DNA of 64,000 nucleotides. It comes from Lingula anatina (taxonomy: Eukaryota > Animalia > Brachiopoda). Each line of letters opens with the position of its first letter. The first letter of the stretch is position 1. The DNA is taken from positions 4,410,954 through 4,474,953 of the forward strand of contig CM120644.1 in NCBI GenBank assembly GCA_051362555.1. The letters are read 5' to 3'. The notes below the pieces were generated by a model, which was not told the origin of the DNA, did not search any database, and saw only the letters and a list, made by a program, of their open reading frames with translations. A program made the position numbers and the translations under genes. Positions 1-64,000 of the stretch are shown piece after piece.

Positions 1-923
1 AAACGTGCCCCGGGTCACTGCTAAGCACGAGAAACCACAAGCGAACGTGATACCATTATCTTACAATTCTTGACACACACTTAAGTGGTGCGGGCCAAGG
101 GTGAACAGTAAAGAGTAATATAATGCCACAGAAGCTGGGAAGGGGGCATGTTTTACGGGTTTTCACTCAATGCCATACAACGGGTGCGTTACTGGAATGT
201 GTTCAGGCTCTATTGCGTATGATCCTTCTACATGTTTAATACTGTAGAAAAGCGCAGTTAAAGTGATATAATATTATATGTAATGTAAGAAAATTTATTG
301 TAACCTATGCGCCGGCATTTACTGGCAAAATCGCAAATATTTATTTTTATGGAAATATGACATTATTGAATTAGGTAATGATTTTATTTTTATTTATTTA
401 TTTTTTTTTTTTTTGGAACAGAAAATGTTATCTAATTTTTTGTGTGTGTTTCCTAAAAGTCGAAATAAACATTTTTTTCGATATAAAAATGCTAATTATT
501 GGTCCATTTTGCTCTAATTCTCTAAATCTACCTTTTAATCGAGAAGAACATTAGGAGTAATTTAATGTCACCTAAGCTGGGGTGAGGGCATGTTTTACGA
601 GTTTTCACTCAGTGGCTTACATCGATCAAAATAACTTGGACAAATACATCGTGTTCAGTTTTTTTCGTGACAAAATTTAGGCTAAGGTTTTAAGAAACTG
701 TAAATTTAATCAATGTCATATCAAAAGAAAAATCTCTAACCAATCTCTTAATGGCCTTAACTTTACTTTTTATTTAATTCTTAACTATATATTTTTTTCG
801 AAATTCTTTTTATTTTTCTTCTTTTCGTTCTTTTTTCTTTTGGAAATAGCGGCATTGACTCACATAATGCCGATTTGCCATTCAATTCAGTGTTTAACTT
901 CGATGGAACTTGACAATTTTTCA

Positions 924-954
<31 letters not shown>

Positions 955-968
955 TTCTCACATTTCAG

Positions 969-1708
969 GCTAGAAAACAGTTCCATGACGCAATATGGAA
1001 GGTTCGCTGGATCATCCGCTTCAAGATCCTGATGAAAAACCTCAGTGCCAGAAAAACCACGCAGTCAGCCACAGAGGCGCATTGGCACGCGACAAATATG
1101 GTCAAAGAAGACTTGGACAAGCCGCTGATCTTTAACAAGTTGTTCTTCGCTAAGGACAGGGTAAGGGCATGCGGTAATTACTAGAGAGTGAAACGACAGA
1201 AAAAAAGGCGCCCATGCCAAGCACTAAAATTGTGACCCACTTTTAACAACTTGCATTTGAATAAAGTGATTTTTTGTTCAATCAACAGCTAAATATTGAA
1301 ATGGTTTACCTCCAATATTTCGATGTCTAACAGGACATCTTTATAATTCCCAATGATATTTAGCTGTTGATTGAAGAAAAAAAACACTTTATTCTTATAA
1401 AAGAGCACAGCTGATGAAATTCTATAACTGACTTTTTGTGTGTGTGTGGGGGGGGGTATGCGACAGTGCATTGATGTAACTTACCATACTTAAATTAATA
1501 AAAGAATTAATGTAATTATTTCTTGATATAGGCGTACGACCGTGTGCCACACTGGGCTCAGGAAGTTCTCAGGAAAGAACCAGATCAGAGAACAGACGTG
1601 GAGTGTAGGAGAATACACGTGCTACTTCGCGGGTTGAAGGGAATGAATCGCTTCACAGAGAGAATACAGCTATATATGTGTAAAACTGCTTGGTATCAGA
1701 GGTAGGGA

Positions 1709-1749
<41 letters not shown>

Positions 1750-3410
1750 TGCTTGCTGTGCAATTTTGTTAGCATGTTTATATTTGTGGATTTTGTATGA
1801 TTGCCCGATACAAGTAGTAATAGAGAGGAATGATTTTAGTTTCAACAAATCTTACTTTAAAAAACCAAACGTCGACTAATAATATCACATGAATTGTTGA
1901 ATTAATAGTATCACAGACAATGCTTGTCTGTGATACTATTAATTCAACAATTCATATATATATATAGCAGACTAATGAACTTTTTTAAGAGCTAGTAATA
2001 TTACATTCCACTGATAACTATAGATGTAACAAATAATCATAAAGAGATCATCAAAACGACCAGTCTTAAAACTTAACATGCTGTCTCAGACTCATCCTTG
2101 TCCTGTTTTTCAGTATCGACCCTCAGCGCGTGGTGTTACGTAACGGTCACGTGGGACAGCAGTTTTACATCATCTACTCCGGCTCCGTGTTCGTCAACCT
2201 CGATGAGACCACAATTACTGGAGAGAAAATAGTCCGTACCGAGGCTATTCTGGGGAGAGGGGAGTCGTTCGGGGTACGAGAATTCGATATATTTTTTGTT
2301 ATCACTTTTATCTAACTTCGTCATATTTAGTTAGTTAGTAATATATTTATCATAATGTATCTATTTATATTACTAATTGCTTTATTTTTTTTCTTAAATT
2401 TATTTGTTTATTTTCATTTATCTATTTTATTACTGCTTGTTGATGTTTCGAATTTGTATATTGTCTTGGTACATTCACGACATACCTGTTCTTTCTACAG
2501 GAACAATCTCTACTCCGTAACGTCCTGCGTACGGCGACAATATCGTGTCGTGAGTGGTGTGAGTTTCTGGTGGTAGAGAAGGACGTCTTTGCCGAGGTCT
2601 GCCCCAAGATATTTGACGAGGAGCTGGCCGAGAAAGTGGAATTCGCTAAGTAAGCACTGCCCTCTGGTATCAAAGAGTCTCTGGCGTAGCGTACAATTAT
2701 GAAGAAGAGACTGTTACAATGATTTTGTAAGGCTACTAGCGGACCCTGTGAGTCAGAGAGTAATTTAACACCACTTATTTCTGATTGTGTTATCATATGT
2801 GGATTATAAAATATATATATTTTTGAAAATTTAGCAAATAATTCATAAATCATGTAACATCAACGTATTTACATTCGATCACTTGATTAAAAAATATCTA
2901 AAGCGGGTTTTTTTTCTACAATCCAGACGACAAGCGATGTTCAAGACAAAATGGTGGCGAGAAGACGACATAAAGAATCTCTGTTTTGAGGCTCAAATCC
3001 AAGAGGTTTGTCAGCCAATAGATTGGACTTTCTATCCATATCTGTTTAATAATTAACATCTTTTATTAGCACATTAAGTTCCACTCAAAAAGACACTGTA
3101 TTAGGCTATCCATAATATATCTAGGAGAACATGATTACTACAGTAGATAAGAATTTTGACTTCAAATGTGAAATGACATGTACGGGATGATGTTATTGTC
3201 ACTTACAGCTGTATTTTATTAATATGGCATTCATTGGCTGGAACAGGCCACGTCCTCCTCTTTTAGCTTATAAAGCACGCCCTTCACTAGCCCTCGGAAA
3301 AAGTATAAGTATATGATACAGGACAGAACGAACCAGCTTCCATTCATTTGTTGTACATGTTATGAAAAAAATCCCCTCATCTACTGTTTATATCAGAGAG
3401 GTAAAAATGA

Positions 3411-3441
<31 letters not shown>

Positions 3442-6400
3442 ACACACACACACCTTCCCAGTTTAAAACTCTGGATTAGCCAGTGACATTGTAATATCTT
3501 TGTAACATTTAGGTCATATATGCGTTTTATATCCATAAACTTCTATCTATTGCAGTACAAGACGAACAAGGTGATTGTGACTAATAATCTCGAGGACGAG
3601 TGGATCTACATCTGCATGGAGGTGAGGAGAATGATTGGGAATCATGTGGGCTTACTATGAGTGTGATAAAAATGGCTGTTCTTAAAGTTACTTCTTAATT
3701 TCGCATTATCAAGCTTTTAAAAATTAGGAAAACTACATTATTCAGGCCTACCTTACAACCAGACTCGGCACCGAATGATCCTGAATTCACCGGTAGATCA
3801 GACCACACTACCCGTTTTCAAGGTGTGTGTCAGATCGCATTACACAGTATCATACCCTGAACAAATTTTGAGTGGTGATGCAATGCTTTTCAACCCCGCT
3901 GAGAATCGTCACTATACTATCACATCGCGTACTAGGCAAGAGCGGTGTCGCGTCTGATACTGTGTAATGCGATCTGACACACACCTTGAAAACGGGTAGT
4001 GTGGTCTGATCTACCGGTGAATTCAGGATCATTCGGTACCGAGTCTGGTAGTTGGGTAGGCCTGTTATTTGTCAAAGCCACGTAATGTTTAGGATATTAA
4101 GAAATCAAAGGCCAGGGGAGACTGTAGAGCACTCTAGCGTCATTATATTATATTTTGAACGACTTAAACTTTAGAATAAAGTTTTAGTAATTTAGAATTG
4201 AGACGTGAAGGAAAAGTGTAATAGCCCTTTTCTCATTGTAGGGTAAATGCCGCGTTATAAAATGTTTAATGCTGGACGAGGATATACGGCGGCGAGACAG
4301 CGAGCATGTGGACGTGAAAGAACTGCCCCTTCTTGAGTGGGAAGAGGACATTCCTGCACATAGAAGGAAGGGTGGGTGTTGGAGTTTTTTTAGTGATAAA
4401 TACGAATTTAAGCCAAGTATGTTTATTGTTCTTGTCCATCCGGCATCATTAAAATGCCCCTCCTTCTCCGTCTCTATCTCTCTTTCTCCCTTTCACACAC
4501 AAACACACACACACGAGTATTCTTAGGGGAGAGGGTTATCTTATTCAAATTTTTCTTATATGATAATAAATAATACCAACAGTAACCATAGAATAATGGG
4601 GAGGGGGAGTTTGGTTAAGTTGTTGTATCAACGATAAATAAACAATGACCCTTGTTGATGAATCCTAAACGCTTCGTTACGACAGTCATATTCCAAAAGA
4701 AGCTAATTTAATCACAGCTGTTTCTAATTCCATGTTGCTATAATTTTTATCTGTAGCCTCGAATCAGGATCAAGCAGAAACAAAAGAACAGAGATTAGAA
4801 AGAGACAAGTCTCGCCTTCTCAACTCCATGGGACTGAAATTTATGAACGAGGAAAAGGTAAGGCCAATTTAGTAAGGTCCCGGATGAATTTGATGGAAAG
4901 AATTGTACGATTTTTGAAAAGGTAAACAGACAACGTTAACAACGTGTTTAACTTGCTTTAATAAATAAGAAAAAACTGATAAAAACGAACAATCATCAAT
5001 TGTTAGATAAATGAAAAGAAAAAAAACGAAAATTTCATGAAATATACACTTGCTTACAAACTTACTGACCGACAGGAGTCCGGCTCAACAGAGGAGCTTT
5101 TAAATCCGACAGAGGGTGTTTTACCATTGTTAACGTCTAAGATCATTTCTACGACCGACACCCCAGATTTGTCAACCATTCATCGAGTCAAGAGAAAAAT
5201 GATGTTTCTGGCCGCTATACTAATATGGAGGCGAGGCTCAGTGAAGGTTCTTCTCGTGAAGGGTGGCATCGTGTTGCACGTTACACGTGTAAAGGCACAT
5301 CTTAGTTCTTCCTTTGTCACACGGCACGTCAGCACAGATCCTTTATTTATCAGAAGTGAGATAGTTAAAACGGTTTAAGACGATCTCCCGGACGCTGACT
5401 GCATTTTAACGTCTTGAATGCTGGAACCCTTTTTTCTGTGCACGTGCGCTGGTTGAGCTTAATGCTCAACTTGTGGCTCACTCGTTGTTTGGTCGAAAAC
5501 AAGCGGTCTACCTCCTTGAGGTTTTCTTGAAACAGGATAACTTAAGCCGTTCCTTTTTAGCAACAAGTATACACACCTGTGCTAAAAGAATAAAAAAGAT
5601 AAACCCGTCTTGCACATACATTATTTACCGTAAACTTAAAGTCAACCCATTTCACGTTACCGTTTGTCGGAGATATTCATAGATGTATGTATTTATGTAT
5701 GAGTGCCTGTTTCTACACGTTTTTTTTTTTTTTGTATTATTATTATTATTATTATTATTTTTGTTTATTTTTATTGTTGTTGTTATTATTATACATACCA
5801 ATACCTGACAACAGCATGATAATCGATTTTCATTAGTTGACAGACAACGTTTGATTTTATTGGAAACGCGTGGCCTTACATTTTATTTCATTGTTGAACA
5901 TTTGGTTGTAAGACACGTGCGAAATACTGCAATTAAAACATTATATAGTGTAAATTAAGCACCTACATTACCCATTTTCTTTGAAAATTATGCGCAATGA
6001 ACATTATGCACAATGAACTTATATACCCCTGTACTTGTGTTGCACATAATCGGTTGTAATCAAATGCAAGAAAAATAATGAAGTCGTTATTAATTATAAC
6101 ACTAGATAATACGTTGGATTTCATGCAAATCAAACAAAAAAAATTAATACGTCCATTTACTGGATCGTATTTGCACAAGGGTGCATTATTGAAGTGAAAA
6201 ACGTGTGTAAAGAGTTGGAAGATAGATAAGTTTATTTGATTCTTTATTTAGTACATTAATGTACAATTACAATTATTTTGTTCTCTCTCCACACGTTGAG
6301 ACACTAGTAATAATCTGTATGTTTCCCTCTTTAGGACACGGGACCGAAGATAATCGCCCAGGACAACAACGCCATTTTGAAGAAAACCCTGGAGGGAGGG

Positions 6401-6552
6401 GTCGTCTCCCTGGACACGCTGATTTTACAGAAGAAACGAGAGACGAAGGGAAGAGAGTTTATCTACCTGGAGATTGCCAATTTGAACCCAGAGGAAGTAT
6501 TCGTAAGTGCACTTAATTTATGAAACTGAGAAATTAATGCAACAATTTGAAG

Positions 6553-6588
<36 letters not shown>

Positions 6589-7719
6589 CATTATTATTAT
6601 TATAGGAGTCGTACTAGAATGCCTGGTGTAGAGACATCAGTTCCTGTTAACATTAAACAGTGATGAGTAAAATGAGATTAGTAAATGGGGTTCGTAAATG
6701 GATGTAGAGGCTATAGAAAAAAAAACGTCATGAAATGATATAATCGCACCCTCTGCTCTCCCGTACCATTGCAAGCAGCCCTCCCACACATATAAACAAC
6801 CATATAGAAAAATTGACATGAAAAAAAAACTGTCAAATTTTAACTGCAGTTGTAAAATCCTTTCTTTTTCAAGGACCTATTTACAATCCTCCGTCCTCCC
6901 GACCCCAGAGCTAAGAAGCAGTCTTCCCTTCTCCTCGTCAGCTCCGGGGCCAAAATGTTAAGAATCCGCCGAGCAGCTTTCTTCAAGTTGGCCGCAGAAG
7001 AGGCAGTGGATTATGCGCTCTCTCTTGCGGCGATTGACAAGTAAGATCGTGATTTGTTATTTAAAATCCATGTCAATTATCTTTTCATATAGCAATAAAA
7101 GAAAAGTTTCGATAGTTTAGTTGTAGAAAGAGGCAGCATAATGTAAGATTTAACGTTTTATCGGACCATTCTATAAGAATGAACTGTTTGAACCCCCTGC
7201 CATGTCTTTTATTTATACACAATACACGCAATAAAAATTGAAAAATTTGATGCCATTGTTATTGTTTTTAATTAACTGTTTGATTCATGCCCACTGCTTG
7301 TGCGTTTTATTTAACCGTTAAAAGATTCCATTTTGCGTTTATTTATTTATTTATTTATTTATGTCCACAGGTACCCTTCAGATATAGAGTTGCTGGAGTC
7401 TTACACTGACAAGGCTACTTGGGACGGGTACAAACAACAGGTTGTAGACGACGTGGTGAGTCCGTTACGTCAACAGGCACGGCGCAGCTACGTAAACAAA
7501 TACATGGAGGTCATGAACGACGCCAAGCGGAAACAGAATGTTCGACTTCTCTCAACCCTCAGGAGGAAGGAAAGGAAGAGTCGTGGCGGGAATGCGACAA
7601 CCACGAGTCTGGAGGAATATCAGAGGAGGCGCAGTTCGGTGTATTCTAAAGACAGTCGAATACAAATTGAAGAGGTTGATGAGCAACCAGATATTGTCGA
7701 AGAGAGCAGCCCGTCTTGA
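969..7719 (+). CDS. Cyclic nucleotide-binding domain protein, CNBD2-like (5'-partial, 11 exons in window, about 576 aa)
   Basis: Phase-consistent GT-AG exons: 969-1160, 1532-1701, 2114-2273, 2501-2649, 2927-3005, 3556-3621, 4242-4371, 4757-4857, 6335-6502, 6874-7040, 7371-7719 (1731 nt, ends TGA). The spliced product has a canonical cNMP domain (VVLRNGHVGQQFYIIYSGSVFV...LGRGESFG|EQSLLRNVLRTATISCREWCEFLVVEK) preceded by LRKEPDQRT, then a degenerate second domain (WIYICMEGKCRVIK...LLVSSGAKMLRI). No start codon was found, so the first exon probably lies upstream of the window. Confidence 0.85.
1889..1955. repeat. Perfect intronic hairpin (32-bp stem, 3-nt loop)
   Basis: atgaattgttgaattaatagtatcacagacaa (1889-1920), loop tgc, exact reverse complement at 1924-1955. 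Confidence 0.9.
3743..4064. mobile_element. MITE / non-autonomous DNA transposon with about 110-bp terminal inverted repeats
   Basis: 3743-3852 is a near-perfect reverse complement of 3955-4064 around a spacer of about 100 bp. Flanked by TTATT on both sides (3738-3742, 4065-4069); alternatively TA termini with a GGCC duplication (Academ-like). Explains the mirror-image 60-aa ORFs in the track. Confidence 0.85.
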
Positions 7720-8171
7720 TCCCTGGAGTTGTCATAAGGAAAATTATTTCAGTTTTATTTTTCATGGACACCCACCCAGTGACTTAAAGTGTGGCACCTA
7801 TGTACAGAGGTCATACATCTACGTACTCATAACATTCTACTTTTGTGGATTAAAAGTGATTTTTTTCCATTAGTGACATTACTTTTCATTAATACATCTC
7901 AAAAGGAGCCCAGCGTTAGGGGGTTATATATTTTGCTCCACCCTAACCCTAGAATGATAGTCAAATTGGAGAACTACGCAATCCCCCCAAATGTCCGTAT
8001 GGGCCATATTGCTACGCACATGTACTGGACCTCGAGAGACAAAGCCCTCTCAGAGGCAAAAAACTGTGATAAATCGGCAGCAGGAAATATTTTATCTCAA
8101 CAAATGTGCAAAGACAATCATACCTTAGATTTACAGCTGCAGCATAGCGCAATGTTAATTGTTCTTCTTTG

Positions 8172-8177
8172 AATAAA
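8172..8177 (+). promoter_or_regulatory. Candidate poly(A) signal of the CNBD gene
   Basis: AATAAA about 450 nt after the TGA at 7719. Confidence 0.45.
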
Positions 8178-8385
8178 ATATATTTTATCACATTATTTGT
8201 ATCGCCTTTGTTAATTTGATTTTAAAAAATAATAATAATAAAGAAAAAAAACATTGGGTCTTTTATGTTGCCAAGTTTAATAACGATAATTAAATAAGTA
8301 GCCGTAAAATCAAAGGATTGTTCAGGAATAATATGCAAAGATCGATTCGAAATGAACACAAGTATAAGCCGACACCTTGTAACAT

Positions 8386-8391
8386 TTTATT
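8386..8391 (-). promoter_or_regulatory. Candidate poly(A) signal of the hillarin-like gene
   Basis: TTTATT (AATAAA on the minus strand) about 910 nt past the stop at 9304; the region is AT-rich, so chance is possible. Confidence 0.3.
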
Positions 8392-9303
8392 TAATCATTC
8401 CCACGCCTATATTGCATATTTAGCGTATTATTTAATATAATTAATGATCTCTCACTTTTACTGAATTTTTATGTGATAATAAATATGACAAAGTATACCG
8501 CATGCAATTACAAATTACTTATAATACCAAGTGGATAAATGAGATCGGTTAGACACAATATTTAAAGGAATACAATGCACGGTAGACCTTTTAATAAAAA
8601 GAATAAAGAAGATTTGACAATTTTCCCTAAAGTATATCCATAAACTACCTTATGTGGAAAAAGTGGGCATTTTTTTCTATGAAAATCACATTTGTGCTAT
8701 ATAAAGGACTAACGCCCATTGTGTCCCTTTAACCCTACCCGCCCGTATATATTGTTACCACCACCCACCCAACAATGCCCCTCCCTCCTAGCATGAAGAA
8801 AATTATGCTTTTTTATATAAAGTTGTGAGCAGCAAAAGTCACTTAAACCCTACCCACCCGTTCTCTTCCTTCCCCCTTTCCTTTTATGAACGCCCAAAAT
8901 TGCGACAAAACTTACATTTAATTCAGAATTTATCACAGAGAAGGAATGTTTACAAATGCAAGATATTCTAAAAAAAGATGTCTAGAAGACTCGTAGGACC
9001 CAATTCAATTCGCCCACACAGCAGTTTTTGCTTAAAATTGTTGATATGATGTGTCTAACAGAAAGAAAAAAGGCTACTACATATATCTGTTCAATTTCAC
9101 TTGGCTCCTGGTCGGCCATGTGGAAACCTGTAAAGATGGTCGATAACATTACATCATTCAAATAATTGAAGTTCTCCTAAAAGAGTTACTGCGCGTCTTA
9201 ATGCCTCTATTGAATACCCCACGCAGAATAGTCAGAATAGATATTTCAAACACATAATCGCAGAGTCATAGGTACGTAACGGTGCAGTCCAAGTTCACCA
9301 AAG

Positions 9304-10270
9304 TTATCGCATGAGTGTATATTCAAGCAAGGGAAGGAAATTTAACCCATCAAAATTAGCAAACACATACGCCATGTCGAGGTCCTTGCCGGTGAAGACA
9401 GCTCCCTCCCAAATCACCCTATTGGTCGACTTCAGGTAATACCACTTGCCTTTGATAATGACGGCCACTTTCTTTGCACCCGGCACTTCGACCTTGAACT
9501 TGATGTTCTTGTTCAATTTAAGGTCCCCGTAGATTGGTTCGTGGAGTCGGCATTTCATCCAACGGGTGAGGGCCTTAGGCGAGACTTTAGGCGGGCATTC
9601 TGGCTGTTTGGGACAGAATATAAGATAACTGTACAGACAGTCCATGGTTGGGTTCGAGTCCTCCAGCTCTGCAGCGTAGATTGAAAAAGCATAGTAGCCC
9701 TGCTCGGGGAAACGTATCACGTAGGATACGGCCATTTTCTCTCGATACTGCTGAAAGGCGAATCGGTCAAAATTGTCGTCATGGTAATCGTAATTCCCAC
9801 AGAGAAGCTTATGGTTGACCTTGACCGGCTTTTCGAAACCGAGGTCAATTACTAATTCACCACGTGATTCGATGAATGGCTCTTGGTGGCTCTCCAATTC
9901 GAGGCCCAGCGCACTTGCAGCCGGAAGTGGCCCAACGCCAAGAGGAAGGAGAGGGAATCTGAATTTAGAATCCGGCTCTATGTAATCACAACGGATGCCG
10001 AATATACAAATGCTGTTGTAGACCTCGGAAGATGACCTGGAGTCGTTGGCAAAGATCGTCAGCGTGTGATCACCGCGTCTGGGGATGTTTACGTTAAATA
10101 TGATCTTATTATCTACAATGTGGTGGATGGCAAAGCGATCCAGGATCTCCCCCTCCGACTGCAGTCTTGTGGTGAAGGAAAGGCGGTCTGGGGTCTCGCA
10201 GCCGAGGACGATGTCGACTTTACCAGTGTCCGTGGAAACCATAGCGCTCTGGTGTGATCTTCAAGAGTTA

Positions 10271-10314
<44 letters not shown>

Positions 10315-13300
10315 GAGAGGCAGATTACAGGATTAAGCGGTCTTTCTTTCATGTAGGGTCCGCCATATTTGTGCCATGGACCAGTTGACACTCGTATTTT
10401 TTTTTCATTCTGTATGGCCCCATAGGGAAGATAAATATTAGATGTACCAGGTTTTTCCCTCAATAAATACTTTTATAAATAAAAAATAAATAATTTTATT
10501 TATCTATATTTTTATTTTCACTTCTTATTTTTCATTTAAGATTTAAACAATATGAAACAGATATTACAGACTAAACACTATTGGTGCTTTTAAACGAACC
10601 TCAGACTGAGCCCATAGTGGAAAAAATGCGACTTGAGCAACGGCATCTGGACGAAATCCTCCATTGTGATGGGCTCCTCCAACAGCTGCCAGTTGGGGTC
10701 ATCCGGATAGTGCTGGTGGATGAAATCTTCCGGATCCGTCAAAAAGTAGAAGTCGTCATACTCGTAGCTGCATTCTTGGGATTTGGCGGCGTCGTCCTCT
10801 GCGCCCATCCCAGCGTAGGACCCTCTGGATGGATCACTTCTGCTGGAGCCTTCCCCGCCTCCGCCGCCACCGCCACGGAGACCGCTGTTGATTCTTCTCG
10901 CACCCCAGTGGGTGTCCACGAATCGCCACGAGCCGTCCACGTAAACCACGGTCCATTGGTTCCGAAATCGTTCGTCAGCAATCGGCATCCCTGGCTTGTA
11001 GCCGAAACTTTTGGAGTAGCCTTGGATGACGTGACAGTGGAGACCGGCGTAACTGGAGGAGAGAAGGTAGGCTGGTATCATTTATTTTGGGGAATAGACC
11101 TCACAACTTTATTGCCATTAAACAAGAAGAATAAGATGATTAAGAAAACGTATGTCTGAAATTACCATTTGTTTCATTGTGCACTGAAAAATTACTGTAC
11201 AACCCTGTAGCAATATTGACTTCAAATGTCATAGCATTACGTAGACACTGATAGCAAACTCAAACACACGGAAGAACTATCAACCGCCAGTAATCAACAC
11301 TAGATATATAAAGTGTACCTGCACAGTCTCTTGAACAAGTCGTGATAGCTCTCCAGTCCGTATTTTATTCCCCGCAATAAGAAAAACGGGCTGCTGGGAT
11401 CAATGTTGCCAAAAAACAACATCTTGTTTAAGTCTTTGACGGTGATCCAGCGAAATATGGCACTAAAAGATGAAAAAGAGCCTTATAGATTTAACATTAA
11501 AGGACATATCAATGGAAAATTGTTTTTGCTTATCAACAAGGATTATTGTAAGCGCAAATAAAGCACCGATTTTACTCAAATAATTTTACAAGATAATCAG
11601 GTCAAAAGCAAAAGACAATTTCGTCAATGATTTAAATTACAGATTCTGTCACTACGTTCAAATCACCAATGTACTCAATCGGTAGGGCGGATTGTGACGC
11701 GCTCCTCAATAGAAGCCCAGGTGACATGGTCAAACCTGCCTGGATACACTATTGTATTGTTTTACAGGAAATTTAATTCAAATTCAAGATAAGCTTGAGT
11801 ACCCGCTTTGCCTGCGGATTCTTACGTTAAAAAACAAGTGAAACATAATTCAAATACTTACCAGTGATTCAATATAATCAGTACTTACCGTGCTTTTTCT
11901 ACCTCATTTTTGCAGCTCCGCACTAGCCAGAAGACTAACTCGGTGAAGCTGTTTTGATCCCAGCTGGCAACCTAAAATGCAACGAGATTTTAAAAAGAAG
12001 AATTGCCTGTCGCACCTGGCATACTAGTGACCTGCAGTCTTTTTGTCACATCTAACACATTACATATACTCATCCGTCCGTCACGTCAAACGCAATATAT
12101 ATACTCGCTTGTCTAACATAGGTATTAGATGTCATGCGAACAACAGACAGTGGAAAACAAAAAGATGTGTTAAAAGTTTTAAAATACCTAAAACACACTA
12201 TCATACGTACAATTGTATGTAACAGTGCACATTTGTTTGACAAAGGAACAAAAAAACCTAGGATAGGCTCTCAGAAGTGGGCCTGTTTCATATAGGGACA
12301 GTCTGTATTTTACCTCAATAGCCTGATGATCCACGTTCTCGAAGGAAGCTGAATTTGCGATCAACTCCGCCTTCTTTGTGGTCGGTGGTCGGGGTGGTGG
12401 TACCATAGATTTGTGCTAGATATAATGTAATGTAATAAATAGATAAATAAATAGACATGACGTAATACTTTTAAAAATATTGACTGCCTATAGGTACATG
12501 TACTAGTGTTTTACTAGTGTTGAAGCTTTCATTAAGCGATCAGCTACAATAACTGCGTGATGTCATAGGATAAATGTATTTAGTAATAAAAAAGAAAGGG
12601 ACAAAACCCGGTGAATCAGTACTGCTATGCAAAATACTTTTTTCTACAAAACTTGAAAAGAAAACAGCCACAATGATGCTCGTGGATTACTTCTTTCATC
12701 TTTTATTTGTTGCCGCAAATTCCCAGTTCCAGGAAATCCCTCTTGATTTCTTTTTGATGCCCTATTGATAATTCGAGAGGTATTGAACTATCGCTGATAA
12801 TTCCAATTAATTACTGGACTTGCATTGTTTAATTTTAAAATTCGAAAAAAAAAAAAAAGATTGTACGTCTTAAGCCTGTTGTAACCCCTGACTACATCAC
12901 GCCATTTGGTATCACCTACCTTTTTAGAAATGAGCTGCAGCATTTCACTGCTCTGTTTATCTATCATTCCGGACAGACGGTCTCGTTCCTGCGCAGACAG
13001 ATCACTGAGCAGATCCTGCAGACGATCTTGCTTCAGCGTTTTGAAGTGCTCTTCAATTTGGTACTTCTCCTTGTTGAAGTCGCCGGTGAAGTAGCCTAGA
13101 TGATTAAACAAACAAACGAACAAATAAATAAACAAATAAATAAATAAATACCACGTAAGGATATCAGGTAATTTGTATGTCTTAAAAAAACACCAATCTA
13201 ATTCGTCGCACATTTTGTATATTCGGTAAGGCAAATATTTAGTTCCAGAATATGGATGAAGTACCGTTTTCCACTTCATAGCTGGTACCCATAGTATGAA

Positions 13301-16300
13301 TCCAGTTATCATTTTAAGTTCTCATCTTAAATGGCATTAAGGTCTACCTGAGAATTGGCTTAAGGAAAAACGTAAATACTGCAGCAAGTACACATACCTC
13401 GATCCATTTCCTTCAACAAATTCTTCACAGCATGCTCCAAGTCTCCCCGGATCTCGCGCTCGAGTCGTTTTATCTCGGACTCCCTCCGGTTTTCAAAATC
13501 CTTGAATATTTTATTCTCTTCTTCCCTCTGCTTCAGCTCCAGCTCGTTTTGGGCAATGAATATCTTGTCCTTTTTGGCCTCTTCAGGGATGGCATGGGCG
13601 CCGGTGGAAGAGGTGCTGGGTCTAGTGCGAAGTGTTCCGTCAGGAGAAGAGATGGTCGCCTGCTGGGCCAGCATTTCAGCCAGGAATGGAGGCTAGAGTA
13701 CATGTAGGTATACGTTTGTGAATGTGTATAATAAACAGTGGCAGATGGAATATGATTTATCAAATATGATTTATCAAATATTTTATATATATGAACCTTT
13801 GGCCAGAGGAATGTTGGGAAATACTTCTTGGGAAAGTGAAAATCAATCCAAAAATCAATAATATCGACCATCAACATCCTTAATTAAGAAACAGCATAAA
13901 TAGATTTCCAAACCCTACGGTCTTCCATGACAATGGCAAGCTCAGTTAAGCATTATGCAAAGTGAAATTACTCTATGTCATTATAAGAATATTTTTTCAC
14001 CTGACTGGCGTCCAAGGGGTCATACTGGCTAAGATCCGCACCGGATCCTCTCCGTCCATACGGTTTGGCGTAGTGCCGTTCAGAGTTATTCACCAAGGCC
14101 TGGAAGAGAACCCCCTTCTTGTTTATTGAAGTGAAACAACATCAGTAAGGGCCCCTTTACACTGGACGGCGTCCTTTCTGCGTCCAGCAGTACGGCCCCA
14201 TTTGAGAGTTAAAAAATTATAATACTTTACGTGCCGACAACTGGCCGATCATTGAGCATCCATTCTGATACAAAATTAATGCTCGTGCTTCCTTATTAAG
14301 ACCACAGCGATGCCAAATTTCATGGTCGCAGAGATTACGCAGAAAGGACGCCGTCCAGTGTAAAGGGGGTATAATTAAACCATGGAAAGATAATTTTCAT
14401 TATGATTTCGGTTCCAGGTGAGTAAAGGCGTGCCGTCTTCATGCCCCCCCCCCCAAAAAAAAAATAAATAAATAAAGGGCATTTTAAAGTACAACCATAG
14501 TATAGTATTAACTTGTGTTAGATGTTCGCCAATGGGCTGGCGTCATTTGTGGAACGTTTTCATCCGATTTCATCAGTATTGATCAACTTAATGGAATTGA
14601 TATAAATTCTAATCTATTTAATTATTTTTCAATTGGTTTAATTCGTAAACTCAATCTCAATTTTATAAATCTTTATCGATTTTGTACCTCTTGATCCCCA
14701 CCCGGTTGCATCCTGTCAAAATCCGGCCCATACAACTCCTGCATAAACATTCTGAACTTAGCCCTGTCTCTTGCGGTTAGGGTCTGGATCATGTGCATCA
14801 TCTTGTCGTCAAGGTTCTTCCGGTTGTCTGCGCCTGCGCGGATGCGTAGAGTCTCGTAGTGACAGTCGTCGTCGATGAATGCACTTCGGTTGCCTGGATA
14901 CCAAATAAATAAACCATGCATCAGTTAAGAGTGTTTTAGTTACTTTCAATTTGCATAGAACTGTTTGTCATAAATTATGTATTTTTTATTAGGGTCACAT
15001 TCCTCCCGATGACTATGTGCATAAAAAAGTAATATGGAATTAAAGCAAAAAACAAATAACAAATGACTTCTTTCAACAAAATGAAGATTCATACCAAATA
15101 AAGATCTTTAAGAAATAAATAAGCTATGTTTATGATGCATCTATTAAGATCTACTAAAAGGTGCAATATCTTATCGAAACTTTCGACCCTTAGGCCTTCA
15201 TCAGATGTTCGAAAAAAAATCTTCATAGATGCATCATTGTGATAACTTATTAATTTCAATGAAACGATGAGACTTATTCTTTTTTGTAGAGGAGTTTAGA
15301 AAAACATGTTTCACATGCACAGATGCACCAGCGTCTGAATGTCAACAGGATAACCTTGGAAGAATAATTTGTCAACTGATATATTCCGTGACATATGTTC
15401 GAGCCTCCAGATGGTACGAGGAAGTAACATGGTCTGAAATGCAGGCAAATCAAAACTGCATTCACATTTAAAAATTCTAATTTCTTGACAACAAGTAGAT
15501 AAAAACATATGGATGCAGGATGTTTTAACGGAAGAGTTTGGTTTGAAAGCTGCCGAGTAATACATTGCAGAAATATGTTGCGTTTGTTTTGTATTGCACG
15601 TTACTATGTTCGGATTGTAATTGATAAATATGGCTTCAAAATAAAATAAATACATAAATACATAAATAAAGATGCACTAAAACCTTGGTCGCCGTATCCC
15701 TGCCCATTGGACGGCACGTAATCGTAGTCACCAAGAGAATCCCCGGCTTCTCTCGATACGGGATAAGGGGATTTCCCGGCAAAATGATCCTCAAGGCAGG
15801 AAGCAATGGTTTTAACCGAGTCACGGTCAATCTCTCCGTTGAGAAGTTTGTCTGTAAGTTCATTGTATGTTTCTGTGTCCTGAAAATATCGATGAAGATA
15901 AGGGAGCGCAGTATTAAGTAAACAACTACAGACTATAAAGTGAGACAATTTACTCATCAGGTAATCCATGTGTTAATTAAAGAAGTTTGAGCGGGTGTTG
16001 AAATGACGAACACTTCCCATTCTGAAAACCTTTATCACGCGAAATATGTAGAAAATAACCTCATTGCATGCTTAAATACCAAAAACTCAAAACTTGTCAC
16101 TTCGGCCCTTACTTGTTGGTCCAGGGGTACTTCCGGTTGCGGAGGCTTTTTCTTCCGGTTCCGGTCATTTAGGTATTTAGCGTGTGAGAATTCCAGGGCG
16201 TAAGGGTCGTACTCCCAATCTGTTGTATCTTGGATGCGAATCTAAGAAAGTGAAATTATCCACAGACCAAGTCTCAATACATACATGTACCGTACGTGTG

Positions 16301-17167
16301 ATGATTATGCGCATGAATACTGTGAGACACGCATGTACTAGAATGTGATTCTGTCGAAAAAAAATAATTGGAAACAATCTTATTGAAAAAATTAAAATAC
16401 TTTGTCTGTGGGATCAAGAAACTGACACAAGATTTTACCTCAGGAGCTTTTGAGAACGACCTAAAAAAGAGGCCGAATCACTGAAGCAGGGTGCTAGCTT
16501 ACTCACGTGATTGTTAAACCCCCGATAACTACTGATTTGCTGTGCGTTCATTGCATTCCGTATGCCAATGGATTCGTTGTCCATTCCATGTTTTACCACT
16601 TTTGGAGCATGCGTCTTGCAGAACACTTCCTTTTTCCCTCTTTCTCCATGACTTGACACGGCAGCAGTTGACAGGGTCAATACCACACCGCATTCTATAC
16701 ACCGGAAACAGCCCTTGAGGTGATTACAAAAAGTAAATGATTTCCTTATAGAAGATTTATTGAACAAATGGACAGACAGAGAATATACAGCAGTAGTTGT
16801 CTTAAAATCGTTGGATATTTCGTTGTGGTTGTCAAAACTATCGCTAACCCATAATTGAAGTGACATAATTGACGCAATAAAGATAAAAGAAAATGACGTA
16901 AAATCGTTATGCATTTTTATGAAGGGAAAACCGAAATAAAGATATATGGGCTGTTTTATATGTCGTCTGTATGCTTACTTTATGATAAATGAGCCTATCC
17001 ACTGTTATTCTTTCCGCTTGGTACACGGCACGGCGACAACGGTGGCATTTGTCACTTCTCACTGCCTTTTTAAACATATCATAGGAGTCAGAGCTACTTC
17101 CCCTTACGGCCCTCCGATCATCTTCGGATAACATCGGAGAGTTTCGGCCACTTATCCCGAATTCCAT
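9304..17167 (-). CDS. hil: Hillarin-like protein: N-terminal LIM, coiled coil, transglutaminase-like (KY/Cyk3-type) domain and C-terminal beta-rich repeats (13 coding exons, about 1077 aa)
   Basis: Phase-consistent exons (minus strand): 17167-16979, 16713-16507, 16241-16113, 15879-15684, 14893-14688, 14099-14001, 13692-13398, 13095-12920, 12415-12314, 11971-11889, 11462-11319, 11052-10600, 10258-9304 (3234 nt). LIM: CHRC-x17-HKGCFRCIEC-x-CKTH. Hillarin signature: EKARAIFRWITVKDLN...LLRGIKYGLESYHDLFKRLCSYAGLHCHVIQGYSKSFGYKPG...RFRNQWTVVYVDGSWRFVDTHWGAR...YDDFYFLTDPEDFIHQHYPDDPNWQLL. Confidence 0.9.
14149..14371. mobile_element. PIF/Harbinger-like MITE in a hillarin intron
   Basis: 32-bp inverted repeat CCCCTTTACACTGGACGGCGTCCTTTCTGCGT (14152-14183 and 14337-14368), flanked by TAA at 14146-14148 and 14372-14374. 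TWA target duplications are typical of PIF/Harbinger. Confidence 0.8.
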
Positions 17168-17609
17168 CCGGTCCAACAGTCACACTTGTTTCTAATAACA
17201 AGACATACAAATGTATATTTTCAGGAAACCTTGGACCTTCTTGACGCTATAGAATATTTGAAATATCTCTGTTAGAATTGAAAATCAAAGCAAAATTAAA
17301 ACAAAATCAGATGTCCATTTTCGGCCTACAGACGAATAATGATTGCGAAAGGCATTTATACACACCTTCAAAACTGAAAAAGAGCCTTTTCCAGTGACCG
17401 GCACGTCTCCCAGTCGCACAGTTTCGGCCCTAATTCTTCACTGATCTGCCAGCGTTATGATCACAGCATAGTACGACTCTAGTCTGGTAGAGACTGCAGT
17501 CATTATCACCTCCACCACCGCCCTGTGTTTACGTCATAAGTCGCATCTGGTGGCAGACGACAGCTGCTCCTCAGGTGGTCACATGGTTCCGGTTGTTTTC
17601 TAAAGGTCG

Positions 17610-17645
<36 letters not shown>

Positions 17646-17695
17646 GTCAGATTGTACCTAGGGCGCTCCAGTTGCAAAGTTGTGGTTGACTGACT

Positions 17696-17727
<32 letters not shown>

Positions 17728-18491
17728 AACACACACAAGCACGCACGCACGCACGCGTACAATTAATGCAGTTGCACTAGAGCTATTATAGATTAATCTC
17801 AGTTCCGCAATTGATTTGAAAACGATGTGATCCTTCAATTTAAACATTCAATATGCATAAATGAACTAATGGAATGTATGAGAAAAATGTGCATGCAAAG
17901 GGTATAGTTATAGGTTGTTAAAAATATAAAGAGATTGACAGTTTGTACTTCATGCTTAAATTTATTCTTCATGCTTAATGTACTTCATGCTTATCTTTAA
18001 CAGATGCTGGAAACAGCACGAAAAAATCCGCAGATATAATTGGAAATTTTAAATAAGCGAAGAAGAGTAAACTTTAAATTTAAAACCTAAAAATCTTAAT
18101 GGCATCAGTGAGAAGAGACGACTAGTACATTGTCTGATAAGAACAATGTTGACGAACCTTTGTAAATCGCTCGCTTTGTGACGTCACAGAGACTACTTCC
18201 TGTCTTAGATAACACAACCCAATCCATCTGTATGTGATCAACAGGTTTCACGTGTTAGGAGAACAACCACGTCGTTGCGTTGCAAGCTGTGTTATTTTCA
18301 AAAACAAAAAAAACCATCTATTGTCCATTTTTCTTGACAGGACGTATTGGAACAGATGACGAATGAATGATATTCCTAAAATGTCTTGGATGTAAAGAAG
18401 TACTAGGCGCAAGACATAAAATGCTTTGTCGAAACGTTTAAGTCTGTTTGGTATCAAAGACTGCTTTGAGTTGAGTTACTTATTATTTTAT

Positions 18492-18541
<50 letters not shown>

Positions 18542-19247
18542 GGAAAAAATAAATAAAGCAAGACTGTCTTAGTCAATCGTTAAATATTTGCCTATTATGT
18601 TTATTCTTGCTCCTCTTACTCACATGTTTAAATAAATACTTTAGGCAAATCTGGGATCCGCCAGAGTCATGAAAATACCAAAATGTGACTGGAATGTATC
18701 GAGTGTTTGATATAGTAATGACAAGCGTCCTATAGTAATTACATGACTTTGATCAGAGGTTGGCCATCTTGGAATTAGTCCCCTACCTGCTACCCCACAA
18801 AAAACCCTCGCTCATCGTAGATATTTTTTATTACATGAACAGGATTTTTTCCTGCCACAAAAGACATAACAAATAGATATGACCTTTCTCGGCGTCTTCA
18901 CAGTTCTAAATTTACACATAATACTTGAATTGCATACAGGTTTATTCACTGTGCCACATGCACGTGGTCGCAGCTGGTCTGGGCGTGCGACCGGTTGTAA
19001 AACAATTACATATGTTCTGATGTTGGTCTCTCACCTTAAGAAAAATGTCTACCCCAATAATGCGTTTCTCATATGTGAACACGGATAGTTCTTGCACTAA
19101 TGGATCCAGTATTTTGCTATTGGGGGGAGGGACACCAGGATAACAATATTACAATGCAAGCGAGAGAAAAAACAAAAGCATGAAACGAGTTTTTTCATGA
19201 TATTTAGGGGACAAGGAGGTAAAAATGATTGATTTTGTCTCATTCCA

Positions 19248-19300
<53 letters not shown>

Positions 19301-20102
19301 GTGGCCATGGGTACTTCAGACGTTAAAGGCTTCTTCACACCTAGTGAATGATTTGCGAGCATGTAATCACCCTGTTTAAAGCGTAATAAAATGAATATGT
19401 TTTTGAAGATGCTCAAAACATTTTATTTCATTCTGGGTATAGGAACGTACACCAACGTACGTGACGTGAGTCAAACTTAGCCCTTCTGTTTGTCTGCGTA
19501 AGGGGGATTTTTCTCATAACTTAATGCTATACACTATTTGCGACAGCTGGACCCGCCGACGTGTTACACTTGAACACAATCTTAAAACATACCAGATTGC
19601 ACTTTAAAGTTTAACTCAAGTAAGTTAAGAATTTACCCTTAAACCAAAAGCAATATATATAATCGAATAAATTCGAAATGCCAGAAGTGATGCTTGTTTT
19701 CCATGATTGCGCCACCAACAAACACGATTGTTGAATAAGGCATAATGCTAACATGTTCATCAAGAAATGCAAGCTTAATACATGTATAATTTAAAGGCAA
19801 GTCAGCTGATAAAACTTCATTAATGCCTATGGAAAAAATAATTTTTAAAAATCCTTAATCTTTACAAAACTGGCCTATGAAAAATATTGTTATGAACATA
19901 CAATACATAACCAATGATAAATTATAACAAGAAAATAATTTTATTTTCCATAAACTAATCCAGATAAATACTGTATTTTGTATTTAAACAACAAAGGAAT
20001 CTACCATATATTTCTTATGGAGAATAAAGCATAACAAACAAATAACCCTCTTAGTGGGTTTAAAAACGTCAATAAATAATCCATCATACCATAGATATAT
20101 TT

Positions 20103-21331
20103 TTAAGCAACAGGCTTGTATCGTTTAAGTAATAAAAGTGCTTTTTCAACGGCGTGTTCCGTGGAAAGAGCCAAATGCGAGCTCCGAATACTCCTTTCCC
20201 ACGTGTGGTAATAGTTCGCCTGTTTGTTTGTCAAGCTGTTCACAACAACATTCGGTTTCCCTAGCAACGTGCTAATTAGATGTGCATGCAGACGATCCGT
20301 CACGACGACATGCGCACGCGCAATAAAGAGAACACCAGACATGGCTTTGAGTTGATGATCTTCGAAAAAATCGTCTGCATTTTCATTCATCCATTCTGCC
20401 TTCCAGTCAGTTATCAAGTATTTTATACCGGGTGGGAATTTTGGCCGATTTGCACTGGTGAACCCTGGACTCTCCCAGTCGTCACGCTTGATCCATATGA
20501 CGTCATAACTGGGGATGACGTTCACTTGTAACGGTCCCGCAGCAAATGCAGAGTCCGGGACAAGCAGAAGCTTATTTTTCAAAAAGAAATGTGACGCCAT
20601 ATCAAAAGACGGTTTGTCACGTAGCATAACAATGAAATCCTTATGATTCCCGTAAATTTGAGCAAATTCGGTAATATTCTGGCAGCCAGGTGTGGGGTGA
20701 CACACGCTGGTTGGAAATTGCACAATACGATTCCTAGGGAAAGCATCAGCCGTTTTCTTCAGCACATACAAGTGCGCAGGGTGGCCAATATACCCAGCAC
20801 CTTGGACCATCACGACCAAATCTTTCGACCTCTTGATCTGAGAAAAATCGCAGTATGTCCCCGGGTAGTAACAATGGTACACTATAGATATGTTCAAACC
20901 CTGTAGAATAAGTCTCTGACCGATCGTAATGAACTGGTCGCCTTTGTTAGGCCACTGGAAAACGTTCACCAAAACGGCCCTCTTGTACCCCGCAAGAACG
21001 CGAGAAAACAAAGTCGTCTGGATCCGCTGCGCCTCCTCTATTACTTCCTCAGTTGTAGTCAATAACTGAGATAAATGGAACGCATTGGAAGAATCTGCAT
21101 AGAGGTCTGCATTGACGAAACTTCGGTCTTTGGGACTGAGGTCAGTTCTGGTGAAAGGTCGTATGCGACTGAAGGGAAACTGGAAGACACTGGTTGTGTT
21201 AGATGAGACGGCGGTCGCAATCTCAACCGAGTTTCCTGGCAAAGCTGTGCCCCAGTGGTAACCCGCCATGGCTAGGACAATGGACGACATGATCACCGTC
21301 AGCCATAGGGACTGTTGTTCGGAGCAGTTCT
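20103..21331 (-). CDS. Exon encoding a TM helix and a polysaccharide pyruvyltransferase domain (PS_pyruv_trans; Pvg1/EpsO/GumL-like)
   Basis: Family motifs in the expected order: PNKGDQFI, VQGAG, IVQFPTS, MLRDKPSF, LVPDSAF, WIKRDDWE, VVVTDRLHAHLISTLLGKPNVVV...K. Hydrophobic LWLTVIMSSIVLAMAGY precedes the domain; sequons NTT, NIS, NIT follow it. Confidence 0.9.
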
Positions 21332-23187
21332 CTGGAAAATACAAAAATAAAGAATGATTTTGTCACGTATTATAGAAGTGCATATTTTTAACAAGGAACA
21401 CAAGGATCATGATTTATACAAGTATGTTGACAGTAATAGCCCACTTCTAATGCACGTATTTTTTCTTGCAATTACATGTTTAATGTGCAGTATATCATTA
21501 TACATTTGTTAATTATGACATGAAATACAAGATACACAATAAAAAAATTATATAGTGTAATACTTCTCAGCGAACAATAATCATAATTATAATGGATTTG
21601 CTAAATGCTTTAACTGATGTTTTCGAGGAAAATAATGAAGGGTTTTTACAAAAAAAAAAAATGCACCAAATATATTGTTTAGATAACATACCTCTTGTGA
21701 CCGCATTATAATTAATAATATTATAATGACGAGACTATTCAATACACACAATGGGAGTTACACATTAAAAAATCGAGGAAAAAATTTCAAGGAAATTTCA
21801 ACACTTTTCCTTTAATCGCCCATGTGCAGCATATCGAAAACTGTTGACAGAATCAAGATCCATAGACTCGTGTCTCGGTCCCATGTCTCTCCGTTTTGGC
21901 ACACTAGTGACAAAGATGGAGACTTGCGAATTTCACTCGCAATGGTAAAAACAAAAATGCAAAATGCCCAAGATTGTATTATTTTGTCATTTATTTGTAA
22001 TGCGATTAAGTAGTTTTGGGTAAGATATATCTTGGTAATTAAAAGAGAATTCGAATTTTTGGGGTGCTATATTAAGGTTTTACTTGAAATGTATGCCTTC
22101 AAGAGGACAAACAGTACTTACTTTGTCTTGTAGCCGCTGGGAACACGTACAAGGCCAATCCAAGAATTATAACCGTCCCGGAAAAATAGTTCACGGGAAG
22201 GAGTAAATGTTTCCCTATCATATAAAAGAGAAGCGCCAATGAAATCCTTTTCATTAGATTAGCCATGGAATGTGCAACGACTGATATATATTTGAGTATG
22301 ATACACGTTGAGATAACGGTGTAAGTCACGTGAAGTATCGCCGAAACGAGACAGGGCTGAAGCAGTCCCGCAGCTAATAATGTAGGAAACATGTCTGGTG
22401 CCGCTACGGCTAGGAAAATTTCCATGAAGAGAAGCAGGAAAGCAGCCCATGTGCTCATTTTCGCTAAAGTCTGGACCTGTACCAAAGGTGTTTTGTTTGC
22501 CATACTTTTCAGCGTAACGTTACGCAATCCAAACAAAATATTTGATAAAAAGGCAAGCGTGAGTCCTAGTGTTTCTCCCATCCTGTACTGTGGTCTCCAC
22601 ACAAACCCGATAGACCCTATGACAACTAAGGGCAATGCTATTATCGTATTCGTCTCCAACTTTTTCCCGCTTAAAATGCTGGACAGCACCGCTGTAGTGA
22701 TGGGCTCAAACGCCTTCACCGTAAACGCGCTGGACGCGTCACAAAACGCCAAGCTAGCGTTCGTACACATCGTGGCCGCCATGTGGCTTACAGACAGGGT
22801 GACAAGGGACAAATCAGTGTTTGGAAGTCTCGAGCTCTCACAGGGTTCCTCTTGTCCCTGTGTTACACCATTGGTCACTTTTTCCACCCCTGTGTCCGAG
22901 TGGGGGTCGGCGCTCATGCTTTCCTTGGCGTCCAGCCCCATCCAGGTAAGAAGACGCCGGCTGCATAGTCTGGGAAGCAGAAGGAGAACACCGGCTCCGA
23001 CAACAATTTGACAAAGGCTTAAAATTACCACTGCGTACCACAAAGCTTTCTTCTTCTCGGTCGTCTCTTGTTGTTCCTGAGGTATGTTCCCCCAGGTTCG
23101 AAGCGCTTTCCGGGCGAAGTAGTGAGCGTAGAACGAAAACAGAGTCCAGGCTAGGAAAGCCACGAAGCCTCTCACAGCCCGGCTCAT
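20103..23187 (-). CDS. Predicted fusion protein: TPT/SLC35E-family transporter + extra TM helix + polysaccharide pyruvyltransferase (2 coding exons, 764 aa)
   Basis: Exon A 23187-22122 starts at CCACCATG and ends ACA AGA CAA A|gtaagt (phase 1). Intron 22121-21332 (790 bp) ends ttatttttgtattttccag. Exon B 21331-20103 begins AG AAC TGC, so the junction reads TRQ-K-NCSEQQ in frame (355+1+408 aa). Confidence 0.8.
22122..23187 (-). CDS. Exon encoding a triose-phosphate-transporter-family (SLC35E / plastid pPT-like) multi-pass transporter
   Basis: About 10 hydrophobic segments. TPT-type motifs SHMAATMCTNASL, FTVKAFEPITTAVLS, LAFLSNILFGLRNVTLK, LHVTY, ISVVAHSMANLMKRI, GTVIILGLALY. A splice acceptor at 23221-23222 indicates upstream 5'UTR exon(s). 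Confidence 0.88.
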
Positions 23188-23459
23188 GGTGGTGGAGGAC
23201 GATTGTATCGCAGATATGACCTAAAATAAAAAATATATATATATATTACTAAAGCATGAGATTTAACAGAAAGAAAGTTGACGTGCTTTTTAAAACGGTA
23301 GTCCAAATATGAGATACCAGTGTCGAAATGGTCAGTAACTCAGCAGTGAACTAATTGAGAAAGTCGAACTTAAACGATTTGAATTTACACGGTAGGTATG
23401 TGACGTTACAATACGATTGCATTTTATACTGGGTATCAGCCTAACCCTTCCGTCCATCC

Positions 23460-23497
<38 letters not shown>

Positions 23498-23799
23498 TGT
23501 GCAGCTGAAAGAAGTCTCCTCGAACTTCAAAATCACAGAATTCAGTAAATCACATTTTCATTATTAACTAATAATATTTAACTAACAATAGTATGCTAAT
23601 ATAGACTTTGCCAATTGAATATTGCAATTTAATTGCCCAGCGAAGAATTTCATGGAAAAATATAGTCCAAATAGTGGCAGAGAGTCCCCCATGGTAGAGG
23701 GTCCGCTTCCCATTCATTTGTACAGGTACCCCTCTCTCTAGATTTTGACTCATTTAGGTCAGGCTAACCCTAACCATAATAACTAAATGGAGGGTGGAG

Positions 23800-24170
23800 T
23801 TTCTGTTACACGGATCATCAGCTTCGTTACACCGGTGTCACAGCAATGGCAGTCCTAGGAATGGAAGTCCTGTGTCCCATGTGATTAGTACAGGTTAGGG
23901 TTAGTCAGAGTATTGGGGTTAGTACAGGTGTAACAGGAGTGGTAGTCAGCTAGGCACCGTAGTCCGTTCCCGATTACTTTGTAAAGGTGACATTCGTCGC
24001 ATATACTCACACCAATAATCTGACTAACACTCACCAGTACCAATCATATGCAACCCCGGACTTCTGTTCCAAGAACTACCATTCCTGTCACACCGGTATG
24101 TGGAATGAAAGTCACCTGTGCAAAGTACAGACTGTAAATGTTTCCAGCAGCTACCATTCCTGTCAACCTG
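23800..24170. repeat. Dispersed DNA-transposon-like repeat with GTGACAGGAATGGTAG / CTACCATTCCTGTCAC motifs
   Basis: Motif variants near 23833 and 23929 (+) and 24077 and 24151 (-), with ggttagggttag internal sequence. The same motif recurs at 55046-55207 and 60147-60205. Confidence 0.55.
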
Positions 24171-26100
24171 TGATAAGAAACCGAGGTCCATGTACCAGTC
24201 TGCTCTCCATTTAATCCACACAGTTTAGGGTGACCTTGACACTACCCCCCCCCCCCTCCCAACTGGGTCCGCTATTTGATTTATCTGTAGTCTTTCTCCG
24301 CGACTGTGGCAACCTACAAACCATGCGCCGCCTCAGGGGAAGCTATCTGCATTACTTTACGCTACAGGCATAGGCAGTATGTGCAAGTGACGGAATTCAA
24401 AACCTACTGCATAGATAGCATCCATAGTTTAGTTGCGATTTACAGCCTATAATATAAAACCACGATCTTTATTTATCAAGCATCTCCCACCACCATACTC
24501 TTTCGACGGTATACAAGTAAAATATAAATAATTAAAATCATGGAGGTATTTATAAAGTTAATGTTTCCTAGGTGAATAAAAGAAATCGATGTCTAATGTG
24601 ACGGGAAAAAACCACGACGTTGACGTCGGCACTCTCATCTATATAGAACTGTCGTGTGTGTACGCGTGTACGGCCCCCTCCCCCTCCCGTCATCTCGTGA
24701 TGTGAATATCAAAACTTCATCTTACCGTACTGGTTAAAACAACCGATAAACCTTTTCCTATGAAGCTCATTGTACATTACGATACCATCAATGTAATAAT
24801 ACTTACTAAGGTCACAGTGCAAATGAAATACAGTACATAGTGTGAAAGTTTACTAAATAAACTGTCAAAGGAACGGCCCACCCATTTTCATGGTTTGGTG
24901 TACATTTTTTTCGAATTGGTTTTGTACATTACTAATCATAAGTTACATTAATTGACTTTCATTAAGGAAAGCTTAAAGATTTATGCTCGCTTGTAACATG
25001 TCAAACCTTTTATAATTTATACCATGAGATGCAATACAACAAACTTTTAATCGTTAACATGAAAGATTTTATTTTCTGCATTCGAAGACGACTACAGACA
25101 GATGAATGTATCGGATAAAAACTTGTCCACTTACCGCTAAAATGTAAAATATTGGTAAAAAAAAGTATATTAAAAAACTAATGGGCGAGTTTAAGTATTA
25201 CTCCGTGCAAAATCAAAACGGAGACGTGCAATGATAGTTTTTGTTACAGTGAGATTATAAGAATGCTGAAGTACCCATTGGTTCACACGGGGGGGGGGGG
25301 GAGGTTCAGCAAAAGTAACAATCCAACCCTAGGGGAACGCTAGAATGGCGTCAGTTTGGTGACGTCAGTAAAGTGATATTATTTTAAAAAGCATTTCGGT
25401 ACTCGACATTTTGTTTGCTGGTGACCACTCACCTATGGAGATCCTTCTCAGTTGATCTACTGGTCAGTTTGGTGACCACTGCCCAGTCGCTGTGTGTTGG
25501 GTTGGTCAGCCCAGCTCAGGTTTTAAATGACACTTAAACGTCCTTGTCCTGTAAACGCATGGCAAACGTTTTCTTCCTACCTGGTTGAAAAAAAAGCAAT
25601 ACATGAATACCACGACCTACTTGTATAGTGTGGTCCAGATATCTACTCTTTATCGGAGACAGTGCTCAGCTGACGACTTTTCTATATGTTTAATGGAAAG
25701 AAATCGTCATACACCTATTGACATATATACATATGCATTTTAACATGTCTGCCTTTCCCATACGATGCGAGAAGCCGTTTTGTTTTACCACCATCATAAT
25801 AAAATGAGCTTGCTTAACCCAATGCACTACATCATAGATTCACTATATTATGCATTCAAGACATTTACTGGTGCTGTATGCATAATATAAAAATGCTCAG
25901 GGATAAGTTATGAAGTAATAATATAATTTTAGGGTATCAGATTCTATAGCAACATGAAGAATAAAATACGCGCCCCTACGCTCACGCCCAGGTATGCACA
26001 CACACACACACACAAACACAAACACACACACACACACGTGCAATGAACACATAGCACTTAGATATCCAACTGTTGGGTTTAAGGCATTGGTAAGCACACC

Positions 26101-26439
26101 CATGTACTAGCTAAGCCTGAGTCCATGTGTTTTTCTACGAAAGAACGTGTTTTCCTCGGCGCTGGACCTGTCACCTACCCACAGGAGTACACGTGTAATG
26201 TTGTTGTCATCTCTTCAGCTACTCGCACTAGTTCAACCCAATTATCGTTTTGCCTAGACACGCTGCACCCGACATTAATAAACATGTAATAACTTCTCTA
26301 ATTGCGCTTCCTTGTCTACGGGCGTTCAAACTATGTCCTGTGGGAGAGAACCTCCTAAACCTCCCTCGTTCACCGGGCATTGCCATTAACAGCGGCTGGG
26401 ACAGCTCCACGCACCAGACGTGGGTTATACTAGTACATG
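26101..26439. mobile_element. Possible small non-autonomous element with short inverted termini
   Basis: catgtactagctaagcc at 26101 versus gggttatactagtacatg ending 26439 (10-bp perfect, about 17-bp imperfect inverted repeat) around a GC-richer core. Confidence 0.3.
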
Positions 26440-27876
26440 TATCTCGTACAAAATCTCCCGTCCGGTGACGTACAGTTATCTTGAGAGTTGGTCACACATC
26501 AAGAACTCTCCATACAACCGGTACCCCTCCCTTCCCTTCCCTTTCCAATTACCTCCCACCACCTGTATTTAGGGTTGTTATAGGCCGTGTGCTAATCGTA
26601 AGACGTGCGACTGGTTATTACCCATGCCGGTGACACGGTCTCACATGGCTTTTTTTTTTCAGTCAAACCATGCATCACCAGCATTTATATCTTTATAGAA
26701 CCCCGTTAGCCATAAAGGCAACGTATCTGTCATACTTATTTTAATCTTCAAATCAGGGTTTATTTGGTAGGCCACAAAAAACTTTCCGATTGCGACGGTC
26801 TGGGCACGGAAAATGGGAGTAGCGTCCCACTGGTTAGAAGGGAGTTTTCCACTTGTATATATAGGTCAATGCATCCAGTATCATGGGGAATCAATAATTA
26901 CCTGAAAGACCACGGAAAAGCTACTCATACCTGTTTGTCTGGCTTGCTTATCCTGGGCGTCACCGCCCCTGTACGTCTGTCCTTATTTTCCTTAATTTCT
27001 CCCGCTATTAATTGTCAAAATAGTAGCAGCATCAGAACAAGTTGTCCTTCCATCGCATAGTTGAGGAGTTCGTCATGCACTTCGCGGCACAGGTAGTATA
27101 AACAAGCGTGGAGTTCCTTTCAACACACTGTATGGGTTGGCCCCGCGGTGCTACTATACAAAAGGGCGTTTACGATTGGGGCTTGCGAGACGCAAATATG
27201 CTAATGGCGGATTTTGAAATCTCGCAAATGCTGGACTCATAACAACACATTTTTATTCTGTCCGTTAATGTCTTTGAAATGTTACAATCTATCTTCCTAT
27301 GACTTTGATAATTAGTCGAAAACGGCACGCTTATTTGTCCGCTGTTTTCATGAAGTGTGCGATTTTGTAAAATTTAAGAATCTTTTTTGCTTTGGAATCA
27401 ACATCGTGCCCGTAAAGTACAAATATGTCCCTTTTTTCATAAGACCTATGACCTTTGTTAGTTGCACCACAGAAAAATAATAAACCGGCAAATGACCACT
27501 TAAACGGCATTGTTATAATAGAGCGCATTGTGAAGCAGACAGATTTGTTGAAAGAAAGGGGGGATATGAACAGAGATTAAATCAACTGCTGACCCGTGCG
27601 GTGAAGGCACGTGTGGAACCCCGCCATTGTCCCGTGGTATAAAATGTGTCATTTTGCGGTCCCGCAGTAGACCAAGGACACTGATGGCGACACTGTATGG
27701 CATGGTGTGTCCGTGGACTAGGGGAAGTGATTAAGGTGTGTGTGGTCACGGCGTTGATGGGTATCCTGAGCTAATGGAGGATCGGAGAGGCGAGGTGGTT
27801 GATAGAAGAAAGGGTGATGCTGCCGTCCTTTGATGGAGGAAGATCAAGGTAAAGATTTGGCTGTGTTTATACATGT

Positions 27877-27878
<2 letters not shown>

Positions 27879-27975
<97 letters not shown>
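27879..27975. repeat. Compound (CT)n-(AC)n-(AG)n microsatellite
   Basis: Read directly. Other simple repeats: (AAT)n 924-953, 10272-10313, 18495-18540; (GT)n 1710-1746, 40858-40915; (AT)n 17612-17642, 43179-43228; (ATCT)n 23460-23497; (ATTT)n 30085-30124; (AAAT)n 55576-55626; (CG)n(AC)n 59429-59498. Confidence 0.95.
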
Positions 27976-30083
27976 TTTTCGTTTATTCAACTTTAAAATC
28001 GTTAATGGATTGCCTATTCTACATCAATATTATAAAAGTCAAAACTCGTGTAAACTCTCTAGTTTCACATGTGATAAATATATAACTGGGCTCATATCAC
28101 CACAGAAGTGTACTAGTAAATGTAGCGCCGAATTTCACGTGAGTATATTTTATCAAAAAGTAGTTTTAATAGGGGCTTTTTCGGGTGTTGGTGGGTTCTA
28201 CTACGTCACTCTTCAAGAAACGAAGTATATATGTCTCTTGTACACCCACCACCCACCCACCCCAGTACAAGAGAACACACCCGCTCTGAAATTGTTAAAT
28301 GTCACACCTTCACCCCCTCTCACTTTCCGTCCCTTGCTGCTGTCACAAACCTGTCTACTCGTCTCATTCACAGTCGTTTACATAATGACAACGTCAACTA
28401 GCCTAAGGACTCTGCCAACATGCCTTTGGTTTAATGAAAGTACAGGGTAATCCGGGACTTTCTTCCCAAGTACCACCTCTGTGCCACCAGGTGTCCCAAA
28501 AGTCTGGATACGTAGCTGGGGTGTATATTTATGATAAAAAAATTGTATCTAATGAGGACATCAATTATTTCATCTTCAGAATGTTTTCCACAATTTGGGA
28601 AGCTAAATGTGGTGTAAAAGCATGCAGTCTGTGGGCCAAAGTTTCGTAAATAGCTATATGTCTTGTGCCCAGACTTAAGGCACACCCTGCAGTGGGAGTG
28701 AAATCACACAGGTTCTACTATAATACAATTCCATTATAAATTTCGTGGGGATTAATCATACTTAAAGAAACAAAGGACATAGGATTATTGGCCTAAATAG
28801 TAAATTAACCACGCCCTTTATTACACCCTGTCAGAGGCCAGCCGGATAATGAGTCATTTTTGTACAATTATCTTTTTTTACCAAGTACAGAAATATGCCC
28901 AAAGTAGCCAGAAAAAAATATCTGTGAATATCAAGTGAAAAGATATATGTTTGTGACCTTGGTAAATGTAGAGTTTATGAACCGGTTCATGTAAAGCAAT
29001 TTTGTAAGATGACCAGAAAGCACGCTCGAGTAAAACCTTTTCAATACAGGGACATAAGAAGTTGAAATTTAAAACCGAATAAGCGATCAAAATACGTTCT
29101 ATTGGAGTTAAGCTCGCCATTAACCTTCCTTCGTTACATTCATAAAAGGCACGGAGAAGATCGCACACGTTATTTCTAGTAATAATTTCAATAATCATTC
29201 AAGCAACAGACACACTTACGCTATTTATACTTCTTCTCCAATGCACTACACTTCAGTGTCAAACAAGGGACTTACAACAGAAAAAGGAAGATGTCTACTT
29301 CCTTGATCAGAGACGGGTCTTGAGGTAGACAATGGGAAAGAAATAACTATTTTAAGAAGTCTAGCTGTTGGTTAAATAAACCATCATTGTAACGTTTACA
29401 TGCATAACTCAGTACAAGTGATGAAATTCTTAGCTACACGATGCAGCGTTGTGTAGATACGGGTATATATTAAGACAAACATCAGCCTATTCACACCCTC
29501 GTAGGATGTTTTATTGTGACTTTTTATTTACACCAACGCATAAAACATTGTACAGAACAACAGGTATTTGGCAGGTACCACTTACTGTCAATCCTAGTCG
29601 AGCTGCTCTGTGTAGCTGCCATATAAGCTATGCCACATAAACTATCGCCATAGTCATTATTATGTCAATTACGTCACTTAACACTCACAGGGCAGGATCA
29701 TTGCCCGGGCCGGCTAAACGTATCCAGTTTTTTTCTTTACTGAAATCGACTCCCCTCTATATTAAAAGGAAAAAAAACAACTAAATATCTACATAGACGG
29801 AGATTAACGACCACGCTCTCTCAATTTTTCTAAAAAAAAAATAATAATAATAACAAAAACAAACAAACAAAACTGCGCATGCCTGTGTGTCCTTTTCACA
29901 TAACAGCATAACAAAGAGTTCTCCCCTAGACTAAAGTTAGACTTATTGAAGTGAGTGATGAGGGTAAGAAGGTATCGTCTTTCTTTAGGTACAGTTTCCT
30001 TTCCACTAATGTCACCTGTCATTGATCACTGGGGCCCGGTTTTACAAAAATATATATAAAGAAAGAAATACCTAAAGTTGGGC

Positions 30084-30122
<39 letters not shown>

Positions 30123-33100
30123 TTTCGGTACAAGTACATTTTTACAATTGCTGAATAAACCATCTAATAATAGTTTATTCAACTGTATACCTAAAATTAC
30201 GATAACGTTTCTAAAATAATCTTCACAAAGACTGCACATATATGAAGACGTTGAGACCAAAGCTTTCAGTCTACTCTGGACGAAGCTGAATCAAAAGTAA
30301 TCCACCTTAATAGAATATTCGCCTGTTTCACGAAAAGAAAGGAAAGACTTATTCTTAAGACCTGCGGCTACTTAATTTTAATGGACTGCATACTCATATA
30401 CTCTACATTTATCCTTTTTGTGTCTCGAATTAAAGACCACTCTTTGGTGAATTTTGACCGTGCTACTATTAATCACTGCTAGATCCTGGATATCTCTGGC
30501 TTAGGGCAGGTTGGAAGGGAGGGGGGAGGGGTGTCATTACCCTCTGATATCAAGAGTTTCTTAAATATTCCACAAGATTAACGTATGTGAGATACAAAAC
30601 TTTTGTAGCAGACTACCAGCGCACCCTGTGGCCAACGAGTAGGAAGTCACCAGACTGCAGGAAACCTGGTCGTTGAAGTGTTTTGATCCGTTGTGAAGGA
30701 TTTTTGTTTAAATTGTTTTCATGACGCTTGTTCTCGACACTTTTCATGATTGCCATCGTTAGGTATGGTGATGATTTATCATTCTAAAATACGATCAATT
30801 TCAGTAATTTTGAATTATCAAAGAAAAAAAAATTAAGGCATAATATGCCAGGGCCACCCTGTACTGTCGTGTCGCAATCTTGTTTGTTCCTCTTCCATCT
30901 AACCATGCTTCCTCTGTGTTTATCAAATCACGAAAATCTCGTTGTACAACATAAAATGATTCTGATATCTTTTTTCCTTTCCAAGCGTTAATTCTTCAAC
31001 ATGTCGCAGTCAAAGACAGTCAAAGTACGGAGTAGCTAGATCCTGGAGCGTTCGAGTCACGCTTTTTTTTTTTTTTTTTTTTTTTTTTTTGTGGATCCAA
31101 GTCACAACTGAGTGAACGGCTCAGTTATAAATATAACTTCTACTGGTACTGGTACATCGAGATATCTTCAAATTTGAAGAAAGGTTGTGACGTAATAAAC
31201 ACACACTTCAATTTGCTAACTGAAATTGCCGAGGTGTAAAAGACAGGTGTCAACGAGCCCCTGCCTGCTTAATTTGGAATGTTCACGCCAAGCTAATTGC
31301 AGGACCCGCTAAGTTAATGATTCTAATGATTCTCAATCAAGCAATTTCATGGCATGACGCTAACCAGGGTGCAGTTTTCTTCATGGCTCCCGTGAAACGA
31401 CGGTCCACAATAGCTGAATGAATAAGCTGAAACAAGGGCTCCTTTATGACAAATAGCGTAAGCCTCGTCACTTATAGTTTCCAAAAGAATGCTGGATATA
31501 ACGGACATTTCGACGGACCCGGGGAAGAAAGAGAAACAAAAATTTTAAAGCAGCGTCCGAGAAATACGAGCGGAGTAAGGTATTTCGCCCAGATGCTAAC
31601 TGCGATTAAATTAAATGGTTAACCAGAAAGAATCAACTATTGTAAATAATTAAATTCATCAGAATAATCGCCGGAATGTATATGGGATTATTTTAGCTTG
31701 AGAAAATAATCAATTCGCATTTGTGGGGAGAGAGACAATGAATATGTGGACTAAAATAGAAAAATTAAGTTGCAGGGAAGTGGCCTTGATCTTATCACAT
31801 AAAATATCGCCTGCCAGTGACAACTACCGCTTATCTTTCTAGGCTGATGATAATGAGCAACGGTCTTAGATTATATTAACACGCATCATAACTTCACTAG
31901 GTGTAATAATATCCAAGCGGAAATACATATCAATGAGGTTTCAGGATGGCGCCGCTGCATGTATGAAGGAAATGCTAGTTGTCGGTGTGGCATTTTTGTT
32001 TTAACTATGAACTGTAGATAGGTCAATGCATTGGACGAGCAAAATGGTAATGTAGGCCTATCAAGTAAACTCAATGTATGCGTTAGACTATATTTTTCTT
32101 TATGTTTAATGGAATTATTTTTTACAGTACACGGAATATGACAACTTCATCTTGCACCAGTATATATAACTTCTGTGATCAGTGCATATATGAAAAGAGG
32201 AGGGAGAATTGGAAGCATAAAAAATGTCACTTGCCTAAAGAAAAACACGTTTTTTTGTCTTTTTTTTTTTGTTTATTTATTTATTAATTTTTTCATTTTA
32301 TTTATTTATTTTATTTTTTGTTGATGTTGTTGTTGTTACCTAAAAAGTCAGTGTATTCTAAGATACTAGACAATTAAAATTGAAAGCTTGCAAGACCGAC
32401 AAGATCACGACAGATACCAAAGGAAATGAGCATTTCCTTAAAATTACGGCGTACTGGTAGTTATAAGTGTAAAAAAAAAGAACGACATTAGCGTGACACT
32501 GGTGACTTAAATTCAGTATATCTATTATTTGATGTGGGGAGATATGACCGCCGATTGTACACAGGCGTATGTATTCTGCGTAAATTAACTTAACCGATTT
32601 TATCGAAATATCAAGCGCTTAAGGTGATTGCCGCCCTTTCCGCCTAGTGTTTGCACAAAAAACGTGTCTAAACTACCACGACGTCTCTTACATCTCAAGC
32701 CATATAATGTCCAGTTTTATAGGCGCACGGGATTGGCACACAAATTGTACTTTGGACAAGGATCATGTCATGGAAAATATCATTATACATGGACCATTTT
32801 AAAATTCTATGATGGTAGCCTAAAGTGATGAAAAATTGCTTTGCTTTATTTTTATAGGAAGAAGGGGAACACACATGCCCCCCCCCCCCACCCCCCCACC
32901 CCCCCACCCCCCACCCCCACCCCCCCCCCACCCCCGGCACACTGTTGATCTGCACCCCTAGCCTATTTTTCGGGAGTTGAACTACGGAGTCGGCCTTCGT
33001 AAAAAGCAAACAAAATCTGTCATCAGTCAAACAATAAATCATTTAAGTGTCCTAAATGTCCACTTACTGGGTCTTCGTGATACTCTCAGATTCAAAAAGT

Positions 33101-34153
33101 CGCTGAAAATGCCTTAATCACGTAGCCATTAAGGTTCTATCTCATAGAATAGAAAGATGGACGGCCGTATTAGAGTGTCACGGCTCCTCCGTATTTCATC
33201 TCGTAAGATATAAAGTGTCAGTGATATATCAAAAAAAGACACATCTTTCTTATTATATACCGCATCAGGAAACTTAATCAGGAAAAGACATCAGTTCATA
33301 GAGTGATTTATTGACTTTATCTTCCTGCGAAGAGTGTGTATTACGTTTTATAATTCAGAGTTCATAAGTTTATAGGCCGCTTGATTCTCGCCATGGCGAC
33401 ATTAAGATTATTAAAAAAAAAAGAGAAACAAAGACTAGCGTGTCTTCGTCCCACCACATATATAAATTGGCTATACGAAGAATATGCCGTAGGTCCCTTT
33501 TTAATTTTTTCTTGCATGGTGATGTTTAAATTTAAATGAAAGACAAAGAGGAGGGGAGAGCGCCCCCTATCAGTCCTGCTACATGTGGTCCTGGCCTACA
33601 AGCAGTTACAATAAGTCTGCTCCAGTGTCATTTCTTCAAACCACTGGGACTGTGTGCCCCTGGTCGTCTCCATTGCACAAGGAACGCCGTTACAATTTAT
33701 GGGTTTAAGTCTTCGTTGATTTATCTATTTTTCGTTTATTTATCTTCTTTTTTTTTGGGGGGGGGGGGGGGGGTTCTCATTTTTTATCAAATACAAATGG
33801 ACGCACATACACATACTTGCATGTACACGACAATACAAAATGTTATATATAACTTTAGTGCAAAATATTTAAAATGTAGTAGTTATGTTGAAATAAATAC
33901 ATGAAAACAATTTTGTATACTCATTTCCATAAACGGATTGAAGCCTAATTTGTGTGACTTTTACTATTTTCTCCTACTTATATATTCTACGCTGTTGTAT
34001 GAATATAATCATATCTGACTAATTTTATACAAGAGAATATATGCTAAAGAGCTGAGATTAGTAATAATGCTAATGTGTAAATATGCCCAATATATTCTAA
34101 ACATCACCACTTATATTTCAGGTGGAGCGTGTGAAACAACAGACAAGTTCACC

Positions 34154-35593
34154 ATGTTAAAACAACTGACCAGACTTCAACGATGGAAATATGGTCGTCT
34201 TCTGCTTCTCGTCATTTGCTTTATCTTATCAGGGAATTTATTATTCCGAGGACTTACATATCAAGGCATACCTTCAACGACGATCCAGAAAGAGGGCGGT
34301 ATCAGAAAGGAAAGCCGCCTGATAGAGAGCGGGTCACATGACACGGGCCTAGTCGATGATGGCGAATTCGCGCATGCCCAGACGCTTGCCGGTGCTGTTT
34401 TCAAACAACACGCCATGTCGGACGAACTACTTACAAAAGTCGTCGTTTCTGTACCTCATTCCTTTTCTCCCACAACAGAACAAACTGTCGCCAAAATGTT
34501 CTCCGACGACCTCAACGAAAACATATATCACGGAATCGCCCCGGCAATCACGTGGGCGGACGACGAGATTATCGTGGTGCAACGTCTGTGGCTGGTGCAA
34601 TTTGAACACAGCGTGTACTACAAAACGGAGAAGCAACTGCGGAACACGTGGCACGAAAGTTATTTCTACACCCAGAAATTCAACAAAAACTACGAACCAA
34701 CGACTAAAGGGGAGTTGATGGGTATCCCCGTCCCGTCTAACTCTCAGTTTGATTACCGCTCCGACGGACCCATGGACCCACGGCTGATATGGGTGAACGG
34801 GACACTATACGTCAGCTTCCACATCTGGATCTGGGACGACAAAGACAAAGCCAGCAGAGGGCGCATGCATCTTTGGAACTGCCAGGAAAATTCCATTAAA
34901 AGATTAAATGTCAGGGATTACGATTTTCTAGTGGTTGAGATTAACTGGGCGCCATTGGAGATCAACGGGTCGCTGTATTATATATACACTCTGGATCCCT
35001 TTAGGGTGCTAAAATGTGAGCCGTCCACGGGCGACTGTCATTTTGTTGTGAATGACAGTCCCGATAACAACCGTTTTGAGTACAATAGAGAACATTTGCG
35101 CGGTGGGTCGCCATTTTTGTTGTACAAATGGCCTTATTACATAGGTATGGCTCACTCTGTGATCGTCTCTCAGACACCCAAAGAGAACTTTGGCATATAC
35201 AACACGCACCTTGTCATCATATCAGTTGAACCAACATTCCGTATAGTATATGTCAGCGCTCAAATCCAGTTCAAGGAAAAATTTCTGAACCAGTTTCCGA
35301 TTGCGCGCCCATACGCGCAGATGAGGCCTTTCGTTTTCCCGGTCGGTATAATATTTAGAAACGATGACGTCATCGATGTTGGTGCTCACTTGAACGACAA
35401 TAGTGGTTACGTCATACGCTTGCGAGGGATAAGAACGTTGGTGCGTGATGCCATTGCTTTAGACAAACACCATGGACGTAGAAGTAGACCCTCGCCTTTA
35501 GTTGTCAACGGATACGTGAGATCACGGCTAAAGAGTGCAAATCGAGATATGACGTTCAAAGGAGAAGAATTTTACAAAGATCTGGGCCACTAA
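34154..35593 (+). CDS. Type II membrane protein with a five-bladed beta-propeller glyco-enzyme domain resembling fungal beta-1,2-mannosyltransferases (Bmt/GT91; GH130/GT108-related fold); 479 aa, single coding exon
   Basis: Acceptor ttatatttcag at 34111-34121, then ACCATG at 34151-34156. Basic N-tail plus TM helix (RWKYGRLLLLVICFILSGNLLF), a stem, then DGPMDPRL, VEINWAPL, LYYIYTLDPFRVLKC-x5-C, HLRGGSP, YIGMAHS. These match the GPEDPR / EKNW-PF / Y-Y-PL-VLKC / LRGG(T/S) pattern. AATAAA at 35723-35728. Confidence 0.7.
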   Translation: MLKQLTRLQRWKYGRLLLLVICFILSGNLLFRGLTYQGIPSTTIQKEGGIRKESRLIESGSHDTGLVDDGEFAHAQTLAGAVFKQHAMSDELLTKVVVSVPHSFSPTTEQTVAKMFSDDLNENIYHGIAPAITWADDEIIVVQRLWLVQFEHSVYYKTEKQLRNTWHESYFYTQKFNKNYEPTTKGELMGIPVPSNSQFDYRSDGPMDPRLIWVNGTLYVSFHIWIWDDKDKASRGRMHLWNCQENSIKRLNVRDYDFLVVEINWAPLEINGSLYYIYTLDPFRVLKCEPSTGDCHFVVNDSPDNNRFEYNREHLRGGSPFLLYKWPYYIGMAHSVIVSQTPKENFGIYNTHLVIISVEPTFRIVYVSAQIQFKEKFLNQFPIARPYAQMRPFVFPVGIIFRNDDVIDVGAHLNDNSGYVIRLRGIRTLVRDAIALDKHHGRRSRPSPLVVNGYVRSRLKSANRDMTFKGEEFYKDLGH

Positions 35594-36540
35594 AACTGTC
35601 GGCACTAATTTCAAAACGAGCGAATGGAATGTTTGTGATGCGTATAAATCCAGTATTTACACTGTGGCATTTTTTCACTGTCTCTTCTTTAATGGTGATG
35701 AAAGGTTAGCTGTTTCTTGAAGAATAAAGTGTGTTCTGTTTATGCCTTGGGGCGAAACGTCAAACCTCGTAGGTAAAAACAAGCTCAGCTTCTTCACAAA
35801 CAAGTTTCTTTCTTGCCACTATTCATACTGTTAGTTTTTGTTTGATGAGTTATTTTTTTCTTTGCACATTTGACACTGTCAGAGGATTATTATTATTATT
35901 ATTATTATTATTATTTGTTTGTTTGTTTGTTTGTTTGTTTGATTAAGATGTGAATTATATATTTGAACATAAGGAAGGTCAGTCGACAAATTTCCAGTGG
36001 CATTAAGAAATCTCATGTGATAATCTTACAATTTAAAAGTAAGGTTACTTAAAATAATGGATATCGAATGTATCATTTGAAATACTTTACTAGCTGAAAG
36101 GTACAAGATGATCACTAAATTTTGTTTGTTGATTTGCTTGTGTTGACACAATGAAGTATATGGCTACATTTAGTTAAATTATGTAATAATAAATCTCAAA
36201 TGCGCGTTGTTTGAATTGAAGAAATTGTTTTTGTTTTACTGCAGAACGAGTTATTCGTATAAAATCACCTATATAAACAAACGTACATGTAATAAGATAT
36301 TAAATGTAACAACACAAAGATGTAAACAACCACTTCCTGAATTGTCAAGAAAGAAAACAAACTTACTTTATCATTTTACTCAACAACAATTTGTACCGTT
36401 ACTAGGTATTTCGATTCATAATTTTATTATATGTAATAATTCTATAATATTCTCCGATTTTTGGTTGGACTGTTAACTGCATTGACAAAGCACTACCTTT
36501 ATAATTACGTGTTTGTGGCCGGTTACTCATAGAATTAAAG

Positions 36541-36675
36541 CCACTGGGCGGCGTCCTTTCTGCGTCTCGTAATAGGGCCCCGTTTGAAAGTAAAAAAATA
36601 CTTTACGTGCCGACAAATGGCCGATCTCTGAGCATTCATTCTGCAACCAAAGCGATCCAGTGTCCAAGGGGGTTT
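36541..36675. mobile_element. Internally deleted, diverged copy of the 14149-14371 MITE
   Basis: Shares cactgg(a/g)cggcgtcctttctgcgt, ggcccc(a/g)tttga(g/a)agt, atactttacgtgccgacaa(c/a)tggccgatc and the tccagtgt...aagggggt end. Confidence 0.75.
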
Positions 36676-37517
36676 AAATAACATAAAAACTGGTTTTAAC
36701 TTTAAGATTTTTAATCTGCTTTGACCCATTAACCAAATAACGGTTGGTCCACGTTTGACCTAAGACAGAACAGTAATAGTCTGTTTAAATACAATATTGC
36801 ACGTTTTCTGCAAACAAAGACAAGGCTATTGTTTCATAACAACAACTACGTTGTTTTAAGTCAACTACTACGCCTTCACCCCTGAATGGAAGTAAACCAA
36901 AATGCAATTTTCAGTTTTGAGACGACCCCCGTGTTATTATGAACAGTAATTGTCGACAATGAACTCTTAACTTCTGAGCGACGACCGTGACCAAAATCTG
37001 TCAAAACTTGAAAACCAAATTGCATGGGATGACGAGTAATTGTAGTGATTTATTACACTTGCGTGAGTATTATAGGAGAGAAAAAGGAGGAAGGAAAGAG
37101 GAAGGGAAAAAGAAACAACTCTTTTTCGCGTGGGAATGAAAATATGTGAATTGACCTCGTCTTTCGAAAATATATTTTGAGGTATTGAACTTAAGCTATA
37201 GCACGTCTCGAAAATTTGTTCATATTACAAGTTTCCGCCTTGTTCTGGCCTATATACGTACAGCACGGTAAGCTGCGACTGAGACACGAACGCGCTTCAA
37301 CACGAACATGCACGCACACAAGCCTAAACTGTATAATGTACATTTCCAGATGTACGCTGTGCCCCATTTAGTCCTCATTGCAAAACCACCTGGCATGGGT
37401 TACCTTTATAAACCGTATATACCTACGGTGCATCACTCGGTGGAGATACAACAATTTGACCTTGTTTTATTATCTGGCTGGAGCTTTGAAATATTAGGGA
37501 AAAAATCCCCGACAGAA

Positions 37518-39997
37518 ATGGCGAAAACCTGTTGCTGTGGATGTCTGGATTTGAAGAAAGGAGCGATGGGTTGTGGGATGTATGGGATTGTAAGTTATGC
37601 TGTCACGTGCACGTCAAGTGTTACCCTACTTTGTATGGGTTAAAAATTAGGCGTTACTAAAATCACTAATGTAAATGTATACATGTGATAGGTTTAAACC
37701 CATATCGAAGCAATTAGGATCAAGGTACCATATTTCTTTAAATTTCTCTATGCTTTTTCATATTTGCTTAGTTAAAAACGCGCTGTTTACCCACCAAATT
37801 TAATTTTAATATTTTTGTCATTCCATCAACTATATTAATCCATCCTTCTTATGTTGCTTCAGACACTTTACAGAAGACCTAGATCTATTGTAACTGTCCG
37901 CTGTTTATTTATATTGACATCATTATTTTATTATTATCATTTATGAGGGGGTAAAATTATTGCATTATATATTGTATGACCTCACTCCACTATTCTCCCC
38001 CACCAATGTAGTAATTCTAGAATATTCTCCACTTTTTGGTTGATATACATTAACCATCATGCATATTGAACCTCTGATCGATTTTATTGATATAGCAGAA
38101 CAATGCCAGCGTCTTCTCTATAAACTTAATTAAATGCACGTCTTTAAGTACGTTCATCTATCCCCCCCCCACCACCACTATTTGCGAAAGTGACACCTTT
38201 TCGTATCTACCTTTATTTTTGATAGATAGCAGGAATCATATGGACAGGCATATATGCCTACGACGCCAAAACAACGGAGGATGGTAAGAGGTTTGATTCA
38301 TGTATTTCCAACATATCAAGGATATTTAACATGGCAGCATATATGTTTTAGCAGACCTGCATATAGTTGTTTTATAATGCAAGCTGAGCTGATAGAGTAG
38401 AATTGATACTTAAACCATATGGTCTTTACATTAAGGAATGAATGTGCAAAAAAGGGAGATCAAATGATTTTGTATTGTTATTAGCCCCCCCTCTCTCTTT
38501 ATTATTTACTCATTAATTTTCATGTTATTCTTATTTTGTGCTTCATATTCAGAATATTATGTTATACGTATACTCTTAAATCATATTTTGCTTGAAAAGG
38601 GATGAAAAGTACAGGGACAATTAAAGAAATTTGAAAGAATAAAACTATATGACACTGCAAACCATGGTTTGACACATTGCAGCAAGACTTAACAGTAAAA
38701 TAAAGCTATTCCGTTACTTCTAGCTTAATCTTAATATCAAGTATTTAGTTCACTTATAATTCGAAGGAAACGACTCTCCCATTTTGTTAATCATATCTAT
38801 TTATTTATTTATGTTCCAGGAAAAGTCTACACTACATTTCACCTTGGTATTCAGTCATCAGTGTTTGGTTACAAGCAGGTCGTCGCATCTACCGCAATCA
38901 GCGCAATCTGGGTTGTGTTCTCCATTGTGCTTTTGCTAGGTGTTGTTCTGGTAGGGAGCGTAAGGCATCTTCTGTTGGCGGTGATTTGATCTTTTATAAG
39001 AATATCACTGCGTGGCTTTGTTGCTTCTTATATTTATTACAACTATAGCAAATTACCGCGTTGTAGGCTTATTCTCTGGCAGCTTTCACTTGATTACGAT
39101 TCCCCACTATGTGAGCTCTCCTTCCTGCCATCATGGTGACCACCTTACCATGAGACTACAGTACACATGTATTCACATATATGCATATACACGTACCTTG
39201 GTTACATGTATGTATTGACTGTCAGATTCTGGCCTCTTTGGATTTTCTGCAGTATTTCTTTTGTACTTGTCATAGTTCTATTTTTGCAGATTTGTCATGT
39301 CTTAATTTGTATACTTTTTCCAGGGCAGACTTCGGTTCCTTTGGCCCTGGATTGTCTTCATATTCCTACGTTGTCTCTTCTGGGGACTCGTCACTATCTG
39401 GTACATTGTGCGCCTTGCTAATGGTAAGAATTGCGTTCGTGCCTCACCAAAATCAAGAACCAAATGAATCGCTTTGTAAAACAAGCCGTAAGTCCGAGTC
39501 CGTATAAATCGTTGATGTAGAAATATAAACAAATATTGAATACATTTATTTTAAAATACCATTATATCAATCAAACAGTGATCGTGTACGCGACAAACAG
39601 AAGGAGAGAGTAGCGTCCCACACTGTTTTTGTGCTGCAGGTATTGATTCTTAAAAGATATGTTGATTAAAGGAAATTGAGAAAAATAAATTACCATTATA
39701 TCCCTCAAAGCATCAGAGGAAATGAATGCATTGCCTAATGTCACTCACCCTGTGTTTACTGAAACCTAATGAAACAAAACTCACAGCTCACTCGACTAGT
39801 TACTTGTTACATTCATCTTTTAATTACTTGAGTAGTTATAATTGACAGAAAGTGAAAGATTCCGTTTATAGACAAAGGTGAATAAACCATAGGAATAAGA
39901 GGATCTTAACTTGTCTAAAACGAAACGATTGAAGACGTGTTTATTGGTCTATTTTTATTTTTTGTGTATTGTTTGCATGTCATTTAGTTGCAAGTTC

Positions 39998-40038
<41 letters not shown>

Positions 40039-40855
40039 GTATTCAGTGATCATATCGGCTGGTGGCACGATTTGCTGAAGAAAGAATAATTATCTATAAT
40101 AATTGAAATAACAAAAAGAAAATAGCGTCGCTACGTTAGTACATGTGGACGAGACACCTGTGTCATTTGCAATAAGTAGAACATCTGCGTTTCCATTACA
40201 AAACACCTTATTGTCCGTCAGTTCTTTCATCGTTCGTTAACTTTACGCAGATATATTCAATCTCGGGATAAAAGTGTCTTCTTCCCAGTTGCGAAGCATT
40301 CAAAAAACCTTTTTGCACACACTAGATCAAATTGACATATCTTTAAGATAAAGCAGCGTTCGACGGAATCTACCTTTGATAATCAAAGTGATACTGTATG
40401 GACAGGGATTTTTTACGGCACGAGGTAATGTATTATCTATTCATCTTCCAGTCGTTGCTACCACTGATATCTTGAATGTGTATGCCACGATATTCTTGGC
40501 CGAGACATTTCTCCTACCACTTTGCATCGACGTAAGTACCTATTGATATTTCCTTTGTGTAACACTTTATACAGCGATTTGTTTTACTCCTTAATAACAC
40601 CCAAGTTCAAAACAAATATATTGTCGGAAATTAATGGAGAAGATGTGTTAGTATGCAAATAGTTTGATTAACTTGTGACTTTAGAGGCAGTTGATATTAT
40701 ACTGCACTGCTGCAAAATTCATGACGTAAGGATTAACGTTAAGTACTGCTGTCAAGCGGATATGAATCAGTGCTCTTAAATATATTATAAGCTAATGATG
40801 CATGGCAATAAAAAGATTGTTTTGTACGTCATACGATGGATTTGTCAGTATCATT

Positions 40856-40896
<41 letters not shown>

Positions 40897-41389
40897 TGTG
40901 TGTGTGTGTGTGTGTAGGGGGGGGTGCTGGACGGGGAGGGGGTGGTTGCAGAAAGAGAATAGACAGAGGTACGGGCAGAAAAAAAGTCGAACATGCTATT
41001 CAAACATTATAAAGGGTAATGAGGCAGTGACATACGAAGGTTGTATTAAAAAAGATGTATGAGAAGTTTAAGACTCGCGCGCACGCGCGCATGTACATTT
41101 TTTGTGCACGCACGTTTGTGCTCGTGTGTGAAGGTAGAAAATGAATTTTCAATTTTATTTACGTTCTTAACAAAAGTTGATAATTTCATTTCGTCAATTC
41201 CTAAAAAATGCATTTCACATAGCTGCATAATACTTACAGTTTTTAACCAAAATCTAAGAATCAACTCTTCTTTTAAATTAAAATAACTTTCTGTCGCAGG
41301 TCTACACCCTGGCCTGTGTTAGTGCCTACCACAGAGAAGTCATGTACACAGAAAAGTCGCTGACTGAATCTGACTACGAAGACCTTTAA
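37518..41389 (+). CDS. Small four-TM protein, DUF4728 / LAPTM-like (6 exons, 176 aa)
   Basis: Exons 37518-37589, 38226-38283, 38820-38950, 39324-39423, 40452-40531, 41300-41389 (531 nt, all GT-AG and phase-consistent). Product: MAKTCCCGCLDLKKGAMGCGMYGIIAGIIW...SIVLLLGVVLGRLRFLWPWIVF...CIDVYTLACVSAYHREV...DYEDL*. CCxC-L-x2-G, LLLGV...LxPW and Y-x3-CVxAY are typical of the family. The ORF track shows only its first exon in frame. Confidence 0.85.
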
Positions 41390-42202
41390 CGCGACAACTG
41401 GTGAAAACCCTTCCTCTGCAGTAAATTTTATGCACCCGAAAAAAAAGAACCAATTACTGACTGTTCTTCTTCTTACTTTTTTTGTCAAATATCATATTAT
41501 TTTTTCAAATTACTTTCCCCTTTAAATGTTTTATGTTAACCCAACAATGTACGCTTAAACCATACTGTAGCATTTATTTGCCTATGCAGATGAGTTTCCA
41601 GTACGTTATATAGTATTAACAGCTGTTTAAACCGCAAAGTCCGATGAAAGTTTATATTGGCCAGAGAAAGTCTCCAATACCATATACGCTTCCAACAGCT
41701 GGTTCAACAGTGTCTACAGCTTTAAATGTATATTAACATGTTAAGTTCCCTTGTCATAATGAATAAATGTCCACTGTTAATCATTGGAAATCAATTGGCA
41801 CCTCTGTCTCTTGTTGTATCGGTTCCTTTACGATATAAAGTAAAATGTAACTGCTCAACTTTGTTTCTATTTGAATACAAACATAACCGCCGACTTTCTG
41901 TTAGTTTTTGTTAAGCAGTTTACAAGTCAGCAACGAGATTGCGTACTCTTAAGTTAACATTCCCCTCGGGGGTATAACATTTTAATCATTCACATGGGGC
42001 CTTGCGCCTTCACGTTTCGCAACATCCGCCATGCCTACTGTTCCGCTGTCGATGTGACCATTTCACATTGAAATTTCTCCGATTTTTTCTTTTACTTTCT
42101 CTTTCCTTCTTTTTTTATTTCATTTATTTATTTATTGTCTTGCTTTTGAATATACCATTGTTGTCGTTCGCTTACAGTGACGTAAAATATCAATTTGCCA
42201 TT

Positions 42203-43170
42203 TTAAAAAGTAAGTGTGACGTCATACCGGATCGCTTTTCCTTCCGAATAAACATAGAGTTTTCCATCGCGTGGGTTATAATCCACCATGGTAAATGAGT
42301 CCCACGTGGTATCAGCGCTAAGACTTCCAGACGCCAGAGGTAAGTCTGTCGAAGTCAGCGTTTTTCCAGACCCGCGAAATAAATCGTAAACGTAACTGAC
42401 GTAATTTGTAGGACTGGAGTTGATGGCAAATAAAACACCGTCGATGATAAACGTCTCCGCCGTGTTGGTCTTAGCGTGATCAGAAATCACCCTGGTGTCC
42501 GAGATGTCCAGTGTTTCGGGATCCAAACGGCTGACCACAATGTTGTTACTCGTATTAGCATAAACCACCCAAAGCCCATGTTCATCTGCAGCGACATCTA
42601 TATCTGTGTGGCTCGCGCACGTGTACGGGTAGACGTCATGGACACCAGCATCGCTTGGCAAGTCACCGGTGGTCAAAGCTTGGCCATCGGTCAAGCGATA
42701 CTTCATGATGTTCAAGTTGTTATGTTGCCCACAGTAAAGATAACCGTCTCGTATAACGTGGGTCGTCCCGTCGCACTCCACGTCGATTTCCCTCGGAAGA
42801 TTCGTGTATGGGAAGTTTGCTGAGGTGTATTCTATCACTTTGCCCGGATTGTGAGACTTTTCCGTAATGTACACCATCCCGTTGTCCAGGGCAGTGTCTG
42901 TCATCCAGGAGCCTTCGTCCTTTCCTAGAGACGGATGCACGACGTCCTTGTTGGTGATTGATATCGCAACCGGGAAACCTCGTTCTGAAAATTAAATATA
43001 AACTTTGTGCGGCACGACTTCTAATGTGATTTGTAAGTAAAAGAAAAACGGATTATCAACGCTTCGGATATCTTCTGTTCAAATCAGAACTGAATTTGTC
43101 GGATAAAGTCATTTCCTTCAAAATATCAATATAAAATAATTTAGATAATTCCCTTTTCATTCATTCAAAA

Positions 43171-43231
<61 letters not shown>

Positions 43232-46200
43232 TGCTAATTATGTTTAAATAATTTATGTTTGGTACCTTCACAACTTGGCGCCGGTTCCCACACATCGTTA
43301 ATCATACAACTGATAGGGTTAGTTCCATTTATCCTGTACCCAGGCTCACACGTATACGTAACCGTGTCGGTGCTTGTGTCACGTGACGAGGTGGCTTTGT
43401 CCACCACCGGACTATTGCCACACCTGGAGTTCTGCGAGACTGGAACGAGATTATCGTAAGAGAGCGAGATACATAATTTTGTCATTGTACGAGACATTTA
43501 AAATCCCATGATATATTATACGTAATAAATATCGGTACATTTGAAGAAATGTCATACGAAAATAAAAATTAGCGACACTGTACATCTATTGGTGATTTAT
43601 TTGTCTTGTATATGTCCATGGAATATATTAAAGAGGAGAATAAAAATTTTAATTTAAAATAACTTTCTTACTTAAGCAGGTGGGCGGCGTTTCCCATGTC
43701 CCGTCAGTCTGACAGTAGATGGTGTCGCTACCTTCTACGTCGAATCCATTACTGCACTTGTACGTGACGGACGTCACGTAAGTAGAGTCCGTCACGTTTG
43801 TTGATGCGTTTGTCACATTAGGAACAGCGCCACATTCCGCTTCATATATATATATACATGCTTCAGGTATAATTATAATGATTTATTTTGCTCTAGTATT
43901 GTTGTTAGAATTATTATTACTATTATTATTAGTAATGAAGACATAAGACTTAAGATGACATGATATTGGTGAAAGTAAGCATTTACAATGACAATCTTTA
44001 TTTTAAGAGTTACAACTCTTCTGTACTGTCTTTGTTGTATCTGCTGTATCTTCACAAAAACACTTTAACTACGTTTTTTATACCAATGAAGATTATACTT
44101 ATTGAATAGCATCTGGTATCGGTTCCACGAAATAAGAGATCCAGGTCATTTATTGATCATTTTTCTAATAGTTTAGGGGGAAGATGTTTTCATCAGTTTT
44201 GCACTACATCTACAGTACTTTGTATACGTATTATGACTCTTAGTGATTCATATAAACACTCCGCAAAAAGATTAAGTGACAGTTATTAAGTACCAATATA
44301 GCAATATCAAGAAATGTGGCATTAGGAAGAGCACACATAAAAACACATAATGCAGATGTAACATTTTTGTTTATCTGTAAACATACTGAACTTGTAAGAA
44401 TTAGAGCTCTCATTAACCCATCATAAAAATCAAACAATTATGCTTTAGCTGTTGTCCTTTCCGAAGGCTAACAATCGCTCTATAAAATCGTGTGCATCGA
44501 TGACAAAATGGTATTTTGGTTGTGCCTTTTTATTGCCAACTGTTAAACAAATAATTTAAAGTCATTTCCAACTTTTTATGCTTATTTCAGATCGTTTGTA
44601 AAAAGATATTTATTCGAATACTTACGTTTCACAAAAATGGCGCCTCCATCCTCAACCTAGAATAATAATAATAACAATAATTAATTAAAAATTGGTGGTT
44701 TTCTCTGACTTGGCAAATACACCCAAGAAATCACGTAGAAACAGGATGCTTTTTTATTTTTTGCTTTCTTTTTTCGCCTGTTTAAAACAGGGAGTTAGTG
44801 ACCCCCTGTACATCATACACACACACAAACACACATACTTGTCTATGTGTACCAACCGAGGACATCAGCACAACACCATACAACCGAGGACATCTTATTC
44901 CTTGGTTAAATCAAAATAAAAACATTCAATTTAGGGTAAAATCTATTCGGGTATGAATGTTATAAATTAATTTTTTATAAAAACTAATTTTTTGCTGACA
45001 AGAATTTTACATTCTAACCGAGGACACACACGGACACACACACGGACAGACACTACACATTACAACCGAGGACATGCATGCATCTACATGTAATAATGAT
45101 TGTACTTTTAATGCAAAGCAAATTTTATATAGCGTTACTTTGCAGCAATTCACATTTTTATGAAATTCTTTCATATTTAAGATAAATTCCAAAATAACAC
45201 CAGAGGTGATGATTAAATGAACAGTTATACAATATTTAATGCTGGGCTTTGCCACTTTTTTAGAATTGAAGATTATGAGATAAAACATCAATTAATTTAG
45301 GAAAAGAAAGGATACTGATGAAATAAAATAAAAGACCAAAGAAATTCGTTTTCAAACATTTTATTTTCATAATGCTTATTTTCTATTTAGCACTCTTTTA
45401 TTATCATGAATTTTGTATTTTGATAACACAAAGTGTCGTCCATTGGATACAGACTTGAACAGTACACAATTTTACAATTGAGGACATCATGCCAGCAGCA
45501 CCCAAAATTGTGCTTTCTTCCAATTTGATGCAATATTATATAATGCGTAACAGCATAATGATCATCAATTTTTTATAATAAAATATTAGTATCATGAATA
45601 TTCAGAAAATGTGACTAGCAAAGGTTTTCAGGTTCATGGAACTCCAAAGTCATACTTTGAAAATGCTAAATGTATACAAGAGAGCACTGTACTGAAATGG
45701 GTTTCTTTCCATTTTTAACTTTTTTTACATAAAATAATACAGTTTACTGCCATTTCACATGATCAACTAAGAAAATTGTTGAGATGGCAAAAATATCAAT
45801 ATAACAAGTTTAAATGTCCAATTTCCTCCATTCCGAACATTGTGAATGATTGAATCTGACAAACTACAATGATACGAGTTCATTTCCATTTTGGCACTTT
45901 TTTTACACAATACAAGATAACAGGTTTACCACCATTTTTATATAATCAACTAGCAATATTGTCAAGACGCAGAAATTGTCAAACAACCCATTTTACATAT
46001 CTAGTAAATTCAATAATGAGACTGTTTACATGCCTGACAATCAAATCTGAGGAAAACCACTTATATACAAATAAAAGCTGAAGTCCCTCAAAACTCAACC
46101 AATCAATCTTATTTTTAAATTTGATTTGTATATAGATAACATTGATCACTCTTGTGAGTTTAATGACAACAGGCCTATCCGTTCTCCCTGAAATGTGCTT

Positions 46201-48582
46201 ACAGTGTTACTAATATGCTTTTACTAATAATCATCAGTTCTGTGAGTTTCATGAAAACATGCTTTAAGTTATTGGTTCTCCCTGAAATGTGCTTACAGTG
46301 TTACATATATGCTGAAAAAAAAAAAAAAAAAAAAAAAAACAGCATAATATTTGAAAGAAAAGGGCCTGGTCTTGCTGATTTTCAATCTTGACCATTCTTT
46401 TACTAATAATCATCAGTTCTGTGAGTTTCATGAAAACAGGCTTATTGGTTCTCCTTGAAATATGTTAACAGTGTTGCATGTACACTGAAAAAAGGAGAAA
46501 AAATGCAAAACTTTTGAAAATAATCACCCCATTTCCTCCATTTGGAGACACTGTATTACACAGTACATGATAACATGTTTACCGTCATATTTATATAATC
46601 AACTAGCAATGTTGTAAAGATGCAGACAATTTCAGAGAAACACTAACATATTTACATATCTAGTTAATTCAATAACGAAACTGTCAACATGCCTGACAAT
46701 CAAATCTGAGGAAAACCACTTATATACAAATAAAAGCTGAAGTCCCTCAGAACTCAACCAATCTATCTTATTTTTAAATTTGATTTGTATATAGATAACA
46801 TTGATCACTCTTGTGAGTTTAATGACAACAGGCCTATCGGTTCTCCCTGAAATGTGCTTACAGTGTTACTTATATGCTGAAAAAAACAGCATAAAATTTG
46901 AAAGAAAAGGGCCTGGTCATGCTGATTTTCAATCTTGACCATTCTTTTACTCATAATAATCAGTTCTGTGAGTTTCATGAAAACAGGCTTTAAGTTATTG
47001 GTTCTTCCTGAAATGTGCTTACAGTGTTACTTATATGCTTAAAAAAGAACAGCATAACATTTGAAAGAAAAGGGCCTGGTCATGCTGATTTTCAATGTTG
47101 ACCATTCTTTTACTAATAATCATCAGTTCTGTGAGTTTCATGAAAACAGGCTTATTGGTTCTCCTTGAAATGTGCTTACAGTGTTACATATATGCTGAAA
47201 AAAAAACAGCATAACATTTGAAAGAAAAGGGCCTGGTCATGCTGATTTTCAATCTTGGTCATTCTTTTTAATTTACTAATAATCATCAGTTCTCTGAGTT
47301 TCATGAAAACAGGCCTATTGGTTCTCCTTGAAGTGTGTTTACAGTGTTGCATGTACACTGAAAAAAGGAGAAAAAAAATGCAAAACTTTTGAAAATAATC
47401 ACCCCATTTCCTCCATTTTGAGACACTGTATTACACAGTACATGATAACATGTTTACCGTCATATTTATTTAATCAACTAGCAATGTTGTAAAGATGCAG
47501 AAAATTTCAGACAAACACTAACATATTTACATATCTAGTTAGTTCAATAACGAAACTGTCAACATGCCTGACAATCAAATCTGAGGAAAACCACTTATAT
47601 ACAAATAAAAGCTGAAGTCCCTCAAAACTCAACCAATCAATCTTATTTTTAAACTTGATTTGTATATAGATAACATTGATTACTCCTGTGAGTTTCATGA
47701 AAACAGGCTTATTGGTTCTCCCTGAAATGTGCTTACAGTGTTACTTATATGCTGAAAAAAAAAAACAGCATAACATTTGAAAGAAAAGGGCCTGGTCATG
47801 CTGATTTTCAATCTTGACCTCTCTTTTACTTATAATCATCAGTTCTGTGAGTTTTATGAAAAGCCTACTCTGAAGTATCGAATAAAAGTACTGATGGAAT
47901 AAAAGTACTGGGTGGAAAAAATCTCAAAATTTAATAAAAGTACTGATGGAATAAAAGTACTGGATGGAAAAAATCTCGAAATTTAATAAAAGTACTGGGT
48001 GGAAAAAACCTTTACACCGCTCCCCCCCCCCCCCCCCCCAAAAAAAAAAAATGAAATAAATAAATAAAAGTAAAGAAGAAGAAGAGAAAGAAACAAGGCA
48101 GCAAAGCTGTCAAATGTACAGACAAAAACCAGAAAATAAAAACGCAGGAAATAGGATACTGTCAATTCTGATGAACTAATGTATTATGCTAACTGTAAAT
48201 GCATAGCCAAAATCAAATTCTTATTCTGCATAACATTGGATTAGGATGAAAGTAAAATGTGTATCAAGCATTAGACTAAGTTCCCATACCTAGATCAATC
48301 TAACAGGATCAATCCAACTCCAAGGGGTTTCTCACTAAATTGCTTTCAGTTTGAGAGTCTTAGGATTCTGGCATGCCAGTTTCAGTAGGCGTGACAGACA
48401 ACTAAGCCACTTACATTGATTGCAATTTAGCGAGAATTCCCATGGAGATAGATCGATCCACAGTTAGCGTGATAGGGTCTGGAAATAGTCCCTAAGGTGT
48501 CAGGCTGATAAGAGTTAAACTTTGGAAATGCCAGAATGAGGTACAGTGAAAATTAAACACAAAAAAAAATTGCTTAAACTCA

Positions 48583-48652
<70 letters not shown>

Positions 48653-51600
48653 TTATTATTATTATTATTTTTTTTTTTTTGCTGTATGTCAATCCTAAGA
48701 ATCATTCTTGTAACTTAACAAAATACAGAAAATGTTACAAAGTAAGAGTACAGGGCTCCTGGCAGATGGGAGTGATAAGTCACGACTTGAAAATGCCAGT
48801 ATAGCACTCTATAAACCTGCATTGCCTCCAAAACAGAAAACAATCACACTGGTTTTCAAACACAAGCTGCACTTCTGTCTTATGAAACTTTTCAGTAAGT
48901 TTCAGTATCGTAAGTAACATGGTTTTCCCTTAACCGCTATCCTGGCAGCAGTGTCCAAAATAGGGTTTTCTTCAACTTTCATGCAATAAACCATAATACT
49001 TAACAGCATAATGACCATCAAATTTTTTATAAAAAAATAAAAGTATCATGAATATTCAGAAAATGTGATTTGGGAAGGTCTTCAAGGCCATGGAAGTTCA
49101 GAGTCACACTTTCAAAATGCCAAAATGTAAACAAGAGATAACTGTACTGAAATGATTTTCTTTCCATTTTCAACACCTTTTTTAAAACAAAATGATCAAT
49201 AAACTGTCATTTTTAAATGTTCAACTAGGAAAATTGTTGACATAGGAAAACTATCAATAGAACAATTTTCAATGTCCAATTTGCTCCATTTGCAGATGCT
49301 GAACATAGTGAATGATTAAATCTGACAAACTGCAATGATGAGTTCCTTTCCATTTATGATACTTTATTACACAATGCACAAAATTATAACAGGTTTACCG
49401 TCATTTTTATATAATCAACAATATTGTTAAGAAGCAGAAAATGTCAAAACAACACTTTTACATATCTTATTAGTTCCATAATGAGACTGTTAACATGTCT
49501 AAGAATTAAATCTGAAGAAATAACAATTATATACATAAATACAGAAAATGCACAGCACTTCTGGTGGATGGGAGTAAAAAATCACATCTTGAAGATGCTA
49601 GTGTTTGAAAAATAATTTTAAAAAAATTAAAAAAAAAAAAACGTAAAAAATTCCAATAAAGCTGCTATTCAAACTTTTAATCTAGCTGTATTAACTTGAT
49701 ATTAATAACCCCACCAAGTTTGAGAAAAATAAAGCACTGTTATTCATCTATAGCATGATGGCATAACACATTCTTTTTGTTGTAAATTTATTTGCAATGT
49801 TTAACACCATTTATCTGCACAATTATCACCAAATCCTAATTTTGTGACACAGTTAAGAGAGCTAAACCTATGGGACTTTACAGGGAAATCTCAAGGAGTG
49901 TTTTATGTAATCTCATTTAATGGCCAATTGAAAATTAATGAGTAGGCAAGTGACTTTACAGACCTTAATTTAATTAGTGATCACCCAAGGGACAATTTTA
50001 TAGACTGCCATCCATACAGTACCATCATATAGCACAAAGGTGTTGCATACATGCTGAAAAAAGTGAAAAACAGCATTACTTCCCTAAAAATGACCCAATC
50101 ACGCTGATTTTCAAACTTGACCTGCGTATTATGAATATTCATCAGTTCTGTACGTTTGAAACCAAAAGGTAAAATGGTTTTCCACTTATCGTGTTATCGG
50201 TGCTGCATATATGCTGAAAAAAGTGAAAAAACAGCATAAATTCCCTATAAGTGACCCGATCATGCTGATTTTCGAACTTGACCTGCGTATTACTAACATT
50301 CATCAGTTCTGTAAGTTTCAAGCCAAAAGAAAAAACAGTTTTCCACTTATCGTGTTATCGGTAAAAGTGCACGGCGACGACGGCGACAGCGACGGCGACG
50401 ACAGACGCAGATGACGGCTATATGTACAGACACATCTGTGTCTGTACATAAAAAGCTAGCTATTGATCATTGTAAAAAAAAAAAAAAATTCACCAGGTAA
50501 AATTCACTCAGTATTAAAATTTATCTTAAAAACGGGATGAGTTAAATTTCATAATTGTCAGGGGCCGAAGACCCAGATATATCGCACTTAAGCCGCCTCC
50601 GAGAGCCATACGGTTCATACTAGTAAATTTATTCTCAGATATAAGGTTCGTTTTGCATACCTGTAAACTCCTAAGGGTTTATCTTACATAGAAATGTGAT
50701 TTAACATCGTTTAAATCATAAATCGGCATGAAATAATTGACGTTTGAAAACAGACACAACTTCTTTGCTGCACTTGAAATGACCTCCTTAGCTATAAATA
50801 TGATCCTATCACCTTGCGACATTGCATCATTCGATCGATATACATGAGTAGTTGTCACTGCTGAAGGGAAAGCACGTCTATTTATAGAAACTGAAATCAG
50901 GTGACGCATGTACATTGTACTGTTGTGTTCAGAGAGCGACTTCCGCTTGACCTACTTTCCAGTGCTGTTTGTGGAACAGTCGGTAATGAGTTGAGATTTC
51001 GATTTTCTTCTCATTATACTTCAATTTAAGAAAATAAAAAGCGTGACTTGTACTTGTGTAATTTCCCACCGGTACAATAGGTATTTAATAAACATACCGG
51101 GTGGAAGATTTTTGAAAAATTAATAAGCGTAGGCTACTGGGTGAAAATGGAGCGTACCGGCGGGAAGAAATTTGGAAAATTAATTAACGTACCGGTACGT
51201 TTATTTGATACTTCAGAGTAGGAGAGCTTAATTTGATAAAAAAAGACCTTTAGTTTAAAAATATGAACTTACTGAATATATAGACATCTGAGATATAACA
51301 TTAGTTTCAGTTTAGTCTGCCCTTTACAGCACAACCGAGGACGCGGAATTTGGTCCGCCCTTTACAGCACAACCGAGGACGCGTGTGTATAGCCCGATTT
51401 CAGACAAAAAGTTGGACAGTATTTCTGATACACTCGTGGCGGGAATTTGGCCCGCGCTATACAGCATAACCGAGGACTGGCTCAGAATAGCGTCAAATTT
51501 CACCACCTAACTTGAAATGGGCCCCTTTATGCATTCCACTGCTTATGTCAACCGAGGACGTCCTCGGTTGGAGGTGTGTCCTCGGTTAGTGGGTTTCGGG

Positions 51601-51653
51601 CGGGTGTGTGTCCTCGGTTAGAATGCGTGCACAAGAGCACACAGAGTGTGTGC

Positions 51654-51702
<49 letters not shown>

Positions 51703-52542
51703 AGAAGAAGAAGAAGAAGAAGAGACAGACAGACAGACAGACAGGGATACACCTTGGTTTTTTTAATGTGTGTGTGTGAAAATGGCTACGATCCGAGAAA
51801 TACTGTTCGATTATTCATTTTTGAAACTCGTGTCGTGTGTTTTCATGGATGCGTTTCACATTGCGAAATTTCTGTTAAAACTGCCTCATCGGATGATAAA
51901 AAAAATTGACAATGGACATTCGGTTTAGGCAATTCAATCACGGTGCTAACTGTATGCCATGTATACCAAAGCATTACTAGGAAACAAGCCATAGAAATGG
52001 TGGGAGGGACGCAGAGCAAAAATGCAAAAAGACAGGACAAAGAAATAAGAAAACGCACACACTACCAACATAAATGCATAGTGAGAAAGTTACTGAGATT
52101 TAAAAATAAAGACACTAAAATAAATGGAGAAATCAACAATCAATTACGGCAATACAGATACTCAAGAGAAAAAATCCTCAACGCTTACCTTTTCGTAGTA
52201 TACAAAACGTTCTCTGTGAACAAGACGGTAGAGTCCTGCAGTCCACACTGTGCTGTTATTTAACTCGCAACTTCGGAAACCGCCCGCAAGACCCACCGGC
52301 GCACTTTCGTAGTTGAAGGACACACACCCGGCAGTGGAGAGGCACCTAACTGTGCACTCTCGCACGCTCTTCACTCTGTGCTGGGTCAGGATAGACCCAC
52401 TCAGGGCGCGGTTCGTGTTCTCGAATCCGCCGACCATAGCTAGCCGCTGCATTGAACACGACCTCACCTCCGATAACACTGCGGTGAGAGAACTCGAGAA
52501 AAAGACGAGCAGGACGAAGAAAACGAGTGGTATTACTCTCAT
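42203..52542 (-). CDS. Secreted PAN/apple - CCP(sushi) - CCP - olfactomedin domain protein (5 coding exons, 502 aa)
   Basis: Exons (minus strand): 52542-52189 (signal peptide + PAN: ECTVRCLSTAGCVSFNY...CELN), 44656-44626 (31-nt micro-exon VEDGGAIFVK), 43839-43672 (CCP1: CGAVPNV...YKCSNGF...IYCQTDGTWETPPTC), 43439-43266 (CCP2), 42984-42203 (OLF: GSWMTD, TDIDVAADEHGLWVVYA, IVVSRLDPETL, MVDYNPRDGKLYVY). Phases 0,1,1,1; total 1509 nt. Confidence 0.82.
45900..47863. repeat. Higher-order tandem array (about 160-bp monomer A interleaved with a longer unit B)
   Basis: A marker gaaagaaaagggcctggtc at 46353, 46900, 47063, 47220, 47779. B marker catgcctgacaatcaaatctgaggaaaaccac at 46029, 46688, 47563. 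Order B-A-B-A-A-A-B-A. Confidence 0.9.
48943..49520 (+). repeat. Diverged direct repeat of 45491-46070 (about 0.58 kb)
   Basis: Collinear shared blocks such as taacagcataatga, agtatcatgaatattcagaaaatgtga, actgtactgaaatg, aatctgacaaact, ataacaggtttacc, ataatgagactgtt. Confidence 0.85.
50040..50455 (+). mobile_element. 3' portion of a Helentron-associated (HINE / pearl / CvA-like) non-autonomous element
   Basis: Two tandem units of about 160 bp related to monomer A (gctgattttc.aacttgacc...catcagttctgta.gttt), then a (GAC/GGC)-type microsatellite at 50371-50418, a 14-bp stem-loop tatgtacagacaca-tc-tgtgtctgtacata at 50421-50450 and an A tract. This is the layout described for such elements. Confidence 0.6.
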
Positions 52543-55045
52543 GTCTGCTTGGTGCTACGAAACTGACGAAAATGCTTCTTGTGATATGAAACACGCTGTC
52601 ATACACATACGTGACTCCTCCAGTAGAAAAAGGGAGATGCATTAGTTTCCGTTCTCTAGCTATAACCTTTCCTGCGACGTTAGAGATTTAAGCTTTGATC
52701 ATTGTGATGATTCCCTATCGAATACATCTGCGATCTAACCACTTCTTCGCGATTTCAGCACACTTTGGCAATCTGCGTTGTTGCTGTTCCAAGTTACTGG
52801 AATAAAATATGATTCTCAGCACTGAAATCACCCTTTTCTACCGCTTAAACTATGCAACCAAAGCTGGAAATCTAATCCGTGTGCTCAGAAATTCATGGAA
52901 GCATGGCTTCATTTGCTTATAGATCGATGTGAGACTTGTAACAAACACCGCCGCCTGAATAGACTAGCGTTTCATGTTCAACTGACTGCTTATTGTGGCC
53001 CTGATTGCAATTTCCGAGTACCTGTTTACAGTTGTGTAAGGACGTTTTTTATTAGTTTTATCATTCCGTCAACTGCGTTACCTAATTGTCGATCAACAGG
53101 GTAGCTTTCTTTCTTTTTTTCTCCTTTTTTTAACTGTACATCGAGAGTATTTTGGCTAATTGTAACACTGGTTGTCGGGTTCAAAGATAGATGGGGATTA
53201 TTGTCATATAATTTCAATACTTGAAACCCCTTGGGTGTTGTTATTTTCGTGTTCAGTGATAAAACTTGCGCCAGATCAGTAAGCCGTTCATGCTAGCATT
53301 GAATGCTTTGATACGTTCAAAGCATGCTGATACCTTGGATTTTTGTGTCATGTTTCTAACTCCATCGGAACTTATGATGACTGAGCTGCGCAGAACGGAT
53401 GTCAGCTTCAACAAGTCGGATATTGTGTTCCGCTAACCACTTTGATGACTTATTCCCCCCAGAGAGATTGATGTCTGATATCATTTCGCCTTTTCTGAAA
53501 ATAAAATGAATTAAACACGAAGTTTTAATGGGGGTAATGATCTTCTAGCAAGAAAAACATGCTTAAGCTCTTTTATTTACGTTTTTATATACACTGTAAG
53601 TCTGAGCTTGTCAGAAACGTAAACAAAAATGTTCACACTGTATCCTTTGCCCTTATAATGCTCTAGCTACAGCTAGCACAAAATTTAAGGGCGCTGTTTA
53701 CTGTTGCTGTGCTATTATGTATCATAGCAACGTGGCTGGTGTGGCTTATTGATTTTTATCTTTCTTTTTTTACGGATTTTTCAGTTAATGGAATGCTTTG
53801 GAGTGCTTTGTTCTCTACACGTTGCCAGTAATTAAACAATATCTGCATTCATAGCTTCACTACTATTCTAAGATCTAAGCAAGTAAGGGATTTTAAAACG
53901 TGGGACATGAATCGTATAACGCATTACCTAACTCCTAAACCTCTTTTGAAAAAAAAACAAACTAGCCAACATGTCTCATAGTATTTAAGTTTGATCTATT
54001 CAGATTTTTTATAGAAGGTAATCAACAGTGAAAAATCTCTACCGAATCCTGCTACAGTACGTGAAGTCATATAAGCTTCAAAAAGATTATGATTTCATCA
54101 TTATTCGTCAAAGTGATCATTGCCTCAATGAATCCGATAAATCTACACGAGTGCAAGTGGAGAGACTATAACAGAATGCTACAAAGGAGAAGGCTCATCT
54201 GGCGCATTACTGATGACGTTATTTATGTGGACTACAGATTTTTGGGAATTTTTGTTGTTGTTGTTTTTTGGGTAAAGCCTGAGACTTGAACGCAGGCCCT
54301 GCATTAAAAACAAGTACGTCTGGACGGTGTCTTTGTTTTGTTTGTCCATTTTTTATGTGGGTTATTAGCTTCTCAAAGACAGGGGGTTTTAATGCTCAGT
54401 GGGCTGAAATGTTTTTATCACAACAATAACAACAACAATAACGACGACGACGACGATGCTTTTAATAATAAAAATGAGGACAATATTAATAATTTTGAAT
54501 GTATCATATTGTTTTATATACATCTCAATGTGTTAGGATCCTTTCTTATTATTCCATCACCCCACACAATACTAAATAACGCCTTCAGCATATAACCCCA
54601 TGGGCTGAGTATTACGGGCTTTCATCTTTGGATAACGCGATCTGCAAAACTTCTATGGAGATTCCCAGGCTCTGTGTCTTAAACTCTTCGCAAGAATGAA
54701 ATGACTGCTAGTGTGAAATATTATCTTAAGCTTTACATTTTAGCTTCGCTTGGGTGAATTTTATCAGGTAAAGACTTCCACTGATTGAATTAATACCATA
54801 AATATTAAATATATTAAGTACATTTTTTTTCAAAGCTGTGCACCATAGACAGCACCACTATAAACGTGTCAAGACAGACAGAAATGTGGCATATCATGTA
54901 CCACACACATGTTTCATCTCAACTACCGCAATAATATCACAAACTCGGGTGATTTCATTACGCGCAAAATTAAAACACGGAATTTACCGAGAGATGCCGA
55001 ATGAGGCTTCGCCATGAAAAATCCGACTGCAATGATGCACCATTC

Positions 55046-55207
55046 CCGATGTGACAGGAATGGTAGTCCGCTTCGAACTGGCGCCCGTTTCACATTACCA
55101 CAGGTGCCATATGCCTTATAAACTGAACTTGATGCTAACACAGACCGGTACAAATCATATGGGACCCCTGTCTTTTATTTCTTGGACTACCGTTCCTGTC
55201 ACACCGG
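55046..55207. repeat. Inverted pair of the GTGACAGGAATGGTAGTCC repeat
   Basis: ccgatgtgacaggaatggtagtcc (55046-55069) versus ggactaccgttcctgtcacaccgg (55184-55207): 24-bp inverted repeat with 2 mismatches. Confidence 0.7.
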
Positions 55208-55574
55208 CACGTTAGACACGGTGATGGTCAAAACAAAATAACCGATCAATTACAATCTCCGTCCTCAGAAAAGCAACTCCATTAACCTGATAAACCCATA
55301 GTAATGGATCGAGGCAGACGTATTGCCAATTGACGTAAAAATAATGGGCAAACTGCATAACGAACAGCAAGCAGCATGCTATATTGAAATCACTGGTACT
55401 TTGGCTTGCCTGGTAATTACGATAGGCGTGGATCGAGTTCGCTTTCAACCAAGTCACTGTCAGCGACTTGTTCTAATGTGGCTTACACTAGCTAATGCTA
55501 TCGTCAGCTGTCTTGTGCACTCATAGACTTTCAAAGTCACAATCATTTTTGGTTGACATTACCCGAAAATGGTG

Positions 55575-55625
<51 letters not shown>

Positions 55626-58600
55626 AATCCTATTGGCACCTATTTCTGTAGCCATCAGAATCCGCTACTAGTCTGTTACAAATTTATCGTACAGCATACT
55701 ATATTTTCATTATGTATACTGTTAGTATATTAGAAGCTCCTGATATCGGAGGGAATACCTATACTCTTTTCTGTCTTTAATGCTTATGAAAATGAAAATG
55801 AAAATGAAAAAAGGTCACATAATTAATACAGGATGGTAGGGTAATTAAGAGAGTTATAAAACAGGGAAAAATAGACTCTAGGTACCAGGTAAGTTTATGT
55901 TATGAAAGGGATTAATTGTACTGGAAATAGTTTGTTAAAATACTGAGATTTATTATAATATACTCACTAAGTTACTAGTTTTCAGTCATATTTTGCATCC
56001 TCACATTATACATCGTCATTTTGCTAATTATCAAGGGTTTGTTTTTCATCCGTGGCAATTAACATGTAGCAGTGTTTACCTGGTTTTGGCATGTTGTTTT
56101 TCTGTTTTTGTGGCCTTTTATCTGCACCTTGATAATATTCTAAGAAAAAAAACATGTTTACACTGTACTGTGTGACATTTCTAATGACGGCGAATGTAAA
56201 GGTATCGTATTGAGGAAATGTAAAATGATTAAACTGAAAATTCAATTCAAATTTGACGTTGGATGACGCACACGACTATTTGTAACCCGCAAAACACAAG
56301 TCTGTTTATCGGTTTCCAATGAAACAATCAATCAATCAATATATCGCATGTCTTCGTGTCGTGATCAGACCTATATCTCGGGGACTCCTTGCACTGTTCT
56401 AAATCCACGCCTTCTTCACTGAAAAATAAATGGGTATCGATTAGAAATTCTTAGAAACAGGGCATCTCGCTATTTCTATAACATTCATCATCCATCACTC
56501 CTATCAACGCTGTCTAGTATATATGAAAAGATAAAACGTTGAATGGAAATAAGTTGAAATATCAATTAAAGTATTAATGTATATTTAATTGAAATGTTGA
56601 TTGAATATTGACAGGATACAGTAAAAATGAAAAATTCACAGTTATGAAAGAGACAAAATACGACACCTCTTTTTTAACTGGGAGTGTGTGTAGGGGAGGA
56701 TTCCCTCCTCTTTGTGCGTGTTGTGGTACTCCATAGCAGTTATATGTCTGCTTTGTTGAACTGTTCGAAGATAAAGGAGCGTGATATGCCATAATGTGAT
56801 ACACGTTTACAAAAATGGTAAAACGCCCCTTTTTTCTGTAGATTAAAATCTTTGCATTGCCTACGCAATGATTAAGGAGCTCGACCTATTCGCACCTTGA
56901 AGCAGGGATGATAGTCAGACTCCAGTTGTTTAGCACAATGGTCGCAAACGCATGGGTCATATTTCACGAAAAAGACTTTATCTTGAACATTTGTCTTTAC
57001 TTTACATCAAGAATTACAATCTGACCAACTTTGACCGAAGATAAATCAGAAGTTTTCCAATTATATACACGTATAATACTGTGCCTGTTTTTAAACGAAA
57101 ACAGCAATGTTTCGGAATGTGTCAATGTTTCTACTATGATTTTATCTGGAACTTCAGTTGATCGCATTGAAAGGTCAAGACCAAATTTCCGGCTGAATTT
57201 CATTTGTGTAAGCGTGTATTGCTGACGGCACATCCTGTCCACCTACTCATGTAAACTACACGTAACATTGATGTGAACCACATTTCAGCTGCCAAGCGAG
57301 CGCGAAAACATAATTAAAAAAGTGCAGACAGATTGTACTTGCTGATATTGCGCAGTTTCTTCAATTGTATGGGCGTGTTTCTACAGAATGACAGAGAAAT
57401 AAAATTGTAGTTATATCAAGTTGTCAACAACTTCCCGAACCCACGTGCCCAGAAATGTGCAAAATCATTGTGGTTCGTTTCATCAAAATAAGTCTTACTT
57501 TGCGTGAATGTTCGTTCGCCAACGTAACGATCCTTTGGCGTTGTTGGTTTTGTGGTTACTGTTGTGTTTGTTGTGTGTGTGTGTATTTGCGTGTGCGTCT
57601 GAAGTAACTTCCACCTGAAAAGATACAAAAAGATACAAAATTGCAGCCTCCAGTTCCTTTTTTTTCTTTTTTCTTTCTTTCTTTCTTTTTTTTTTTTTTT
57701 TTTCTTTTTGTGGTATCTCAATAACAAAATGTATAAAAAGTGACGGTGAAGTGAGCTCTGTCTTTGCAATAATTGCCAATTTCGCCCACGTGTTGACATT
57801 CAGGTATGTCTCGTTTACATGGTTCTAACTGTAGATGCGGTTTTCAACTCCAATCTCACACGCGCTACGGCATGGTGTTTCTTTGCTTGATAACATCGAT
57901 CTTCTACAACGCTTCAAATGACGTCGTGGAGCAATGCCCTTTAAATTTCGTTTACAAAAGTACAGCTCACTTAAACAAGAGTGCCTTCTTCATTAGCGCT
58001 AAAACAATTTATCTTCATTTGTTGTTTATGATTTTTTCACTGTGTTATTTTAAACAAGTAGGCATTTTGCGTTTAAGGCTTCACGCTTTTGATTTCACTT
58101 CCGTATAAGACATAGAAACTTTTATTTTAATGGTTATATCGGTTAGATCAAGTTTTCTAATTTAGTAAGTTTTTTTTAATCATTCACTCTTAATGATATA
58201 GGGTGTAAAGTATGTCAAACGATTTATATATAGTCTCTGTGGGTGCTCCTATTAATTATAGCCAGTTCTTCCTAGTCAAGAAAAGAGACTAATTGATTGT
58301 CAAATTACAAGGAAACGCGAATCACGATCTACCTGAAATTTTGAAGGAAACGTTTATTTATTTTTTTTCTCTGATTTGGGATTGTCTGAAAGCTCAATTA
58401 AAAGTGTTAGATAAAAGGTTAAAAGGAAGCACGTTACCAGGCATGTGGGCATTTCCTTTAAGACTTAAACTGATGTCGTAACATGTTCCAAATCTAACCT
58501 CCGAGTTGCAATTCCGATGTTTGCCAACTAGATTATTCATTTTCAAATATTCGTATGTTCCCGATTAGCAATGAGTGTACTCATGTGGAAATTCAGTATC

Positions 58601-59444
58601 AATTATCAAGAAGGTGGGAAAACCTGACTGGATATCCATGAAGATTTAATTTCGTAAAGCTCGGCCCAGACACTGCTTTCTTCTTTTTTCTTCGATATTT
58701 GAATAAAATCCACAATGTGGGTAAGAAACTGATTGCAATGTTCTAAGACAAAATCGATATGCTGTTTTTTCAAACGTTCTATAGCTTCTGAAATTTCTTT
58801 TAAAAGGTAAATGGATGAATATGAGCTTGGATCGATTTTCGGTCCAAGCTGGACCTGTCTGAACTGGCGGCCTGCGTATCGTGGATTACGCACTAGCCAC
58901 GCGCCTTCCTATCTTGCAGAGCAACGCGTCATTTTGACCATACTATTTGTTCCACACTGTGTTCTTTGGCGTCTCAGAACCAACGAGAGGTTTTCTGCAC
59001 GTGAAGAGGTCCCCGGGGAATAGCTTTCGCGTCATCGATTGTGATACGTTAATTCAAAATCGATATATTCCCTTTTTTCTCTTTTACTTTATTAATGGCG
59101 GCTCAAATGAGGAAATCTGACGCTCTCATGCATAGATGTATCAGCGTGACAGTTCTAATACGATAACTCTTATAAAACCATGTTATTTTTCCTGCGTCCG
59201 GCAGGTGATTTTGCCAAATGGTTTGGGTAACAAGGGAATCAGAGTGTCAAATTGATTTTAAAACATTTCAAGCTGATAGTTCATGAAAAGTATTTTTCAT
59301 CTTTGATCCCACAAGACAACACTAAAAATCAGAGTGTGATTTTTCTTCAAACAGAAGAGTCCCCGTAGATTAGAGAAATGGCTGTCAAAATCGACAATTG
59401 CCAGAGAGTGAGATTTCCTTGCACTCCCTACACACACACGCGCG

Positions 59445-59500
<56 letters not shown>

Positions 59501-61220
59501 TAAATGCTTTTTAATGAACTGTTTTTCAGATGCTTTGAACAGTAACGCCTCGGTTATTTTCTTTAAAAATGTATTAGCAGTGTACTTTATATAAATGAGA
59601 TTTTGTGCTTATTTCTGACCTGCCCCCATAGACAATGAGCTTAAAAAAAGAATAGTTCTGATTACGTTTTAAAGGACAGTACGATGATTTGATTTTTGAT
59701 TCAAGAAAAAAAATGGATTTTTAATGATGTGATGGACTTTACAAATACATCTTAACAATATTTATATCAAAAATACCCAGTAATATACACTGTAGGACAT
59801 GAGGCTAAGGACGTGAGTGTCACCTCTACCTAAGGTGAGCAGTCGGCTGAGCTATCCCAGACGAAATCGACAGGTACAGACGCTGAAATATCTGAGTGCT
59901 AAAATTAACTTGTTTTAACTATTGATTTAAAAAGATTGTTACTGATAGTGGAATTCTTGAAACATTGAAAGACTTAAATTGAAATTAAATGAATTACTTA
60001 CTCGCCGAATTTTCTATATTATTTTGAGTAGTCAAAGAATTTGAATAGAGCAAACAATTTAAGTTCCCACTGATTTGTATAGGTTCGCACCGCCTTGGTT
60101 TTTGGCCCGTTTACGTCACACTTACCGTAGCCTGCATGAATCAAATGGACTCCCTGTTACACGGACACCCAGTTTCTTGACATCGGCGTGACAGGAATGG
60201 TAGCCCACCAGAAACCGTAGTCATCTGCCATTACTCGCCGTTAAAAAATATTAAAGATAGGAATATACGGTCATCAGTACCATCATTCTTCCAAATGCAT
60301 TATCTTTCAGCTTTTTTCCAAGAAAGGCGCCTACAGGTAAATCGTGTGAAAAAAATGACGTTTATATCAGTGATACCTTTTCATCTTGCAAAGGAATACT
60401 GCTCAAGTTCAGAGGGTTTTGTAAAACGTAAAACGTACAAAAATATTGTCCTGTTCGGTGACCATGTTATGAGTTAGGTTTTAAATCAAATGGACGTTTA
60501 AGAGACGGATTTGAATTATCGGAGGATAAAATGCTCGCAAAAAAAGTAAATCGTAATTATTTTTTACTGTGAAGGAAGGCGAATAAACCCCTCATGGTCA
60601 TCAAAATGGAATTGGTAACATTATGTAGTAGTAGTTAGTACGACGTTAACGAAAAACCTGTTGTGACCAATAGCTTGTATTCATACTATCTCCTTTTTTA
60701 TTTGAGTTTTACATATTATTGTCATTACATATAGGCTGGAGGATCCAAGATTCCGTCACCGGGCGAATCCCGGACCCGCCTTTGCTTCTCGTATTTAACA
60801 GAATGCGTTATTGATTTCACACCTCATCAAACCTAATGTGCTTCATCTTGAACACTTGGTTAAATAGATCTTATTCCTGAAAGAAGGATGTGAAACGAGA
60901 ACGAATATTGAGTCGTCTAATATGTCTACTCCCAGCTTTGTCCTGTTAATACTATTTCTGCAAGAGTCAGGCAAAGCGGTATCAATGTTTGAACCAAATC
61001 GATGGTTGTATGGGGAGATCTCTATTGCTTGGTGTGTTGTATGAAAAGGAAGATAATGATCTGACAAAGAATTTGACAAACTTATTTTACGCACTATTCT
61101 GATGATTCCTCCTTTATTATCTTTTCAAACACAAACACGTACACACACGCACACGCACACGCACACACACACACACACACATAGACATACACAGTGAGAG
61201 AGAGCTTTCTCGATGACTTC

Positions 61221-61488
61221 AGTCTGCGCGTTCTTGTTTACTTTTTACTGAACCTACCACTAATAAACACCCTTAAGCCTAGAGCCGCGTCTTTGCTTTT
61301 CAGCAGTATACAATGTACCATTACACACGCCCACACACAGCAAAGAGCGACAGAGAGAATGAGAGAGAATGTTCTGCGCGTCCGTGTTTACTTTTCACTG
61401 AAGCTGCCACTCATTAACACCTTTAGGCCTAGAGCTGTTTACAGATATAATGAACTACTAATGACCTTCGCATCTTTGTTTTTCAGCA
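61221..61488. repeat. Diverged local duplication (period about 150 bp) next to (AC)n/(AG)n tracts
   Basis: tctgcgcgttcttgtttactttttactgaacctaccactaataaacacccttaagcctagagc (about 61223-61285) versus tctgcgcgtccgtgtttacttttcactgaagctgccactcattaacacctttaggcctagagc (about 61373-61435). Confidence 0.75.
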
Positions 61489-62141
61489 AAAATAGAGTCA
61501 GGTGTGGGAGTGTGAGAAAGATAACTAGTTCTGTGAATTTTATATACATACATGCTGTCTGTTATGCTGAAATTGAGTTTAAAGGTAGCGTAAGGTAGTG
61601 TATTCTTCTAAATGACACGCAAGATATTATTTGTTTCATCACAAAATTAATTCTGGTTTCTGACCGCCTTCGAAACGCAACGCAATAGACCAACAATTCG
61701 TAAAGGAAGCACCTTGCGCTTCGAATGCAGGTGCTATTTTCAAACATAATAAGATAACTAAAATTTGAGCACTGACCGCACTGTCCCCGGCCAACCCTTT
61801 GATATTTCTTCACTTAATTACAACTGTTATCGTTAAATCTATTTATTGGTGAATGACACGACAACACATGTATCGTGGTACATGTAGCAACTTTTAAATA
61901 TTTGTGGTCGCATAACGCTTAGTATAAGCATGTGTACCCGGTATGTGTATTAGTATATGTATTTTATAATAAACTGAAGCAGAGAAGGGATATTGTCGAA
62001 TAGTTTTATTAGCTATATTTTCAACAAATAAACAGATATTTGCTGATAAATCTCAGTTATTTTTTTCTATAGTGAGTGATAAATGAAACTTTATTTGTTA
62101 ATTAATTAGATCTTGTTTTCTTTTTTATACAATTTTTTTAC

Positions 62142-62176
<35 letters not shown>

Positions 62177-64000
62177 CATCCGCAAAGAACATCTAGTTGC
62201 TGTAAAAAGATTGACTGCAAAAATAATGTAGTAGGCGTGCCTGTATGAGTGCGCGCCTGTTGCAATAAAATCTACGTATGCATTTTCTTATTTGACCCAA
62301 CAATGACGGTAAGCCTATCTTCCAGACGATTATTAAAACCTTAAACGTACTTTACCACTGTCTAAGTATAGACATTAACCATATCTTCATAATAGATTGT
62401 CCGTTTCAATCTTCCTGCCGTCCTTAAGGGTGCTAAGTGCTGTTGACTGCAATAACGGATAATAAGTTTTAGATTTGTTTTGAAGACACACGCATTGCCA
62501 TTTGATTACATCGGTTGGTCTGGCCTCTCATTTAGGGTCATCAAAACCTACAGAGTGATTTGCGGTGTGGATTCCATCTTATTTGTGGCTAGTTGATAGA
62601 CTTAGGGTAACGAAGACGTGTCATTTCGTTTTCAACATCTTCGAAATACAATGGTTATGATGCTTATAAAGAGATTATACTATTGCACATTTTTGTTGTT
62701 GGGCGATTGGGTTTGGTTTTTTAAACATGGGTAACGTTAGCAGAATGACCCACAATCTTGCCTTATGTAAACTTGCTTATTTTAAATTCATGGACATTCG
62801 ACAAGATTTTTGTAAAGAAATCAATTTTAATGGTACACTCGAGTTTTGTATGTAGCTGTGTTATTTTGATGTTTCATATAATGGCACTTGTCGTCAACAA
62901 CTTCGTATTGTATGTGTTAAAAACATTGTCATCATGTATACATATTATGATGCAACAAAATATTAATTTTCTTGTAATACATAAAATCTCTTCCCATCTC
63001 GAAGGTTGGAAATAAATAAAACGCAAACCGGCTCTCTCCATCTCTCAGTACTTTCTCTAATCACTTAGATGTCCAATGTAAACCTAACATCTATAAGATG
63101 TGATGAACATTATTTTGAACATCTTTTTTTTTTATTTAACGACATTAAAAGTGTTGCTCTACCTGAGAAACATTGCTTTACGATCATAATCAAATGGTCA
63201 CGAACGCGTGATTGGCTTTTCACGACACGAAGTTCGTTATGCATAATAGGTAGAAAACATGATTCGTTTCTTTAGGACCAATTTACTTATTCATTATCAT
63301 TACGAAAAGAAGAAATACAGCCAAAATCTCACTTCATTGAACCTACGGTGTCCTTTGTTATTGGGAATGGCACAAAAATACCACGTATTTGTGATAGCTA
63401 TCAAGTTACCAGCCGGCGTGGGGAATACGGTAATGATTTGATCATTTCGATGTGGAAAAATTTGAATTTGACATTCTACATTGAAAAGTTCTTACCAAAA
63501 GGTTAGAAAAGAGTAATAAACTTAGAGTAATTAACAACTCTATTGAGCATGCGGTAGCAACAAAATTGCCGAGCAGTCTTCCTTATAGTTCTATTCTAAA
63601 TTTAATGGCACCACAAATGCCACACAGAAATACATTTTAGACAAAATTATGTATCTGAAACATTGATAACTTTTCCCGTTAAGAAGATCGAGTCATTGAC
63701 GTAATGTTGACTTTGTTTCAGTGACAAATAGTCACGTGTTGTCTGTGATCTTAGTCATGGCCTTGCATGGTAAATGTATATCTGAGTTGATGTCAGCGCA
63801 TGGAAAATGTAATCTACTATTGTCCCATATCAATAACTGTACAAGAACCGGTGAAAATCTTACAGGCGTGACGGAATGTGATTTGGATGCCTCGATTTAT
63901 AAATGAATGAGTTTCCGTATCTGACCAGTTCAATAAATCATCTTTCTGCAAATGCGATTATCTCTCCTAGTATTAATATTGAATCCTACCGCCAACATTA

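What the first reader, a model, noticed from the sequence alone, without database searches (positions are those of the whole stretch)
20103..23187. Spliced fusion of a PEP/TPT-type transporter with a pyruvyltransferase: a self-supplying glycan ketal-pyruvylation enzyme in an animal
Seen: the ORF track lists two separate ORFs, but the transporter ORF has a consensus donor (CAA A|gtaagt, exon ending at 22122) 7 codons before its stop. The pyruvyltransferase ORF has no ATG at its start (the track uses TTG) and carries a strong acceptor (ttatttttgtattttccag, exon starting at 21331). The phases match (A+AG = Lys), giving one 764-aa protein: about 10-TM transporter, one extra TM helix, then a luminal PS_pyruv_trans domain with N-glycosylation sequons. 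Established: PS_pyruv_trans enzymes use phosphoenolpyruvate as donor, and in fission yeast the Golgi enzyme Pvg1 depends on a separate TPT-family PEP transporter (Pet1). Pyruvylated glycans are known from a few animals (sponge aggregation factor, Aplysia glycolipids), but I know of no characterised animal enzyme. Inference: donor import and transfer are coupled in one polypeptide, which would be a Rosetta-stone link between orphan SLC35E-like transporters and PEP supply to the Golgi.
Basis: partly seen in the sequence, partly recalled or inferred. Interest (0 to 1): 0.92.

Follow-up and report, generated by a model that had tools for sequence, protein, structure and literature searches.

The report
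Animal transporter–pyruvyltransferase fusion gene
An invertebrate gene joins a phosphate-exchanging membrane transporter to an enzyme of the family that puts pyruvate on sugar chains, so it likely imports its own donor into the Golgi and uses it there; the same joined design occurs unstudied in sea hares and other snails, making it a candidate for the unknown enzyme behind pyruvate-capped sugars in animals.

Summary
The fusion is real. A GT-AG intron (22121-21332) joins a TPT-family exon to a pyruvyltransferase exon, giving 764 aa. This is the best of 11 in-frame junctions and aligns without a gap to an uninterrupted 57%-identical homolog. Both exons carry RNA reads, but no junction-spanning reads were listed. 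The four phosphate-binding transporter residues and Pvg1p's D106/R217/R337 are kept. A homolog's model shows 10 carrier helices, an 11th helix and a Pvg1p-like domain. The design is not peculiar to this animal: 33 of 150 top cluster representatives carry both domains. Named ones include a bryozoan, five gastropod genera (Aplysia among them), chytrids, slime moulds and alveolates. This scan already reported the fusion on five other genomes. I found no paper describing it (10 searches). PEP specificity is unproven: the position that favours PEP in plant carriers holds Phe, not Asn. The SLC35E link was not tested. Verdict: an uncharacterised fused variant of the yeast Pvg1p/Pet1p system, and a testable candidate for animal glycan pyruvylation.

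The parts
22122..23187 (-). Coding exon 1: TPT-family (PF03151) 10-helix carrier, residues 1-355; K158, Y289, K313, R314 = GsTPT2 K204, Y339, K362, R363; also E161, R222, K227
21332..22121 (-). 790-nt GT-AG intron, phase 1, 30.6% GC; holds the stop of the unspliced ORF (22099-22101) and one AATAAA at 21995
20103..21331 (-). Coding exon 2: helix 11 (about residues 363-381, 21311-21257), stem, and Pvg1p-like PF04230 domain; D487, H542, R593, R702 = Pvg1p D106, H168, R217, R337
23188..23220 (-). 5' untranslated part of exon 1, after a strong acceptor at 23221
   Evidence: sequence; no read joint listed, and this spot was skipped as a repeat
25433..25580 (-). Probable 5' UTR exon (acceptor and GTGAGT donor consensus); belonging to this gene is inferred
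   Evidence: (minus-strand depth in X1; a 3-read joint in X7 towards about 26931)
26931..27100 (-). Probable further upstream UTR exon ending in donor GTATGA; 5' end not determined
18900..20102 (-). Probable 3' UTR; AATAAA at 19945, 19427, 18946; end not determined
   Evidence: read depth down to about 18834 in X7 and about 19168 in X1

Best explanation
Two exons splice in frame (predicted from the splice sites and from intact homologs) into one 764-residue membrane protein that likely imports phosphoenolpyruvate into the Golgi lumen in exchange for phosphate and likely uses it there to add a pyruvate ketal to a galactose-type sugar of glycolipids or glycoproteins. Shown: the two domains, their order, the conserved residues, and uninterrupted fused homologs. 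Inferred: (1) the carrier ends in the cytosol, so helix 11 acts as a type II anchor and puts the enzyme in the lumen; (2) the carrier is an active antiporter; (3) its cargo is PEP, and the phosphate released by the transfer is the counter-substrate, which closes the cycle; (4) the acceptor is a terminal beta-galactoside, by analogy with Pvg1p. The flexible stem suggests co-location of supply and use rather than direct channelling.
For: Junction. Fused homologs are 57% and 46% identical over the full length. 33 of the 150 listed 50%-cluster representatives carry both domains (27 by own HMMs; 6 more by Pfam, one of them below the TPT cut-off). An Atlas cluster of 60 is all eukaryotic, commonest Mollusca, 97% PF04230 and 93% PF03151. 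Three fused ORFs come from records named as transcripts (P0075, P0076, P0137). Closest solved relatives of the window's halves: Pvg1p 5AX7, E=4.4e-33, and GsTPT2 5Y78, E=1.8e-6. The model of P0001 (pLDDT 86.9) matches 5AX7 (TM 0.79 by target) and 5Y78 (0.69). Residues: K-Y-K-R intact in 28 of 38 rows with letters at all four positions; D-R-R intact in 39 of 41. Their roles are from passages of bioRxiv 206912 and 169169 and parts 1-2 of PMC4872226. Topology: sequons after helix 11 number 179 against 106.7+-8.8 in shuffles (0 of 500 reach it), before it 78 against 76.3; more K/R before than after helix 11 in 30 of 42 (related sequences are not independent). RNA: the stranded run X1 lies only in the minus-transcript direction over both exons, and X7 depth is 0 in the wholly intronic bin. 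By my arithmetic 12 of the 15 coding-region variants shown are third-codon positions (40 of 257 variant rows were shown). No TPT hit in any of 80 metagenome loci that encode relatives of the enzyme. These look bacterial (taxa not given), which fits a carrier being needed only in a lumen. Aplysia has both a fused homolog (A. californica XP_012943188) and a pyruvylated glycolipid (A. kurodai; passages of PMC6801904 and PMC6994554).
Against: No junction-spanning reads were listed; depth beside the joint is under 3 and most laid reads are only 90-95% alike to the window. Phe219 sits at the GsTPT2 Phe263 position, where PEP-preferring plant PPT has Asn. None of the 43 rows has Asn there (L 18, F 9, Y 5, others). 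His185 is also replaced (Thr), so the pocket differs from all characterised carriers. The carrier half is divergent (TIGR00817 53 bits against a cut-off of 318). 10 of 38 rows lack the full K-Y-K-R set (three have Arg for Lys). The Aplysia lipid carries a 3,4-ketal, Pvg1p makes a 4,6-ketal, and the acceptor-side His168 varies widely (His in 8 of 43). The Aplysia protein is only about 29-35% identical to this one and lies in another subclade. No glycan data exist for this organism, which is unnamed.
Confidence: 0.68

Rival explanations
1. One fused protein with an active pyruvyltransferase, but the carrier moves something other than PEP (3-phosphoglycerate, triose phosphate, or mainly clearing the phosphate product); PEP arrives by another route.
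For: Phe at the PEP-discriminating position and no Asn in 43 rows; distant likeness to SLC35B1 and nucleotide-sugar transporters.
Against: His185 and Phe192 of the plant pocket are replaced here (Thr139, Leu146), so the plant rule may not transfer. GsTPT2 itself binds PEP weakly (Ki 8.3 mM). Pvg1p depends on Golgi PEP transporters, and retention of the fusion across distant eukaryotes is most simply explained by donor supply.
Confidence: 0.15
2. The locus mostly gives separate products: a 362-aa carrier (intron read-through or intronic polyadenylation) and an independently started transferase.
For: An in-frame stop 7 codons into the intron and an AATAAA at 21995. A 362-aa protein with 4 differences from the unspliced ORF is in the collection (P0008). 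Some depth in the intronic bin in X1 (0.57). Many enzyme-only relatives start with their own anchor.
Against: The available ATGs lie inside helix 11 and would cut the anchor. The junction is gapless against P0001. About one AATAAA is expected by chance in 790 nt at 31% GC (my estimate). P0008 is what an intron-blind gene caller would give (inference). All 23 carrier-only hits sit among the fused proteins in the tree, and most end shortly after helix 10, as exon fragments would.
Confidence: 0.07
3. The carrier half is a relic that only anchors or localises the enzyme.
For: Some homologs have lost the binding residues (P0007, P0051, P0134, P0138). Earlier scan notes report the same for other copies.
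Against: This copy keeps K204, E207, R266, K271, Y339, K362 and R363 equivalents, and K128 as Arg. Its carrier core is as conserved as the enzyme against P0001 (66% and 69%).
Confidence: 0.05
4. The enzyme half transfers a group other than pyruvate, or faces the cytosol.
For: No animal member has been assayed; the GT-B fold is shared with many glycosyltransferases.
Against: D106/R217/R337 are kept in 39 of 41 rows; the two best solved matches by sequence are Pvg1p and WbbZ; sequon enrichment points to the lumen.
Confidence: 0.05

Closest known systems
Schizosaccharomyces pombe Pvg1p (PDB 5AX7) with the Golgi PEP transporters Pet1p/Pet2p
   Same: Pvg1p-like PF04230 domain after one anchor helix; D106, H168, R217, R337 all kept; needs luminal PEP (PMC4872226). 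That Pet1p/Pet2p are TPT-family proteins is recalled; the primary paper was not held.
   Different: Enzyme and carrier are one chain here and separate genes in yeast; about 28% identity in the structural alignment of the homolog; acceptor and ketal position unknown.
Plastid phosphate translocators (GsTPT2/GsGPT, PDB 5Y78; plant TPT and PPT)
   Same: 10-helix fold; phosphate site K204/Y339/K362/R363 plus E207, R266, K271 conserved.
   Different: No transit peptide; His185 is Thr, Phe192 is Leu, His201 is Phe; lacks the PPT Asn; far below the TIGR00817 cut-off; fused to an enzyme.
Uncharacterised database fusions, e.g. Watersipora XP_067938280, Aplysia XP_012943188, Spizellomyces XP_016605134, Vitrella CEL96597
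   Same: Same domain order TPT, helix, PS_pyruv_trans.
   Different: The window protein belongs to a small subclade with P0001, P0002 (bryozoan), P0005 and P0007, apart from the named gastropod copies. None has a functional name beyond one domain.
Bacterial ketal pyruvyltransferases (WbbZ 6X1L, CsaB, WcfO)
   Same: PF04230 family; PEP donor; WbbZ matched by profile (E=1.6e-4) and fold.
   Different: Cytoplasmic, no carrier needed; CsaB model not met (12 bits against 213).

Membership tests
Pvg1p-like ketal pyruvyltransferases (PF04230) | Pfam gathering score | tested here: met
   64 bits against 25.3
Pvg1p-like ketal pyruvyltransferases (PF04230) | D106, R217, R337 catalytic and PEP-binding residues | tested here: met
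   D487, R593, R702; roles
Pvg1p-like ketal pyruvyltransferases (PF04230) | GT-B-like two-domain fold | tested here: met
   model of the 57%-identical homolog P0001 matches 5AX7, E=1.9e-14, TM 0.79 by target; the window protein itself was not folded
Pvg1p-like ketal pyruvyltransferases (PF04230) | Type II anchor, luminal orientation | tested here: inconclusive
   helix 11 KD 1.44 here, 1.5 or more in 39 of 43; sequon and K/R bias favour the lumen; prediction only
Pvg1p-like ketal pyruvyltransferases (PF04230) | Transfers pyruvate from PEP to beta-Gal as a 4,6-ketal | not testable with these tools
   needs an enzyme assay
TPT family (PF03151) | Pfam gathering score and 10-helix fold | tested here: met
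   67.8 bits against 30
TPT family (PF03151) | Phosphate site K204, Y339, K362, R363 | tested here: met
   K158, Y289, K313, R314
Plant PEP/phosphate translocator (PPT) subtype | Asn at the Phe263 position | tested here: not met
   Phe219
Plastid phosphate translocators (TIGR00817) | Curated cut-off of 317.9 bits | tested here: not met
   53.3 bits
SLC35E / Pet1p subfamily | Orthology to SLC35E1-E4 or Pet1p/Pet2p in a tree | not tested
   no named member of either was among the proteins retrieved; the tree has no such reference
TPT family (PF03151) | 1:1 antiport of phosphate and a phosphorylated C3 compound | not testable with these tools
   needs liposome assays

The most novel reading that the evidence does not exclude
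This is a member of the missing animal glycan-pyruvylation enzyme family: a self-supplying PEP/phosphate antiporter-pyruvyltransferase whose Aplysia member makes the pyruvylated nerve glycolipids. Pyruvate would then be an overlooked, genome-encoded anionic cap (a stand-in for sialic acid) on the glycans of molluscs, bryozoans and other invertebrates, with the fused carrier possibly also feeding unfused paralogs.
Probability: 0.45. Interest if true: 0.82.

Novelty: new variant of a known kind. Interest (0 to 1): 0.62.

Why it matters
Pyruvylated glycans were reported from a sea hare and from sponges decades ago. The reviews I read in passages name only three characterised pyruvyltransferases (two bacterial, one yeast; PMC6801904). 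That review's sequence survey kept only proteins of 250-600 aa, which would drop the full-length fused forms (most are 650-1020 aa). A named Aplysia homolog turns an old glycobiology gap into a direct experiment, and the family predicts pyruvylated glycans in many invertebrates. A carrier fused to the enzyme that makes its counter-substrate is also a clean test bed for Golgi PEP import. The surprise is tempered: both activities are known from yeast, the fusion is visible in public domain annotation, and this scan has met it before.

Tried and rejected
No whole genome is held, so paralogs and a separate PEP carrier in this animal could not be checked. Sequencing runs: no RNA holder listed; nine same-species raw runs were offered and four were laid. 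Two of the four (X4, X5) gave no depth on the gene. A second lay of four more runs gave no result, so junction reads remain unseen. The first fold, from 3 sequences, was useless (pLDDT 43.5). The word-index searches returned only 3, 4 and 2 hits. The metagenome scan gave only 24-32% relatives, with no carrier in 80 of 80 loci. Single versus repeated origin of the fusion is unresolved. The enzyme tree is a quick tree (113 rows; rows covering under 240 profile positions and 5 near-duplicates left out) and the carrier tree is FastTree (58 rows); neither is rooted. The Mantel rho of 0.55 on 38 rows shows only that the halves are inherited together. Horizontal transfer was not tested. Contamination was rejected: neighbours are intron-split animal-type genes (KY/hillarin-like, olfactomedin, PAN). 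Literature: 10 searches showed no paper on the fusion. Searches returned zero. Searches were loose and I saw only the top 30 of 5,963, 20 of 104 and 20 of 123 listings, none holding the pyruvyl term. Subscription journals and supplements were not searched, and genome-paper tables could list the architecture. Scan look-ups by sequence and place found nothing. An Atlas look-up for the ORF at 34019 did not complete.

Full report
Observation. On the minus strand an ORF starts at ATG 23187 and would stop at 22099-22101; a second open frame runs 21362-20103. Joining 23187-22122 (1066 nt) to 21331-20103 (1229 nt) over a 790-nt GT-AG intron gives 764 codons with Lys356 at the joint. Pfam assigns TPT (E=1.3e-18) and PS_pyruv_trans (E=2.8e-17), both above cut-off. 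Splice hexamers are common (39 GTAAGT in the window), so I tested the joint against outside sequence. P0001, an uninterrupted 757-aa protein from a 4.1-kb contig, is 57% identical end to end and aligns without a gap across the joint. Of 11 possible in-frame joins, the proposed one scores best (100, next 78). The neighbours are intron-split animal-type genes, so the context is an invertebrate genome.

Expression. Four of nine offered runs were laid, 6-25% of each read. X4 and X5 gave no depth on the gene. X1 (stranded) covers both exons in one direction only, consistent with a minus-strand RNA, at depth about 1-8. X7 covers both exons and is 0 in the wholly intronic bin, where X1 has 0.57. No joint at 22122/21331 was listed: the tool needs 3 reads, depth beside the joint is under 3, and most laid reads are only 90-95% alike. 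So reads show transcription, not the splice. A 3-read joint in X7 fits an upstream UTR intron (about 26931 to 25580). By my arithmetic 12 of the 15 coding-region variants displayed fall on third codon positions (only 40 of 257 rows were shown).

Family. A profile search of 1.84 billion representatives listed 150 proteins. 27 of them carry both domains by HMMs built here, and 6 more among 25 scanned with Pfam (P0085 is under the TPT cut-off). Of 23 proteins looked up by name, the named fused ones come from Watersipora subatra, Haliotis asinina and H. rufescens, Elysia marginata (with E. crispata in its cluster), Physella acuta, Aplysia californica, Pomacea canaliculata, Vitrella, Cryptosporidium canis, Physarum, Ceratiomyxa, Spizellomyces and Quaeritorhiza. 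P0026 has only a gene id that I recall as a copepod's. Three records are named as transcript assemblies. The Atlas shows a 60-member all-eukaryote cluster, commonest Mollusca, with both families. In both trees the window protein is sister to P0001 in a small, well-supported group with the bryozoan protein. The animal-type sequences, including the named gastropods, group apart from the protist and fungal fusions (quick, unrooted trees; P0019 changes side between them). None of 80 metagenome loci with 24-32% relatives of the enzyme holds a carrier.

Anatomy. The closest solved relatives are Pvg1p (5AX7, E=4.4e-33) and GsTPT2 (5Y78, E=1.8e-6). A model of P0001 from 106 sequences (pLDDT 86.9, pTM 0.61) has ten carrier helices, an 11th helix and a stem of low confidence, and an alpha/beta enzyme domain. 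Foldseek ranks 5AX7, 5Y78, WbbZ and SLC35B1 first. I aligned 43 proteins (the window protein, 39 with both domains, and 3 doubtful long ones: P0051, P0134, P0138). The window keeps the GsTPT2 residues whose mutation abolishes exchange (K204, Y339, K362, R363, R266; passages of bioRxiv 206912) and Pvg1p's D106, R217, R337 and H168 (PMC4872226 parts 1-2 of 5). K-Y-K-R is intact in 28 of 38 scorable rows and D-R-R in 39 of 41. An 11th hydrophobic helix (KD 1.5 or more) is present in 39 of 43; here it is 1.44. Sequons are enriched after helix 11 (179 against 106.7+-8.8) and not before it (78 against 76.3), and K/R favour the side before it in 30 of 42. This fits a luminal enzyme, with the caveat that relatives are not independent. 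That Golgi carriers of this fold have both ends in the cytosol is recalled.

Mechanism. Most likely the carrier exchanges cytosolic PEP for luminal phosphate, and the tethered domain transfers pyruvate as a ketal to a terminal galactose-type sugar, regenerating the phosphate (confidence 0.68). The weak step is the cargo. In plant carriers Phe at position 263 disfavours PEP and PPT has Asn (passages of bioRxiv 169169); this protein has Phe and none of the 43 rows has Asn. Other pocket residues also differ (His185 to Thr, Phe192 to Leu), so the rule may not carry over, but PEP transport is inferred from the fusion, not from the pocket. The acceptor is unknown; the H168 position varies widely, suggesting different acceptors across the family. 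Enzyme-only relatives with their own anchor exist in the same clade; some may be real unfused paralogs and some exon fragments.

Comparison. It works like the S. pombe Pvg1p plus Pet1p/Pet2p system put on one chain. It is a member of PF04230 and PF03151, but not of the plastid TPT/PPT subfamilies. An SLC35E relationship was not tested. Pyruvylated animal glycans are reported from Aplysia kurodai (3,4-ketal) and sponges (4,6-ketal) (passages of PMC6801904 and PMC6994554). An Aplysia fused homolog exists but is only about 30-35% identical to this protein. A Cryptosporidium paper mentions two pyruvyl transferases without noting a fusion in the passage seen (PMC6877471). Passages of PMC8724618 add nothing on enzymes. 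Ten searches showed no description of the fusion (three were loose and seen only in part). The 2019 review's survey was limited to 250-600 aa. Supplements were not read.

Earlier scan notes. Five notes report the same fusion in a chytrid, a diatom and three other eukaryotes. I saw them after finding the range myself; I confirmed the chytrid and mollusc occurrence but did not check their loci.

Verdict. A real gene and a new member of an uncharacterised, patchily pan-eukaryotic fused variant of a known yeast pathway. Its value lies in giving a testable candidate for animal glycan pyruvylation. Interest 0.62.

Noticed in passing
window 34019-35593 (+): Intronless 524-codon frame with an N-terminal anchor-like helix and a weak match to fungal beta-mannosyltransferases (PF12141, E=0.0014, below cut-off). 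Possibly another unusual Golgi glycosyltransferase, 11 kb from the fusion gene.
   Followed up: partly
window about 9304-17179 (-): Multi-exon gene with KY-like Ig domains (PF23265), a transglutaminase-like stretch and an upstream LIM-like exon; it looks like hillarin (name recalled).
   Followed up: partly
window 42203-42991 (-) and 52162-52554 (-): Olfactomedin domain exon (E=1e-48) and a small secreted PAN-domain protein.
   Followed up: partly
window 23680-24100: Repeat-like element with inverted parts, abundant in all four RNA runs with loose ends and opposite-strand joints; it lies in the probable 5' UTR intron.
   Followed up: no
proteins P0090, P0141, P0003/P0004, P0168: Other fusions of the same enzyme domain: with GT8 (P0090) and a weak Fringe-like match (P0141); a tandem double domain in Vitrella; a 1085-aa Spizellomyces member whose cluster also holds a methyltransferase-annotated protein.
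   Followed up: no
proteins P0020, P0157, P0158, P0015, P0023: Several fused paralogs per gastropod genome (at least three loci in Haliotis rufescens, all with Arg for the K204 lysine; two in Physella).
   Followed up: partly
proteins P0007, P0051, P0134, P0138: Long homologs whose carrier half has lost the phosphate-binding residues; P0134 has also lost the enzyme's catalytic residues.
   Followed up: partly
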